From Deltaproteobacteria bacterium (GTDB lineage: Bacteria > Desulfobacterota > GWC2-55-46 > DRQE01), in contig DAOVXI010000001.1 of assembly GCA_030636245.1 (NCBI GenBank), positions 1 through 53,221 on the forward strand: a stretch of DNA of 53,221 nucleotides, in the 5' to 3' direction. The notes beneath the pieces are model-generated. The model ran no database searches. It was not told the origin of the DNA and saw only the letters and a program-made list of their open reading frames with translations. This document shows positions 1 to 53,221 of this stretch, piece after piece. The first letter of the stretch is position 1; every line of letters begins with the position of its first letter. The position numbers were made by a program, and so were the translations under genes.

Positions 1-3000
1 ATCTAAAAGTATCTCTCCTGCGCTCTTTGCCTTGTCAGCGCTTTCAATGCCGGATAACCTGGAAAGGTGGGTAAAGTGCCCTTCTCCGCCCGCTTTATCC
101 AGTGAAATAACGCTTTTTGCGTTATTGTCAACCATTCTTAATCCGCTCTCAAGTTTTCTCAGAAATTCGTAGGAGTCTATCAGCAACTTACCATCACTTT
201 CTTCTATGATATTCTCTTTTACCAACTCTTTTATCGCCTGGCCTGTGTTTTGCCTTCTTATCTTCGGCTTTTCTTTTCCATTCATGAGTAAGAGCGCTTG
301 GGCCATGAACTCTATATCAACTATCCCTCCCCGTCCTGTTTTTATATCAATTCTCTGCGGCCCTTCCTTTGCGATCTCTTTTTCCATCCTGTCTCTTATC
401 CTTAAAAGCTCTGCCTTTTCATCTGTTCCTAAGCCTTTTTCATATATAATTTCTTGTAGTTCTTTTAAGACCCTTTCACCGAGAAGCTTGTCGCCCGAGA
501 CAAACCTTGCGCGTGTCATTGCTTGACGCTCCCAGATCTCAGAGCTTTTCCTGTGATATCTTAGAAAAGCCTCGCTGGATACGACAAGCGCTCCGGCGCT
601 ACCAGAAGGCCTAAGCCTCGCGTCAACCTCGTAAGCCGTTCCATTCCTCGTTCTTACACTTAGGGTGCTTATTATTTTTTGCGCAAGCAGGGCATAATAT
701 TCGTGGTCGACTATCTCTTTTTTGCCCCCTTTCGTGCTGCCGCCTTCCTTATCATAAATAAAGGCAATATCAAGGTCTGAGCCGTATAAGAGCTCTCCGC
801 CTCCGAGCTTTCCAAGACCTACTATGAAAAAACCTTTCTCCTCCGGCTCACCGTATTTTTCCTTAAGCTCTTCCCTTGCAGCAAAGAGCGCTTGCTCTAA
901 ACAGGTCTCGGCAAGAGCTGTCATTTGCTCTGTTATCGTAAAAACGTTTATGCTTCCCATCAGGTCGCAGGAGCCGATGCGGAAGGTCTCAAGGTTCTTG
1001 TACTGTCTTAGAATATTTAATTTGTCCTCATAGTTTTCGGCGCCCTTCATTTTTTTCTCAAGCTCTTTGCTCATTACATCTTTATTCTTAACCGGGGTTT
1101 CGATCTCTTCGGTCAGGAGCAGGTCCAGTCCCTCCGGGCTTTCTATCAGGGTTTGAGACAGGAAGTCGCTTGAGCCGAATATCTTTGATAGGAACCTCAC
1201 AAGCTCCGGGTTTTCTTTGAGCATGGAGTAGATACCGGTCCTGCCGCCGGTGGAAGAGATAAACTTTGAAAAATTATTTAAGGCCATTCGCGGTATCGGT
1301 GATATGATGCAGGAAGAAATGATGAGCGGAGAGAGCTTTTCTATTGCCATCCGTGCAGTTTCGGATATTCTTTTATACTTCATCTTTGAAATCGCACGTA
1401 TCGACGTGAGCACCGCTTCTTTTTCTTCAAAAACACGCATCTTGTCTAGTACCTTAAATGCCTCTTCGTCCGGAAAGTCTTCGCTAAGAAGATCCATCAG
1501 TTCTTTGGTTGATTCTCCCTTGAGCTCTTCTTCGCTTTCATAGAAAAGAGAGTGGTAAATCGAGTGCACGTTCTCAGTTATCTCTTTATATCGTTTTAGA
1601 AATCTATTTGTGCAGCCTTTTTCTTCGCTAAAACCCATCATCTTTGCTATGCGTGCCATGTCTTTATCCTTAACCGGCAAGGCCTGGGTCTGTCTGGCTT
1701 CTATGATCTGGAGCCGGTGCTCAAGGTCTCGAAGAAAACAGTAACTCTGATTAAAAACCAGCTCATCTTCCTTTGATATTAATCCGGCAGCGGTGAGTTT
1801 CTTTATCGCCTCCATTGTGCCGCGCATCCTGAGATCTTTATTCTTTCCGCCGTGGATGATCTGGAGAACCTGCACAAAGAACTCTATCTCCCTGATCCCC
1901 CCACGTCCGAGCTTTACATCCACGGTATCCGGTTTTATCTGCTTTTGGTAAACATCGATCTTTTCCTTCATTTTCTTAAGTTCTTCAATGGCTGTAAAAT
2001 CCAGGTAGCGCCTGAAGACAAAGGGCGTTATCATTTTATGGAACTCTTCTCCCAGCTCCTTGCTGCCGGCAACAGCTCGGGCCTTTATCATGGCGCTTCT
2101 TTCCCAGCTCTGGCCCCAGCTTTCATAGTAGATCTCAAGTGACTGGATCGAGTTTACGAGGTTTCCGCTTTTGCCCTCCGGGCGCAGTTCAAGGTCCACC
2201 CGAAAAACATTTCCAACTTCGGTTGTTTCGTTTATAAGTTTTGTAAATAACTCGGCCAAACGTTTGAAGAACGAGTGGTTGTCTATTTTGCCCGTACCCG
2301 AAGGGTCCTTGCCCGAGGTTTCTCCTTCCGCTCCTTTACATATATATATAAGGTCAATGTCGGATGAGTAGTTCAGCTCCCTGCCTCCGAGTTTTCCAAG
2401 TCCAAGCACCGTGAAGTGCCCTTCTTTTTTGTTCCCGTCCAGGTCCTTATAGTAGGGGGTGCCGTACCTTTCCTTGTTCTTGTGAAGGGAGAACTCGAAA
2501 GCTCTTTCAAGGCAGGCATCTGCCAGGGCCGAGACCTCACCTACTGTTTCTCGTGTGTTGCTTCTCTTTGTCAGGTCGCGAGCGCCGATACGGAGATACT
2601 CTTTGTGTCGATATTGCCTAAGTTCCTTTGAGGCTTTCTCGCTCGTGTCGTCTTGCTTTATAAGCACTTGGAGCGAACGCAGGTGCTCATCGTAAGTAAC
2701 GCTTTTATGCAAGGCGTCTTCAATAAAAAGGTATTTTAGGGTCCCTTTATTTTTTGTGATCTGGGTTGAGAGGTAGTTGGATGAGCCAAGGATAAGAAAT
2801 AGCACGGCCCTTTGTTCTTTATTTTGAATAATGTTTTGAAGCTCCTCGCCGTTGACCCCATCAAGTGCGTGTTCAAAGTTGGTAAGCGCTGAGGTAGCCT
2901 CGGGTGATGTTACGGATAGCTCAAATACATATTTTAATATATTCTCGTTTACTCTGTTTTTTAGTCTTTTAAGGCTCTTAAGCGTTGAGTCGGGATCAAA

Positions 3001-3078
3001 TACCCCCAAAGCACTCAGCTTCTCTTCCGCCGCGGCCGGGTCCATATCTATAAGCTCTATGACATTATGTTCTTTCAT
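1..3078 (-). CDS. glnE: Glutamine synthetase adenylyltransferase/adenylyl-removing enzyme GlnE (3' end runs off the window)
   Basis: The minus-strand frame is open from the ATG (complement of 3076-3078) to position 1. It has no stop in the window, so it is absent from the supplied ORF track. My translation starts MKEHNVIELIDMDPAAAEEKLSALGVF. It contains two GlnE-type nucleotidyltransferase signatures: VKLGRGGIREIEFFVQVLQIIHGG (about 1850-1925) and DIKTGRGGIVDIEFMAQALLL (about 300-350). The + strand ORFs at 206-3199 are antisense shadows. Confidence 0.85.
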   Translation of the reverse strand, partial: MKEHNVIELIDMDPAAAEEKLSALGVFDPDSTLKSLKRLKNRVNENILKYVFELSVTSPEATSALTNFEHALDGVNGEELQNIIQNKEQRAVLFLILGSSNYLSTQITKNKGTLKYLFIEDALHKSVTYDEHLRSLQVLIKQDDTSEKASKELRQYRHKEYLRIGARDLTKRSNTRETVGEVSALADACLERAFEFSLHKNKERYGTPYYKDLDGNKKEGHFTVLGLGKLGGRELNYSSDIDLIYICKGAEGETSGKDPSGTGKIDNHSFFKRLAELFTKLINETTEVGNVFRVDLELRPEGKSGNLVNSIQSLEIYYESWGQSWERSAMIKARAVAGSKELGEEFHKMITPFVFRRYLDFTAIEELKKMKEKIDVYQKQIKPDTVDVKLGRGGIREIEFFVQVLQIIHGGKNKDLRMRGTMEAIKKLTAAGLISKEDELVFNQSYCFLRDLEHRLQIIEARQTQALPVKDKDMARIAKMMGFSEEKGCTNRFLKRYKEITENVHSIYHSLFYESEEELKGESTKELMDLLSEDFPDEEAFKVLDKMRVFEEKEAVLTSIRAISKMKYKRISETARMAIEKLSPLIISSCIISPIPRMALNNFSKFISSTGGRTGIYSMLKENPELVRFLSKIFGSSDFLSQTLIESPEGLDLLLTEEIETPVKNKDVMSKELEKKMKGAENYEDKLNILRQYKNLETFRIGSCDLMGSINVFTITEQMTALAETCLEQALFAAREELKEKYGEPEEKGFFIVGLGKLGGGELLYGSDLDIAFIYDKEGGSTKGGKKEIVDHEYYALLAQKIISTLSVRTRNGTAYEVDARLRPSGSAGALVVSSEAFLRYHRKSSEIWERQAMTRARFVSGDKLLGERVLKELQEIIYEKGLGTDEKAELLRIRDRMEKEIAKEGPQRIDIKTGRGGIVDIEFMAQALLLMNGKEKPKIRRQNTGQAIKELVKENIIEESDGKLLIDSYEFLRKLESGLRMVDNNAKSVISLDKAGGEGHFTHLSRLSGIESADKAKSAGEILLD

Positions 3079-3155
3079 TATTATTAATATATCACTTAAG
3101 AAGCTATTCGGGCAAATCTCTTTTTTTGTTTGGGGGTATAAAAGATATGGGAAAA

Positions 3156-3230
3156 TGGTGGGCGGTACTGGGTTCGAACCAGTGGCTTCCACCGTGTGAA
3201 GGTGACACTCTACCGCTGAGTTAACCGCCC
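3156..3230 (-). tRNA. tRNA-Val (anticodon CAC), CCA encoded
   Basis: The reverse complement is GGGCGGTTAACTCAGCGGTAGAGTGTCACCTTCACACGGTGGAAGCCACTGGTTCGAACCCAGTACCGCCCACCA. It folds by hand into a cloverleaf: 7-bp acceptor GGGCGGT/ACCGCCC, D stem ACTC/GAGT, anticodon stem TCACC/GGTGG with loop TTCACAC, and T stem ACTGG/CCAGT with the TTCGAAC loop. Confidence 0.9.
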
Positions 3231-3335
3231 CTGTGCAGCTCTGCTGCCAGTAAAATAATATAAGAAGTAGTTGTGAGTGTCAAGCACACATACGGCCTCG
3301 TTGCGAAACTTTATACGTGATGATATAATACCAAA

Positions 3336-3758
3336 GTGAAGTATCTGGGAATAGACCTTGGGAAGAAAAGGATCGGCATCGCCTTAAGTGACGATAGCGG
3401 TATTATAGCAGAGCCGTATATACAAATAGAACGGCGCTCAACAAACAGCGCCGTAGACGAGATCTTTGAGATCGTAAAAGAAAAAGAGGTCAACAGGATC
3501 GTTATTGGTCTGCCGCTTCTGGAGGATGGCAATGAGGGCTCCATGGCAAAGGATGTTCTAAAATTTAAGGAAGTACTCGAGACAAGGTGCGGCCTTCATG
3601 TTACCACCTGGGATGAGCGCTTTTCGACAAAGGCTGTTACAAGGGTTCTTATTGACGCGGATGTAAGCAGGAAAAAAAGAAAGAACTCGGTGGATAAACT
3701 TTCAGCTTCGTTTATACTTCAGGGATATCTCGACTATATAAAAAATGATCAAGCGTAA
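3336..3758 (+). CDS. ruvX: Holliday junction resolvase-like RuvX/YqgF
   Basis: N-terminus (M)KYLGIDLGKKRIGIALSD is the YqgF signature. Length 140 aa, GTG start. Overlaps mltG by 14 nt. Confidence 0.85.
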   Translation: MKYLGIDLGKKRIGIALSDDSGIIAEPYIQIERRSTNSAVDEIFEIVKEKEVNRIVIGLPLLEDGNEGSMAKDVLKFKEVLETRCGLHVTTWDERFSTKAVTRVLIDADVSRKKRKNSVDKLSASFILQGYLDYIKNDQA

Positions 3759-4773
3759 AACAATAGAAAAAATATTTTTGCTGACCACAACCATTGCGAT
3801 CCTTTTGGTCATGCATCTTCATAAACTCATGTACCTTCCGGCAGACCCGGCAGGGGCCCCTGTTATTGTTATGATTGAACGCGGGGACGCGTTTTCAACG
3901 ATAACGCAGAGGCTCTTTAAAAAAGGTGTTATTAATGACAAAAAAGGTTTTAAGCTCGCAGGCCTGATCAAGGGCGCCCATTCAAAGTTAAAGGTCGGTG
4001 CTTACGACCTCAGCTCCTCCATGACACCGGTTGAGATATTAAATGTTCTGGTAAGCGGAAAAACAAAGAAACATCGTGTAACCTTTCCCGAGGGTTATAC
4101 GATATGGGATATGGCGGCGCTGCTCTTAAATAAAAAATTACTTGATGAGCAAGGGAGCAAGAAGTTCATAAACCTCGCGATGGACCCAATTTTCTCAAAG
4201 GGGCTTGGCGTGGAAGGCGGCACCCTTGAAGGATTTCTTTTTCCAGATACATATGACTTTAATTATGGTGTTTCGGTAGAGGAAATTCTCAGGATACTGG
4301 TCTCACGCTTTAACGAGATCTACGATAAGGAGCTACGCTACCTCGAGCTGCCGCGCGGCTTTACCATAGGCGATATAGTAACGCTTGCATCTATTGTTCA
4401 GAAGGAGACGGGTGTGGTTGAGGAGATGGCGCTCATCTCCTCGGTTTTCCATAATAGACTTTTAAAGGGCTACAGGCTTCAAAGCGACCCGACGATAATT
4501 TACGGCATTATGCGTATCAGAGAGTTCAACGGGAACCTCACCAGAAAGGATCTTAAGGAAAAGACAGCTTATAATACCTATGTGATCTATGGGTTGCCCC
4601 CGGGTCCTGTGGCTAACCCCGGTAAGGACGCATTAATAGCCGCGTATCGTCCCGCAAATGAGAACTATCTGTACTTTGTCTCGAAGAATGATGGAACCCA
4701 TAAGTTCTCAAAGAACTTGGCGGAACATAATAAAGCCGTGCGGTTTTATCAAAAGGAATATTTTAGGAAGTAA
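3745..4773 (+). CDS. mltG: Endolytic murein transglycosylase MltG (YceG family)
   Basis: N-terminal membrane anchor. YceG-type core with LASIVQKETG, HNRL and QSDPT motifs. Length 342 aa. Confidence 0.85.
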   Translation: MIKRKTIEKIFLLTTTIAILLVMHLHKLMYLPADPAGAPVIVMIERGDAFSTITQRLFKKGVINDKKGFKLAGLIKGAHSKLKVGAYDLSSSMTPVEILNVLVSGKTKKHRVTFPEGYTIWDMAALLLNKKLLDEQGSKKFINLAMDPIFSKGLGVEGGTLEGFLFPDTYDFNYGVSVEEILRILVSRFNEIYDKELRYLELPRGFTIGDIVTLASIVQKETGVVEEMALISSVFHNRLLKGYRLQSDPTIIYGIMRIREFNGNLTRKDLKEKTAYNTYVIYGLPPGPVANPGKDALIAAYRPANENYLYFVSKNDGTHKFSKNLAEHNKAVRFYQKEYFRK

Positions 4774-4791
4774 AGCGACTGGTATCTTTTC

Positions 4792-5880
4792 TTATTTCTT
4801 TTTCTCTACACCGTATGGTGTGTACTTTTCTTTTAACCCGCTTGAGAGGTGAACCTTTTTTTTATCGTCAATAACCAAGCCCTCTACCTTGTCTAATCTT
4901 TCAATTAGTTTTATGCTTTTTTTTGCTCCAAGGACAAAAACAGCCGTGCTCACAGCGTCAGCAAGTGTCGGGTCACTGCTTATAATGGTTACCCCCATAG
5001 TGCCTAAAGCCGGGTAGCCTGTTGCCGGGTCTATTATGTGATGGTATCTTTTGCCCTCGAGCTCAAAGAATCTTTCGTAGTCACCCGAGGAGGCAACAGC
5101 CCCTCCGTCTATTAGTATGGTGCCTGTTATTCCTCTTTTGCTTCTCGGGTCCTGAACCCCAACGGTAAACGGCTCCGCATGTGTTGGGTCTTTATAAAGG
5201 GTCATGTCTCCACCGGCTTTTATTATCGCCCAGTCTACATCGTTTGCTTTTAAGACCTCAAGTGCCCTCTTAACGATGTATCCTTTTGCCACGCCACCGA
5301 GGTTCAACCTCATGCCTTTTTCCATGGAGACGGTGCCTTTTTCTTCATTTACCGTGATCTTCTTATATCCTATGTTTTTCTTGCCTTCTTTGATCTCGCT
5401 CTCGGTAGGCGGGGTTTTTTCTTCATCACTGTTTATGTTCCAGAGCTTTATTAGAGGGCCGGCACTTGGGTCAAAGGCTCCTCCTGAAAGTTCCGCGATC
5501 CTGAGCGCTACTTTTAAGACCTCCATGGTTTCTTTGCTAACCAAGACCTCTTTAACGCCAGAGTTTATCCTGGATACATCACTCTCTTTTTTGTAGCTAC
5601 TCAGGATGTTTTCAAGACGCTCTATTTCCAGAAATGCTTTTTCGGCAACCTCGCGAGCCTCCGCCTCGCTTAGCTTCTCCGTGCCCACGGCAATCTGTAC
5701 GAGGGTTCCCATGAGGATCTTGCTGGATGTGGCGGAATTGTTGTCTTTTCTTAGATCAAGGGAGATAAGGTAGCCGCCACAGATAAGCAAGACAGTGGCA
5801 ATGACAATGTAAATGGTTATTTGTTTGCGGTTTGAATGTTCGCTGTGAGCGGTGACGTAGGGCTTTTTACTGCTCTCCAT
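4792..5880 (-). CDS. apbE: FAD:protein FMN transferase, ApbE family (membrane-anchored)
   Basis: ApbE motifs GGVAKGY, SGDYERFFELEGKRYHHIIDPATG and a TxxxADALSTA-like segment (TLADAVSTAV). N-terminal hydrophobic anchor. Confidence 0.85.
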   Translation of the reverse strand: MESSKKPYVTAHSEHSNRKQITIYIVIATVLLICGGYLISLDLRKDNNSATSSKILMGTLVQIAVGTEKLSEAEAREVAEKAFLEIERLENILSSYKKESDVSRINSGVKEVLVSKETMEVLKVALRIAELSGGAFDPSAGPLIKLWNINSDEEKTPPTESEIKEGKKNIGYKKITVNEEKGTVSMEKGMRLNLGGVAKGYIVKRALEVLKANDVDWAIIKAGGDMTLYKDPTHAEPFTVGVQDPRSKRGITGTILIDGGAVASSGDYERFFELEGKRYHHIIDPATGYPALGTMGVTIISSDPTLADAVSTAVFVLGAKKSIKLIERLDKVEGLVIDDKKKVHLSSGLKEKYTPYGVEKKK

Positions 5881-5947
5881 TTGTTATTCCTGTTTGAGTG
5901 TTTAGTGGGTGCGGCGGGGTTGTATTAATGCGTAGTATTTATGGTGC

Positions 5948-6598
5948 TCAAAACTCTTCGTCATCTGCCTCTGATTTGTCCAGCATGCCGACAGGGGTCT
6001 CTTCTCTTCTGGCGGCGCCCCCGGTTCTTTCGGATTTGCTCTTACAGTCAACACAGAGGTTTGTGAAAGGAAGTGCCATGAGCCTGCTTTGACCGATCGG
6101 TTCACCGCAGTCATCACAATGTCCGTAGTCTTTGTCCGCAAGGTGCTCAAGCGCCTCTTCTATCTCGATTAGTCGATTGCGCTCCCTGTCCCCAAGCGTC
6201 AGTGTCAGCTCCCGCTCTCTTTCACTGCTTGCTATATCATATATATCGCCCATTTCGAACTTGCCTTCAGTGCTTTCGTTCTTGATCTTGTTTGACAGCT
6301 CTCCGAGGATACGCTTTTTATCTTCAAGCAGTTTACTCTTAAGCTGTTTTATGAAGGCGGCTTTGCCAAGGGGTTTTTGCTGGCTGATGTTGGATGGTGT
6401 AGACACTGCTTTTTTAACGGTCATCTTTTTAGGTGCCGCTTTTTTTGGAGCAGACTTCCGCGCTACAGCTTTTTTGCTTACGGTGGTTTTCTTTTTAACG
6501 CCTGTTGATTTCGTTTTTGCGGCCGTAGAGGTTTTTTTCTTAACAGCCGGCTTCTTTGCGCCGCTAACAGGCTTTTTCTTTGTAATTTTTTTAGTCAT
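5948..6598 (-). CDS. DksA/TraR-family C4 zinc-finger protein with Lys/Ala/Pro-rich histone-H1-like N-terminal tail
   Basis: The C-terminal part has the DksA coiled-coil region plus CDDCGEPIGQSRLMALPFTNLCVDC (CxxC-N17-CxxC). The first ~75 aa are KKPAVKKKTSTAAKTKSTGVKKK... low-complexity basic repeats. An acidic tail (DKSEADDEEF) ends the protein. Confidence 0.8.
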   Translation of the reverse strand: MTKKITKKKPVSGAKKPAVKKKTSTAAKTKSTGVKKKTTVSKKAVARKSAPKKAAPKKMTVKKAVSTPSNISQQKPLGKAAFIKQLKSKLLEDKKRILGELSNKIKNESTEGKFEMGDIYDIASSERERELTLTLGDRERNRLIEIEEALEHLADKDYGHCDDCGEPIGQSRLMALPFTNLCVDCKSKSERTGGAARREETPVGMLDKSEADDEEF

Positions 6599-6607
6599 GA
6601 GCTAAGA

Positions 6608-6635
6608 AGTATACAATATTTTTCGTTTTTGTCAA
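6608..6635 (-). promoter_or_regulatory. Sigma-70-type promoter TTGACA-16 nt-TATACT for the DksA-like gene, -10 ends 9 nt before the ATG
   Basis: On the minus strand, TTGACA is the complement of 6630-6635 and TATACT is the complement of 6608-6613. No Shine-Dalgarno is present between the -10 and the ATG at 6598. A 10-bp perfect inverted repeat, ACAATATTTT (6613-6622) / AAAATATTGT (6639-6648), brackets the -35. Confidence 0.5.
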
Positions 6636-6677
6636 AGCAAAATATTGTGTATCGATCGATATTTATTAATGTGTGGT

Positions 6678-6705
6678 TTGACATCTCAAGCCATTGTAAT
6701 ATAAA
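6678..6705 (+). promoter_or_regulatory. Putative sigma-70 promoter TTGACA-16 nt-TATAAA for mnmG
   Basis: TTGACA at 6678-6683 and TATAAA at 6700-6705. AGGAGAG RBS at 6726-6732, ahead of the ATG at 6734. Confidence 0.4.
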
Positions 6706-6733
6706 ATAAAGACTTTCCATTACCTCAGGAGAG

Positions 6734-8650
6734 ATGATAGTGAAGAGCACAAACAATAAATATGACATAATTGTAGTTGGCGCGGGCCATGCAGGCATTG
6801 AGGCTGCGCTTGCCGCCTCCAGGCTTGGCCAAAGATGTTGCGTTCTTACCATCTCTACCGCGACGATCGGGGAGATGTCCTGCAACCCTGCGATAGGTGG
6901 CGTTGCCAAGGGTCATCTGGTAAAGGAGATCGACGCACTTGGAGGGATGATGGCACAAGCCATAGATGCCACAGCCATACAGTTCCGTACCCTTAACCAG
7001 AGCAAAGGTCCTGCCGTTAGAAGTTCGCGGGCGCAGGCTGATCGACACGCTTATAGCGCCTACATGAGAGATGTTATTTTAGGAGACCCCAATATTGAGG
7101 TTGTTGAGGGTGTAGCAGCTTCAATTTTAACTGAAACGCACGATAAAGTGCCTGAAGTTGTTGGTTTACTCCTCGAAAACGACATTAAGTTGTATTCCAG
7201 AGCTGTTATTGTTACAACCGGCACTTTTTTAAGTGCTCTCATGCATACCGGTGATAAAACTACAGCCGGGGGCAGGGTCGGAGAGAGGGATGGCGGAGAT
7301 CTATCAAAAAGTCTTAAAGATCTAGGACTTACGCTCGGTAGGCTCAAAACCGGAACGCCGGCAAGGCTAAAAAGATCTACAATTGATTTTAGTAAAATGG
7401 AGGAGCAGGCGGGAGATCAACCAATAAAACCCTTTTCTTTTGTAAGCCAGCCAATTGAAAGGGAGCAGACAAGTTGCCACATAACCTATACAAATGAGTT
7501 AACTCACCGTATTATAAGCGAAAATATGGAGCGCTCCCCTCTTTACAGCGGAAAGATAAAGGGGATAGGACCAAGGTATTGCCCCTCAATAGAGGATAAA
7601 ATAGTTAAATTTCCCGATAGGTTACGTCACCAGATATTTATCGAGCCCGAGAGCCTTACAACAGACCATATATATCCCAATGGCCTCTCGACAAGCATGC
7701 CGGAGGATGTTCAGTTAAAATTCCTTAGAAGTATTAAGGGGTTAGAAGAAGTCGAGGTGGTTTGTTACGGATATGCCGTTGAGTATGACTATGTAGACCC
7801 CGTGGAGTTGTCCCCAACCCTTGAAACAAAGAAGGTCAGCGGCCTCTACACAGCGGGTCAGATAAACGGCACCTCCGGTTACGAGGAGGCCGCTAGCCAG
7901 GGTCTTATTGCCGGAGCAAATGCCGGGCTTAAGTTACTCGGCAAGCCCCCTCTGATACTTAAGAGATCGGATGCCTATATAGGTGTGCTCATTGACGACC
8001 TTGTGACAAAGGGCACTAAAGAGCCATATAGGCTCTTTACCTCGCGGGCTGAGTACAGGCTACTTCTGCGTGAGGATAATGCCGATAGGCGGCTAAGAGA
8101 CAGGGCTTATGCTTGCGGGCTAATAGATGATGAGGTCTATGAAAAGTATCTTCAAAAAAAGAAAAGCATAGAAGAAGGCATAGAGAGGCTCGCCTCTTTA
8201 AAGGTGCTGCCTACAAAAAAATTCTGTGAGAAGGTAGAGGCAAAGGGGCTTGGGACGGTAAAGAAGCAGACAACCTTAAAGGAGCTTTTGAGGCGACCGG
8301 AGGCAAGTATCGGAAAAATTATTGAGTTGGCAGAGGAGCTTGGCTACGATAATATGATATTTAGCGATGAGGTTGCAAACTCCATAGAGATTGAGGTAAA
8401 GTATGAAGGCTACATTGCCAGGCAGCTGGAGGAGATAGGAAGACACAAAAAAACAGAGGAAACGCTTATTCCGGATGGTTTTTCATTTGATGGGGTGCCG
8501 GGGCTTTCTCGTGAGGTTGTTGAAAAGCTATCAAACGTGCGGCCGCTCTGTATAGCCCAGGCAGGTAGAATTCCCGGCGTAACACCGGCCGCCATAAGTA
8601 TGCTCATGGTAATATTAAAAAAACAAGAAGGAGGCACGATAAATGGATAG
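6734..8650 (+). CDS. mnmG: tRNA uridine-5-carboxymethylaminomethyl synthesis enzyme MnmG (GidA)
   Basis: [19 protein letters not shown]-binding N-terminus, [11 protein letters not shown] motif, 638 aa. Confidence 0.95.
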
Positions 8651-9281
8651 CGCAGAAAAAAGTCAGCTTGTTGAAGGAGCTAAATTGTTTGGGGTAGAGC
8701 TGACAGATAAAATGATAGAGCAGTTTTCGATCTATATGGAAGAGCTTGAAAAATGGAACAAGGCTATAAACCTGACCAGTGTTAAGGGTGAAGACACTGT
8801 GGTACGCCACTTTATAGACTCTATGATCCCCTTAAAGTCCATAAAACCGGGAGATAAGGTTCTGGATATAGGCACGGGAGCCGGCTTTCCGGGGCTTGTT
8901 CTAAAGATCGTTGAACCGAGCCTTGAGGTGACCCTTTTGGACTCGGTCGAGAAGAAAACCCATTTCATAAAGGACGTTGTCAGAAAATGCGGACTTGAGG
9001 GTGTAACCATAGAGGCAGGCAGGGTCGAGGATGACTCTACAAAAGAAAAATTGGGCAGGGTCTTTGACTGCACCGTTTCCAGAGCATTCGCCGTTCTGGA
9101 TGATTTTTATAAGGCTTCAAAGGATTATGTTAAAAAGGGCGGAAAGGTAATAGCACTTAAGGGTCCGGTCACGGGGGCGCTTATGGAAGAGCTTGAGAAA
9201 ACATCCGTTCGCTATGACGTTACTGATGTGGAGGTGCCGGGTTCTCTGCGAAAAGCCACGCTTGTTGTAAGGAGTCGCTGA
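8643..9281 (+). CDS. rsmG: 16S rRNA (guanine527-N7)-methyltransferase RsmG (GidB)
   Basis: Follows mnmG with an 8-nt overlap. SAM motif [13 protein letters not shown]. Length 212 aa. Confidence 0.9.
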
Positions 9282-9282
9282 T

Positions 9283-9298
9283 TGTTCCACGTGGAACA
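9283..9298. promoter_or_regulatory. parS centromere-like site 1 (TGTTCCACGTGGAACA, perfect palindrome)
   Basis: Matches the chromosomal parS consensus TGTTNCACGTGAAACA. Lies directly after the rsmG stop and upstream of parAB. Confidence 0.85.
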
Positions 9299-9320
9299 AT
9301 GGGTAGGGTGTCTTTTAGGA

Positions 9321-9336
9321 TGTTCCACGTGGAACA
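9321..9336. promoter_or_regulatory. parS centromere-like site 2 (TGTTCCACGTGGAACA)
   Basis: Identical 16-mer, 38 bp centre-to-centre from site 1. Confidence 0.85.
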
Positions 9337-9456
9337 TCCGCTCAGAGCGTTTAAGCAATAAGGCGGTGTAAAGGCCAAAAAAACCTTTGCTTCTTTGTCT
9401 TACTGTGATAAACTTTTCAGTGTTTTACTAATGCAAGGCTTGATAGGGAGAAGAAG

Positions 9457-10236
9457 ATGGGAAAAGTTATCTCAATAGCAAATCAAAAGGGCGGGGTTGG
9501 AAAGACCACAACCGCTGTGAACCTTGCCGCGTCGTTGGCGGTTGCGGAGAAAAAAGTGCTTTTAATTGACTTTGATCCGCAGGGAAATGCCACAAGCGGC
9601 TCGGGGCTTAATAAAGAAGAAGAAAAAACAGGGATTTACGAGGCCATTATCGGAGAAGTTGATATTCGTGAGGCCATTCGCGACACAGCCATACCGAGCC
9701 TTAAGGTCGTACCATCAACGGTAGATCTTATTGGCGCCGAGGTAGAGCTTGTTGATGACCCTGGCAGGGATACAAAATTAAAGGAAGTAATAAGTACCAT
9801 TAAAGATGACTTTGATTATGTGCTTATTGATTGTCCGCCGTCGTTGAGCCTTTTGACAGTGAACGCGCTTACAGCCAGTGATAGTGTGCTTATACCGCTT
9901 CAGTGTGAGTACTATGCTCTTGAGGGTATAAGCTCGATGCTTAGAACAATAGATCTTATACGGGCAAGCTTAAACCCCGAGCTTGAGGTTGAAGGGGTGC
10001 TCCTAACGATGTTTGACGCGAGGAATAATCTTTCTCATCAGGTAGCTGACGAGATACGCTCTCATTTTGGTCAAAAAGCATTTACGACCGTTATTCCGAG
10101 AAATGTGCGGCTGAGCGAAAGCCCTAGCTTTGGAAAACCTGTTATTTTATATGATGTTAACTCAAAAGGTGCCTCCAGCTACCTTGAGTTTGCTCAAGAA
10201 TTTTGTGCAAAAGGGATGGAAGCGCCGTTAAACTAG
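9457..10236 (+). CDS. parA: Chromosome partitioning ATPase ParA/Soj
   Basis: Deviant Walker A NQKGGVGKTTTAVNLA. ParA-type order of motifs. Length 259 aa. Confidence 0.95.
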   Translation: MGKVISIANQKGGVGKTTTAVNLAASLAVAEKKVLLIDFDPQGNATSGSGLNKEEEKTGIYEAIIGEVDIREAIRDTAIPSLKVVPSTVDLIGAEVELVDDPGRDTKLKEVISTIKDDFDYVLIDCPPSLSLLTVNALTASDSVLIPLQCEYYALEGISSMLRTIDLIRASLNPELEVEGVLLTMFDARNNLSHQVADEIRSHFGQKAFTTVIPRNVRLSESPSFGKPVILYDVNSKGASSYLEFAQEFCAKGMEAPLN

Positions 10237-10265
10237 CAAAGGAATAAATTCTTCAATAAAATCAA

Positions 10266-11156
10266 ATGGTTACGAAAGAAAAAAAGAAAAAAGTACTCGG
10301 AAGAGGCCTAAAGGCTCTTATCGGGGACGCGGGGGTAAGAACCCCAACAAAGGAGGAGAAGAGCAAGCTCTCTCATGAGGGGGAGTTCTTTTTCTGTGAT
10401 GTTTCCAGGCTGCATGCCGGCAAAACGCAGCCGCGCAAAACCTTCAATGAAGAAGCCCTGGGTGAGCTTGCCGCGTCTATTAAGGAGAACGGCATAATTG
10501 AGCCGCTTGTTGTAAGAAAAATAAAAGACGGCTTTGAGCTTATTGCCGGCGAAAGACGTTTAAGGGCCGCGCGCCTTGCCGAGCTCAAGCAAGTACCTAT
10601 AGTTGTTCTTAACGTAAGCGATAAGCAAACACTTGAGCTTGCGATAGTTGAGAACGTACAGCGTGAAGACCTTAACGCAATAGAAGAAGCAGAGGCTTAT
10701 AAAAGTTTGATGGATTTTGGATTAAGCCAAGAAGGGGTCGCTAAAAAGGTTGGTAAACAAAGAGCCACCGTTGCTAATTACTTAAGGCTTTTAAAGCTGC
10801 CTGTTGAGGTAAAAAAAGAGGTAGCTAATAATAATATTACAATGGGTCACGCAAAGGCCATACTTTCTCTCGATACACACGCAAAGCAAAGGGAGCTTTT
10901 AATAAAGATCCTAAAGAAAGGTTTGAGTGTGCGAGAGGCGGAAAAACTTTCTTTAGAGGTTTCCGGAGCAAAAGAAAAAACCACTACAACTAAATTATCA
11001 AGGGAACACATAAAGCCTGTAGAGGAAGAGCTTCGGAGGATCTTCGGCACCAAGATAAGTGTTATGGACAGAGCGGGTAAGGGAAAGATAGAGATAGATT
11101 ACTATACCAATGACGAGAGAGAGCGGATACTTGATATGTTAAGGTCCGTTGGATAG
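10266..11156 (+). CDS. parB: Chromosome partitioning protein ParB/Spo0J
   Basis: ParB box GERRLRAARLA, an HTH region (QEGVAKKVGKQRATVANYLRLL) and a C-terminal dimerisation segment. Confidence 0.95.
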   Translation: MVTKEKKKKVLGRGLKALIGDAGVRTPTKEEKSKLSHEGEFFFCDVSRLHAGKTQPRKTFNEEALGELAASIKENGIIEPLVVRKIKDGFELIAGERRLRAARLAELKQVPIVVLNVSDKQTLELAIVENVQREDLNAIEEAEAYKSLMDFGLSQEGVAKKVGKQRATVANYLRLLKLPVEVKKEVANNNITMGHAKAILSLDTHAKQRELLIKILKKGLSVREAEKLSLEVSGAKEKTTTTKLSREHIKPVEEELRRIFGTKISVMDRAGKGKIEIDYYTNDERERILDMLRSVG

Positions 11157-11182
11157 CTTTAACCTTAAGGAGGTAAGTTAAG

Positions 11183-11581
11183 ATGTTCAATAAAAAAGAG
11201 ATGGATAGGGTAACAGAGGTAGACGACCTTAACGGTTTTATTGGAAAAGGCATGAAGGTTGTGGGCAAGCTTAGCTTTGAGGGAAGCGTAAGGATAGACG
11301 GAGAGTTCAGCGGAGAGGTTAACTCATCCGGCATTCTTCTTGTCGGCGAGGGCGCCAAGGTAGACGGAGAGATCAATGTCGATACGGCCGTTATCTCGGG
11401 TGAAATAAAGGGAACGATAAACGCTAAGAAGAAGGTTGAACTTATAAGTCCTGCCAAGATAGAGGGGGATATAAAATCACCAACCCTTATTATTGGTGAA
11501 GGTGTTGTATTTGACGGTACATGCGCCATGGAGAAAAGACCTGCCGAGCTCAAGCCTGTTGTTAATGCAGGGGCAGAGTAG
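11183..11581 (+). CDS. Bactofilin (polymer-forming cytoskeletal protein, CcmA/BacA family)
   Basis: 132 aa with the typical beta-helical repeat pattern: G.F.G....G.L.VGEGAKV.GEI....AVISGEIKG.I.A...VEL...AKIEGDI....L.I.EG..F.G. Confidence 0.85.
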   Translation: MFNKKEMDRVTEVDDLNGFIGKGMKVVGKLSFEGSVRIDGEFSGEVNSSGILLVGEGAKVDGEINVDTAVISGEIKGTINAKKKVELISPAKIEGDIKSPTLIIGEGVVFDGTCAMEKRPAELKPVVNAGAE

Positions 11582-11597
11582 CTGGCTTTTTTAAAAA

Positions 11598-12443
11598 TTG
11601 GTTATAACTTTTGATAAGGTTTTTGGTGCCGCAGCACTTTGTGTAGTCCTGGTGCTTTTTATAGTTTTTGGCAATGGCGGTGATATAGATATAACCGCCA
11701 GGGCAGAAGCAAGCGAAGCAGAGGAGTTAATACTTCCCGCTTCTGTTATAAGCCTTCAAGAGGGAAGCGAACTTTTACTTGTCGACAAAGGTTCCCACAC
11801 GCTGTACCTTTATTCAACAAAGGGCTTTGAGCGTTTTAACATAACAAGCGGGCAGGCTAAAGGGGATAAGCAAAAAAGAGGTGACTTAAAAACACCTGAA
11901 GGCGTTTATTTTTTTAATAAGGTTATCGAAGGTAAGGACCTTCCGTCAAAGTATGGTGTGCTTGCCCTTGTAACCGACTATCCAAACCCGGTCGATAGGG
12001 CCAACAAAAAGAGCGGCTCCGGGATTTGGCTTCACGGAACGGATGATCCGCCAAGGCTTGAAAGACCGCGTGACAGCAGAGGTTGTACGGTCCTTCTAAA
12101 TGAGGATGTGCTTAAGATCACTAAGCAGGTAAAACTCGGAGAAACACCCATGGTGGTGGAGGAAGAGGTTTTATTTATTGGTAGCACAGAGTTTGATAAA
12201 AAACGGGAAGAGCTTTTTAAAGAACTTAAAAGGCTTGAGCTTATAACAGCGGAGAGCGCAAAAGACCATACAATATTAATGGCGGGCGGCATGGTTACGG
12301 TAAGCCGGGTTGTCGGCACAGAGAACTTGGTTACCTACCTTAATAATACAGACAACGGTTACGAGGTCGTAGCCACACAAAGTCTGAGCATAAACACAAA
12401 AGAACCGTCTGATACGGCTCTGAGGCTTGGCAACAAAAATTAA
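11598..12443 (+). CDS. L,D-transpeptidase-fold protein, YafK/ErfK-like, N-terminal membrane anchor
   Basis: GDLKTPEGVYFF ... DYPNPVDRA ... GSGIWLHGT ... SRGCTVL matches the YkuD-fold His...Cys catalytic arrangement. TTG start with no clear RBS, so the start is uncertain. Confidence 0.7.
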   Translation: MVITFDKVFGAAALCVVLVLFIVFGNGGDIDITARAEASEAEELILPASVISLQEGSELLLVDKGSHTLYLYSTKGFERFNITSGQAKGDKQKRGDLKTPEGVYFFNKVIEGKDLPSKYGVLALVTDYPNPVDRANKKSGSGIWLHGTDDPPRLERPRDSRGCTVLLNEDVLKITKQVKLGETPMVVEEEVLFIGSTEFDKKREELFKELKRLELITAESAKDHTILMAGGMVTVSRVVGTENLVTYLNNTDNGYEVVATQSLSINTKEPSDTALRLGNKN

Positions 12444-12479
12444 ACAATAAGAGATCAAGGAACGAGGAGTAGGTTTAAG

Positions 12480-13394
12480 GTGAATAAAGCAGATAAGATA
12501 TGGCTTGATGGAGCGCTTGTTGACTGGAATGATGCGAATGTGCACATACTAACGCATTCGCTTCATTATGGACTTGGAGCCTTTGAGGGAATAAGGTGCT
12601 ATAAATGCGACGATGGCAAAAGTGCTATTTTTCGTTTAAAGGAACATACGAAAAGATTTTTTCAAAGCGCGCATATCCTTCAGATGGAGATGCCTTTTTC
12701 CGAGGATGATATAAACGCGGCCATCAAAGAAACACTTAAGGCAAACAAGCTTGAAGAGGGCTATATACGGCCCATTGTTTTTCTGGGTGACGGATCAATG
12801 GGGCTTTATCCCAAGGGTAATCCTACACGTGTGGCGATAGCCACATGGGAGTGGGGCGCATATCTTGGCGACGATGGAATAAAGAACGGCATAAGGGCAA
12901 AGGTTTCTTCATTTACTCGTCATCATGTCAATGTTAGTATGACAAAGGCCAAGGCCTGTGGTTATTATGTTAACTCAATACTCGCCAAGCGTGAGGTCGT
13001 AAAGGCAGGCTATGATGAGGCAATAATGCTTGATACCGAGGGCTATGTATCTGAAGCGAGCGGAGCTAATATCTTTATCTATCGTAACGGTGTACTCAAG
13101 ACAACACCTTTAACAAGTATTCTGGACGGGATAACAAGGGCAACCGTCATAGAGCTTGCAAAGGATAGTGGTATTGAGGTTCGTGAAGAGCGCTTTACGC
13201 GCGATGAGCTCTACATAGCCGATGAGGCATTTTTTACCGGTACCGCCGCGGAGATAACACCTATTAGAGAAGTTGATGATAGGGTAATAGGTCAGGGACG
13301 GCCCGGTCCAATAACAGAAAAAATACAAACTCTTTTCTTTGACATAGTAAAGGGAAAAAACGACACCTATAGCCGTTGGCTTGATATCGTTTAA
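12480..13394 (+). CDS. ilvE: Branched-chain amino acid aminotransferase (class IV)
   Basis: Class IV aminotransferase motifs: [38 protein letters not shown] start preceded by GAGGAG. Confidence 0.9.
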
Positions 13395-13431
13395 GGTTAT
13401 TGGCCAAGCCATTTTGGCTTAGCCAATAACT
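13395..13431 (+). terminator. Strong hairpin after ilvE (15-bp stem, one mismatch, loop ATTTT)
   Basis: GGTTATTGGCCAAGCC-ATTTT-GGCTTAGCCAATAAC, paired by hand. A T-run (CATTTTT) follows only after 8 nt, so intrinsic-terminator function is probable but not certain. Confidence 0.5.
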
Positions 13432-13640
13432 TCATGCATTTTTCTCCGCACTGACTTCTGAAGCACATCACCATTTCGGTCTATCCATTTAATTTTCCAG
13501 ACATTTTTTTCTTGTAATAGATTGTCGATTTTAGTAACATCTGTTAGTTAGGTATAAATAGGGGATTATTGTCTGAATGACGATAAGTTTATACCGTGTT
13601 AACTAATCCTCACGGCAACAATTACGGTGGGGGAGGGAAA

Positions 13641-15314
13641 ATGTCTGCAGAAGGTTTTTTTGGCCCAAGCGAAAGCAATCTTGTAGACCTCATTCAGATG
13701 TGGGGTCTTGCAAAGACCAGTGGCATTCTTACCGTTAAAAGCGGCAAGGAAGATGGAGAGATGCATTTCGAGGAAGGCCGTGTCGTCTGGGCAAACGCAG
13801 GACCTTATCTTTCCGGAGAGGATGCCATATACCACCTTTTGGCCCTGGAAGAGGGCCGTTTCCGTTTCGTAAACTCCCGCGAATTAAAACATAACGGTGA
13901 ACTTAACTGCTCCTATAGCGAGATCATTATGGAGGGCATGCGTCGGCTTGACCATCTTAAGTTAGAGATGCAGGGCGTAGATGAAAAGCTTGGGTTTATA
14001 CCGTTCATTAAGGGTGTCCCCGGAAGCACAAATGGCGGCTCTGCAGAGGTAAGTGATGAGGAAAAGGTCTTCATGGCCTTGGTCGACGGGAAAAGGAACC
14101 TTGAAAAGGTTTTTGATAACTGCGGCCTTGGAGCGCACAAAAGCTTTAAGGTCTTTAAGGCGCTTTGTGACAAGGAGCTGGTTGAGCTCAGAAAAGTTCG
14201 AGTGCTTGTTGTGGACGATCAATCAATGTGGCGTAACGTCATAAGTAATATGCTTCTTAAAGAACCTTGTTTTGAGGTAATCGCTACCGCGGAGGATGGG
14301 GTTGATGCGCTTCAGAAGATAAGCGAGCTTAAGCCGGATGTCATAACGTTGGATCTTGAGATGCCGCGTCTTGACGGAATAAAAACACTTTATTGGATGA
14401 TGAGCGGTGGCTACGATATACTTTTAAAGTCACAGCATAATGTTGAGATAAAAGACACCTTCAGATGTCCGGTCGTTGTTATAAGTGCTGTTGCAACCAA
14501 GATGGCGCCGGAAACCCTCGAGGCGCTAATGGGCGGTGCAACAGGGTACATAACAAAACCTTCACAGTTCGTAAGTGAAAGCCTTGAGCAGCAGCAAAAA
14601 ACCATAGCTAAAACCGTCCTCATGGCAAGCCAGGTGGATCTTCAGAAATCAAGAAGGATTAAGGCTCTTGATATAGACTCAAAGGATATTGAAAACCTTA
14701 AACCCGCAAGGAAGCTTGTTTGCGTGGGCGCTTCCATGGTTGGAGGGCTGACATCCCTTATGCAGCTCATCCCACAGTTTCCGGAAAACCTTGACGGCTC
14801 TGTTTTTGTAGTAGTAGACGATCTTTATTCAATAGAACATACTAAAAGTTTTGCCGAGTTCCTTGACCGTCACAGCAAGATAAAGGTAGAGGCGGCGGAC
14901 AAAAACAATATACTTAAAAGCGGTACGGTTTATATTTCAAGTGCGGACAATGCCGTTGAATTCGGGCAAGCAAATGTAGATGGACTTGTGCAGGCCGCTT
15001 ACAGGATAACCTCTAAAAGGCAGGGCGAGGAGTTGGACAAGAACTTTAAGCCTTTGGATACAATGCTTGAGAGCGCAATTAAGTGTAAGGGTTTTGATAA
15101 AAGGATAGGTGTTGTGCTTGCCGGCGATGGCACGGACGGAAAGATCGGGTTCTTGGAGATGGTAAAGGTGGATGACAAGGTTTTTGCCCAGGACTCTTAT
15201 TCATCACTTAACCCTATTAAACCGGAGAACGTTGCCAATACCGGTGTTGCGAGGGTAATACCCCTTGCGGCAATGGTAAAAAGTATCATTATGGAAGTTG
15301 GGAGGAGCGTTTAG
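13641..15314 (+). CDS. PATAN(DUF4388)-REC-CheB-like (methylesterase-fold, probably inactive) fusion protein
   Basis: The N-terminus NLVDLIQMWGLAKTSGILTVK...GEMHFEEGRVVWA...GEDAIYHLLALEEGRFRF matches the DUF4388/PATAN pattern. The middle part VRVLVVDDQSMWRN...KPDVITLDLEMPRLDG is a CheB-type receiver. The C-terminal part LVCVGASMVGG...VFVVVDDLY...VLAGDGTDG is colinear with the CheB methylesterase. I prefer the ATG at 13641, preceded by GGGGGAGGG, over the GTG at 13596. Confidence 0.75.
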   Translation: MSAEGFFGPSESNLVDLIQMWGLAKTSGILTVKSGKEDGEMHFEEGRVVWANAGPYLSGEDAIYHLLALEEGRFRFVNSRELKHNGELNCSYSEIIMEGMRRLDHLKLEMQGVDEKLGFIPFIKGVPGSTNGGSAEVSDEEKVFMALVDGKRNLEKVFDNCGLGAHKSFKVFKALCDKELVELRKVRVLVVDDQSMWRNVISNMLLKEPCFEVIATAEDGVDALQKISELKPDVITLDLEMPRLDGIKTLYWMMSGGYDILLKSQHNVEIKDTFRCPVVVISAVATKMAPETLEALMGGATGYITKPSQFVSESLEQQQKTIAKTVLMASQVDLQKSRRIKALDIDSKDIENLKPARKLVCVGASMVGGLTSLMQLIPQFPENLDGSVFVVVDDLYSIEHTKSFAEFLDRHSKIKVEAADKNNILKSGTVYISSADNAVEFGQANVDGLVQAAYRITSKRQGEELDKNFKPLDTMLESAIKCKGFDKRIGVVLAGDGTDGKIGFLEMVKVDDKVFAQDSYSSLNPIKPENVANTGVARVIPLAAMVKSIIMEVGRSV

Positions 15315-17948
15315 TTGAGCGAAGATCTTTTCGGATACTCTGTTGAGGAATTCAAGGAGGAGGCAAAAGAGCTCCTTGAAAGAAGCGAAGGTATTATTGC
15401 CAAGATCGCTGAGGACCCGAGTGACAATGAACACGTGAACGCACTTTTCCGTGCCATACATTCGCTTAAAGGTAGCTCCGGTTATGTTGGTCAGAATGAT
15501 ATAAATAATTTTGCTCATGGCTTTGAGAGTCTTTTGGGCATACTCAGAAATAAAAAACAAGAGGTGACCGACGAGGTTGTTAATGTCATTCAGCGTTCAT
15601 GCGATTACCTTGAGGATCTTGTTTTCCATCCTGAAACAACCGAAGTGCTTCATCTTGATGAATCAATTACCGATGTATATGAAATGGTAAAAGGTGCCTT
15701 TAAGGGCCGCACCGGGGCGCAGCCACAAGCGGCCGCACCAGAGCCGGTACAGGCACCATCCCCGACGCCTCCTATCCAGGAAGCTCAGCCTCAGGAGGGT
15801 TTGAGCGAGGAGCCTGTGTCAACACAGGTTGAAGCGCCGGTAGCCGAAGCGCCACAGGTTACCGAGGTGGCAAAACCAGAGATCATGCATTCAGAGGAAG
15901 AGCATGCCCGTCCGCCTGAAGAGCTTACAGCTGCTGACAGCCCTGAGGACTTTGTCTTTACCGAAGAGGCCCCAGACGCAGAGCCGGTAGATCACTCGGA
16001 CATGGATCAGGGCGATGTTATAAAGATAACCCTCACGCAGTCGCTTGAGGCGCTTAAGAATGCGCTTAGAGAAGATCGCCCTAACAAAGATGATGTTGAG
16101 AAGTATATAGGCAAACTTAGAGATACGGTAAGCTGGGCCTTTGGTGATGATATGCCAACGACGACCATTGCTCTTGAGGAGATGGAGTCACTCGTTTTAG
16201 GCACAGATGTGCTTGGAGCGCGGGAGCTTACCATGCTGAGGAAGGGCTTTGTTATGATGGCCCCGGAGATCATGAGAGAACTCGGTATTGACGTAGGGGG
16301 TCCGAGCAGCTCTGTTAAAAAAGAAGAAGAGGTAGAAGACAGCAGTGAAGCCGAACAGATGCGAGGAGCCTCAAGGGAAGATATCGTAAAGATAGCGCTT
16401 ACGAATAACCTCGAAGCACTTACCTTATACCTTGAAGAGGAAAACCTTAATGTTCAAGAGTTGCATAAGGCAATTGGAAAACTTCATGATCTAAACAGAT
16501 GGGCCTTCAATGAAAATGCTGAAGCATCAATGTCGCTTATTGCGATGGAGGACCTTCTTAAAAGAGTTGATGACCCGGAAAGTAACAAAGAGATCAGGAT
16601 AAGGGGTTCGCTGCTTAAAAAAGAATTAATGCCTTTGATAGAAACAAGCCTTGTTTCCGATAGAGCCGAGGTGGGCACAGAGTATCACGAGCCTGTTGCT
16701 GTTGCACCTGTTCCGAAGGAAAAAGAAATAGAGTCACCCTTAATTAGAGTGCCGGTCGACTCTGCGCCTACTACGCCGCCGCCTGCTCTAGATCAAGAAG
16801 AGAGACCTGCTCCCATACAAAAGGGTCGCAGAGTTGTTGCAAAAAAAGCAAGTCCTCAAAGTGCGGCGAGTCTTAAGATACGTTCCGAGGACCTGGAAAA
16901 CCTTATCGGTACCGTCGGAACTTTAAAGGGGATCAAAGAAGAAGATTTTCAGAAACTTCAGGCCGCTACACTTCAGCTAAGAATGATCCCGGTCGGAGAG
17001 ATCTTCAGCCGTTTTAAGAAAGTTGTAAGGGATCTATCCGAAGAGCTGGGTAAGCCCATGCGTCTGGAGCTTTCAGGAGAGTCGGTTAAACTTGATAAAG
17101 CCATAGCGGACAAACTGACAGAGCCACTTATGCACATGGTTAGGAATGCGGCAAGTCATGGCATAGAAAGTGAGGCGGAACGCTCGGCGCTTGGCAAGGG
17201 CCCAGCGATAATAAAGTTAAGCGCGGCTCAGGAAGGTGGACAGGTCGTAATACAGGTGGCTGACAACGGCAAGGGAATAAGCCTTGCAAAGGTCCGGGGA
17301 AAAGGTATTAAGCTTGGACTTATAAAGGAAGAAGATTCCGTTGGAATGACCGAGAAGAAGATACTTGACCTTATTTTCTCGCCGGGGTTCTCTACACATG
17401 AAGGGGCTGACAAGATATCCGGACGTGGTGTTGGTATGGATGTTGTAAAAGATGCGATAACCTCCATTCAAGGGGTCGTTTCCATAGATACACGCGAGAA
17501 CTTCGGAACAACATTTAACCTTCAACTCCCGCTAACCCTTGCTATAATAAGAGGCCTGGTCCTTCAGCAAAGCGATTCCAAAATAGCCGTTCCTGCGGCT
17601 TCTGTTGACAGGGTAATGAATATGATGGCAAAGGAGATCGAAGAGGCAAGCTTTATGGATAAGAACAGGGTTTGTCTTTATTTACAGGAAGAGGGAGAGG
17701 TTATGCCTATAGTTAACTTCTCAGAGGTTTTTGGTTTCGAACCTTCTTCTGATAAAAGATGCGTTGTTTTGATAAGGATAGGCGGGGGGCATAAGGTGGC
17801 TTTGATAGTTGATGAAGCGCTTGGTCGTCAGCCGCTTACCATTAAACCGTTGGATAAGTTTTCTGAGACAAAATACTTCTCAAGTGCTTCAATGATAGAA
17901 GAGGATGTAGTGCTTATACTTAATATACCTAGCTTGTTGGCTGCGTAA
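15315..17948 (+). CDS. cheA: CheA-like histidine kinase (HPt - Pro/Glu-rich linker - two ~60-aa repeats - dimerisation - HATPase - CheW-like)
   Basis: HPt motif FRAIHSLKGSSGYVG. N box HMVRNAASHGIE, G1 DNGKGI, G2 GRGVGMDVV. C-terminal CheW-like domain. The TTG start directly abuts the upstream TAG and is preceded by GGGAGGAG. Confidence 0.9.
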   Translation: MSEDLFGYSVEEFKEEAKELLERSEGIIAKIAEDPSDNEHVNALFRAIHSLKGSSGYVGQNDINNFAHGFESLLGILRNKKQEVTDEVVNVIQRSCDYLEDLVFHPETTEVLHLDESITDVYEMVKGAFKGRTGAQPQAAAPEPVQAPSPTPPIQEAQPQEGLSEEPVSTQVEAPVAEAPQVTEVAKPEIMHSEEEHARPPEELTAADSPEDFVFTEEAPDAEPVDHSDMDQGDVIKITLTQSLEALKNALREDRPNKDDVEKYIGKLRDTVSWAFGDDMPTTTIALEEMESLVLGTDVLGARELTMLRKGFVMMAPEIMRELGIDVGGPSSSVKKEEEVEDSSEAEQMRGASREDIVKIALTNNLEALTLYLEEENLNVQELHKAIGKLHDLNRWAFNENAEASMSLIAMEDLLKRVDDPESNKEIRIRGSLLKKELMPLIETSLVSDRAEVGTEYHEPVAVAPVPKEKEIESPLIRVPVDSAPTTPPPALDQEERPAPIQKGRRVVAKKASPQSAASLKIRSEDLENLIGTVGTLKGIKEEDFQKLQAATLQLRMIPVGEIFSRFKKVVRDLSEELGKPMRLELSGESVKLDKAIADKLTEPLMHMVRNAASHGIESEAERSALGKGPAIIKLSAAQEGGQVVIQVADNGKGISLAKVRGKGIKLGLIKEEDSVGMTEKKILDLIFSPGFSTHEGADKISGRGVGMDVVKDAITSIQGVVSIDTRENFGTTFNLQLPLTLAIIRGLVLQQSDSKIAVPAASVDRVMNMMAKEIEEASFMDKNRVCLYLQEEGEVMPIVNFSEVFGFEPSSDKRCVVLIRIGGGHKVALIVDEALGRQPLTIKPLDKFSETKYFSSASMIEEDVVLILNIPSLLAA

Positions 17949-17986
17949 CTTAGAACGTTAATCTTAATTATCTTAAGGAGGAAGTG

Positions 17987-18373
17987 ATGTCGGATAAAAA
18001 AAAGGTTTTGGCCTTGGATGATCAGAAGTCGATGCAGAACATATTGAATTTTTCACTGAAAAAAGAGTTTGATGTAACAATTGTTGGTACTTCTGACGAT
18101 GCGATAAGTAAGGCAAAAGGAGAGAGCTTTGATTTTATTCTCCTGGACATTGTTCTTGATAATGACACAAGGGACGGGATAGGGGTTGCCCAAGAGCTTC
18201 AGGGAGCAGGCATAAACACACCGGTTGCGTTCTTGTCATCGCTTACTCAGGACAGCCTTGCGGATGACCAGAAGGAAAGGGCATCAGGGTTAAACAACAT
18301 AAAGTTCTATCAAACCAAACCGATACAACCTGATGACCTTGTAAAAAAGATATACGGTGTTGTGGGAGAATAG
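17987..18373 (+). CDS. cheY: Single-domain response regulator (CheY-like)
   Basis: VLALDDQ ... FDFILLDIVL ... FLSS ... TKP supply the receiver acidic pocket, phospho-Asp, Ser/Thr and Lys positions. RBS AAGGAGGA lies upstream of the ATG at 17987. Confidence 0.85.
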   Translation: MSDKKKVLALDDQKSMQNILNFSLKKEFDVTIVGTSDDAISKAKGESFDFILLDIVLDNDTRDGIGVAQELQGAGINTPVAFLSSLTQDSLADDQKERASGLNNIKFYQTKPIQPDDLVKKIYGVVGE

Positions 18374-18427
18374 GCAGCCGGTCAATTAGACGGTTACTTT
18401 ATAAAAGTTAATTTAGCGAATAAGATT

Positions 18428-18934
18428 ATGGCAAAGATAAAGATCCTTACATTTTTAATAAACGACAGATACTTTGCGTTGCCCTCGGCCAGCATCAAGG
18501 AGATCCTTGACTCCGAGAAGAGCATCAAGCAGATATTTTATAATAGGGGCGGAGCCTTAAGGGGTTTGCTTGTTTATGAAGGGGATATGATATCTGTGCT
18601 TGATACAGAGATACTTCTTGATATTGCAAGCAACGGCAATGGTAACGGTAAGGGTACGGCCCTTGGGATGGATAAGCTTGTACTTATCTGTAAGGACAGG
18701 GAGCTTGAAAGAGCCATAGCGATAGTTATAAATTCGATCGATTGCATGGAAACCATTGAAGAAGAAGAACTTAAACTCTCGCAGGATGAGAGTGCAACAT
18801 ATACGAGAGGTTTTATTAAAGAAGGTAAGGGTGAAGAGCAAAGGGTTGTAACGGTACTTGATCTTAAAAAGTTTCTCGAATACTCCGGCAAAAGAATAGA
18901 GTCGCTGGAGAGTGGGGAAAGAGTAATAAATTAA
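18428..18934 (+). CDS. cheW: CheW-like coupling protein
   Basis: Length 168 aa. ILTFLINDRYFALPSASIKEIL is the typical CheW N-terminal beta-strand pattern. Cluster context supports the call. Confidence 0.75.
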   Translation: MAKIKILTFLINDRYFALPSASIKEILDSEKSIKQIFYNRGGALRGLLVYEGDMISVLDTEILLDIASNGNGNGKGTALGMDKLVLICKDRELERAIAIVINSIDCMETIEEEELKLSQDESATYTRGFIKEGKGEEQRVVTVLDLKKFLEYSGKRIESLESGERVIN

Positions 18935-18959
18935 AAAACCAGACTTAAGGAGAGTCGGC

Positions 18960-20963
18960 ATGAAAAAATCGATCGGAAATACCATCGGTGAAATTTTTAA
19001 ACTCAACCTGAGAAAGATAACGCGAAATTTTTATGTGCTCACGGTTGCATCAGTTGTTGTCGGGTTGATTATTTACGTTGAGGTTAGTTCCATTTGGAGT
19101 AAGGTTGAAGCCGTTAAGGATGGTTCTCTTCCGCTGCTCATACAATCGCAGAAAACAGATAACGCGCTTGGTGATACAAAACTTGTTATTGAAAAACTTT
19201 ATGATGCGACGGAGCCGGGGGTTAGGGATATTCTCCTTTTAACAATTCAGGAGACTAACAAGGTTTATAAATTGGAGCTTAATAAACTGGTTGTTATGCT
19301 TTCCTCGGAGTCAGCACAAGCGATTAAGACAAAGCTTCAAAAAGTATCTAGTACATATATTCAACTTTTTGAGAAAGGCATACCGGATACCGCCGCTGCA
19401 TACAATAATTTGGCGAATGTTAAGGGTGCGCTTATGGAGGTTAACACATATACACTTGAGACGATCGCCACTGACTTTAATGCATCACAGGCCGCGAAAA
19501 ATAACGCTACCATTGTTATCGTCTTTACTATTCTTGCAGCCATCGGTGGAATGATCATAACAAGTCTTGTTCTTACCGGAGTTGTCAGTCAGCCGGTTAC
19601 GAATGTTGCCGACTCGCTTGCCAAAAACACCCTTGATATAGAAAGCGTGCTTGGTGAGATAAGTGAAGGTGCAAAGGCACAAACAGAGATCGTCAAGAAC
19701 GCCACAAAGGATCTTGAGGATATGATAATTAATATTATTCAGGGTAGCATTACCTTGAGCGTTGAAAAGCAGTCTGAGATATCAGGTGTTTTTGCAGAGT
19801 TTTTAAGACAGTTCGTTGAAAGGACATCTGCTGAGATCGCCATGGGTATGATGACCGTTTCACAACAGTCACAGGAAGCTCGTAGCGAGATGGATAAGTT
19901 TGTTAAAGAGCTTGCCAATGTTGAGGGTAACATTAAGGACCAGGAGACAGCTGTTCTTGGTATGGTTGACGCGGTCAGATTGATCGCATCATCCAATGAA
20001 GATATTAAGAAGAAAACAATCACCTCAACAGAGGTTGCTGATAAAGCCACAAGGATGGCCGCGGAGGGTCAGGAGAGAATTGGTGTTATCTCTGAGGAAC
20101 TTCAGGATGTACGTAAATCCTCAGAGGGTGTTGCCGAGATAACCGAGTCACTCGCGAAGATTACGGAAAACATTAAAATACTCGCACTTAACATGAGTCT
20201 AAAGGTCGAAGATATTCGAGATGATACGGGTAAGTCATACGGGTTTGAGGCCATGAGTGCCAGGGTTCAGGAGCTAGCCGAAGAGGTTGAAGGCTTGCTC
20301 GAGAACTCTAAAGAGATGATTTTGCCTACCATTAAAGCTATTACAAAAGTTAGTGGCGATGCGGAACAGGCAAAAGAGCTTATCACAGAGGTTGCAAGAT
20401 CAATTAAAGAAGCTGATGAAGAAAGTAAAGCTATCGCAATTGAGATCGATACTCAGAGTGTTGAGATCTCAAGGGTTGAAAAGTCTGCACAGGGATTGAG
20501 TGAGTTGGCCAAGAAATCAACGGAAACAATTAGTGAGCAGACAAAGCTAGTTAAAGATGTTGATGAAATGCTTGGAGAATCGGTTACGCTGGTTGACAGT
20601 GTTAGTGCGCAGACCAACGAAGCGAACGAAGCCGCTCGAAAAGTTAATGACATGATGGAGGAGCTTAAGGCCTCAATGAGCAGCATTGAGGAGGGCACAG
20701 GACTATTGACCGAAAAAAGTGTTGAGCTTTCCGAGATATTTGAGACCATTAGTGTTCAGTCCGCAAAGAACCTTGACGGAGCTGAAAGACTTGAGGTCGT
20801 CTCTAACGCTGTTAGGGATGTTGCCGGAAGACTATCATATGTTGTTCAGGGCGGAAAAGGAGAGGGCAACGGAGCGGCACAGGCCCGGGGAAAGGGTAGC
20901 CAGGAGCAGGTAGTGGAAGATGTGGCCGCCGCCGGGTCAAAGGAAACACCGCCGGTTGCCTGA
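18960..20963 (+). CDS. Methyl-accepting chemotaxis protein-like transducer with divergent signalling tip
   Basis: Two TM segments (FYVLTVASVVVGLIIYV; IVIVFTILAAIGGMIITSLVLTG) flank a ~150-aa extracytoplasmic region. A long coiled coil follows, containing ...ITENIKILALNMSLKVEDIRDDTGKSYGFEAMSARVQELAEE, a degenerate version of the MCP hairpin core. Confidence 0.7.
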   Translation: MKKSIGNTIGEIFKLNLRKITRNFYVLTVASVVVGLIIYVEVSSIWSKVEAVKDGSLPLLIQSQKTDNALGDTKLVIEKLYDATEPGVRDILLLTIQETNKVYKLELNKLVVMLSSESAQAIKTKLQKVSSTYIQLFEKGIPDTAAAYNNLANVKGALMEVNTYTLETIATDFNASQAAKNNATIVIVFTILAAIGGMIITSLVLTGVVSQPVTNVADSLAKNTLDIESVLGEISEGAKAQTEIVKNATKDLEDMIINIIQGSITLSVEKQSEISGVFAEFLRQFVERTSAEIAMGMMTVSQQSQEARSEMDKFVKELANVEGNIKDQETAVLGMVDAVRLIASSNEDIKKKTITSTEVADKATRMAAEGQERIGVISEELQDVRKSSEGVAEITESLAKITENIKILALNMSLKVEDIRDDTGKSYGFEAMSARVQELAEEVEGLLENSKEMILPTIKAITKVSGDAEQAKELITEVARSIKEADEESKAIAIEIDTQSVEISRVEKSAQGLSELAKKSTETISEQTKLVKDVDEMLGESVTLVDSVSAQTNEANEAARKVNDMMEELKASMSSIEEGTGLLTEKSVELSEIFETISVQSAKNLDGAERLEVVSNAVRDVAGRLSYVVQGGKGEGNGAAQARGKGSQEQVVEDVAAAGSKETPPVA

Positions 20964-21025
20964 TAAGACGGCCAACGTAGTATTTATGCGGGAGCTGTTC
21001 GAGCAGTAGTATTATAATAATAACG

Positions 21026-21055
21026 GGCCGCGTAAGCGGCCTTTATTGTATTTTT
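21026..21055 (+). terminator. Rho-independent terminator closing the chemosensory operon
   Basis: GGCCGC-GTAA-GCGGCC followed by TTTATTGTATTTTT. Confidence 0.7.
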
Positions 21056-21170
21056 CAAGTTATATCTTGGTCGTTTTATAGAGATATAAAAAAAATTAAA
21101 AAACATCTTTTAATTCATAGAAGTTTTTTGTATGATTAATAAGATAAGCAATATCATTTATATATAAAAA

Positions 21171-22316
21171 ATGGCTAAATTAAAGAACGGGGTATTCAGT
21201 TACGAAGAACTAACCAAAGCGGTCGCCAAGGGCGTTATCCGTTCTAGTGCCCCTATTGAGGAATCACAGATACAGCCGGCAAGCCTGGACCTAAGGCTCG
21301 GCCCCCGCGTTTACAGACTTGTCTCAAGCTTTCTTCCCGAGTATGAAGATGTATTGGGTAAGCTACACAAGCCGGATATCTACGGCTCTGATCTTGTAAT
21401 GTATGAGATGGATATTAGTGAGGGTGCGATCCTTGAAAAAGGGAATGTCTATCTTATCCCCCTTATGGAGGAGCTTGACCTGCCGAAAACAGTTGAGGGC
21501 AAGGCCAACCCGAAGAGCACAACCGGACGGCTCGATATCTTCACCCGTGTTATAACCGACAACAACCCGAGGTTTGACGAGATACCGGCAGGCTATAAAG
21601 GCGGGCTCTATCTCGAGGTAATGCCGCGTTCATTTACAATAAAAGTAGCAAAGGGTCAGAGCCTTGTTCAGTTGAGGTTGAGGAAGGGAAGCTGTGTTGT
21701 TGGGGATACACCGCTTAAGAAGCTCAACACGGAAGTTGGCCTTTTGTATGACGGAAGAAAATCTCTCGGCAGCAAGGACGTTAGGATATCCGATGGACTC
21801 TTTATGAGTGTTGACCTTGTGGGCGGCACCGATGGAATAGTTGGTTATAAGTCAAAACGCAACAGCCATGTGGTAGATCTTACTAAAAAAGGTTTTTACA
21901 GGGTTGATGATTTCTGGGAGCCGATATACAAGAACGCAAAGAATACTCTTATACTTGAACCGGAAGAGTTTTACATTCTTGCAAGCAAAGAAAAGATCCG
22001 TATTCCGACAAAGTACGCCTCTGAGATGGTTCCCTATGAGGCCGGTTCAGGGGAGCTACGCACACACTACGCAGGGTTTTTCGACCCCGGGTTTGGCTAT
22101 GGTGGAAAAGGTGAGTTAAAAGGAACAAAAGCTGTGCTTGAGGTAAGGGCTCACGATGTGCCGTTCATGATAGCTCACGGTCAGACGTTCTGTAAGCTCT
22201 TTTTTGAAAAAATGATGGAGGTTCCGGAGAAGATCTACGGACCTAAGATAGGCTCATCATATCAGTATCAAAACATAACGCTAAGTAAGCAGTTCAAGCA
22301 GGACCAGGGTTCATAG
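21171..22316 (+). CDS. dcd: 2'-deoxycytidine 5'-triphosphate deaminase, long (~380 aa) DCD family
   Basis: IQPASLDLRLG, a dUTPase-fold dCTP-deaminase-like N-terminal motif, and a second half ending in GFFDPGFG...VLEVR. The length fits the two-domain DCD family. Confidence 0.65.
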   Translation: MAKLKNGVFSYEELTKAVAKGVIRSSAPIEESQIQPASLDLRLGPRVYRLVSSFLPEYEDVLGKLHKPDIYGSDLVMYEMDISEGAILEKGNVYLIPLMEELDLPKTVEGKANPKSTTGRLDIFTRVITDNNPRFDEIPAGYKGGLYLEVMPRSFTIKVAKGQSLVQLRLRKGSCVVGDTPLKKLNTEVGLLYDGRKSLGSKDVRISDGLFMSVDLVGGTDGIVGYKSKRNSHVVDLTKKGFYRVDDFWEPIYKNAKNTLILEPEEFYILASKEKIRIPTKYASEMVPYEAGSGELRTHYAGFFDPGFGYGGKGELKGTKAVLEVRAHDVPFMIAHGQTFCKLFFEKMMEVPEKIYGPKIGSSYQYQNITLSKQFKQDQGS

Positions 22317-22366
22317 CTTTATTATCATAAGGTTCACGTAAATCTTTAAGCAGTTCCTAATTTTAT

Positions 22367-24529
22367 ATGGCCAAAACACAGAACGAGAAAAAAACAAGGA
22401 CCTTTAAGGCGGAGATCATCGCGATAATATTTTTCGCGCTGATGCTGCTTACCGGGGGTAGCCTTGTTTTTTTTAATAAAGGTGATGCCGGTACATTTGG
22501 GCTTATCGGCAATAATGTCTCTGTTGTGCTTTTCACCCTTATCGGTTACTCAGCATACATCCTCCCTGTTCTTTTCGGATACCTAAGTTACAGGTTTGCC
22601 TTTAGAGAAGGTCTCGCACTTCGCATATCAATCCCTATTAGCCTTGGGCTGCTTATTGTCGCTAGCTCCGGGCTCTTTGTTCTATTACTGGGCAGTGAGG
22701 TTGCGGGAGGACTTATCGGTAAGATCGGTGCAAACAACCTGGTTCATTTCGTTGGCCTTCCGGGCAGCATAATAATTTTACTGGCTATTCTACTAGCGTC
22801 ACTCCGTGTGGGCACGGGTATCTCGCTTATAAGCTTCTTTGAGAAAATCTTCTTTGGATGCCGTATCATAATCATTTACGGGATAAACGCCTATAAAAAA
22901 ATTGTTGGATTGATAAAGGCAGGTAAAAAATCAGCTGAAACCATAAAAGAGGCAAGGGCTGAAAAGAAGGCAAAGAAGGAAGAAAAAAAGGAAAAAGAAG
23001 TAAAAAGAAAAAGCCCTACGATAGTTACCAAGCCGGAAGCAAAGCCAAAGAAAAAACCGGCAACAGCAGCGCAGGAGAAGTTTGAATTCTTAAGCCCCGA
23101 GGGTAAATTCCAGTTGCCGCATATTGATCTGATGACGCCGCTCCCTAGGAAGATGGACAAGGTTGATAAGCAAAGTCTTTTAACGAATTCCAAAATACTT
23201 GAGCAGAAGCTTGTTGATTTTGACGTCAACGGTCAAGTGCTAGCGGTAAGGCCGGGACCTGTTGTTACAACATATGAGTTTGAGCCTGCACCCGGGATCA
23301 AGGTAAATAAGATATTGAACCTTGCTGATGACTTGGCGCTTGCGATGCGTGCTACATCCATGAGAATTCTCGCGCCGATTCCCGGAAAAGCTGTTGTTGG
23401 AATAGAGGTTCCTAACGCCATACGCGAGTCGATATTGTTACGTGAGATGCTTGAAAGCAGAGAGTTCGTAAAGAACAAAAGTAAACTCGCCTTGGCATTT
23501 GGTAAAGACATCTCAGGCGAGACCTTTGTGGCAGACCTTGCAAAGATGCCGCATCTGCTTGTAGCGGGAGCCACGGGCGCGGGAAAAAGTGTTTTTATTA
23601 ACACACTTATTTTAAGCATTCTTTATAAGTCCACACCCGAGGACGTAAGATTTCTCATGGTAGATCCAAAGATGTTAGAGCTCTCCGCTTATGAAGGAAT
23701 ACCTCATTTGCTTACACCCGTTGTAACGGATCCTAAGCGTGCGACAGCAATGCTCAAGAGCATTGTTATAGAGATGGAAAAACGATATAAGCTTATGAGT
23801 GAGGTTGGCGCAAAAAATATTGACAGCTATAATGAAAAGGTCGTGGCAGAGCCTACGCATAAAGATACGGAACATAAGAAGCTGCCTTTTATCGTGGTTA
23901 TAGTAGATGAGCTCGCGGACCTGATGATGACAGCAGGCAAGGATGTTGAAGAGTCCTTGGTAAGGCTATCACAGATGGCTAGAGCCGCAGGCATCCACCT
24001 TGTGCTTGCGACCCAAAGACCATCGGTCGATGTAATAACGGGGATCATAAAGGCTAACTTCCCGGCAAGGGTTTCCTTTCAGGTTCCCTCAAGGACCGAC
24101 TCAAGAACAATTCTTGACTCTATGGGTGCAGAAACCCTTCTTGGTCAGGGAGATATGCTGTTCATGCCTCCCGGCTCGGCAAAGTTAAGCAGGCTCCATG
24201 GTGCGTTTGTCAGTGAAGAAGAGATCAAAAGAGTTACAAAGTATTTAAAGAAACAAGGAAAACCGGCCTACGATAAGGTTATCGCTGAAGCAAAGGCCCC
24301 ATCAGTCGTGCCTGGTGAGCAGGATTATGATGAAGAGTTTATGGAGCGATTTGATGCGGCGGTTAAGCTAGTAAGCGGTCTTGAAACAATAAGCACATCA
24401 TACCTTCAACGTAGATTCCGTGTCGGTTATAATACGGCGGCAAGGATAATAGAGAAGATGGAGCAGGACGGTGTTGTTGGTCCCGCGCAGGGAAGTCGCC
24501 CGAGAGAAGTTCTTAAGAGGGATACATAA
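22367..24529 (+). CDS. ftsK: DNA translocase FtsK
   Basis: Polytopic N-terminus and a Lys-rich linker. Motor domain with Walker A GATGAGKS and Walker B VIVDELADLMM. C-terminal gamma winged helix YLQRRFRVGYNTAARIIEKME. Confidence 0.95.
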   Translation: MAKTQNEKKTRTFKAEIIAIIFFALMLLTGGSLVFFNKGDAGTFGLIGNNVSVVLFTLIGYSAYILPVLFGYLSYRFAFREGLALRISIPISLGLLIVASSGLFVLLLGSEVAGGLIGKIGANNLVHFVGLPGSIIILLAILLASLRVGTGISLISFFEKIFFGCRIIIIYGINAYKKIVGLIKAGKKSAETIKEARAEKKAKKEEKKEKEVKRKSPTIVTKPEAKPKKKPATAAQEKFEFLSPEGKFQLPHIDLMTPLPRKMDKVDKQSLLTNSKILEQKLVDFDVNGQVLAVRPGPVVTTYEFEPAPGIKVNKILNLADDLALAMRATSMRILAPIPGKAVVGIEVPNAIRESILLREMLESREFVKNKSKLALAFGKDISGETFVADLAKMPHLLVAGATGAGKSVFINTLILSILYKSTPEDVRFLMVDPKMLELSAYEGIPHLLTPVVTDPKRATAMLKSIVIEMEKRYKLMSEVGAKNIDSYNEKVVAEPTHKDTEHKKLPFIVVIVDELADLMMTAGKDVEESLVRLSQMARAAGIHLVLATQRPSVDVITGIIKANFPARVSFQVPSRTDSRTILDSMGAETLLGQGDMLFMPPGSAKLSRLHGAFVSEEEIKRVTKYLKKQGKPAYDKVIAEAKAPSVVPGEQDYDEEFMERFDAAVKLVSGLETISTSYLQRRFRVGYNTAARIIEKMEQDGVVGPAQGSRPREVLKRDT

Positions 24530-24531
24530 AA

Positions 24532-25203
24532 GTGAGGTACCTTTTAATACCGGTTATATCGGTCTTTGTATGTATGAGTGTTCTAGCTTCAAAGACGTCT
24601 TATGCTGACACAGATAGCATTCAAGTTGAAAAGATACTTGCGAGTATAAGTCGTGCCTATAAAGATGTAAAGACACTGAAGGCAGAGTTCACTCAAACAA
24701 CAGAGCTTGTAACGTTAAAGAGTAAGGAAGAAACAAAAGGTACTTTTTATATAAAGCGTCCGAACAGTTTTAGGTGGGAGTACGCGGGGGAGGAAGAAGA
24801 GGAAGAAACACTTGTTGTAGGTAATAGTGAAAAGGTGTGGATATATGAACCTGAGCTCATGCAGGTTGTGGAGCTTGAAAGCGAGGGTAGCGGAACCTTC
24901 TTTTTTACCTCACTATTGAACGCTATGGATGATCTGGGAAAAAACTATAACGCCGTGGTAGTTGATAGTACATTGGAAAGTTATTCCATAAGGCTTGAGC
25001 CAAAGGTAGCTATCCCACAGATTAGACAGATAACCATAACCGTTAACAAAGAAAATTTTCACGTAACAAAAACAGTTGTTGATGATAAATACGGGACAAG
25101 GACAACGGTAGCTCTTATCGGAACGGAGTATAATCCGGAGTTCGAGGAAAATTTATTTATATTCAAGCTGCCGAAGGGTGTTAAGGTAGTAAAACCGCAT
25201 TAA
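24532..25203 (+). CDS. lolA: Outer-membrane lipoprotein carrier protein LolA
   Basis: Signal peptide and the LolA pattern LKAEFTQT...[15 protein letters not shown]...[14 protein letters not shown] start 2 nt after the ftsK stop. Confidence 0.8.
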
Positions 25204-25222
25204 GTATGAAGGAGGGTTCAAA

Positions 25223-25711
25223 ATGGCTTCATTTGATATTATCAGCGAGGTAGAAGAGCAGGAAATAGATAATGCTATCAACCAGAGTACGAAGGAGATC
25301 ACTCAGCGTTATGATTTTAAAGATACAAAGAGTGAGATAAACTGGAGCAAGGGTGAGGATATCGTAATAATCGGAGACGATGACTATAAGCTGAAGGCTG
25401 TTGTTGATATACTGCAGTCAAAATTCGTAAAAAGAGGTATCTCATTAAAATCATTTGAGTACGGTTCAGTAGAGGACTCGGGAGGCGGGCTCAAAAAGCA
25501 GAGCATAAAGATAATCCAAGGTATATCGCAGGAAAAGGCAAAAGAGATTGTAAAGTTTGTTAAAGCTCTTAAGATCAAGGTTCAGGCGCAGATCCAGGGC
25601 GATCAGCTTCGTGTTACCGGTAAAAAACTAGATGACCTTCAAGCCGTCATTGCCGAGGTAAAGGCCAAGGGTTTTGACCTAGAGCTGCAATTTGTGAATA
25701 TGCGTTCATGA
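25223..25711 (+). CDS. yajQ: YajQ-family nucleotide (c-di-GMP)-binding protein (UPF0234)
   Basis: Colinear with E. coli YajQ: M.SFDI.SEV..QE..NA......E...R.DF ... [20 protein letters not shown]. Confidence 0.9.
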
Positions 25712-26508
25712 TCCATTTGCGAAGATATTTATTCTCCATCCCCTTTCTTTTGATCCTACTTTTATTTCCTTTCCCAAAAGATGCCATGAGTGGTGAAGCG
25801 CCCTATGATGTGGAAAATATAGGGTGGGTTACAAACCTAAGTGGCGAAGCGTATATAGTGCGAAGTTGGAGCGAGATGCGCGAAGGCGTAAAAGTTGGCA
25901 CATCTGTATATATAAATGACAGTATAACAACCACTGATCTAACCGAGTTGACAATAGAGTTTGATGACGACTCCGCGGTCGCCGTTGGTTCTAATACGCA
26001 TTTGATAATAAATGAGTATGTCTATGATGTAGAGAGCAAAGAGAACCGTTCACTATTTAATTTGCTTAAAGGCAGTGTGCGCGGTTATCTGAACGATCTC
26101 TTCGGGTCACGCTCCCAGATGAGCTTTAAAACGACTACATCTCTTGTTGGGGTAAAGGGCAGTGATATATCAGTATGGGTAGAAGATGATGAAAGTATTG
26201 TTGCCGTTAATGAAGGACACGGATTTATCCGGGACATAATAAAGAAAGACAGCCCAGAGATAAAAATTCAGGGTGGTTATATGGTTATATTCGGGCCGGG
26301 CAAAAAAGTCGGCAGGCCGGTTAAGATAAGTAAAAAGATCCAAGAGAGAATACTTAAACTTAAGATAAAACGATATGCGAGGCTTATAAAGAAGTTAAAG
26401 AAAAAACGCATCAAGCACTTGCTTAAGAAAAAGAAGAAAAAAGAATTTATAAAAAAATATAAAGAAATTAAAAAGAAAATGCAGAAAAAACGCAAGCGGG
26501 TAAAGTAG
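25708..26508 (+). CDS. Secreted FecR-domain protein with poly-Lys C-terminal tail
   Basis: Signal-like N-terminus. The FecR-like pattern [14 protein letters not shown]...[15 protein letters not shown]...[19 protein letters not shown]. The last ~65 aa are K/R-rich ([20 protein letters not shown]...). ATGA overlap with yajQ. Confidence 0.55.
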
Positions 26509-26533
26509 CAACTTTGAAGCTAAGGTATATCAA

Positions 26534-27364
26534 ATGTCATATACAAAAATAATCGCAAAAGGTAAAGAGGAACGAAAAGATATTGCCGCTCACATTATCA
26601 TGGAGGCCGGTTCAAGCGGAGTGGAGGAGATATCAAAAGGAAGTAACATAAATATCATTGGATTTATAGAAACGGAACAATCCTTAAACATCTCTCAGAT
26701 AAAAAAAGAACTCAGCAAGGTTGGCTATTCTCTTAGTGTAAGCGAGTATAATGAAACCGGCTGGGAGCATAAATGGAAAAAAGGAATAAAGCCTGTTAGT
26801 GTCGGCTCTTTTTTTGTTCGTCCTACCTGGAGTAAGGCCAAAACACCAAGCGGGAAAAAGCTAATTATGATAGATCCGGGCATGGCTTTCGGTACAGGAA
26901 CTCACCCGACGACGAAGTTGTGCCTTAAGGCTATATCAGAAGTTATCTCAGTAAAAGGTAAAACCGTGCTGGATGTCGGCACGGGTAGCGGAATATTGGC
27001 GATAGGGGCATTCAAGCTCAAAGCGTCAAAGGTAATGGGAACGGACAACGACCCTGTGGCGCTCAAGGTTGCAAGAGCAAACACACGGCTAAATAAATCG
27101 TCAATATCGTTTAGCGGCAGGAACCTGAGTTCTTTAAAGGGCGGCTTTGATGTTGTTATAGCTAATATAATATCCGGAACCTTAAAGGAGCTCAAAAAGG
27201 AATTAAAAGGAAAGGTTAAAAAAGGAGGAGCGCTTATCCTCTCCGGAATATTAAATAATGAAGTTGATGATCTCCAAAACAGCTTCACGGACGATTCATT
27301 TATTAAAGAAAAGAATTTAAAGAGTGGAGAGTGGTCAGCCATAGTAATGAGTAGAAAACCATGA
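26534..27364 (+). CDS. prmA: Ribosomal protein L11 methyltransferase PrmA
   Basis: IDPGMAFGTGTHPTTKLCL and VLDVGTGSGILAI motifs. Confidence 0.9.
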   Translation: MSYTKIIAKGKEERKDIAAHIIMEAGSSGVEEISKGSNINIIGFIETEQSLNISQIKKELSKVGYSLSVSEYNETGWEHKWKKGIKPVSVGSFFVRPTWSKAKTPSGKKLIMIDPGMAFGTGTHPTTKLCLKAISEVISVKGKTVLDVGTGSGILAIGAFKLKASKVMGTDNDPVALKVARANTRLNKSSISFSGRNLSSLKGGFDVVIANIISGTLKELKKELKGKVKKGGALILSGILNNEVDDLQNSFTDDSFIKEKNLKSGEWSAIVMSRKP

Positions 27365-28071
27365 GAAGATTTTATCTAGAAGGCATAAGAGAAACCGACA
27401 GGCTGTGTATGCTAACCGGCAGTGAACACACACACTTAAAAGATGTGCTTCGTCTTGGTCCGGGTGAAGAGGTGTTGATCATAAACGGTAGGGGTCTTGA
27501 GCTATCGGCAAAGATAATGGAGTCAAAAAAAGATAAGACAATGCTTCAGGTCCTAAAGGCTCGTGAAGGTTTGGGTGAGAGTGATCTTAATTTGAGTCTC
27601 GCGCTGTCCGTGACCAAGGGACTTAAAGCCGAGTGGGTCATAGAGAAGGCAACCGAGCTTGGCGCAAATGAGATATTAATCTTTTCATCCAGTCGGAGCG
27701 TTGCAAAGGTCAATCAAGTAAAAGAAGAGAGATATAAAAAAGCCGGTATCTCTGCGCTTAAACAGTCCGGGAGGTCCTATCTTCCGAAGATAGAAATGTT
27801 AGAGAGTTTTGAAGAGGCGCTAACAACGGCAAATGGGGTGAAGTTATTAATGCATCCCGGCGGTGTTCGTTTCAAAGATGAACTTAGAGAAATAAAAGAA
27901 AAAGAGATAACAATCTTTATCGGCCCCGAGGGTGGATTTAGTGAGGAAGAGACAGGGTTGGGTGAGAAACACGGAGCAAAGCTAGTTACACTTGGAAAAA
28001 GGATTTTAAGAGCAGAAACCGCGGCCTTAACCGCTTTGGCAATTGCTCAATTTGAGCTAGGAGATATTTAA
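27361..28071 (+). CDS. rsmE: 16S rRNA (uracil1498-N3)-methyltransferase RsmE
   Basis: MRRFY N-terminus, IGPEGGFSEEE and ILRAETAAL motifs. ATGA overlap with prmA. Confidence 0.9.
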   Translation: MRRFYLEGIRETDRLCMLTGSEHTHLKDVLRLGPGEEVLIINGRGLELSAKIMESKKDKTMLQVLKAREGLGESDLNLSLALSVTKGLKAEWVIEKATELGANEILIFSSSRSVAKVNQVKEERYKKAGISALKQSGRSYLPKIEMLESFEEALTTANGVKLLMHPGGVRFKDELREIKEKEITIFIGPEGGFSEEETGLGEKHGAKLVTLGKRILRAETAALTALAIAQFELGDI

Positions 28072-28194
28072 AAACCATAGATCCAGAGCACCTATGTTTT
28101 GTATAAACAACTAATACAAAGCATTATAAGGATTGATGAAAAGGTTAGAAAACTAACGTTTTCAAAGGGTTAAACAATCACGATAAGGGGCTAC

Positions 28195-28223
28195 TTGACA
28201 AAGCTCTATATATCGAATATCAT
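28195..28223 (+). promoter_or_regulatory. Putative promoter TTGACA-17 nt-TATCAT upstream of hsp20
   Basis: TTGACA at 28195-28200 and TATCAT at 28218-28223, ~38 nt before the ATG at 28262. Confidence 0.4.
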
Positions 28224-28261
28224 TGATATTATTGGGTTTACAGCCCGTTCGGATAAAGCAA

Positions 28262-28702
28262 ATGGTAAAAAAATGGATACCTTATAAAGATCTGCTATTT
28301 TTGCAGGAGCGTATGGGCCGAATTTTTGATGAGGCCATGGGGCACCACTTTGGCTCAGAAGACTCCAGAGGCGCCTGGCTTCCTGTAACAGATATTTATG
28401 AGACCAAAAAGCATATTATATTAAAGGTTGAACTTGCCGGCATTGATATTGAGGATGTAGATCTTGAGGTTGATGAGAACAAGTTGACCATCACAGGCGA
28501 GCGGCGGCCACATAAGGGTGATGTGGAGGAGCACTATCATGCAATGGAGTGTTCATATGGCGGTTTTCAAAGGATCTTTGAGTTACCGGGCATAATCGAT
28601 AAGGATAAGATAAAAGCTAACTTCAAGGATGGTGTTCTTGAGGTAAAGGCGCACCGGAAAGAAAAAAGCAAGCCAAAGCATATAAAGGTAGAGGTAAAGT
28701 AA
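28262..28702 (+). CDS. Small heat-shock protein, Hsp20/alpha-crystallin family
   Basis: Alpha-crystallin domain: PVTDIYETKKHIILKVELAGI...FQRIFELPG...KANFKDGVLEV. The internal ATG at 28262 is preferred over the ORF-track start at 28223. Confidence 0.9.
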   Translation: MVKKWIPYKDLLFLQERMGRIFDEAMGHHFGSEDSRGAWLPVTDIYETKKHIILKVELAGIDIEDVDLEVDENKLTITGERRPHKGDVEEHYHAMECSYGGFQRIFELPGIIDKDKIKANFKDGVLEVKAHRKEKSKPKHIKVEVK

Positions 28703-28796
28703 ACCGTCCCAAAGGGTCTGTCGCAACATCACGGACTTTTCGCTGTCATGGCGTTGTGGGCGGATTTTTATATTAAAGTTCTAAGGAGAAATTACA

Positions 28797-29144
28797 ATGA
28801 CTGACGAAGAAAATAAAAAAACTGAAGAATGGTCTCAGGAAGAGACCAAAAATAACAATAAAGATGAAGCAAAGAAAGAAGAAGATCTGGCCGGGAATCT
28901 TCCTACGGTAAATTTTTCTACATTTGTTCTTTCTCTTTCAACCTCGGCCATGATAAGCCTTGGTGAGATCGAAAGTCCTGTAAGTAAAAAGAAAGAGAAA
29001 AGCCAGCCCATGGCAAGACACTCCATTGATCTTATAGAGCTCCTGAAGGAAAAGACAAAGGGCAACCTTGATGAAAATGAGGAAAAATTAATTGACGGAA
29101 TTCTTTATGATCTCAGGACAAGATACTTAAATGCATTTAACTAA
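28797..29144 (+). CDS. DUF1844 domain protein
   Basis: NFSTFVLSLSTSAMISLGE ... ARHSIDLIELLKEKTKGNL ... LYDLRTRY matches the DUF1844 pattern as I remember it. Confidence 0.65.
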   Translation: MTDEENKKTEEWSQEETKNNNKDEAKKEEDLAGNLPTVNFSTFVLSLSTSAMISLGEIESPVSKKKEKSQPMARHSIDLIELLKEKTKGNLDENEEKLIDGILYDLRTRYLNAFN

Positions 29145-29224
29145 TATGAAGACGGCAAGGGAAAAGAAAACAATACTGCTCCGTCTTAAAAGAGGTAACA
29201 CGAGTTACTTTACGACTATGAGTA

Positions 29225-29854
29225 GTGAGGATAGCGAGTAATTTGGAAAGATCTCAATACATACTAGCCTTTACGGGAGCCAGCGGCGCGCCATATGGTC
29301 TGAAGCTATTGAGCGAGCTTCTTAAAAGGGACTCGTGCGTTGATACCGCTATAACGCCCGCGGCGCTTCTTATACTAAAAGAAGAGGTCGACCTTACTAT
29401 TAATAGCGCTGAAGATATACTTAACTATCTTAATAAGAGCTATAAGGGTAATCATAAGGGCAAGTTTACCTTGCATGCCCATGATGATCTAACCTCTCCC
29501 CTTGCAAGCGGCTCTTCGCTAAACAAGAAAATGATAATAGCGCCTTGTTCAATGGGATCTTTGGCAAGAATAGCCACCGGTGTTTCAAGTAACCTGATCG
29601 AGAGGGCAGCAGATTGCGTTATAAAGGAAGCAGGCGAATTGGTGCTTGTTCCGAGAGAGACACCACTTAGTCCGATCCATCTTGAGAATATGCTGAAACT
29701 TTCCCGCATTGATGTGCAGATAGTTCCGGCGATGCCTGCTTTTTATAACGCTCCAAAGAGCATTGAGGATATGGTAGACTTTGTCGTGGGGAAGGTTTTG
29801 GACGCGCTTAGAATTGAAAATGATCTTTATAAAAGGTGGAGCGGCGAGAGTTAG
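29225..29854 (+). CDS. ubiX: Flavin prenyltransferase UbiX
   Basis: FTGASGAPYG, APCSMGSLARIATG, RAADCVIKE, LVPRETPLSPIHLENM, PAFYNAPKSIEDMVDFVVGKVLD. The start is uncertain: GTG at 29225 or TTG at 29243. Confidence 0.85.
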   Translation: MRIASNLERSQYILAFTGASGAPYGLKLLSELLKRDSCVDTAITPAALLILKEEVDLTINSAEDILNYLNKSYKGNHKGKFTLHAHDDLTSPLASGSSLNKKMIIAPCSMGSLARIATGVSSNLIERAADCVIKEAGELVLVPRETPLSPIHLENMLKLSRIDVQIVPAMPAFYNAPKSIEDMVDFVVGKVLDALRIENDLYKRWSGES

Positions 29855-29922
29855 ACTTGAAATAACTAGCTAACGAATGATAGACTTTTGTTTCTACCTT
29901 GGACATAAGGTGAGTTAAAATT

Positions 29923-29975
29923 ATGCTGGATATAAAATAGAAAGATGTAACCCTGAGGAACCCTGGAAAATTAAA
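29923..29975 (+). other. Degenerate duplicate of the serS 5' end (mini-ORF MLDIK-stop, then frameshifted similarity)
   Basis: ATGCTGGATATAAAAT (29923-) matches ATGTTAGATATTAAAT (30005-) at 13/16 positions. Colinear AACCCTGAGGA vs AACTCTGAAGA follows. AAGGT-type pre-ATG segments are also shared. Confidence 0.55.
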
Positions 29976-30004
29976 GTTGTTTGTGATCTATAAAAGGTAA
30001 TGTA

Positions 30005-31285
30005 ATGTTAGATATTAAATTAATAAGAGATAACTCTGAAGAGTTTGAAAAAAAACTTTCTTTAAGGGGAGAGGGCATAAGCCTGAAGCCGTTAAAGGAA
30101 CTTGATGCGAAGAGGCGTACGCTTCTCTCAGAGGTCGAGGCACTTAAGGCTGAGCGCAACACTGTCTCTCAAGAGGTCGGCCGATTAAAGAAGGAAAAAA
30201 AGGATGCCGATGAGCTTGTAGATAAGATGCAGGGGGTCTCCGCAAGAATAAAGGAGCTTGACGGTGAGGTTGCCGTCATAGAGGCAGAGCTTGAAAAGCA
30301 TATCCTGACCATACCTAATACGCCTCATGAGAGCGTGCCCGTTGGAGCGGATGAAAGCGCCAATGAGGTTGCTCGTGTTATCGGAGAAAAGCCTTCATTT
30401 GATTTTAGCCCAAAGGAGCACCTTGATATTGGTGAGTCTCTCGGAATAGTAGACATGGAGCGCGCGGGTAAGCTTGCAGGTGCGAGGTTTTCACTGCTTA
30501 AGGACGAAGGAGCGCTTCTTGAGCGTGCACTAATAAACTTCATGCTGGATATTCACACAAGGGAGCATGGCTACACCGAGGTACTGCCTCCATTTATGGT
30601 CAAGAGCGATTGTTTTGTTGGCACGGGTCAGCTTCCAAAGTTCGAGGACGATCAGTTCAAGATAGAGGGCTGGGATCACTATCTTGTGCCAACTGCCGAG
30701 GTTCCTGTCACCAACATCCACCGTGAAGAGGTTTTAAGGGAAGAGGAGCTTCCAATTTGTTATACGGCGTATACCCCATGCTTTAGAAAAGAGGCCGGTT
30801 CTTACGGTAAGGACACAAAGGGGCTTATACGTCAGCATCAGTTCAATAAGGTCGAGCTGGTTAAGTTTTGCCGTCCGGAGGATTCTTACGACGAGCTTGA
30901 GAAACTGACCGCTAACGCCGAGGAGATACTTAAAAGACTTGGTCTTCACTACCGTGTTGTAACACTCTGTACCGGAGACATCGGGTTTTCATCTGCCAAG
31001 ACATATGACCTTGAGGTTTGGCTCCCTGGTCAAAGCGCATACCGTGAGATTAGCTCTTGCTCGAACTTTGAGGATTTTCAGGCCAGAAGAGCGAAGATAA
31101 GATATAAGGGCAAGGGTGGGGGCAAAACCCGGTTTGTGCATACCTTGAACGGCAGTGGCCTGGCCGCCGGCCGTACACTAATAGCTATTCTTGAGAACTA
31201 CCAGAACGCCGATGGCTCCGTCACCATCCCGGAGGCATTGAGACCATATACCGGCGGACTTGAAAAGATAGAGAAAAAAAGTTAA
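30005..31285 (+). CDS. serS: Seryl-tRNA synthetase
   Basis: N-terminal coiled-coil arm. Class II motifs: [46 protein letters not shown]. Confidence 0.95.
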
Positions 31286-31312
31286 TATATTCAATTCATA
31301 ATTACTTCAAAT

Positions 31313-31398
31313 GGAGGGTTTGCCTAATTGGTAAGGCAGCAGTCTTGAAAACTGCCGGGTTAACGCCTATGAGGGTTCGAGTCCCTTGCCCTCCGCCA
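31313..31398 (+). tRNA. tRNA-Ser (anticodon TGA), long variable arm, CCA encoded
   Basis: GGAGGGT acceptor pairs with GCCCTCC. D stem GCCT/AGGC. Anticodon stem GCAGT/ACTGC with loop CTTGAAA. Extra arm present. T arm GAGGG-TTCGAGT-CCCTT. Lies 27 nt after serS. Confidence 0.9.
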
Positions 31399-31565
31399 CT
31401 TATTATAGCAATAATAATTTTTGTAGAAGGTTATATCCTTTAAGGGTCTTGTAGGACAGTGGTATATGCTATGGATTCTAAATGGTTTAAGTTAATGTAT
31501 ATTTCTTCAAGATGGTTATTATCGTTGTTACCTAATTATAAGTTAGGCTCTAAAAAAGAAGATGT

Positions 31566-32549
31566 ATGAAAAAATTTCAGGCCAAGTTAGCTTTATTGAT
31601 GATAGCATTTATGGCAGGCGTAATTTTTGGAATTGCCAGTTATAAATATCACTTCTTCCCTTACGAAACCCTAAAAACGGTATTTCATTTGACTCAAAAG
31701 GACACTGAGACTACTGGTTCTTGGTCTATTGGTATATATGAAGGTTCCTCTCCATTCTATTTGGCTGATCCAAAAGACATTTCCAACCCGGTCCTGACAA
31801 AAAAAGATGTTGTTGATATAGACGCAACTTTCGTCGCAGACCCGTTCATGGTTATTAATGAAAAAAAACATTTTATGTTTTTTGAAGTACTAAATAGGGA
31901 AACTAACCAAGGTGATATCGCTTATGCGGAGAGCATGGATGGAAAAAAATGGAATTATAAAAAAGTTGTTATAGATGAGGAATTTCATCTGTCATATCCG
32001 TATGTGTTTGAGTGGAACAATAGTTACTACTTAATTCCGGAGAGTAATAAAGATTCTTCGGTGAGGCTATACAAAGCAACAAAGTTTCCTGAAAGCTGGG
32101 AATATCTTGATAATCTATTGTTTGGATATAGATATGTGGACCCTACAATATTTCGATATGAAGATAAATGGTGGATGTTTGTGTCTACTGAAGAAAGCAA
32201 TGTCCTGAATCTTTATTATTCAAAGGAATTACTGACAGGATGGAGGCCTCACCCAATGAATCCTGTAGTAAAGTTTGATAAGAATTTTTCAAGGCCGGGT
32301 GGTCGAGTTATCGTTTATGAGGACAAACTGTATCGATTAACGCAAGACGATGATCCAAGTTATGGAGTCCAGGTTTTTGCCTTTGAAATAACCAAGCTAT
32401 CAGAAACATCATATGAGGACAAATTAGCTTCAAAAACCCCCATAGTAACAAAGACAGGAATCGGATGGAATGCAGCCGGTATGCACCATGTAGACCTGCA
32501 CAAAATAGAGAATAAATGGATATCGGCGGTAGATGGACGAAGTAAGTGA
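31566..32549 (+). CDS. Membrane-anchored protein with GH43-like/GINT1-N-like beta-propeller signature, function unknown
   Basis: N-terminal TM (LALLMIAFMAGVIFGIASY). FVADPFMVINEKKHFMFFEV...GDIAYAES.DGKKW...SYPYVFEWNNSYYLIPES resembles the five-bladed propeller family annotated as glucosamine inositolphosphorylceramide transferase-like. A+T-rich relative to the flanks. Confidence 0.4.
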   Translation: MKKFQAKLALLMIAFMAGVIFGIASYKYHFFPYETLKTVFHLTQKDTETTGSWSIGIYEGSSPFYLADPKDISNPVLTKKDVVDIDATFVADPFMVINEKKHFMFFEVLNRETNQGDIAYAESMDGKKWNYKKVVIDEEFHLSYPYVFEWNNSYYLIPESNKDSSVRLYKATKFPESWEYLDNLLFGYRYVDPTIFRYEDKWWMFVSTEESNVLNLYYSKELLTGWRPHPMNPVVKFDKNFSRPGGRVIVYEDKLYRLTQDDDPSYGVQVFAFEITKLSETSYEDKLASKTPIVTKTGIGWNAAGMHHVDLHKIENKWISAVDGRSK

Positions 32550-32779
32550 GCCTGACACAGTACGGCACTTGGTAGCCGGTTCATTATTTACCTATGTTTT
32601 TGAATAACTCTGTGTTACTATAAATATTAATTGAACTTGTGTACCTGGCGCACTCCGGTAAGCGCCTCTCGTGTCGTTGTAAATACCATTCTTTTCCAAC
32701 ATCACTCACAATAACCTTAAAACAATTTCGCCTTTACCGGCTCATAAGTTATGAGTAGGCCGATATTAGGAGCATAACT

Positions 32780-34057
32780 ATGTCATTTGAAGAACTCGGC
32801 CTTGTGCCCGAGCTACTTAGCGCTGTAAAGAAACAGGGCTACACAGAACCAACACCGATACAACTCAGAGCCATCCCAAAGGTTCTTGAAGGAAGAGACA
32901 TCCTTGCCGGAGCACAGACCGGTACGGGTAAGACAGCTGCATTCACGCTACCAATGCTGCAGCTGCTGAGTAGTAAAGAAAGCAACGCAAGAGGTCGAGC
33001 CGTTAGGGCGCTGGTCCTAACTCCAACACGTGAGCTAGCCGCCCAGGTAGGCGAGAGCGTAGCAACCTATGGTAAGGGTATGCATTTGAACTCGACCATA
33101 GTATACGGCGGGGTTGGTATAAATCCGCAGAAACAAAAGTTGCGCCAAGGTGTGGATATACTGGTAGCCACACCAGGCCGTCTACTTGACCATGCGGGAC
33201 AGAAGACGGTAAACCTCTCTAAGGTTGAGATACTCGTGCTGGACGAGGCCGACCGTATGCTTGATATGGGTTTCATACATGATATAAAGAGGATATTAAA
33301 ACTTCTTCCGAGCAAGAGGCAGAATCTTTTGTTCTCGGCTACATACTCAAAGGAGATAAAACGTCTTGCCGACGGACTGCTGCATAACCCGGAGCTCATA
33401 GAGGTTACACCGAGGAACACGGCAACAGAGCTTGTTACGCAGGTCGTGCACCCGGTTGGAAAGACACGCAAGCGGGAACTGCTCTCAAAACTTATAACTG
33501 ATGGCAACTGGAGTCAGGTTCTTGTTTTTACAAGGACCAAGCACGGAGCTAATAAACTTGCAAAGCAGCTTACAACGGACGGCGTGAGCGCAACGGCAAT
33601 TCATGGCAACAAGAGCCAGTCGGCACGCACAAAAGCTCTGGCTGATTTTAAGAAAGGTGCTGTTAGAACCCTTGTTGCGACAGATATAGCCGCACGGGGT
33701 CTCGACATTGACAGTCTCCCTCATGTTGTGAACTTTGAACTGCCACATGTCCCGGAGGACTACGTCCATCGTATCGGGCGCACAGGCCGCGCCGGAGTGG
33801 AGGGCAGGGCCCTTTCTCTCGTATCCTCGGAAGAGAGAGGACAGCTAAGCAGCATTCAGCGTCTTCTTGGCCGTAAGATCGAGGTTGAGAGGATCCCTGG
33901 TTTTTATGAGAATGATACGCCGTCTACTCCAGGTACCGAGAAGCACCTTCCTTTTGGAGAACGTCGTTTTAAAAAAACCAGTGGAGATCAAAACCGTCGG
34001 AATAAGTACGGCGGTAAGGACAACGCCAGAGGTAGGAAAAGTAGCCGGAGTAGATAG
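32780..34057 (+). CDS. rhlE: ATP-dependent DEAD-box RNA helicase (RhlE-like) with basic C-terminal tail
   Basis: Q motif, [31 protein letters not shown]. Preceded by a ~230-nt untranslated region. Confidence 0.9.
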
Positions 34058-34098
34058 CTGTAATCTTTTATAGCTTATATAATTAATATTCGTTGTAT

Positions 34099-34127
34099 AA
34101 AAAAGCCCGCTAGTAGCGGGCTTTTTT
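34099..34127. terminator. Bidirectional rho-independent terminator between convergent rhlE and sulP
   Basis: AAAAAA-GCCCGC-TAGTA-GCGGGC-TTTTTT. Confidence 0.8.
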
Positions 34128-34200
34128 ATTATTCAATATTGTACTTTAAGTTAGCGTAGGTTTTCTGATTTTCGACGGGCACAATTCATAGACAGAGGCA

Positions 34201-35802
34201 CTAATCCGTTGTAGATAATTCTTCCTGGTATTTACGGTAGTTATCGATGCTGACAAAGTAATCGGGGTCTTCAAGAACATTTACGTCACATATCTTCTCA
34301 GCTTTTTTAATAAGGCGAGTACAATCCTTGCTCAGGTGGCGCAGGTGAATGTTCTTGCCCAGTTGCTGATAGGCCTCCGCGACTTTATTGATGATATCGA
34401 TCGCCGATTGGTCCATGATGCGAGACTCTTCAAAGTCAATAATAACCTCCTGCGGGTCATCTTCAATATCAAACTTACTGAAGAATAAAGTTGTGGAGCC
34501 AAAGAACAAGGGCCCATAGATCTTGTAATGTTTAATGCCGTGCTCATCCACTGACTTTTGTGCACGAATACGTAAGGCATTTCTCCACGCGAAGATAAGT
34601 GCTGAGATAATAACACCGCAAAGTACGGCGATAGCAAGGTCATACATGACGGTAAGGGCTGTTACAAGAATGATAACCGTCACGTCCCACTTGGGGATCT
34701 TATTTATAATATTAAAGGTACTCCAGGCAAAGGTTTTTATTACTACGATAAACATAACCCCGACCAAAGCGGCAATGGGCACCTGTTCGATATAATCGGA
34801 GGTGAAGAGAATAAAGAAGAGCAGAGCGATGCCGGCAGTGATGCCGGAAAGCCGCCCGCGCCCGCCTGAGGTAATGTTGATGATGCTTTGTCCTATCATG
34901 GCGCAACCTCCCATGCCGCCAAAGAGACCGTTCGTGAAGTTGGCAACACCCTGAGCAACACACTCCTTGTTTCCATTTCCATGCGAATGTGTAAGCTCAT
35001 CAATGAGACTTAAGGTCATCAGGGACTCAATGAGTCCGATGGCAGAAAGGATTACGGCATAGGGTGTTATAAAGACAAGTGTCTCCCAGGAGAAGGGAAC
35101 CTGAGGAAAGGCAAAGCTTGGAAGACCCGCCTGGATCCCGGTGCCGCCGTTCGTAAGAATAAAGGAGAGGACGGTTTCCGTGTCTATCTTGATAAAAAGT
35201 ACGAGGAGAGAAACAGAGATAATACCGATAAGAGCTCCCGGTGCTTTTTTATATATAAGAGGTACGAGAAAGAGGATTCCCATGGTCAAGGCCACAAGAG
35301 CGATCATGGTCCAGAGAGCCTTGCCCTGGATCCAACCCTCACCCGACTGGAACATCTTCAGCTGTGATAAGAAAATTACAATGGCAAGTCCATTAACGAA
35401 ACCCATCATAACGGATCTCGGAACCATTCGGATAAACTTGCCCAAACGAAAAAATCCGGCAAGGCTTTGAAAAATGCCAACGAGCAGGAGGGTAAAAAAT
35501 AGATACTGAACCCCTGAGTAAGAGCCTTCCGCGCCCATGGCGTTACCTTCCATGACAAGGTGTACCATGACAACTGCCATGGCACCTGTAGCTCCCGAGA
35601 TCATCCCCGGTCTGCCACCACCTATGGCTGTAATAAGGCACATCATGAAGGCACCGTACAGACCCACAATAGGAGAGACACCCGCAACAAAGGCGAAAGC
35701 AACAGCCTCCGGGACCAAGGCAAGCGCTACGGTCAGTCCTGAGAATATGTCAGCCTGAACGCTGCCCTTGTAGCGCGGTATCATGGAATGGTCAGATTTC
35801 AT
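34201..35802 (-). CDS. SulP-family anion (sulfate) permease with C-terminal STAS domain
   Basis: DIFSGLTVALALVPEAVAFAFVAGV... is a typical SulP N-terminus. Many TM segments. STAS-like C-terminus. I prefer the internal ATG at 35802 (AAGGA RBS) over the ORF-track start at 35916. Confidence 0.85.
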   Translation of the reverse strand: MKSDHSMIPRYKGSVQADIFSGLTVALALVPEAVAFAFVAGVSPIVGLYGAFMMCLITAIGGGRPGMISGATGAMAVVMVHLVMEGNAMGAEGSYSGVQYLFFTLLLVGIFQSLAGFFRLGKFIRMVPRSVMMGFVNGLAIVIFLSQLKMFQSGEGWIQGKALWTMIALVALTMGILFLVPLIYKKAPGALIGIISVSLLVLFIKIDTETVLSFILTNGGTGIQAGLPSFAFPQVPFSWETLVFITPYAVILSAIGLIESLMTLSLIDELTHSHGNGNKECVAQGVANFTNGLFGGMGGCAMIGQSIINITSGGRGRLSGITAGIALLFFILFTSDYIEQVPIAALVGVMFIVVIKTFAWSTFNIINKIPKWDVTVIILVTALTVMYDLAIAVLCGVIISALIFAWRNALRIRAQKSVDEHGIKHYKIYGPLFFGSTTLFFSKFDIEDDPQEVIIDFEESRIMDQSAIDIINKVAEAYQQLGKNIHLRHLSKDCTRLIKKAEKICDVNVLEDPDYFVSIDNYRKYQEELSTTD

Positions 35803-35999
35803 AAAAGTCCTTAAATATATATAAGCTGTTATTTGCTGAGTATCAAAGGATGCATTGTGATAATAATGCGCTTTAAGTGAATAGAGCAATATACAACATT
35901 TCGGTAAAAACCACAACAGTCATCGTTGGAAGCTATATTTATATGCTTTATGGCACCTTCCAAGTTCAATATCCATCCGTCATGTGTTAAAATTACCAT

Positions 36000-37427
36000 A
36001 TGAAAGCAGTTTTGTTAAAAGAGGTTGTAGCTGAGTTGAGTGAAAGGATAAGTAACTCTATCGTCGCAAAGGTCTATGAACCAAGCGCAAGAGAGCTGCT
36101 TATATATCTTTACACCGGCAGGACTCAGGAAGGATTATTTATCTCCACCCACCCAAAGTATTCATCAATATTTCTAACTAAGAAAAAGATGAAAAACCCG
36201 GAACGTCCACCGAGGTTTTGTTCACTATTGCGTAGTCGGCTTTCGGGCTTAAAACTTGTTGAAGTTAAGCAGAAAGAAAATGAGAGGATACTCAACCTAA
36301 TCTTTACGGGGACCGAGGTTGAGTACACATTGGTTGTTGAGCTAACGGGCAAATCCTCAAATGTTATTTTAACGGACGGCAAAGGTACTGTCATCGATAG
36401 CTTAAGGCACTTTAAGGGCGAAGGTATTGAAAGAGAGGTTTACCCCGGAGCTGAATTTGTAGAGCTTCCCTTACCAAAAGAAGGAGCTCGGGGAGGCTTT
36501 GAGTTTACAAAGAAAGATAATGAAAGTTATCTTGAAGCAGCGGAGCGTACGTACTTTGCATTGATCAAAAAAGATGAAAAAGAATTTGAGGCAAGTGAGA
36601 TCAGAAGGGCCTTGAGGACCGAGATAAAAAAGCGTAAAAGAAAAATACAAAACCTTGAAGCCGACAGGACGAATGCAGTAAGGCTGCAGGGTGGTAGAAA
36701 AAAAGGGGAGCTCATAATTGCCAACTTTAATAGTGTTGAGAAAGGCGCGGAGAAGGTTGCGCTTAATGATTATACCGAGGAAGGCGTTAAAAAAGTAGTT
36801 GTTAGGCTCGACCCCAAGTTAGGCGCGAAGGACAACGCTGAGAGGTACTTTAAAAGGGCGAAAAAAGGAGAGACAACCCTTAAGATGCTTAAGGAAAGGC
36901 TCCCTGCCGCGGTTGAAGAGCTTCATACGGTTGAAAAATATCTGAAAAGTTTTGATGAGGCCGGGGAGAAGGAAAAAGAAGAGTTAATAGAAAAACTATA
37001 TAAAGAGAAGTTACTAAAAAGAAAAATATCGAAAAAAGAAGAGAAAAAAGAAAAGGCACTCCCATACAGAGCATTCCTCTCAAGCGACGGTTTCTCGCTG
37101 CTTTGTGGAAAATCTAGCAAGAGTAACGACACCCTTTTGCGGGAAAAAGCGGCGAGCGGAGATATGTGGCTTCACGCAAAAGATGTTTCAGGTTCACATG
37201 TGATAATAAAAGCCAGTGGACGGGTCATAAGTAAAAAGGCCATTATCGAAGCGGCACGAGTGGCGGCTTTTTATAGCCGCGCAAAAGAACAGAGCAAGGT
37301 TGAGGTAATAGTAACGGATGTTAAGTTCGTCCGTAAGGTAAAGGGCGCGGCCTCTGGCTCGGTAAATGTCAGCGAGTTCGACACGGTCCTGGTCGAGCCG
37401 ACACTTGGAACACTTAGAAAGAGATGA
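36000..37427 (+). CDS. NFACT-family protein (RqcH/FbpA-like, short 475-aa form with NFACT-N, coiled coil, NFACT-R/DUF814)
   Basis: N-terminus ...HPKYSSIFLTKKK...PPRFCSLLRSRLSGLKLVEVKQKENERILNLIF is NFACT-N. The central part is a K/E coiled coil. The C-terminal GDMWLHAKDVSGSHVIIK...AARVAAFYS is DUF814. Confidence 0.75.
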   Translation: MKAVLLKEVVAELSERISNSIVAKVYEPSARELLIYLYTGRTQEGLFISTHPKYSSIFLTKKKMKNPERPPRFCSLLRSRLSGLKLVEVKQKENERILNLIFTGTEVEYTLVVELTGKSSNVILTDGKGTVIDSLRHFKGEGIEREVYPGAEFVELPLPKEGARGGFEFTKKDNESYLEAAERTYFALIKKDEKEFEASEIRRALRTEIKKRKRKIQNLEADRTNAVRLQGGRKKGELIIANFNSVEKGAEKVALNDYTEEGVKKVVVRLDPKLGAKDNAERYFKRAKKGETTLKMLKERLPAAVEELHTVEKYLKSFDEAGEKEKEELIEKLYKEKLLKRKISKKEEKKEKALPYRAFLSSDGFSLLCGKSSKSNDTLLREKAASGDMWLHAKDVSGSHVIIKASGRVISKKAIIEAARVAAFYSRAKEQSKVEVIVTDVKFVRKVKGAASGSVNVSEFDTVLVEPTLGTLRKR

Positions 37428-37431
37428 TGGA

Positions 37432-38310
37432 ATGACGTTAGAGGCAATAAAAGCATATCCTGATGGTGAAGAGATAACCCTTAAAACTAAAGCAATATTG
37501 GAGCCGCTCTTTAAAGAGGACCAAAGCTCGGTGTCAGAGTTTACCTTTGCGAATATTTATCTATTCAGAAAAAAACACGGCTACCTTTTAAGCAAGCTTT
37601 CTGACAACACACTCGCCATAAGCGGGAGCGAAGCCGGTAAGGCTTTTTTGCTGCTGCCATTCGGTTTGCCAGAGGCCGCTGTGCTGGTGGATATATTAAA
37701 AGCCGGTGTTACTTTGAAATGCATAACCGAAGAAGATGTAAAGGCCTTGGAAGGATTGGGGGTTAAGATACAAGAAGACAGGGATAACTTTGATTATATT
37801 TATTTAAGAGAAGAACTTTCGGAGCTTAAGGGCGGAAAGTTCTTAAAGAAACGGAACAGGGCTAGCGCCTTTACTTCCAAGTATAACGCAGAGGCAGTGA
37901 AGCTTGACGAGGATCGTCTTGATGATGCCTTAACGGTATTAGATAAGTGGCATGAAGATAGGCTTAATGCCGGGAAAGACGATGGCGATTATCATGAAAC
38001 AAAAGAAGCGCTTCACTCGATGAAGGAGCTCGGGCTTATGGGGTGCATATATTACGCCGACAAATTGGCCGTGGCCTTTGAGATAGGCGAGGCCCTTGGA
38101 CGAAGCGACACATTCGCCGTACACTTTGAAAAGGGATTGACCGAATACTCCGGGGTTCTTCAGTATGTTGTAAAATCATTTGCCTCGCTTATGCCAAGTA
38201 GCTTTAAGTATATAAATCGGGAACAGGATCTCGGTATCCCGTCACTTAGGCGTGCCAAGGAATTGTTAAGACCAATAAAATTCATAAAAAAGTACAGGGT
38301 GAGTCTTTGA
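37432..38310 (+). CDS. DUF2156-like protein (MprF C-terminal/aminoacyl-tRNA-transferase-type acyl-CoA N-acyltransferase fold)
   Basis: About 290 aa. SEFTFANIYLFRKKHGY...GGKFLKKRNRASAF...YYADKLAVAFEIGE... resembles standalone DUF2156 proteins. The assignment is from memory of the family pattern only. Confidence 0.45.
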   Translation: MTLEAIKAYPDGEEITLKTKAILEPLFKEDQSSVSEFTFANIYLFRKKHGYLLSKLSDNTLAISGSEAGKAFLLLPFGLPEAAVLVDILKAGVTLKCITEEDVKALEGLGVKIQEDRDNFDYIYLREELSELKGGKFLKKRNRASAFTSKYNAEAVKLDEDRLDDALTVLDKWHEDRLNAGKDDGDYHETKEALHSMKELGLMGCIYYADKLAVAFEIGEALGRSDTFAVHFEKGLTEYSGVLQYVVKSFASLMPSSFKYINREQDLGIPSLRRAKELLRPIKFIKKYRVSL

Positions 38311-39296
38311 GCAAAGAAAAATACAGAAGCCTCTCTGTCTATCTTAAAGAAGAGTTCAAAGAGAAGGTCTTTAAAGTTACGCTCGATGGCGGCTTTAGCT
38401 GTCCAAATAAGGATGGCACGGTGTCATCCCTTGCAATTGACCCCTATGCGGGGTGTACATACTGTGAGGTGGAGACGATCAGACCTCTTGTTACAACCGA
38501 TGGGAAGCCGATAGATAAGCAGCTCTCCGACGGGATCGAGAAGGTAGCTGCGAGGCATAAGGCAAAAAAGTTCATTGCGTACTTTCAGATAAACTCCAAT
38601 ACGCATGCAAAGCCCGAAAAGCTGAGGGCGTTATACAAAGAGGCTCTTAGTGACGAGCGGGTAGCTCTGCTGGCGGTCTCAACCAGGCCTGATTGCATAA
38701 ATGAAGAGATCGTCGAGCTTCTGAAAGAGGTTAGCGGGGATAGGGGTTTATGGGTGGAGCTGGGTCTTCAGAGCGCAAATGATGAGACACTGAAGCGTAT
38801 CAACAGGGGCCATACCGTAGAGGATTTTCAAAGAGCGCATAAGCTTCTCTCACAAAATGGCATAAAGGTCTGTGCTCATGTAATAGCCGGGCTTCCCGGT
38901 GAGGGTAAAGAGGATTTTCTTAAAACGATAAGGTTTTTAAATGAACTTAAGGTGTGGGGAGTAAAGTTTCACCAGCTACAGGTGCTAAAAAACACAGCCC
39001 TTGAGGAGATGTACAAAAAGGGGGATTTGAAGCTTCTAAGCCTTGAAGAATACAGTGAAATTGTGGTAGAATCCATCGAGGCGTTGAGCCCCGAAGTTGT
39101 TATTCATAGGCTAAGCGGTGACGTGCCGAAAGAGTTCTTGATCGCCCCGAAATGGGGCGTGAATAAGTTCATCATAAAAGAAACAATAGATAAAAAATTA
39201 GAAGAGAGGAACTCACGGCAGGGTTCTTCATTTGTAGAAGATAAAAAAGTTAAAGAGGATAAGGAGTATTATGTTGGGAGATCCCAGAGTAGCTAA
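38307..39296 (+). CDS. Radical SAM protein, TIGR01212 (YhcC-like) family
   Basis: YRSLSVYLKEEFKEKVFKVTLDGGFSCPNKDG...GCTYC N-terminus. TIM-barrel rSAM core (WVELGLQSANDETLKRINRGHT). TTG start forms a TTGA overlap with the upstream stop. Confidence 0.75.
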   Translation: MSKEKYRSLSVYLKEEFKEKVFKVTLDGGFSCPNKDGTVSSLAIDPYAGCTYCEVETIRPLVTTDGKPIDKQLSDGIEKVAARHKAKKFIAYFQINSNTHAKPEKLRALYKEALSDERVALLAVSTRPDCINEEIVELLKEVSGDRGLWVELGLQSANDETLKRINRGHTVEDFQRAHKLLSQNGIKVCAHVIAGLPGEGKEDFLKTIRFLNELKVWGVKFHQLQVLKNTALEEMYKKGDLKLLSLEEYSEIVVESIEALSPEVVIHRLSGDVPKEFLIAPKWGVNKFIIKETIDKKLEERNSRQGSSFVEDKKVKEDKEYYVGRSQSS

Positions 39297-40344
39297 GCTT
39301 GCTTCAATTCTTGTTAATCATTCATGCCAGGTAAAGAAAAACGATACGGTCCTTATAAGCTCGTCAAGCGAGTTGGGAAAGCCCTTGGTCATAGAGTGCT
39401 TTAAAGAAGTGCTCAAGGCAGGAGGTCATCCATTCGTGAACGTGAACATAGAAGAGACGGTGAATGAGTTTTATTCTCACGCAAAGAAGCACCAGCTTGA
39501 GTACACACCGAAGCATAAGATCTATGAGGCAAAGAGCATGGATTGCTATATAAGCATCGCCGCTCCGCATAACAAGAAGGCGCTGTCAATGGTGGACCCG
39601 GAGATGGCCGCTGTGCGTGGCAAGGCGCTCTCAAAGATAAGGGACATTATTGTAAACGAAAAGCGCTGGGTTATCTGTAATTTTCCGACGAACGCTTTGG
39701 CGCAGGAAGCGGACATGAGCCTTGAGGAATACAAAAAATTCCTTTATGGTGCGACCAACATCGACTGGAAAAAGATGGATGTATTCCAGAAAAAACTTAA
39801 GAAGGTTCTAGATAAGGGAAGCACTGTGCGTATAGTCGGTAAAGACACGGACCTGACCATGAGCATAAAGGGCCGGAAGGGCATAAAGTGCGTGGGTGAG
39901 AGGAACATGCCGGATGGCGAGGTTTTCATGAGCCCTATTGAGGACAGCGCAGAGGGCCACATATTTTATGAGATGCCTGCCATATATCAGGGCCGTGAGG
40001 TTACAGGCATAAGGCTTGAGTTCAAAAAGGGTAAGGTCGTAAAGGCAACGGCAGATAAGAATGAAAAATTCCTGAACACAATGCTTAACACGGATAAGGG
40101 CGCGCGTTTTCTCGGAGAGCTTGGTGTGGCGGTAAACTACGGCATAAAAAAATTCACAAGCGATATCCTCTTTGATGAAAAGATCGGCGGCACTATTCAT
40201 CTGGCCGTTGGCAAGAGTTATGAGAGTGCCGGAGGCAAGAACAAGAGCGCCATACATTGGGATATGATAAAGGACCTGAGGCAAGGCGGCGCGCTTTACA
40301 TAGACGGCAAGGTCATACAAAAGAACGGAAAGTTCAAGATATAG
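39271..40344 (+). CDS. Aminopeptidase, M29 (AmpS/PepS, thermophilic metalloprotease) family
   Basis: DPRVAKLASILVNHSCQVKKNDTVLI...LKAGGHPFV N-terminus and IHLAVGKSY...HWDMI C-terminus are typical of M29. Confidence 0.75.
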   Translation: MLGDPRVAKLASILVNHSCQVKKNDTVLISSSSELGKPLVIECFKEVLKAGGHPFVNVNIEETVNEFYSHAKKHQLEYTPKHKIYEAKSMDCYISIAAPHNKKALSMVDPEMAAVRGKALSKIRDIIVNEKRWVICNFPTNALAQEADMSLEEYKKFLYGATNIDWKKMDVFQKKLKKVLDKGSTVRIVGKDTDLTMSIKGRKGIKCVGERNMPDGEVFMSPIEDSAEGHIFYEMPAIYQGREVTGIRLEFKKGKVVKATADKNEKFLNTMLNTDKGARFLGELGVAVNYGIKKFTSDILFDEKIGGTIHLAVGKSYESAGGKNKSAIHWDMIKDLRQGGALYIDGKVIQKNGKFKI

Positions 40345-40345
40345 A

Positions 40346-40927
40346 ATGCATAAAGACAGTGTCTTAAAAACAGCCGAGCAGAGTATCAAAACAAAGCAGG
40401 CATTTTTTACTAAAAAGAATGCCGCGCTTATCAGCGCCTGCGCTGAAATTATAGCCGGTTCATTTAAATCAGGCGGCAAGCTTCTTATCTGCGGTAATGG
40501 CGGCTCCGCAGCTGATGCGCAGCACCTTGCGGCAGAGTTCGTTAACCGCTTTGAGATAGAACGTCCTCCGCTTCCGGCGATAGCGCTTACAACAGACACC
40601 TCTATCCTTACAAGCATTGGTAACGACTATGACTTTAGCCAGCTCTTCAGTAAGCAGCTAAAGGCGCTTGGCACATCGGGTGACGTGCTTCTTGCGATAT
40701 CCACAAGCGGTGGCTCGACTAATGTTCTGCGTGCGGTCGAGGCGGCGGCGAAGCTGGACATAAAGTCCATAGCCCTGACCGGCGGCGACGGCGGCAAGGT
40801 AGGGAAGAAGGCCGATTATAATATAAACGTAGCATCAAAGAAAACGGCCAGGGTTCAGGAGGTACACATTACCGTTTGCCATATACTCTGTGAGCTTGTG
40901 GATAAGACACTCTTTAAGAAGGTATGA
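40346..40927 (+). CDS. gmhA: SIS-domain protein, D-sedoheptulose-7-phosphate isomerase GmhA/DiaA-like
   Basis: LICGNGGSAADAQHLAAEFVNRF...LTTDTSILTSIGNDYDF...LLAISTSGGSTNV...VQEVHITVCH. Confidence 0.7.
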   Translation: MHKDSVLKTAEQSIKTKQAFFTKKNAALISACAEIIAGSFKSGGKLLICGNGGSAADAQHLAAEFVNRFEIERPPLPAIALTTDTSILTSIGNDYDFSQLFSKQLKALGTSGDVLLAISTSGGSTNVLRAVEAAAKLDIKSIALTGGDGGKVGKKADYNINVASKKTARVQEVHITVCHILCELVDKTLFKKV

Positions 40928-41874
40928 TGAAGAAAAAGATAAAACCGCTTTCAACTAAAAAAGCAAAGACCTATCCCTTGAAAAAAAGGAAGAGCAAGGT
41001 CGCGGGTGAAAAACTTGCGAGGGTCTATGGCAAGGGTGCGAGCTTCTCAGAGTTCATGGATACTTTGCCGGGCATCCTGGCTGCCGAGGATATAAAGGCG
41101 GTCGTTAGTGCTATCATAAAAGCCAAGAAGAACGGCAGGACTGTGGCTCTTAGTATGGGGGCGCATGTTATTAAGACAGGTCTTACACCTCTCGTTGTTG
41201 ACATGATGGAAGCAGGCATAATAGATTCTATCGCAATGAACGGAGCATGCGTTGTGCATGACTTTGAGCTTGCTTACGCCGGAGCAACTTCCGAGGATGT
41301 CGATAAAGAGCTGAAGACAGGCAAATTCGGGATGGCAAAAGAAACCGGGGAGCTTATAAACGGTGCTATTAATAAAGGCGTTAAAAAAGGGCTTGGCATA
41401 GGCGCATCCGTCGGAGAGATGATCAAGCGTTCACGTTATGCGGGTAAGGATAAAAGTATACTCGCGGCAGGCGCGAGGCTTGGAATTCCGGTAACGGTTC
41501 ACGTCGCGCTTGGAACAGACATAATACACCTTCACCCTTCAATGGACGGCGCGCTTACGGGGCTTGGCACGCAGCGTGACTTTGAGCTTTTTGCAGGCGT
41601 TGTCGCAACGCTTGATAAAGGTGTTTTTATAAATATCGGTTCAGCGGTCATCATGCCCGAGGTTTTCTTAAAGGCATTAACCCTCGCGCGCAATACCGGA
41701 CACAGGGTGCGTGATATTACGACCGTCAACATGGACTTTATTCAGCACTACAGGCCGGTCACAAATGTCGTACGAAGGCCCACGATGACCGGAGGCCGGG
41801 GGATAACCCTTACGGGCCATCACGAGATAATGGTACCGTTGCTTTTCGCGGCAGTTAAAGAGGCGATGAAATGA
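40924..41874 (+). CDS. Deoxyhypusine-synthase-like (DHS-fold) protein, function unknown
   Basis: LSMGAHVIKTGLTPLVVDMMEAGIIDSIAMNGACVVHDFELAY follows the DHS N-terminal Rossmann pattern. The LGTDIIHLHP segment is also DHS-like. Remembered similarity only. Confidence 0.45.
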   Translation: MMKKKIKPLSTKKAKTYPLKKRKSKVAGEKLARVYGKGASFSEFMDTLPGILAAEDIKAVVSAIIKAKKNGRTVALSMGAHVIKTGLTPLVVDMMEAGIIDSIAMNGACVVHDFELAYAGATSEDVDKELKTGKFGMAKETGELINGAINKGVKKGLGIGASVGEMIKRSRYAGKDKSILAAGARLGIPVTVHVALGTDIIHLHPSMDGALTGLGTQRDFELFAGVVATLDKGVFINIGSAVIMPEVFLKALTLARNTGHRVRDITTVNMDFIQHYRPVTNVVRRPTMTGGRGITLTGHHEIMVPLLFAAVKEAMK

Positions 41875-43292
41875 AAAAGACAATACCAAAAAAAGTAAAA
41901 GGCAAAAAAGAAAACAAAAAGCTTTGGGGCGGCCGCTTTAAAGCAAGCGGAACAAGCGCGGCCGAAAGTTTTAATGCCTCCATCAGCTTTGATAAAAGGC
42001 TCTATAGGCATGACATAATAGGCTCGATCGCTCAGGCAAAGGTTCTGCAGCGCGCGGGTGTTCTGACCGCGAAGGAAGTCACGAAGATAATAAAAGGACT
42101 TAACTCGATTCAAAAAGAGATCGAGACGGATAAGTTCTGTTTCCGCACCGTGGATGAAGACATACACATGGCGATCGAGAAGAGGCTTACGGAAAAGATA
42201 GGTGCGCTCGGAGGCAAGCTTCACACCGGCCGTTCACGTAACGATCAGGTTGCAACAGATGTGCGTCTTTACTTAAAGGACGAGGGCGCTCTCGTTAGTA
42301 AAGCCATAAAGGATCTTCAGTCTGCGCTCATAAGTGTAGCGAAAAAGAACATGGACGCCGTAATGCCGGGCTACACCCATCTTCAGAGGGCACAGCCAAT
42401 ACTCTTTTCGCATCACATGATGGCATACTTTGAAATGTTGAAGCGTGACGCAGAGCGCCTCGGCGAGGCGCTTAAACGTGTGGATGTTATGCCTCTTGGT
42501 TCGGGCGCACTGGCCGGAAGTCCTTATAAGTTGGACCGTGCATATGCGGCAAAGCTCTTAAAGTTCTCAAAGGTGAGTGCCAATAGCCTTGACGCGGTGA
42601 GCGACAGGGATTTCCTGATAGAGTTTCAATCTGTTGCTTCTATAATAATGGTGCACATCTCCCGCTTGTCCGAGGAGCTGATCCTGTGGTCAAGCTCGGA
42701 GTTCGGTTTTGTCGAGATAAGCGATGAGTTTTCAACAGGCTCCTCCATTATGCCTCAGAAGAAGAACCCCGACATGGCGGAGCTTGCGCGCGGCAAGTCG
42801 GGCCGGGTCATAGGTAACCTCGTTTCAATGCTTACGGTCATGAAGTCCCTGCCGCTTGCCTACAATAAGGACATGCAGGAAGACAAGGAACCGCTCTTTG
42901 ATACCGTTGATACGCTGAAGGCCGTGCTCGATATATTCACCCCGATGCTTAAGAGCATGAAGGTGAATAAAAAACGTATGCGTGAGGCGACAGCCAAGGG
43001 CTTTATAACGGCAACCGATGTGGCCGATTACCTGACGCAAGGGGGCATGCCATTTCGGAAGGCTCACGAGGTTGTGGGAAAGGCCGTGGCGTTTTGTATT
43101 GATAAGGGCATTGAGCTTAGTGATGTAAAGGCCACGCAGTGGAAAAAATTCTCCAAAAGCTTTGGTGATGACATTATAAAAGTCGTTACCGTTGATAGCT
43201 CTGTTAAGGCACGCTCGCTTTATGGCGGGACCGCGCCTAAAGAAGTAAAAAAACAGATCACACGGGCTCTGATCGAGCTTAAGAAAAAATAG
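41871..43292 (+). CDS. argH: Argininosuccinate lyase
   Basis: WGGRF N-terminus, TGRSRNDQV, and the fumarate-lyase signature GSSIMPQKKNPD. Confidence 0.95.
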   Translation: MKKTIPKKVKGKKENKKLWGGRFKASGTSAAESFNASISFDKRLYRHDIIGSIAQAKVLQRAGVLTAKEVTKIIKGLNSIQKEIETDKFCFRTVDEDIHMAIEKRLTEKIGALGGKLHTGRSRNDQVATDVRLYLKDEGALVSKAIKDLQSALISVAKKNMDAVMPGYTHLQRAQPILFSHHMMAYFEMLKRDAERLGEALKRVDVMPLGSGALAGSPYKLDRAYAAKLLKFSKVSANSLDAVSDRDFLIEFQSVASIIMVHISRLSEELILWSSSEFGFVEISDEFSTGSSIMPQKKNPDMAELARGKSGRVIGNLVSMLTVMKSLPLAYNKDMQEDKEPLFDTVDTLKAVLDIFTPMLKSMKVNKKRMREATAKGFITATDVADYLTQGGMPFRKAHEVVGKAVAFCIDKGIELSDVKATQWKKFSKSFGDDIIKVVTVDSSVKARSLYGGTAPKEVKKQITRALIELKKK

Positions 43293-43295
43293 TAT

Positions 43296-43526
43296 ATGAA
43301 AAAAATACTTTTATACTCTGTGGCCGCGTTAGCGGCCTTTGTCTTAACCGTTGGCTGCGGCAGGAAAGCTCCTCCCGTGCCGCCCGTGGAAGTGCCTGTG
43401 GCACCGGTGGAAGTGCCCGTGGCGCCGGTGGATGAGACCGTGCCGCCCGTGGACAAGCCCGTGGCACCGATGGATGAGTCTGTGACGCCGGTGGAAGTGC
43501 CTGTGGCACCTGAGGAAGTAAATTAA
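43296..43526 (+). CDS. Small lipoprotein, LptM/LppL-like position and lipobox, with VP-rich heptad repeats
   Basis: Lipobox LTVGC followed by GRKAPP. Its position just upstream of lysA-dapF matches the position of LptM/LppL in other proteobacteria. The body is 6 x (V/M)(E/D)xPVxP. Confidence 0.55.
   Translation: MKKILLYSVAALAAFVLTVGCGRKAPPVPPVEVPVAPVEVPVAPVDETVPPVDKPVAPMDESVTPVEVPVAPEEVN
43386..43511 (+). repeat. Six tandem 21-bp in-frame repeats (GTGGAAGTGCCTGTGGCACCG consensus)
   Basis: Units start at 43386, 43407, 43428, 43449, 43470 and 43491. Units 1, 2 and 6 are near-identical. A partial unit lies at 43371-43385. Confidence 0.9.
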
Positions 43527-43551
43527 TTAATCTTATACGGAGGTACGTTGG

Positions 43552-44838
43552 ATGCATTATTTTGATTATAAAGGCGGGGCGAAGAAAAGACTTTACGCCG
43601 AGGGTGTAAGCGTAAAGCGCATTGCGAAAGAGGTCGGTACACCGGTATTTATATATAGCCACAAAACACTCACCCGACACTTTAACGCCTTTGATACGGC
43701 CTTTGCCGACGCGCCGCACCTTATATGTTTTTCCGTTAAGGCCAACTCGAACCTCGCGGTACTTAAAACATTTTCAACCCTTGGGGGAGGCTTTGATATA
43801 GTTTCCGGCGGTGAGCTCTTCAGGGTCGTTAAAGCCGGAGGAGACATGAAGAAGGTTGTCTTTAGCGGTGTGGGTAAGACAGAGGAAGAGATAGAGTTCG
43901 CAATAAAAAAACGCATACTCATGTTCAATGTCGAGAGCCCTCAAGAGCTGAGGCTGATAAACAAGGTCGCAAAACGGCTTAAGAAAAGAGCGGGCATCGC
44001 GATAAGGATAAACCCGGATGTTGATCCGAAGACGCACCCTTATATATCAACAGGACTTAAGAAAAATAAATTCGGTATCGAGCGGAAGGAAGCTCTAAGA
44101 GAGTATGCGTATGCCAGGAAGAACCTTGCGAACCTTGACCTGCTCGGCGTGGACTGCCACATAGGCTCGCAGCTAACATCCATTAAGCCATTTATCGACG
44201 CTCTTAAGAAGGTCAAGACCTTTGTCGGAGACTTGAGAGCTCAGGGTATAGACCCCGGCTACATTAATATGGGAGGCGGCCTCGGCATAACGTACGAGGA
44301 TGAAACAGCGCCGCATCCCTCAAAGTACGGCGAGGCTGTCATAAAGGAAACAAAAGACCTCGGGGTAACGCTCATATTCGAGCCGGGGCGTAACATAGTA
44401 GGTAACGCCGGAATACTGGCAACGAGGGTAACATATACAAAAAAAGGATCAGTAAAGAACTTTATTATAGCGGACGCAGGAATGAATGATCTTCCAAGGC
44501 CAAGCCTTTATGGTTCCTATCATGGCATAGAGCCTGTTGTGAAGGAAAGGCGCGGTACGGTCACGGCAGATATAGTCGGACCTATTTGCGAGACCGGAGA
44601 TTTTATTGCACGTGATAGAAAAATAAAGAAGGTCAATCCCGGCGAGCTGCTTGCCGTTATGAGTGCCGGCGCCTATTGCTATACAATGAGCAGCAACTAT
44701 AACTCGAGGCCCAGAGCCGCCGAGGTAATGGTCAAGGGCAAAGATTATTATGTAGTGAAAAAGAGAGAGAAGCCGGCAGACCTTATTGAAGGTGAGGTAA
44801 TGCCGAACGCTCTTTTTAAGAAGAGCAAGAAGAGGTAA
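43552..44838 (+). CDS. lysA: Diaminopimelate decarboxylase
   Basis: PLP-Lys context FSVKANSN, GGGLGI, GPICETGD, SAGAY. Confidence 0.95.
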   Translation: MHYFDYKGGAKKRLYAEGVSVKRIAKEVGTPVFIYSHKTLTRHFNAFDTAFADAPHLICFSVKANSNLAVLKTFSTLGGGFDIVSGGELFRVVKAGGDMKKVVFSGVGKTEEEIEFAIKKRILMFNVESPQELRLINKVAKRLKKRAGIAIRINPDVDPKTHPYISTGLKKNKFGIERKEALREYAYARKNLANLDLLGVDCHIGSQLTSIKPFIDALKKVKTFVGDLRAQGIDPGYINMGGGLGITYEDETAPHPSKYGEAVIKETKDLGVTLIFEPGRNIVGNAGILATRVTYTKKGSVKNFIIADAGMNDLPRPSLYGSYHGIEPVVKERRGTVTADIVGPICETGDFIARDRKIKKVNPGELLAVMSAGAYCYTMSSNYNSRPRAAEVMVKGKDYYVVKKREKPADLIEGEVMPNALFKKSKKR

Positions 44839-44927
44839 ATTATTACTCGGTAAAGAAAAGGTAAAAGCTTACTGACTTAATAGAAAGTGAAGCGAGGTTG
44901 GGCGCGTTTTTAAAGAGGAAAAAATTT

Positions 44928-45770
44928 ATGAAGTTAAAGTTTACGAAGATGCATGGGGCGGGTAATGATTTCATTGTACTCGACCTCAGGAAAAAGAAGC
45001 TATCGAAGTTGAAGGCTGTTATGAAGAAGTTATCTGACAGGCGTTTTGGCATCGGTTTTGATCAGGCGCTTGTACTGAAGAACTCCAGAAAAGCGGATTT
45101 TTGTATGGAGATATATAACGCTGACGGGAGCAAGGTGGAGATGTGCGGCAACGGCATAAGATGTTTTGCCGATTATATATGGAGCCGCGGTCTATCCAAG
45201 AAGAAGGTTTTAAATATAGAGACCATGGCCGGCATCATTAAACCAGCAAAAGCCGGAGCCGGGCTTGTCAGGGTTGATATGGGAGAGCCTGTCTTGGAGG
45301 GTAGTCGTATTCCCACAAAGGCAAAGGGTGTAGTAATGGATAAGCTTATAACCGCAAAGAGTGCAAGCGGTGGAAAGGCGAAGCCTTTGAAGTTTACATG
45401 TGTTTCCATGGGTAACCCTCATGCCGTTACATTTGTTAAGAAATTAAGCAAAGAGTTCGTGCACGAGTACGGTCCTTCGGTAGAGACAAACTCTTTTTTC
45501 CCCAATAGGACGAATGTGGAGTTCATCGAGGTTATGAGTAAAAGCAAGATCAAGATGCGTGTTTGGGAGAGAGGAAGTGGCGAGACACTGGCCTGCGGCA
45601 CCGGGGCATGCGCAAGCGTTGTCGCCAGCCACCTAAAAGGCTTTACAGGACGTACGGTTAAGGTTATTCTATTAGGCGGAACGCTCAAAATAGAGTGGGA
45701 TAAAAAAGACAATCATGTCTACATGACAGGGCCTGCTGTGGAAACTTTCAGCGGTGTTGCTGAAATATAA
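44928..45770 (+). CDS. dapF: Diaminopimelate epimerase
   Basis: MHGAGNDF, CGNGIRC, MGNPH, ERGSGETLACGTGA. The ATG at 44928 (RBS AGAGGA) is preferred over the TTG at 44898. Confidence 0.95.
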   Translation: MKLKFTKMHGAGNDFIVLDLRKKKLSKLKAVMKKLSDRRFGIGFDQALVLKNSRKADFCMEIYNADGSKVEMCGNGIRCFADYIWSRGLSKKKVLNIETMAGIIKPAKAGAGLVRVDMGEPVLEGSRIPTKAKGVVMDKLITAKSASGGKAKPLKFTCVSMGNPHAVTFVKKLSKEFVHEYGPSVETNSFFPNRTNVEFIEVMSKSKIKMRVWERGSGETLACGTGACASVVASHLKGFTGRTVKVILLGGTLKIEWDKKDNHVYMTGPAVETFSGVAEI

Positions 45771-45807
45771 GTTGCCTAAGTAAGATGGTATTTGAGGATT
45801 TAAAAAT

Positions 45808-45855
45808 ATGACCGGGCCTGCTGAAGAGGTCTTTAGCGGTTTGGTAGAGATATAA
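45808..45855 (+). other. Ghost copy of the last 15 codons of dapF (MTGPAEEVFSGLVEI-stop vs MTGPAVETFSGVAEI-stop)
   Basis: 45808-45855 aligns without gaps to 45723-45770. By eye, about 70 percent of nucleotides match and 10 of 15 residues are identical. Both copies end in ATATAA. Confidence 0.6.
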
Positions 45856-45895
45856 ATTAATAAATGGATGAAAATTTTTTGGAGGGTTTAGAAAA

Positions 45896-46768
45896 ATGAT
45901 AAAAGGCTGTCTAACAGCTCTTATAACCCCGTTCAAGGACGGCAAGGTTGATGAGGATGCTTTAAGGGCTCACGTGGAGGCGCAGATCGAAGGCGGCGTG
46001 GACGGGCTGGTTCCCTGCGGTACAACAGGTGAGAGCGCGACCCTTACGCACGTTGAGCATAACCGGGTTATTGATATAGTAATAGAGACATCCGCCGGAC
46101 GAGTGCCTGTTGTCGCCGGTACCGGCTCTAACTCTACAAGGGAGACCATAACGCTTACCGGTCATGCCGAGGAGGCGGGAGCCGACGCGGCTCTTCTGAT
46201 ATCTCCATATTACAACAAGCCAACGCAAACAGGGCTTTATGAGCACTATAAGGCTATTGCGGAAAGCACAAAGCTGCCTCTGCTTCTTTATAATGTTCCG
46301 GGACGAACGGCATTAAATATGGCACCGGAGACGGTCGCGCGTTTATCCGAGATAGAGAACATAATCGGCATAAAGGAAGCAACAGGCGACCTTGCTCAGG
46401 CAAGCGATATTATGGAGTACTCGAGCAAAGGCTTTCTTATGATCTCGGGCGATGATTTTATAACCTATCCCATGCTTACCATCGGTGGGCACGGGGTGAT
46501 ATCCGTTACAAGCAATATCGTTCCGAGTGATGTGAGCGAGATGTGCAGGCTTTACTTTGAAGATAAGCGTGAGGAGGCCTTAAAGCTGCACTATAAGCTC
46601 CAGGCGCTTCACAGGGTCATGTTCGTTGAGACCAACCCTATTCCGGTCAAGACGGCGCTTGCCATAATGGGTAAGGTAGCTGAAGAGTTCCGCCTTCCTT
46701 TGACAGCAATGCAGGGCGAGAACAGAAAAAAAATCGAAGACGCACTTAAGAAATACGGGGTAATATAA
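45896..46768 (+). CDS. dapA: 4-hydroxy-tetrahydrodipicolinate synthase
   Basis: PCGTTGES, YNVPGRT, and the active-site Lys context IIGIKEATGD. Confidence 0.95.
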   Translation: MIKGCLTALITPFKDGKVDEDALRAHVEAQIEGGVDGLVPCGTTGESATLTHVEHNRVIDIVIETSAGRVPVVAGTGSNSTRETITLTGHAEEAGADAALLISPYYNKPTQTGLYEHYKAIAESTKLPLLLYNVPGRTALNMAPETVARLSEIENIIGIKEATGDLAQASDIMEYSSKGFLMISGDDFITYPMLTIGGHGVISVTSNIVPSDVSEMCRLYFEDKREEALKLHYKLQALHRVMFVETNPIPVKTALAIMGKVAEEFRLPLTAMQGENRKKIEDALKKYGVI

Positions 46769-46769
46769 A

Positions 46770-47573
46770 ATGGTAAAGATAACGGTAATGGGAGCCGCCG
46801 GCAGGATGGGCAAGAACATCATCACGGCGATCGATGCAAACCCCGAGGCAACGCTGGGCGGAGCAACAGAGGCTCCGGGTCATCCGAACCTTGGAGCGGA
46901 TGCGGCCGCCTTGGCCGGTTTTGAAGTAAGCGGTGTTACGGTCGTAGAAGACACAACGGATGCGATAAAGGCCTCGGATGTTGTCATCGACTTTACCACA
47001 CCCGAGGTATCCATCAGGACGGCAGAGATCGCAACAGAGCTCGGGAAAAGCATAGTGATCGGAACTACAGGTTTTTCATCTGCTCACCGTGAAAAAATAA
47101 CCGAGCTTGCTGAAAATAACCGTATAGTGCTTGCGCCGAACATGAGCGTTGGGGTTAATCTTCTCTTAAAGCTCGTGGAGGAGGCGGCAAGCGTGCTCCA
47201 CGAAACCTTTGATATCGAGATAGTCGAGGCACATCACAGGCATAAGGCTGATGCACCTTCGGGCACGGCCATAAGGATCGCCGAGGTTGCCGCATTTGGT
47301 GCAAAAAGAAAGCTTGAGGATGTTGCCGTATATGAAAGAAAGGGTATAATTGGAGAGAGGACGCGTGAGGAGATAGGTATCCAGACACTCAGGGCCGGCG
47401 ATATAGTCGGCGATCACACGGTACTCTTTGGCGGTGATGGAGAAAGACTGGAACTTACGCACAGGGCACACTCGCGCATGACATTCGCAAGTGGTGCGGT
47501 AAGGGCTGCGGTGTGGGTAACAAAGCAGGATACCGGGCTATTTGATATGCAGGATGTTTTGGGTCTTAAATAA
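46770..47573 (+). CDS. dapB: 4-hydroxy-tetrahydrodipicolinate reductase
   Basis: GAAGRMG N-terminus and EAHHRHKADAPSGTA signature. Confidence 0.95.
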   Translation: MVKITVMGAAGRMGKNIITAIDANPEATLGGATEAPGHPNLGADAAALAGFEVSGVTVVEDTTDAIKASDVVIDFTTPEVSIRTAEIATELGKSIVIGTTGFSSAHREKITELAENNRIVLAPNMSVGVNLLLKLVEEAASVLHETFDIEIVEAHHRHKADAPSGTAIRIAEVAAFGAKRKLEDVAVYERKGIIGERTREEIGIQTLRAGDIVGDHTVLFGGDGERLELTHRAHSRMTFASGAVRAAVWVTKQDTGLFDMQDVLGLK

Positions 47574-47603
47574 TATAATTGAAAAATAAGAGGAGCTAAA
47601 AAA

Positions 47604-48473
47604 ATGTTCAAAAAAATTAATATCAGACTTACGATCATAACAGCCATGAGTTTTTGTCTCTTGGTTTTTGCCGGCGGGTGTACGCCCGAGGAAAGCAAGA
47701 CCGGAAGTGAAGACACCAGGGAGGCGCTTGAAGGATCGCTCCATGTCGCAGGGTGCGCCGGAGATTGCAAGGACTGCCATAAGATAACAAAAGAGGAAGC
47801 GGCAGCCTTGATGAAAGCCGATACGATCGGCGTTACCATCACCAAGGTCGAGGAGAGCAACATAAAGGGTTTTTGGTCTGTTAAATTCTCGAAGCCTGGG
47901 CAGCCGGGTGAGGGTACGATCTACCTTGATTTTTCAAAGAAGTATCTTTTGGAAGGCAAGCTCATCCCGCTCGATAAGATAGGTGTACAACCGGAGAGGC
48001 AGAAAACAGATGTATCAAAGATATCCCTTGAGGATGCTCTTTTGGTCGGAGATAAGAACGCTAAGTATAAGGTAATCGTTTTTGACGATCCCGAGTGTCC
48101 TTACTGTAAAAAATTCCATGATGTGCTTGTTGAGGTTGTGAAGGAAAGAAGCGATGTTGCGTTTTATCTTATAATGTTCCCGCTTGATAGTCACCCAACA
48201 GCTTTTGACAAGGCCAAGACGATCGTTTGTGAGAAGTCGGTAAAGCTCCTTGAGGATGCTTACGTTCATAAGGCCATCCCGGCACCTACATGTGAAACGG
48301 ATGCTATCGAGAAGAACATAGCGCTAGCAAGAAGCCTTGGCATAAGCGGAACGCCGGCGATAATATTCCCGGACGGCACGATAATCCCTGGTTTTGTTCA
48401 GAAGCCACAGTTCTATCAGCTCCTGAGCATACACAACGGCACCAACACAAGTGGTGAGGAGCAGAAGAAGTAG
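47604..48473 (+). CDS. DsbC/DsbG-like thiol:disulfide interchange lipoprotein with extra N-terminal Cys cluster
   Basis: Lipobox FAGGC. DsbC-like N-terminal domain. Thioredoxin fold with the CPYC active site and GTPAIIF. Additional CAGDCKDCH near the N-terminus. Confidence 0.75.
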   Translation: MFKKINIRLTIITAMSFCLLVFAGGCTPEESKTGSEDTREALEGSLHVAGCAGDCKDCHKITKEEAAALMKADTIGVTITKVEESNIKGFWSVKFSKPGQPGEGTIYLDFSKKYLLEGKLIPLDKIGVQPERQKTDVSKISLEDALLVGDKNAKYKVIVFDDPECPYCKKFHDVLVEVVKERSDVAFYLIMFPLDSHPTAFDKAKTIVCEKSVKLLEDAYVHKAIPAPTCETDAIEKNIALARSLGISGTPAIIFPDGTIIPGFVQKPQFYQLLSIHNGTNTSGEEQKK

Positions 48474-48513
48474 CGGTTGTTAACCCTCGGTTTTTATGGT
48501 ATTTTTTTATGAA

Positions 48514-48588
48514 TGGAGCCGGCGGGCAGAATCGAACTGCCGACCAACTGATTACGAATCAGTTGCTCTACCCCTGAGCTACGCCGGC
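48514..48588 (-). tRNA. tRNA-Thr (anticodon CGT), CCA encoded
   Basis: The reverse complement is GCCGGCGTAGCTCAGGGGTAGAGCAACTGATTCGTAATCAGTTGGTCGGCAGTTCGATTCTGCCCGCCGGCTCCA. All four stems pair perfectly by hand. Anticodon loop TTCGTAA. Confidence 0.9.
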
Positions 48589-48782
48589 CCGGAAGGACTT
48601 GTTGGGTAGTTTGATAAAATCCTTATAATTAGATCTGTTTAAGAATAATGCCCCTGCCGTAAAGGCGGGGGCACTAAGTGAATATTAAGGTAAAGAGAAA
48701 CATTTGTCAAGGGTTAGGGTATCTAAAAGGGTATAGCCCGCATGACGGAAAAAGCCATTACATCTCAGAAATATCTTTGAAA

Positions 48783-50213
48783 ATGGAAACAAAAAAGAAT
48801 ACAAAAAAGATCCTTATCGTTGACGATGATGCGCTGATAGTCAAGATGCTTACGGATATCCTCGTAAGCAAGGGCTTTGATGTCAGGTCTATCTCCGGCG
48901 GTAAAAATGCCGTGGCAGAGGTAAAAACATGGCTCCCTGACCTTATACTTTTAGACCTGATCATGGATGACATGGACGGTGTCGAGGTCTGTAAGGCCAT
49001 AAGAGCTTTAGATATCTCAAAACGACCCTCTATCGTTATCATTTCCATAAAAGACGAGAAAAAGATCATTGCTGATGCGCTTACGATCGGTGCTGACGAC
49101 TTTATTGTAAAGCCTATTGATGAGCTTGAGCTTATCGCCCGTATCAATGCTCAATTAAGAATAAGTCAGTTTTACTCTGAGATAGACGAGGATAAAAAAA
49201 ACCTTGAACATATTCTGGATATAACAACAGCCCTGAGTGCCACGCTCGACACGGAAGAGGTCTTGAGCACGATGGTTCAGAAGGTTGCGGAGGTGACCGG
49301 TGCGGTAAGAAGCTCTATCGTTTTAATAGGGCGCGATAACGATGGTTATGTGCTTGTATCGAATGATAACTCTGACGTAAAGAACCTAAGGATAGATCTA
49401 AATAAGTATCCTGAGATAAAGAAGGTGCTTGAGATGAAGGCACCTCTTTCAGTTGAGAACATGACGAATAATCCGATAATGGGTGATGTCAAGGATTTTA
49501 TAACTGAACTTGAGGGAATGTGTGTGCTTGTAGTCCCGATTGTTTTCAATGAAGAGGTTCTCGGCACACTCTTTTTGAGGACAGCCAGGTCGGGCCGCGG
49601 CTTTAATGAAAAAGAACTTAACTTCTGTAAGATAGTCGCAAACGCTTCATACCATGCCATAAAGAACGCTAAGTTATATGAAGAGATAAGGGATGAGAAG
49701 GAAACCCTCCGGGAGATGGCAATAACCGATCAACTTACCGGACTTTATAATCACAATTACTTTTACAAGCGTCTTGAAGAAGAGTTTGAAAGAGCCGTGC
49801 GATATGATACCGAGCTTACGGTGCTTATGATGGACATTGATGATTTTAAGCGCATAAATGATAACTATGGTCATCGTGCGGGAGATAAGTCGCTTAATGA
49901 GGTTGCTACAATGATAAAGAAAGGGGTTAGAAAGATCGACTTTGTTGCTCGTTATGGTGGAGAAGAGTTCGCCGTTATACTGCCCCATACCCCTCTAAAG
50001 GGAGCGTTACTTGAAGCTGAAAGACTTAGAAAGCTTGTCTCCGATCACTCATACGCAGGACTTTTAAAGGAGAAGATCACTATAAGCATAGGGCTTGCTT
50101 CATACCCGATGACGGGGATAATGAACTCCGGAGACTTCGTTAATGAAGCGGACAACGCTCTTTATGAAGCAAAGCAGTCGGGTAAGAACTGTATCAGGAT
50201 GGCAAACGACTGA
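48783..50213 (+). CDS. Response regulator REC-GAF-GGDEF diguanylate cyclase
   Basis: The receiver has ILIVDDD...LILLDLIMDDMDG...VKP. A central GAF-like region follows. The C-terminal part has DQLTGLYNHNYF...RYGGEEFAVIL (GGEEF active site). The ATG at 48783 is preferred over 48678. Confidence 0.85.
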   Translation: METKKNTKKILIVDDDALIVKMLTDILVSKGFDVRSISGGKNAVAEVKTWLPDLILLDLIMDDMDGVEVCKAIRALDISKRPSIVIISIKDEKKIIADALTIGADDFIVKPIDELELIARINAQLRISQFYSEIDEDKKNLEHILDITTALSATLDTEEVLSTMVQKVAEVTGAVRSSIVLIGRDNDGYVLVSNDNSDVKNLRIDLNKYPEIKKVLEMKAPLSVENMTNNPIMGDVKDFITELEGMCVLVVPIVFNEEVLGTLFLRTARSGRGFNEKELNFCKIVANASYHAIKNAKLYEEIRDEKETLREMAITDQLTGLYNHNYFYKRLEEEFERAVRYDTELTVLMMDIDDFKRINDNYGHRAGDKSLNEVATMIKKGVRKIDFVARYGGEEFAVILPHTPLKGALLEAERLRKLVSDHSYAGLLKEKITISIGLASYPMTGIMNSGDFVNEADNALYEAKQSGKNCIRMAND

Positions 50214-50241
50214 TCATCACTAAACAAGGCCTTGTCTATAG

Positions 50242-51528
50242 TTAATTAGTATGACCACCTATCTTTATGGCGCACAGTCCGCCACACATCGTGCATACAT
50301 CCTCCTCTGTCGGGGGGCTTGAATCTCTGAGTTTCTGTGCCTTCACGGGATCTATTGAAAGCCTGATCTGTTCATCCCAATCCAAAGCCTTGCGTGCCTT
50401 GCTCATGCGAATGTCAGCGGCCATGTCCTTGCCCATGCCTACGTTCTTGGCTATGTCGCCTGCGTGTGCGGCGATTCGCGCGGCAATGACCCCTTCGGTG
50501 ACATCCTCAACCGTTGGAAGCCTCAGGTGTTCGCTTGGTGTAACGTAGCATAGGAAATCAACGCCTGCGCTTGCTGCGATCGCTCCACCGATGGCGCTCG
50601 TTATGTGATCATAGCCCGGAGCCGTGTCTGTGACAAGGGGGCCGAGAACATAGAACGGCGCGCCGTTACAAAGACGTTTTTGCAGAACAACATTCGCCTC
50701 TATCTGGTTTATGGGTACGTGCCCCGGACCCTCTACCATGACTTGAACATCATTGTCATAGGCACGCTTGGCAAGCTCACCTAGTGTTATAAGCTCGTCA
50801 ACCTGGGCACGGTCCGTGGCATCCGCAAGCGCGCCAGGGCGAAGCCCGTCGCCAAGGCTAATGGTCATGTCATACTTCTTGGCTATATCAATCAATCTGT
50901 CGTACTCTTCAAAGAGCGGATTTTCTTTTTTATTAAAACGCATCCACTCTGCCGTGAGTGCTCCTCCGCGGCTGACGACACCCATGATGCGGCCCTCTGC
51001 CTCAAGTTTGGCTATACTCCTCTGTGTCACTCCGCAGTGCACGGTTACAAAATCTACCCCGTCTTCCGCTTGTGTCTCTATCGCTTCAAACATCTCATCA
51101 GCGGTAAGCTCAACAAAGCTCTTGTCCTTTTTCTTCGCGTCCATTGCCGCCTGATATATGGGAACCGTACCGATCGGCACGGTTGACTCTTTTAGGATCT
51201 CAGCGCGTATCTCATTTATAGGCCCTCCTGTTGATAGGTCCATTACAGCATCTGCTCCCGCGTCGATCGCGGCGCGCAGCTTCAAGAGTTCTTCTTCTAT
51301 ATCAATATGGTCCTGGCTCGATCCTATGTTGGCGTTTACCTTTGTCTTAAGTCCTGTTCCAATGCCAAGCGGTTCGACATTGCCGCGTTTGATATTGTTT
51401 GATATTATAATTGTTCCATCGGCGATACCCTTACGGATAAACTCCGGTTGTACGCCTTCTCTTAAGGCAACACGCTTCATCTCTTCCGTGATCTTGCCTG
51501 CCTTTGCAGCACTTAGTCTTGTTGTCAT
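50242..51528 (-). CDS. thiC: Phosphomethylpyrimidine synthase ThiC (short form)
   Basis: NANIGSS, VTVHCGV and the C-terminal Fe-S motif CTMCGGLC. Length 428 aa. Confidence 0.95.
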   Translation of the reverse strand: MTTRLSAAKAGKITEEMKRVALREGVQPEFIRKGIADGTIIISNNIKRGNVEPLGIGTGLKTKVNANIGSSQDHIDIEEELLKLRAAIDAGADAVMDLSTGGPINEIRAEILKESTVPIGTVPIYQAAMDAKKKDKSFVELTADEMFEAIETQAEDGVDFVTVHCGVTQRSIAKLEAEGRIMGVVSRGGALTAEWMRFNKKENPLFEEYDRLIDIAKKYDMTISLGDGLRPGALADATDRAQVDELITLGELAKRAYDNDVQVMVEGPGHVPINQIEANVVLQKRLCNGAPFYVLGPLVTDTAPGYDHITSAIGGAIAASAGVDFLCYVTPSEHLRLPTVEDVTEGVIAARIAAHAGDIAKNVGMGKDMAADIRMSKARKALDWDEQIRLSIDPVKAQKLRDSSPPTEEDVCTMCGGLCAIKIGGHTN

Positions 51529-51546
51529 CTTGATTGCTCCTTTTAG

Positions 51547-52170
51547 TTAAGCTGTTTTGTCGATAAAATTCTTTGTTGCATCAGTTATATCGGTTGATGA
51601 AAATATGGATGAGATCAAGGCAATGCCAAAAGCTCCCGCATCAAGGACCTCATCCGCCCTTTCACTTGTTATGCCTCCCAGTGCAAAGACAGGGATACCT
51701 ATCTTTGAGGCAACATCTTTCAGTATTGCAACCCCTATCGCCTCACCGTACTTTGCCTTTGAAGGTGTGTCATATACCGGCCCCAAGGTTATAAAGTCGG
51801 CACCTTCCTTCTCGGCTATCAGTGCCTCTTCCAAACTATGGGTTGAAACGCCGATCAGCATATCTTCACCGAGAAGCTCCCTTGCTCTCTTTGGTGAAAA
51901 ACTTTTGGTTGTTAGCTGCACGCCGTCCGCTCTCAATGCGAGTGCCACGTCGCAGCGGTCATTAATTATAAGTTTTGCCTTATACTTTCTTGTTAACGCC
52001 CTGAGCTCTTCGCCATACTCAAAGAGTTCCAGTGTCGAGAGATCCTTCTCCCTCAACTGGATCGCCTTTGCTCCTCCCTCCAGGCTCTCCTGAACCGCCT
52101 TTTGTAGCGTCTTATTCTTAAGGCTTAAGCGGTCTGTGATGACGTAGAGCTTAAAGTCGGGGCTCGGCAT
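51547..52170 (-). CDS. thiE: Thiamine-phosphate synthase ThiE
   Basis: LYVITD N-terminus, IQLREK, INDR, DGVHL-like (DGVQLT), and GPVYDTPSK / ALGGI motifs. Confidence 0.9.
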   Translation of the reverse strand: MPSPDFKLYVITDRLSLKNKTLQKAVQESLEGGAKAIQLREKDLSTLELFEYGEELRALTRKYKAKLIINDRCDVALALRADGVQLTTKSFSPKRARELLGEDMLIGVSTHSLEEALIAEKEGADFITLGPVYDTPSKAKYGEAIGVAILKDVASKIGIPVFALGGITSERADEVLDAGAFGIALISSIFSSTDITDATKNFIDKTA

Positions 52171-52952
52171 TAAGCCTCTTCAGCTTTTCTGAAATACAGT
52201 TTTTTCGTAAGTATCACTAAAACAGCGCCGAGCACAAGAGCGATGCTTATGACCTGAGCTGTTTTAAGAGGTCCTATCATGAGGCTATCGGCACGGAAGA
52301 TCTCCACAAAAAATCTTCCTCCTGAGTACAACGCAATGTAAAGCGCAAAGACAAAGCCGCTCTTATACTCCCGTTTTCGCATAAAGAGCCAGAGGAACAA
52401 GAATATGGAAAAATTTAATATAAGTTCATAAAGCATTGTCGGGTGAAGAGGGATGCCGGGAAACTCGCGACCTGCTATGCTCTCGGCAGAGAAGACAATG
52501 CCCCAAGGCATATCCGTCGGCATTCCGTGCGCGTCACCGTTCATGAAGTTTCCAATGCGCCCAAAGCACTGGCCCTGGATAAGTACCGGGGCGCACGCGT
52601 CAGCCATGGGCCAGAAGCTGACGGACTTTCTTTTAAGGTAAATAACTCCCGCAACGAGGCCGCCGATGATACCTCCGTGAATGGCGAGCCCGCCGTGCCA
52701 CACGGCCGGTATCTCAACGGGATAATCCATGTAGTAGCCGAGGTTAAAGATAACATAGTAGATCCTTGCGCCAACAATACCGCCGATTATGACCCACATA
52801 AGGAAGTTAAGTGTCTCGTCATCGCTCAGGGCGATGCCCTTACGCCTAACCTCAGAGCGCAGCAAGAAACTTCCTATGATTATGGCTATGACATACATGA
52901 GGCCATAAAAACGCAGCTCAAAGGAGCCTATGGTAAAGATCACCGGATGCAT
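52170..52952 (-). CDS. lgt: Prolipoprotein diacylglyceryl transferase Lgt
   Basis: YGLMYVIAI, GARIYYV, GGLAIHGG, GRIGNFMNGDAHG, HPTMLYE. Its stop overlaps the thiE ATG (TAATG). Confidence 0.9.
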   Translation of the reverse strand: MHPVIFTIGSFELRFYGLMYVIAIIIGSFLLRSEVRRKGIALSDDETLNFLMWVIIGGIVGARIYYVIFNLGYYMDYPVEIPAVWHGGLAIHGGIIGGLVAGVIYLKRKSVSFWPMADACAPVLIQGQCFGRIGNFMNGDAHGMPTDMPWGIVFSAESIAGREFPGIPLHPTMLYELILNFSIFLFLWLFMRKREYKSGFVFALYIALYSGGRFFVEIFRADSLMIGPLKTAQVISIALVLGAVLVILTKKLYFRKAEEA

Positions 52953-52961
52953 TGAATTCTC

Positions 52962-53221
52962 CTACTCTATAATCCCGTCTAATGGGCTTGATGCCGTAGC
53001 GTAAAGTTTCTTTTGCATCCTGCCGGCTTCAAAGGCAAGGCGGCCGGCCTCGACGGCTTTTTTCATGGCACGTGCCATCTTTATCGGATCCTTCGCTCCC
53101 GCGATGCCCGTGTTCATAAGTACGCCGTCAACACCAAGCTCCATCGCCACGGCCGCGTCAGAGGCTGTACCAACCCCCGCGTCAACTATGACCGGAACGC
53201 TCACTGTTTCAAGTATTATTC
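52962..53221 (-). CDS. thiG: Thiazole synthase ThiG (5' part runs off the window)
   Basis: ...[61 protein letters not shown]... The frame stays open upstream of the ORF-track Met to the window edge. Confidence 0.9.

Follow-up and report, generated by a model that had tools for sequence, protein, structure and literature searches.

The locus raises the question of how a chemosensory pathway that encodes a CheB-like protein, with no CheR in the surrounding DNA, would signal. It lies in a stretch of 53,221 nucleotides from a deltaproteobacterial assembly (the window, 53 kb), and our results point, with a probability that we put at roughly 0.55, to a self-contained, vertically conserved chemosensory pathway that most likely works without reversible methylation of the CheR/CheB type.

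Layout and boundaries of the operon

The five ORFs, all on the + strand, span 13596-15314, 15315-17948, 17984-18373, 18428-18934 and 18960-20963. The gaps from gene 1 to gene 5 are 0, 38, 54 and 25 nt, exactly the tight co-directional packing described in the first-pass annotation. The 38-nt gap upstream of CheY requires that this gene start at ATG 17987, a choice backed by the ortholog alignment. The start of gene 1 is most likely ATG 13641, correcting the earlier 13596, since a GGAGG lies 7 nt upstream, 20/20 orthologs start with MSAEG or MSVEG, and P0001 has 557 aa. Residues of gene 1 are nonetheless given in the 572-aa numbering, counted from GTG 13596. The features are as follows:

13394..13432, +, strong hairpin with a 17-bp interrupted stem (dG -23.8 kcal/mol, z -5.8)
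13512..13540, +, promoter-like element: TTGTAA (-35, 13512-13517), 17-nt spacer, TAACAT (-10, 13535-13540)
13641..15314, +, gene 1, PATAN(DUF4388)-REC-CheB-like regulator, 557 aa from ATG 13641 (ORF opens at GTG 13596)
13671-13958, +, gene 1 PATAN domain
14202-14567, +, gene 1 REC domain, phospho-acceptor D253 at 14352-14354
14718-15287, +, gene 1 CheB-like domain
14733-14735, 14823-14825, 14838-14840 and 15135-15137, +, gene 1 codons for S380, L410, H415 and D514
15315..17948, +, gene 2, CheA, 877 aa, TTG start abutting the gene 1 stop
15342-15614, +, gene 2 Hpt domain (Pfam, residues 10-100), H49 at 15459-15461
16008-16280, +, gene 2 module A, after an acidic/Pro-rich linker behind the Hpt
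16374-16646, +, gene 2 module B, followed by a short P3
17121-17537, +, gene 2 HATPase_c (Pfam, residues 603-741)
17556-17942, +, gene 2 CheW-like P5 (Pfam, residues 748-876)
17987..18373, +, gene 3, single-domain CheY-like receiver (Pfam Response_reg)
18428..18934, +, gene 4, CheW coupling protein (Pfam CheW, E 6e-15)
18960..20963, +, gene 5, divergent transmembrane chemoreceptor (Pfam MCPsignal)
19029-19097, +, gene 5 TM1
19506-19586, +, gene 5 TM2
20172-20255, +, gene 5 hairpin tip, IKILALNMSLKVEDI(R/K)DDTGK(S/T)YGFEAMS, invariant in 6 orthologs
21025..21055, +, intrinsic-terminator-like hairpin with T tract at the operon end: 7-bp stem with 6 GC pairs, then TTATTGTATT

The upstream hairpin and downstream terminator noted at first pass are both real when their folding energies are set against shuffled sequences. 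None of 200 shuffles folded as well as the upstream one, which starts right behind the stop codon of a class-IV aminotransferase gene and is most likely the terminator of the aminotransferase operon as well as the upstream limit of the cassette. The downstream hairpin (21025-21042 plus T tract; dG -21.3 kcal/mol, z -4.9) has a palindromic stem and so could work on either strand. Ahead of gene 1, a CTTGTAA(A)AG block with a TAnnAT-like box downstream is kept in 7/8 loci despite differing upstream genes. A simple sigma-70 scan gave no score to the corresponding element in the window, which is promoter-like in sequence and may act as the promoter of the cassette. Spaced only 0-54 nt apart, bounded by hairpins and preceded by this conserved promoter-like motif, genes 1-5 form an autonomous chemosensory operon, and the gene-by-gene Pfam domain calls, for which the first-pass annotation had called, agree with that assignment.

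Genes 3 to 5 supply the receiver, the coupling protein and the receptor. CheY residues D12, D13, D55, Y109 and K112, equivalent to D12, D13, D57, Y106 and K109 of E. coli CheY, are invariant in 7 orthologs, and the CheY of this clade has an insertion after beta-4. CheW holds the same position in every complete locus. Gene 5 encodes an MCP with a signalling hairpin, in which TM1 and TM2 enclose a small variable periplasmic domain and TM2 is followed by a long cytoplasmic coiled coil. The cytoplasmic part has 423 residues, a length that fits about 60H, or 40H plus extensions. The signalling tip is indeed far from canonical, as had been proposed: MCPsignal scores 28.4 bits, under the gathering score of 34.6, the clade-invariant tip is atypical, and the best PDB match to an MCP reaches merely E 0.44. 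The tip still shows an ILALN...E...G..YGFEA skeleton, and the ortholog in L011, 56% identical to gene 5 across the cytoplasmic part, has PilJ and a confident MCPsignal match.

The CheB-like regulator and methylation

The reading of gene 1 as a PATAN/DUF4388 head and a receiver followed by a CheB-like fold was borne out by Pfam (DUF4388/PATAN, residues 26-121, E 9e-17; Response_reg, 203-324, E 9e-18; CheB_methylest, 375-564, E 1e-27) and by the AF2 model, which matched full-length CheB (6ymz, 1a2o) in Foldseek at TM 0.82-0.87 and E 1e-25. Against the NCBIfam CheB model the protein scored 206 bits, the cut-off being 293. The phospho-acceptor pocket of the receiver is complete, with DD207-208, D253 and K321 invariant in the clade alignment. 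A CheB-like domain of about 200 aa follows the receiver in 44/44 clade members, and it is constrained, with a mean pairwise identity of 0.59 and 39 invariant columns.

Gene 1 shares with canonical CheB (Salmonella 1A2O/1CHD, Pectobacterium 6YMZ) the receiver and catalytic-domain fold, the phospho-acceptor pocket and two residues of the triad (Salmonella numbering): S164 is retained as S380 and D286 as D514. H190, in contrast, is replaced by L410, and leucine stands there in at least 90% of 21 clade members, so that the complete Ser164-His190-Asp286 triad of an active CheB is lacking. Gene 1 further differs in its N-terminal PATAN domain, a conserved receiver insert of about 20 aa, one extra residue behind the Ser and two more ahead of the His position, and the lack of any CheR partner found. 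[quoted passage not shown]

The absence of cheR, cheD, cheC/Z, flagellar and pilus genes from the 53 kb was upheld by full annotation, in which all ORFs and all gaps of at least 150 nt were accounted for by housekeeping genes. The DNA visible to us comprises these 53 kb plus the relatives' flanks; the remainder of the genome may encode a cheR. No CheR was found within 10 kb on either side of the cassette in L009, L011, L017, L018 and L019, nor overall in about 120 kb of flanks from relatives, and a tblastn search with a CheR query gave no match in about 175 kb (the window and clade loci). The site [ASTG]xx[EQ][EQ]xx[ASTG], a consensus derived from model organisms, was not conserved at any position among 6 MCP orthologs. 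Neither a CheR nor conserved methyl-accepting receptor sites were seen in the window and clade flanks. Since CheR is absent locally and in the neighbourhoods of relatives, the CheB triad departs from the canonical one and conserved methylation motifs are missing from the MCP, the methylation-independent pathway suggested at first pass stands as the best reading, and signalling probably proceeds without the usual methylation-based memory.

We regard it as unlikely that this is ordinary methylation chemotaxis, with the CheB-like domain acting as a methylesterase or deamidase through a relocated His415 and with a cognate CheR elsewhere in the genome. H415 lies 5 residues past L410, and S380, H415 and D514 are all invariant among 21-45 clade members, within a fold that is fully CheB-like. 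Genomes with several che systems often carry an orphan cheR, which speaks for this reading. The +5 His is also seen across a broader lineage of non-canonical CheBs, and some of these retain the Ser; however, this lineage often has Ala or Gly at the Ser position while the +5 His stays, which indicates that the +5 His is not tied to the Ser nucleophile. The residue inserted just behind the Ser (GAS-M-VGG instead of GASTGG), the lack of CheR in the 175 kb and the lack of a conserved MCP methylation motif also speak against an active enzyme.

The PATAN-REC-CheB-like combination had not been recognised as described at first pass, and our literature search turned up no paper describing any such protein. 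It is not unique to this locus, though: the architecture turned up in 18 or more further 50%-identity clusters (P0046/L014, P0245/L016, P0366 and 15 more), as (REC-)PATAN-REC-CheB-like proteins in uncharacterised che clusters. These proteins have the same backbone as gene 1, aligning end to end at 26-30% identity, and their genes also lie within che clusters. Most of them carry an extra N-terminal receiver that gene 1 lacks. The catalytic Ser, kept in gene 1 as S380, is absent in all 18 clusters; the canonical His is also gone, as in gene 1, in the 8 aligned residue by residue, and many lack the triad Asp as well. These missing residues argue that the CheB fold in PATAN fusions is non-catalytic. 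Their che clusters add ordinary-looking REC-CheB genes, a ParA/MinD-like ATPase, PilZ and standard HAMP-MCPs, and their CheA has a recognisable dimerisation domain and no modules A and B.

CheA and the type of the system

The CheA encoded by gene 2 is catalytically intact by its sequence, H49 and the N, G1, F and G2 boxes being invariant across 8 orthologs. It has the Hpt histidine and the dimerisation/HATPase_c/CheW-like core, with NCBIfam CheA alignments spanning residues 528-874; P3 is short and missed by Pfam, which gave no H-kinase_dim match. Beyond the clade, the closest CheA cores share about 40% identity and are of a generic kind. The first-pass annotation had pointed to a missing P2 and a duplicated module. 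Both hold: Pfam gave no match to a P2/CheY-binding domain at E<=10 in 7 orthologs, and residues ~232-300 and ~354-430 are 40% identical (E 6e-13), with hhalign of module A against module B over 8 orthologs giving a probability of 96.9%. The P2 domain of CheA is an alpha/beta domain, and the region at its position here is predicted to be all-helical. P2 loss as such is not unusual, however, since more than 50% of CheAs lack it (PMC10782961). A W-x-F motif is invariant in both modules, neither of which had a Pfam or PDB match by sequence, and single-sequence AF2 (pLDDT 72.6) predicts them to be two four-helix bundles.

These bundles bear on whether the cassette could be a degenerate form of the flagellar class F4 of Desulfobacterota, in which CheY would drive the flagellar motor and the PATAN-CheB-like protein would be an accessory. 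All class F4 CheAs have three Hpt domains (PMC10782961), to which the Hpt and two predicted bundles correspond in topology, and Foldseek gave weak matches of the modules to Hpt proteins (E 0.24-0.4, TM 0.39-0.47). Class F4, with a 40H-type MCP, is reported from Desulfobacterota (PMC12926219), and the cassette belongs to Thermodesulfobacteriota. Yet neither module has a conserved His, Pfam finds a single Hpt in 7/7 orthologs even at E<=10, comparison with a diverse Hpt profile in hhalign gave the modules a probability below 3%, and no flagellar genes lie close to any locus. We see class F4 as an unlikely but live alternative. The modules do resemble those of multi-Hpt CheAs that include Hpt domains without the His (P. 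aeruginosa ChpA, R. sphaeroides CheA3, class F4), which have bundles without phospho-His between P1 and P3 and also lack P2 (PMC10782961). Here, by contrast, neither Pfam nor hhalign recognises the modules of gene 2 as Hpt, the modules have their own invariant W-x-F, and gene 2 lacks the C-terminal receiver present in more than 90% of multi-Hpt CheAs and in 94% of those of the Tfp class (PMC10782961).

A close parallel in composition is the Tax/Pix type of the Tfp class (Synechocystis PixG-PixH-PixI-PixJ-PixL), which likewise has a PATAN-REC protein (PixG) as first gene, a second, single-domain CheY (PixH), and one CheW (PixI), MCP (PixJ) and CheA (PixL) each; like the cassette, it has no CheR (bioRxiv 10.1101/2021.06.11.447907; see also PMC11181946). 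Several features set the cassette apart: its PATAN-REC protein continues into a CheB-like domain, while no CheB occurs in Tax systems; its MCP is no photoreceptor; its genes stand in another order; and its host is of Desulfobacterota type instead of cyanobacterial. The Tfp-class hallmarks of several Hpt domains, a C-terminal receiver in CheA and pil linkage are missing, with one recognisable Hpt, no receiver and no pil genes nearby. The non-flagellar or Tfp-like type suggested at first pass draws on the likeness to cyanobacterial PatA-type regulators and is not supported by these findings. The cassette is an uncharacterised variant of an already known system type.

Distribution and proposed pathway

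The complete five-gene order was found in 9 loci (the window, L003, L004, L006, L009, L011, L017, L018 and L019), all from uncultured Thermodesulfobacteriota/"Deltaproteobacteria" MAGs with differing flanking genes, and the cassette is probably conserved by vertical descent in this lineage. A functional link to the parAB-bactofilin-LDT genes upstream had been hinted at; it is weak. The order parA-parB-bactofilin-(LDT)-aminotransferase IV precedes the cassette directly in 4 of about 10 loci (the window, L002, L018 and L019), and this synteny reaches as far as a relative whose gene 1 is only 63% identical; in L003, L004, L006/L009 and L011, by contrast, the cassette is intact amid unrelated housekeeping genes. 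Vertical inheritance of an origin-proximal region (gidAB ... dcd-ftsK) accounts for the synteny that these loci have in common, and the cassette is set off from the operon upstream by the strong terminator hairpin and by a conserved promoter-like motif of its own. Coupling to parAB-bactofilin-L,D-transpeptidase, with a chromosome-segregation, polarity or envelope output, is therefore very improbable.

In the methylation-independent pathway that we favour, the receptor would govern CheA autophosphorylation, and CheA~P would split its phosphate between CheY and the gene 1 receiver, as in the two-regulator designs of PixG/PixH and PilG/PilH. The two clade-specific four-helix modules at the P2 position may be receiver-docking or pseudo-Hpt elements. 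The PATAN-REC-CheB-like protein would be a phosphorylation-switched adaptor and no classical methylesterase: its CheB-like domain, having lost the catalytic His position, may dock on the receptor or supply binding-based feedback, and the PATAN domain would touch a downstream machine. The T4P motor of Synechocystis is a binding partner of PATAN-REC proteins (bioRxiv 10.1101/2021.06.11.447907), and by analogy with PatA-type regulators our leading guess for the output is a polar or envelope machine, e.g., a type IV pilus motor. This is a pure analogy, since no pil, fla or other output genes were linked to any locus (the window, and 10 kb on either side in relatives).

We further propose, tentatively and as a possibility we would bet against, that PATAN-REC-CheB-like proteins are an undescribed kind of chemosensory component: the CheB fold, once that of an adaptation enzyme, would now serve as a non-catalytic module, gated by phosphorylation, that attaches to the receptor or array and is physically coupled through PATAN to a cellular machine. 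In this clade CheA would have co-evolved, giving up P2 for a pair of novel four-helix modules, each docking one of the two insert-bearing receivers. If this is true, the pathway would adapt or yield its output through stoichiometric binding in place of methylation.

The five-gene cassette and its genomic setting

Our analysis confirmed the five-gene chemosensory operon observed in the first-pass annotation: the interval 13596-20963 consists of five ORFs, all in one direction, with matches in Pfam and a hairpin on either side.

Features of the cassette (plus strand; domains of genes 1 to 4 from Pfam)
13394-13432: upstream hairpin, dG -23.8 kcal/mol, z -5.8, adjoining the stop codon that ends the preceding aminotransferase gene
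Gene 1: DUF4388/PATAN (residues 26-121), Response_reg (203-324), CheB_methylest (375-564)
Gene 2: CheA, with Hpt (10-100), HATPase_c (603-741), CheW-like domain (748-876)
Gene 3: single-domain receiver (CheY)
Gene 4: CheW
Gene 5: transmembrane protein (MCP), MCPsignal at 28.4 bits, below the Pfam gathering score of 34.6
21025-21042: downstream hairpin followed by a T tract, dG -21.3, z -4.9

The NCBIfam CheB and CheA models gave matches far under their cut-offs. Considering these scores and that of MCPsignal alongside the Pfam matches, the cassette proteins belong to their respective chemotaxis families but are divergent. The most likely start of gene 1 is ATG 13641, given the GGAGG upstream and the MSAEG/MSVEG start in every ortholog, and that of CheY is most likely ATG 17987. 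With these starts we reproduced the intergenic gaps reported previously (0, 38, 54 and 25 nt), and the two hairpins, also reported, proved far stronger than shuffled sequence. A sigma-70 consensus scan identified no promoter in the 13432-13640 spacer. Visible only when upstream spacers were aligned across loci, a promoter-like element (CTTGTAA...TAnnAT) is kept in seven of the eight spacers aligned, despite differing upstream genes. From the flanking hairpins and this element, the cassette looks like an autonomous transcription unit. An antisense ORF at 18557-19006 (minus strand; 149 aa, hydrophobic and low-complexity), lying within cheW and the beginning of the MCP gene, is without support and thus most likely spurious.

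Housekeeping genes account for the whole 53 kb. The run glnE, ruvX, mltG, apbE, dksA, gidAB, parAB, bactofilin, L,D-transpeptidase and class-IV aminotransferase leads to the cassette, which is followed by dcd, ftsK, lolA and onward to thiG; three tRNAs are also present. The lack of cheR, cheD, cheC/Z, flagellar and pilus genes noted at first pass holds across the annotated 53 kb, where cheX and cheV are missing too. Positions 1-9300 (dksA, gidA, gidB, parA, parB) look origin-proximal; GC skew starts out negative over the first 2 kb, stays near zero between 2 and 8 kb and turns positive at ~8 kb. A REC-GAF-GGDEF diguanylate cyclase (48678-50213, plus strand) adjoins tRNA-Thr, 28 kb from the cassette; its receiver could in principle be fed by the CheA, and we found no sign of a link. 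Elsewhere, a 327-aa protein (31566-32549, plus strand) matches GINT1_N (E 3e-66), the N-terminal domain of glucosamine inositolphosphorylceramide transferase 1, which Pfam describes as a sphingolipid-glycosylation domain and which is surprising for a Desulfobacterota-type genome. At 36000-38310 (plus strand), the gene for an NFACT/RqcH-like protein (475 aa) overlaps by ~60 nt one for a protein with LPG_synthase_C (phosphatidylglycerol lysyltransferase C-terminal-like domain), an unusual pairing.

The CheB-like domain and related fusions

We identified about 44 close homologs of gene 1, at 58-73% identity and with the three domains identical in kind; every one comes from a metagenome or MAG labelled Deltaproteobacteria or Thermodesulfobacteriota. 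Beyond them scores fall steeply to ordinary CheBs, and an exhaustive search placed this clade in one 50%-identity cluster. Judged from mean pairwise identities of 0.67 (PATAN), 0.78 (REC) and 0.59 (CheB-like domain), all three domains are under constraint. Modelled with AF2 (mean pLDDT 72.9; confident in REC and CheB, poorly so in PATAN), the gene 1 product superposes on full-length CheB with a TM of 0.82-0.87. No solved PATAN structure was found by sequence.

The CheB-like domain was aligned to Salmonella CheB (1A2O) and seven canonical CheBs. Ser164 and Asp286 correspond to S380 and D514 (572-aa numbering), both invariant, with a one-residue insertion directly behind the serine. At the position of His190, no fewer than 90% of clade members have a leucine, L410. 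Five residues further on, at the start of the next helix, lies an invariant histidine, H415. A histidine at this position is the mark of a wider non-canonical CheB lineage (proteins P0277, P0308, P0317, P0343, P0259, P0314, P0315 and P0358, and L014:1824-2864), in which the serine is often Ala or Gly, so H415 does not obviously belong to a Ser-hydrolase triad. Members of that lineage share the signature GAS-EGGY ... V[IL]Y ... H[VI][DE]AF ... LSGxGxDG and have Tyr or His at the His190 position; in several the catalytic serine is Ala. We considered Y411 as the equivalent of that Tyr and rejected it, since Y411 is not conserved in the clade.

Our search also identified DUF4388, REC and CheB_methylest together in at least 18 further 50%-identity clusters among the best 150 representatives, most with an extra N-terminal REC. 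The catalytic serine is absent in all 18 (Gly, Ala, Asp or Pro instead), the canonical histidine is absent in the eight proteins aligned residue by residue (8/8), and the aspartate is also absent in many clusters. The neighbourhoods of three of these proteins are che clusters. Given these observations, PATAN-REC-CheB-like proteins represent a recurrent, apparently single-origin fusion whose CheB fold would generally be non-catalytic. Within it, the clade studied here forms a separate branch, in which the extra REC is missing while Ser and Asp are retained.

The three che clusters (L014:824-13848, L016:10001-22001 and the contig of P0366) contain (REC-)PATAN-REC-pseudoCheB, CheW, HAMP-MCP, CheY and CheA, with one or two extra REC-CheB genes and a ParA/MinD-like ATPase that frequently bears a zinc ribbon at its N-terminus; those of L014 and L016 include a PilZ gene. 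Their CheA has a recognisable dimerisation domain and their MCP is a standard HAMP-MCP. There is no cheR inside these clusters, and L016 has a separate cheR-containing cluster ~8 kb upstream. This cluster type is recurrent and apparently undescribed. Literature searches on PATAN with CheB, DUF4388 with methylesterase, or triad-less CheB returned no description of such an architecture; PATAN proteins outside cyanobacteria are said to have variable architectures, and no more (Han et al., bioRxiv 10.1101/2021.06.11.447907).

CheA, receivers and receptor

Eight CheA orthologs agree without exception in H49 and in the N, G1, F and G2 boxes, and the kinase should accordingly be active. An acidic/Pro-rich linker and two modules, A and B, separate P1 from a short P3; the modules are 40% identical (E 6e-13; hhalign 96.9%) and each carry an invariant W-x-F. 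This bears out the duplicated module of the first-pass annotation, and no P2 match was found; the lack of P2, also noted there, is ordinary, since more than 50% of CheAs have none (Berry et al., PMC10782961). By sequence, the modules had no match in Pfam or in a PDB profile search, and in seven orthologs neither Hpt nor P2 was detected in them by Pfam at E<=10. His-less Hpt domains are known in ChpA and R. sphaeroides CheA3 (PMC10782961). An Hpt origin, which we also tried for the modules, found no support: hhalign probabilities were below 3% against both the clade's own Hpt and a profile of 18 diverse Hpt sequences. A single-sequence AF2 model (pLDDT 72.6) predicts a four-helix bundle for each, for which Foldseek returned generic four-helix bundles and weak Hpt proteins, nothing else; we describe the modules as predicted four-helix bundles only. 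The CheAs of L014 and L016 lack these modules. The nearest CheA cores are generic CheAs at ~40% identity, which is uninformative for class.

No phospho-acceptor residue is missing from CheY, which carries an insertion specific to the clade after beta-4; the REC of gene 1 is likewise complete, with a conserved insert of ~20 aa. Two TM segments were found in the MCP, whose periplasmic domain is small and variable and gives way to a PilJ-type sensor in the L011 ortholog. As the earlier annotation had it, the tip of the MCP's 423-residue cytoplasmic region is far from canonical; it is invariant in six orthologs, and the best PDB MCP match reached only E 0.44. Across the orthologs compared, we found no conserved methylation-consensus site. 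Residues 632-667 of the window MCP (20853-20963) form a Gly/Ala/Glu-rich C-terminal tail of ~35 aa, absent from all five orthologs compared and with no NWETF-like pentapeptide.

A putative pathway and its alternatives

In the textbook account, sensory adaptation in bacteria is based on receptors being reversibly methylated by CheR and CheB. Chemosensory pathways are very diverse, atypical variants without known output being common. The most economical reading of the cassette is a self-contained chemosensory pathway without reversible methylation. The receptor would act on CheA, and CheA~P would phosphorylate two receivers, CheY and the REC of gene 1, as the intact catalytic residues suggest; the PATAN-REC-CheB-like protein would be a phosphorylation-switched adaptor, not a classical methylesterase. 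Beyond domain content we infer everything from uncultured genomes, including what the CheB-like domain and the two CheA modules do and which output the pathway has. Pfam annotation of relatives' neighbourhoods (±10 kb) revealed no CheR, nor did a tblastn search with a CheR sequence over ~175 kb of window and clade DNA. The methylation-independent part of the first-pass interpretation was supported; its tentative link to parAB was not.

That link, a coupling to ParAB/bactofilin with a polarity or envelope output, drew on the upstream parA-parB-bactofilin-(LDT)-aminotransferase synteny, which the window shares with L002, L018 and L019. The full five-gene order occurs in nine loci (the window, L003, L004, L006, L009, L011, L017, L018 and L019), and in L003, L004, L006/L009 and L011 the intact cassette lies amid unrelated housekeeping genes; we therefore read the parAB neighbourhood as probable inherited, origin-proximal synteny, not a functional link. 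An active, rewired esterase served by a distant CheR would be another explanation, against which stands the retention of the H415-position histidine in a lineage that has often lost the serine. A specific lead is a degenerate F4 flagellar system, as every CheA of class F4 carries three Hpt domains (PMC10782961) and F4 systems are reported in Desulfobacterota (PMC12926219), but modules A and B are not detectably Hpt. The Geobacter alpha and beta che clusters were rejected as the same system, since they contain CheR and no MCP (PMC2577667). The family of PATAN-CheB-like fusions to which the cassette belongs is uncharacterised but not unique.

In this family (the clade and at least 18 further clusters) the CheB fold is retained and conserved, has lost its canonical triad and is welded to PATAN, and the clade locus has no CheR nearby. 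With its single receptor, single kinase and two receivers, the compact cassette lends itself well to reconstitution. Should the CheB-like domain prove to be a binding module, an adaptation enzyme would have been recycled as a pseudoenzyme adaptor, which would give a concrete handle on reset or output delivery in methylation-free chemosensory pathways and would extend PATAN-based signalling beyond cyanobacteria.

Follow-up and report, generated by a model that had tools for sequence, protein, structure and literature searches.

In bacterial chemotaxis, the textbook enzyme of adaptation is CheB, a protein-glutamate methylesterase/glutaminase (PF01339; EC 3.1.1.61). The catalytic triad of the Salmonella protein is Ser164-His190-Asp286. 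The pilus-type Pil-Chp system of Pseudomonas (PilG/PilH, PilI, PilJ, PilK, ChpA, ChpB) also includes a CheB-family member. Its CheR is PilK, ChpB is a CheB with a normal triad and PilG is not known to carry a PATAN domain. The cyanobacterial PATAN proteins PixG and PixE bind PilB/PilC. Cyanobacterial Tax systems are without CheR and CheB (bioRxiv 10.1101/2021.06.11.447907).

The regulator described here was encoded in a window of 53,221 nucleotides, which is the whole stretch of DNA that was analysed. It combined PATAN, receiver (REC) and CheB-like domains. [quoted passage not shown] It differed further from CheB by Leu in place of His190, xKP in place of GMP and new invariant Asp-Asp and His residues, and by an operon without a CheR partner and a cognate receptor without methylation sites. 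The PatA-type proteins PixG, PilG and PixE of the cyanobacterial Tax/Pix systems likewise begin with PATAN followed by REC. They stop there, whereas the regulator went on with a 190-aa CheB-fold domain. A second CheY-like receiver, CheW, MCP and CheA were common to the cyanobacterial PatA-type clusters and the regulator operon, both without CheR (bioRxiv 10.1101/2021.06.11.447907). The gene order was unlike that of Tax/Pix, the regulator being followed directly by CheA, and this CheA had no C-terminal receiver, again unlike Tax/Pix. As in Pil-Chp, a PilJ-type sensor domain was present on the MCP of one orthologous operon (L011). Unlike Pil-Chp, the operon held no CheR and the CheB-like domain was fused to the PATAN regulator.

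Domain layout and conservation of the regulator

The open reading frame was open from GTG 13596 to 15314 on the + strand. As a start codon, GTG 13596 was dropped in favour of ATG 13641: the N-terminus MSAEGFF was common to all homologues, and the purine-rich GGGGGAGGG was located 5 nt upstream of the ATG. Residue numbers S380, D408, D409, L410, H415, D511, D514, Y535 and K542 are counted from GTG 13596; AlphaFold2 helix positions and residues of the receiver insertion follow ATG numbering (13641). The gene and its domains were as follows.

13641..15314, + strand: gene of the PATAN-REC-CheB-like response regulator, 557 aa, ATG 13641 being the likely start
13671..13958, + strand: PATAN/DUF4388 (PF14332), residues 26-121; Pfam E 9.4e-17, 61.6 bits against a cut-off of 25, in agreement with the whole-genome scan
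14055..14171, + strand: three-helix small subdomain between PATAN and the receiver; AlphaFold2 helices 139-147, 154-160 and 164-177
14202..14567, + strand: receiver (REC; PF00072 Response_reg), residues 203-324; Pfam 64.9 bits, above cut-off
14403..14468, + strand: family-specific receiver insertion of about 20 aa (SGGYDILLKS...RC), between helix 3 and strand 4; a gap in all canonical CheBs
14718..15287, + strand: CheB_methylest-fold domain (PF01339) without the catalytic His, residues 375-564; Pfam and genome scan

The phospho-acceptor set of the receiver was intact (D207, D208, D253, S297 and K321, GTG numbering) and invariant in the alignment of the regulator family and canonical CheBs. The receiver insertion formed an extra helix in the AlphaFold2 model (258-266) and held the invariant residues S255, G256, Y258, L262, R275 and C276. 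The CheB_methylest match covered profile positions 1-174 of 174 with E 1.1e-27 and 97.3 bits against a cut-off of 24. The NCBIfam cut-offs for CheB were missed, with 206 versus 293 bits for NF001965 and 168 versus 342 for NF009206. The model reached a pLDDT of 92.8. Foldseek aligned it to full-length inactive CheB (1A2O_A) with a TM of 0.85 and to the 3SFT catalytic domain with a TM of 0.86 and an rmsd of 2.8. The modelled arrangement was 1A2O-like and closed, with REC on the C-terminal cleft.

The family comprised 44 homologues with 58-73% identity from uncultured Desulfobacterota MAGs, all of which kept Ser and Asp and had lost His. Mean pairwise identity was highest in REC (0.78), followed by PATAN (0.67) and the CheB-like domain (0.62); the three-helix subdomain was the least conserved part of the regulator (0.53). 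Invariant columns made up 17% of both the CheB-like domain and PATAN in the 44 sequences. Being as conserved as PATAN, the CheB-like domain is under selection.

Active-site loops of the CheB-like domain

The M-CSA lists D, H, M, S and T as catalytic residue types for 1A2O (PMC11796326). The corresponding positions of the regulator, together with residues specific to its family, were located as follows.

14733..14735, + strand: Ser380, codon TCC, equivalent of the CheB nucleophile Ser164 (phmmer and family alignment)
14817..14825, + strand: D408-D409-L410 at the CheB Thr188-Gln189-His190 positions; L410 codon 14823-14825
14838..14840, + strand: His415 at the CheB Phe195 position, five residues past the lost His (family alignment and model)
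15126..15137, + strand: D511-G-T-D514; D511 replaces Met283, D514 is the kept Asp286
15219..15221, + strand: Lys542, replacing Met of the CheB GMP motif; K in 43/43 family members, M in 75/76 CheBs

The original prediction had described a C-terminus colinear with the CheB esterase, and the Pfam CheB_methylest profile matched it from end to end. The motifs it named were found in the DNA: GASMVGG with its Ser codon reading TCC, VVDD at 14811-14822 (GTA GTA GAC GAT), AGDGTDG at 15120-15140 and AQDSYSSLNPIKP. Its reading that Ser and Asp of the triad are kept agreed with the alignments, in which S380 and D514 were the equivalents of Ser164 and Asp286. The placing of Asp-Asp at the catalytic His held for the absence of His; the register did not, as phmmer against 1A2O/6YMZ and MAFFT both set Leu410 on His190 and D408-D409 on Thr188-Gln189. 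By hmmalign against the canonical CheB profile, D409 fell on His190 in most family members. The extra residue that the loop of the regulator has over the His loop of CheB leaves the register uncertain by one position. None of the three alignments placed a His at position 190, and the segment D408-S412 was free of His in all 44 family members. The loss of His was thus common to the orthologues, a check that the prediction had set.

Ser380 was present in 44/44 members, with varying flanking positions. Directly after it, GAS-M-VGG contained a one-residue insertion, and Thr165 was replaced by Val. D408 and D409 were each invariant (44/44) and L410 was found in 42/44, with one Met and one Phe; the canonical CheBs carried Q in 73/76 and H in 75/76 at the Gln189 and His190 columns. 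Position 195 was H in 44/44 family members and F in 74/76 CheBs. In the model, His415 fell within the opening turn of helix 398-410, which follows the former His loop; it is a candidate for a relocated His or a binding residue. D511 and D514 were each invariant (43/43) in AGDGxDG, which corresponds to TGMGxDG of CheB. Met283 and Thr165, both M-CSA catalytic residues, were altered in the regulator, to Asp and Val. Lys542 belonged to an invariant QDxYSSLNPxKPE block. By family column counts, new invariant residues occurred in all four active-site loops of the CheB-like domain, and its 33 invariant columns were concentrated in these former active-site loops.

Other PATAN-linked CheB-like proteins were compared with the family. 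Among the best 150 database representatives there were 31 of them, none of which had the full Ser-His-Asp triad, compared with 173/190 CheBs without PATAN. Catalysis is therefore generally dispensable in the PATAN-CheB architecture. The regulator itself combined PATAN, REC and PF01339 with a triad lacking His. Proteins of the type REC-PATAN-REC-CheB* (P0047, P0129, P0138) resembled it in having PATAN, REC, PF01339 and an incomplete triad, and both groups came from Desulfobacterota-type MAGs with chemosensory contexts. In most of these other forms a further (pseudo)receiver stood at the N-terminus and Gly took the place of Ser, whereas the regulator had three domains and kept Ser and Asp. The invariant DD...H, AGDG and QDxYSSLNPxKPE motifs were the regulator family's own, and identity to the other forms was only about 27%. 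With Gly at the Ser site in most of them, the regulator family is under a different constraint.

Outside the family, His195 was found in 12/43 sequences when His190 was absent and in 5/178 otherwise, making it about ten times commoner. Ala, Gly or Pro occupied the Ser position in 8 of these 12 sequences, which indicates that His195 does not depend on the nucleophile. Ser was retained in 4/12 with and 6/31 without His195 (hand count), with no clear coupling and hence no decisive evidence in favour of a relocated triad. A quick maximum-likelihood tree of CheB-like domains placed the family beside the canonical CheB clade with an SH-aLRT of 90, the placement itself being weakly supported, and a tree uniting all triad-deficient forms was not rejected by the AU test (p 0.48). 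The stem branch of the family was 1.16 substitutions per site, and because of its length the family was neither united with the other PATAN-linked forms nor set firmly apart from them.

Operon and genome context

The regulator gene was the first of a conserved five-gene operon encoding the regulator, CheA, a CheY-like receiver, CheW and a divergent MCP. In the orthologous loci, the operon was retained amid different flanks.

15315..17948, + strand: CheA-type kinase (Hpt, HATPase_c and CheW-like, with a long acidic/Pro-rich linker that has repeated modules; Pfam)
17984..18373, + strand: single-domain CheY-like receiver, kept in the operon; Pfam Response_reg 44 bits
18428..18934, + strand: CheW; Pfam CheW 55.5 bits
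18960..20963, + strand: divergent membrane MCP-like receptor; MCPsignal 28.4 bits, below the cut-off of 34.6

The CheA gene began straight past the regulator stop codon and was the successor gene in all orthologous loci. The hairpin tip of the operon MCP was degenerate yet conserved in its family. A regex scan of eight cognate MCPs detected no conserved methylation-site consensus, whereas each of two canonical MCPs from this MAG, taken as a control, had 2-3 methylation sites. CheR was absent from the 53-kb window and from 12 orthologous loci, and no CheZ, CheX or CheC phosphatase was encoded in the operon. Three canonical CheBs were located elsewhere in the genome, each next to a CheR and with intact GASTGG/QHMP; TGMGxDG was present in both copies that were complete, the other one being cut by a contig end. 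Several PilB/PilT-type ATPases were encoded in the genome. FliG was not detected in the genome (88% completeness), and no pilus genes lay beside the operon, either in the window or in the sequence flanking it at two orthologous loci, L009 and L011.

Possible functions of the CheB-derived domain

On balance, the protein is probably a PatA-type response regulator whose CheB-derived domain serves as a phospho-switched binding module and not as a methylesterase. With a His-less CheB domain and an operon without methyltransferase, its signalling most likely depends on binding and not on receptor demethylation, and it would head a chemosensory operon of the pilus type (Pix/Tax-like) that works without methylation. 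That CheA phosphorylates D253 of the receiver is suggested by the intact acceptor residues and by the shared operon. The closed arrangement of the model is consistent with a receiver that packs on the C-terminal cleft and, as in CheB, would be released on phosphorylation. The C-terminal domain would no longer act as a receptor methylesterase, because His190 is absent, the oxyanion-hole region is altered, CheR is missing and the receptor is without methylation sites. The remodelled and strictly conserved cleft (S380, D408, D409, H415, D511, D514, Y535 and K542) would instead form a putative phospho-switched docking surface. Its likely partner is the divergent receptor/CheA array, and docking could result in localisation or non-covalent feedback. 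Output may run through PATAN, by analogy with the binding of PixG/PixE to PilB/PilC. A CheB fold that outlived its catalytic His in a conserved lineage would show that an adaptation enzyme can be recycled once receptor methylation has been abandoned.

The pseudo-esterase proposed originally gained support from the loss of His in 44/44 members, the missing CheR, the missing receptor methylation consensus and the 0/31 count among relatives; it is supported in part, as S380, D514 and H415 are also invariant, the last being the His of SIEH that the prediction had named as one that might take the catalytic position. It had also called the PATAN fusion undescribed. No paper was found on a PATAN plus CheB, DUF4388-CheB or pseudo-CheB architecture, but the architecture was common in sequence databases. 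The sequences point to PATAN-containing pseudo-CheB regulators as a widespread, apparently undescribed class in Desulfobacterota-type bacteria. Having retained Ser and Asp and gained an invariant His, the regulator family would be the best member of this class for testing a binder against a rewired site.

Several observations count against a binding module. S380 and D514 are invariant despite variable neighbours, which a pure scaffold would presumably not need, and the invariant H415, five residues past the lost His, might reach the Ser. The grouping of the family by canonical CheBs, weakly supported in the domain tree, would also fit less well, as would the differing constraint suggested by the mostly Gly-bearing Ser site of other PATAN-linked pseudo-CheBs. 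Pilus genes are not adjacent to the operon. Finally, the CheRs elsewhere in the genome could in principle methylate some substrate of the regulator.

A possible but doubtful alternative is that the CheB fold was re-tooled for new chemistry, either with a relocated Ser380-His415-Asp triad or with a receiver/HAD-like acidic Mg2+/phosphoryl pocket of D408, D409, D511, D514, S380 and K542. If so, it would provide CheR-independent receptor deamidation or phospho-signal termination in a methylation-free pilus-type pathway, and a single polypeptide would have two outputs under phospho-control, with PATAN acting on the motor and the enzyme on the array.

In the first form, a possible but less likely reading, Ser380 would be the nucleophile, His415 the base and D409, D511 or D514 the acid of a rewired hydrolase modifying a protein side chain. 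Gln deamidation of the divergent receptor would be an example that does not need CheR. The invariance of S380 (44/44), H415 (44/44) and D514 (43/43) amid variable neighbours argues for such an enzyme, as do the concentration of invariant residues in the four active-site loops known from CheB and the grouping of the family with catalytic CheBs. The excess of His195 in sequences without His190 is compatible with a relocation of His, but the Ala, Gly or Pro at the Ser site of most such sequences outside the family (8/12) speaks against it. The M-CSA catalytic region was also changed, by the insertion straight after the nucleophile and by Asp in place of Met283. The cognate MCPs had neither methylation nor deamidation consensus sites, and every architectural relative was triad-deficient. 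Three extra Asp by the Ser-His pair would be odd for an esterase acting on an acidic receptor surface.

The second form is improbable. Here, the acidic cluster of D408-D409, at the end of a strand, and D511/D514, in the following loop, with S380 and K542 would constitute a new metal- or phosphoryl-binding pocket, likened to the Asp-Asp, Asp, Ser/Thr and Lys that receivers and HAD-type sites arrange on a Rossmann-like fold. Such a pocket might accommodate Mg2+ together with a phosphorylated ligand, or serve the pathway as a phosphate sink or phosphatase. All six residues were invariant and located at the C-terminal edge of the parallel sheet, and an operon without CheZ, CheX or CheC would leave room for such a role. 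The likeness is a pattern analogy, however, and apart from CheB neither a database model nor a structural match spoke for it.

That the domain is a drifting, non-functional remnant of a pathway that lost methylation is very improbable and was rejected on conservation: the lost catalytic His, a Pfam score of 100 bits compared with 119-220 for the genome's canonical CheBs and the long stem branch would suit such decay, but the domain was of full length with a confidently modelled fold, its orthologues were free of frameshifts and truncations, and its conservation across the 44 sequences equalled that of PATAN, with the 33 invariant columns concentrated in the former active-site loops.

Domain architecture and the former active site

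The open reading frame of the regulator gene, 13596..15314 on the forward strand, has exactly the translation given in the original prediction. It encodes three domains, all scoring over the curated Pfam cut-offs:

Residues 26-121, DUF4388/PATAN, 61.6 bits
Residues 203-324, Response_reg, 64.9 bits
Residues 375-564, CheB_methylest, 97.3 bits, covering profile positions 1-174 of 174

Residues are numbered from the GTG at 13596 unless ATG numbering is indicated. The true start is probably ATG 13641, yielding a 557-aa protein, because all homologues begin with MSAEGFF and GGGGGAGGG lies immediately 5' of this ATG. A word-indexed search retrieved 44 proteins with 58-73% identity and the same three domains, referred to here as the regulator family. 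Below these members, scores fell sharply to ordinary CheBs with approximately 30% identity. The receiver of the regulator retains D207, D208, D253, S297 and K321 and has an insertion of about 20 aa that is peculiar to the family. This insertion (SGGYDILLKS...RC, 14403-14468) is located between helix 3 and strand 4 and includes several residues invariant in the family; it is predicted to form an extra helix on the side of the receiver away from the phosphorylation site.

Residues 196-567 were aligned by phmmer to the solved CheBs 6YMZ (E 6e-30) and 1A2O (E 2e-29), and the regulator proteins were aligned with 76 ordinary CheBs using MAFFT. Both placed S380 on Ser164 and D514 on Asp286, bearing out the predicted retention of these residues, and put L410 on His190 and D408-D409 on Thr188-Gln189. 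With hmmalign and a canonical CheB profile, the loop shifted by one residue in most members, bringing D409 onto His190. Because this loop has one residue more than that of CheB, the register is ambiguous by one. No His was present in D408-S412 in either register, and the Asp-Asp proposed for the catalytic His site was thus correct within one residue. The codons were also found as predicted, with TCC for Ser380 at 14733-14735, GTA GTA GAC GAT for V406-V407-D408-D409 at 14811-14822 and the first base of the AGDGTDG motif at 15120. Of the five catalytic residues listed for 1A2O in M-CSA, Asp, His, Met, Ser and Thr (PMC11796326), Ser and Asp are retained and His is lost. The Met283 position is occupied by Asp511 and the Thr165 position by Val, which is preceded by an inserted residue.

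An AlphaFold2 model calculated from a 120-sequence alignment had a mean pLDDT of 92.8 and a pTM of 0.89. In Foldseek, the receiver and C-terminal part matched full-length CheB 1A2O_A (TM 0.85 on target, rmsd 4.2), and the C-terminal domain matched the Thermotoga maritima catalytic domain 3SFT (TM 0.86, rmsd 2.8). Based on these matches, the CheB fold and the closed receiver-on-cleft arrangement are predicted to be kept.

Conservation and possible roles of the CheB-like domain

Loss of the catalytic His was shared by all family members, with L in 42, M in one and F in one of the 44 sequences at the His190 column. S380, D408, D409 and H415, the last at the CheB Phe195 position, were invariant (44/44 each), as were D511, D514 and K542, which replaces the Met of the GMP motif (43/43 each). 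A QDxYSSLNPxKPE block was near-invariant. Mean pairwise identity was 0.78 for the receiver, 0.67 for PATAN and 0.62 for the CheB-like domain, and invariant columns made up 17% of both PATAN and the CheB-like domain. In the latter they cluster in the four loops forming the CheB active site. Judged from this pattern, purifying selection acts on the domain and constrains the former active-site region most.

On balance, we favour by a little a role as a phospho-switched binding module. A rewired Ser380-His415-Asp hydrolase is a tentative alternative. H415 is invariant and is located in the model in the first turn of the helix following the former His loop (ATG numbering: strand 387-392, loop 393-397, helix 398-410). 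Among sequences outside the family, position 195 is His in 12 of 43 without His190, compared with 5 of 178 keeping it. In eight of these 12 the Ser is replaced by Ala, Gly or Pro, so His195 needs no nucleophile. A wider class emerged when 1.84 billion representatives were scanned in full with HMMER using the family profile, a search in which the family collapses into one 50% cluster. The best 150 hits included many other PATAN and CheB-like proteins, with examples confirmed by Pfam. Most were REC-PATAN-REC-CheB-like, some were PATAN-REC-CheB-like and some had a C-terminal PATAN. After alignment of all hits to a canonical CheB profile, Ser-His-Asp was kept in none of 31 non-family PATAN-containing proteins, most of which have Gly at the Ser position, whereas 173 of 190 PATAN-less CheBs kept the triad. 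Catalysis is therefore generally dispensable in the PATAN-linked architecture, and this contrast is the strongest comparative argument against an esterase role of the regulator's domain. The invariant aspartates could also be read as an acidic metal or phosphoryl pocket of receiver/HAD-like type, which appears improbable. That the domain is a relic is hardly credible, since it is conserved and its invariant columns fall in the old active-site loops.

The chemosensory operon and a proposed mechanism

Four genes lie downstream of the regulator gene on the same strand, encoding CheA, a CheY-like receiver, CheW and an MCP-like membrane protein:

15315-17948 (+), CheA with Hpt, HATPase_c and CheW-like domains
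18960-20963, MCP-like receptor, 667 aa

The five-gene order was kept between unrelated flanks in the orthologous loci L009, L011, L012, L015, L017-L020 and L022. The start codon of CheA, TTG, directly follows the regulator stop codon. Its Hpt and kinase core are separated by a long linker, rich in Pro, Glu and Ala and containing repeated helical modules, in the usual place of the P2 domain. The genes upstream of the operon (9457-12443), among them one for a bactofilin (11183-11581) and one of YkuD-type L,D-transpeptidase fold (11598-12443), are followed by a class IV aminotransferase gene (12480-13394). For none of them is a connection to the operon evident.

The receptor scored 28 bits for MCPsignal, below the threshold of 34.6. 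Its hairpin tip, IKILALNMSLKVEDIRDDTGKSYGFEAMSARVQELAEE, is strongly divergent and degenerate, is almost identical in orthologues from other genomes and is conserved within the family. The receptor lacks a C-terminal pentapeptide. In the L011 orthologue, a PilJ sensor domain replaces the periplasmic region. A pattern scan of eight cognate MCPs with the methylation-site consensus [ASTG][ASTG]xx[EQ][EQ]xx[ASTG][ASTG] gave no conserved match; the two canonical MCPs encoded in the same MAG, used as control, had 2-3 matches flanking the tip.

No CheR was detected by tblastn in the 53-kb window or 12 orthologous loci, with the four CheR proteins of the genome as queries. The MAG (1.66 Mb, 88% complete) encodes three further CheBs, all retaining GASTGG and QHMP and each sharing a contig with a CheR. 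The third copy is truncated at a contig end; the other two, which are complete, also have TGMGxDG. The fourth CheR-domain ORF (about 500 aa, contig C70:3989-4534, minus strand) exceeds in length the three CheRs that neighbour canonical CheBs. Its contig yielded no CheB domain, and the ORF could encode a fused or an orphan CheR. The MAG also encodes four PATAN proteins and several PilB/PilT-type ATPases. FliG was not detected, an absence not proven at 88% completeness.

As a binding module, the CheB-like domain would act after CheA phosphorylates D253 of the receiver. Phosphorylation would free the C-terminal cleft in the manner of CheB, and the cleft could then dock onto the receptor/CheA array. 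PATAN may act on the pilus motor by analogy with Synechocystis PixG/PixE, in which the PATAN output domain binds PilB1/PilC; the Tax systems of that organism lack CheR and CheB (bioRxiv 10.1101/2021.06.11.447907). The regulator would work as a CheB/PatA-type hybrid. It differs from CheB in lacking His190 and a CheR/methylation partnership and in scoring 206 bits against the NCBIfam CheB cut-off of 293, and it goes beyond the two-domain definition of PatA-type regulators.

Distribution and phylogeny of the regulator family

Within the same GTDB family, six of 16 other genomes encode a member of the regulator family; the 24 genomes covering seven further families of the order had none. Ten family loci, all from MAGs, were retained in a pattern scan of GTDB species representatives; informative labels were Deltaproteobacteria, Proteobacteria or Thermodesulfobacteriota bacterium. 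No publication on PATAN-CheB fusions or on pseudo-CheBs was found in literature searches.

In a quick maximum-likelihood tree of the CheB-like domain, the regulator family was monophyletic (SH-aLRT 100), and no internal branch was longer than its stem (1.16 substitutions per site). The family was placed beside the canonical CheB clade (SH-aLRT 90), with a tree joining all triad-deficient forms not rejected by the AU test (p 0.48). The family is a distinct three-domain branch retaining Ser and Asp. A separate group of database representatives (P0164, P0270, P0231, P0159, P0187, P0213 and P0248) comprised REC-CheB proteins of ordinary length without PATAN. They have Tyr at the His190 position, His at 195 and Ser or Ala at the nucleophile position, a further variant of the CheB active site.
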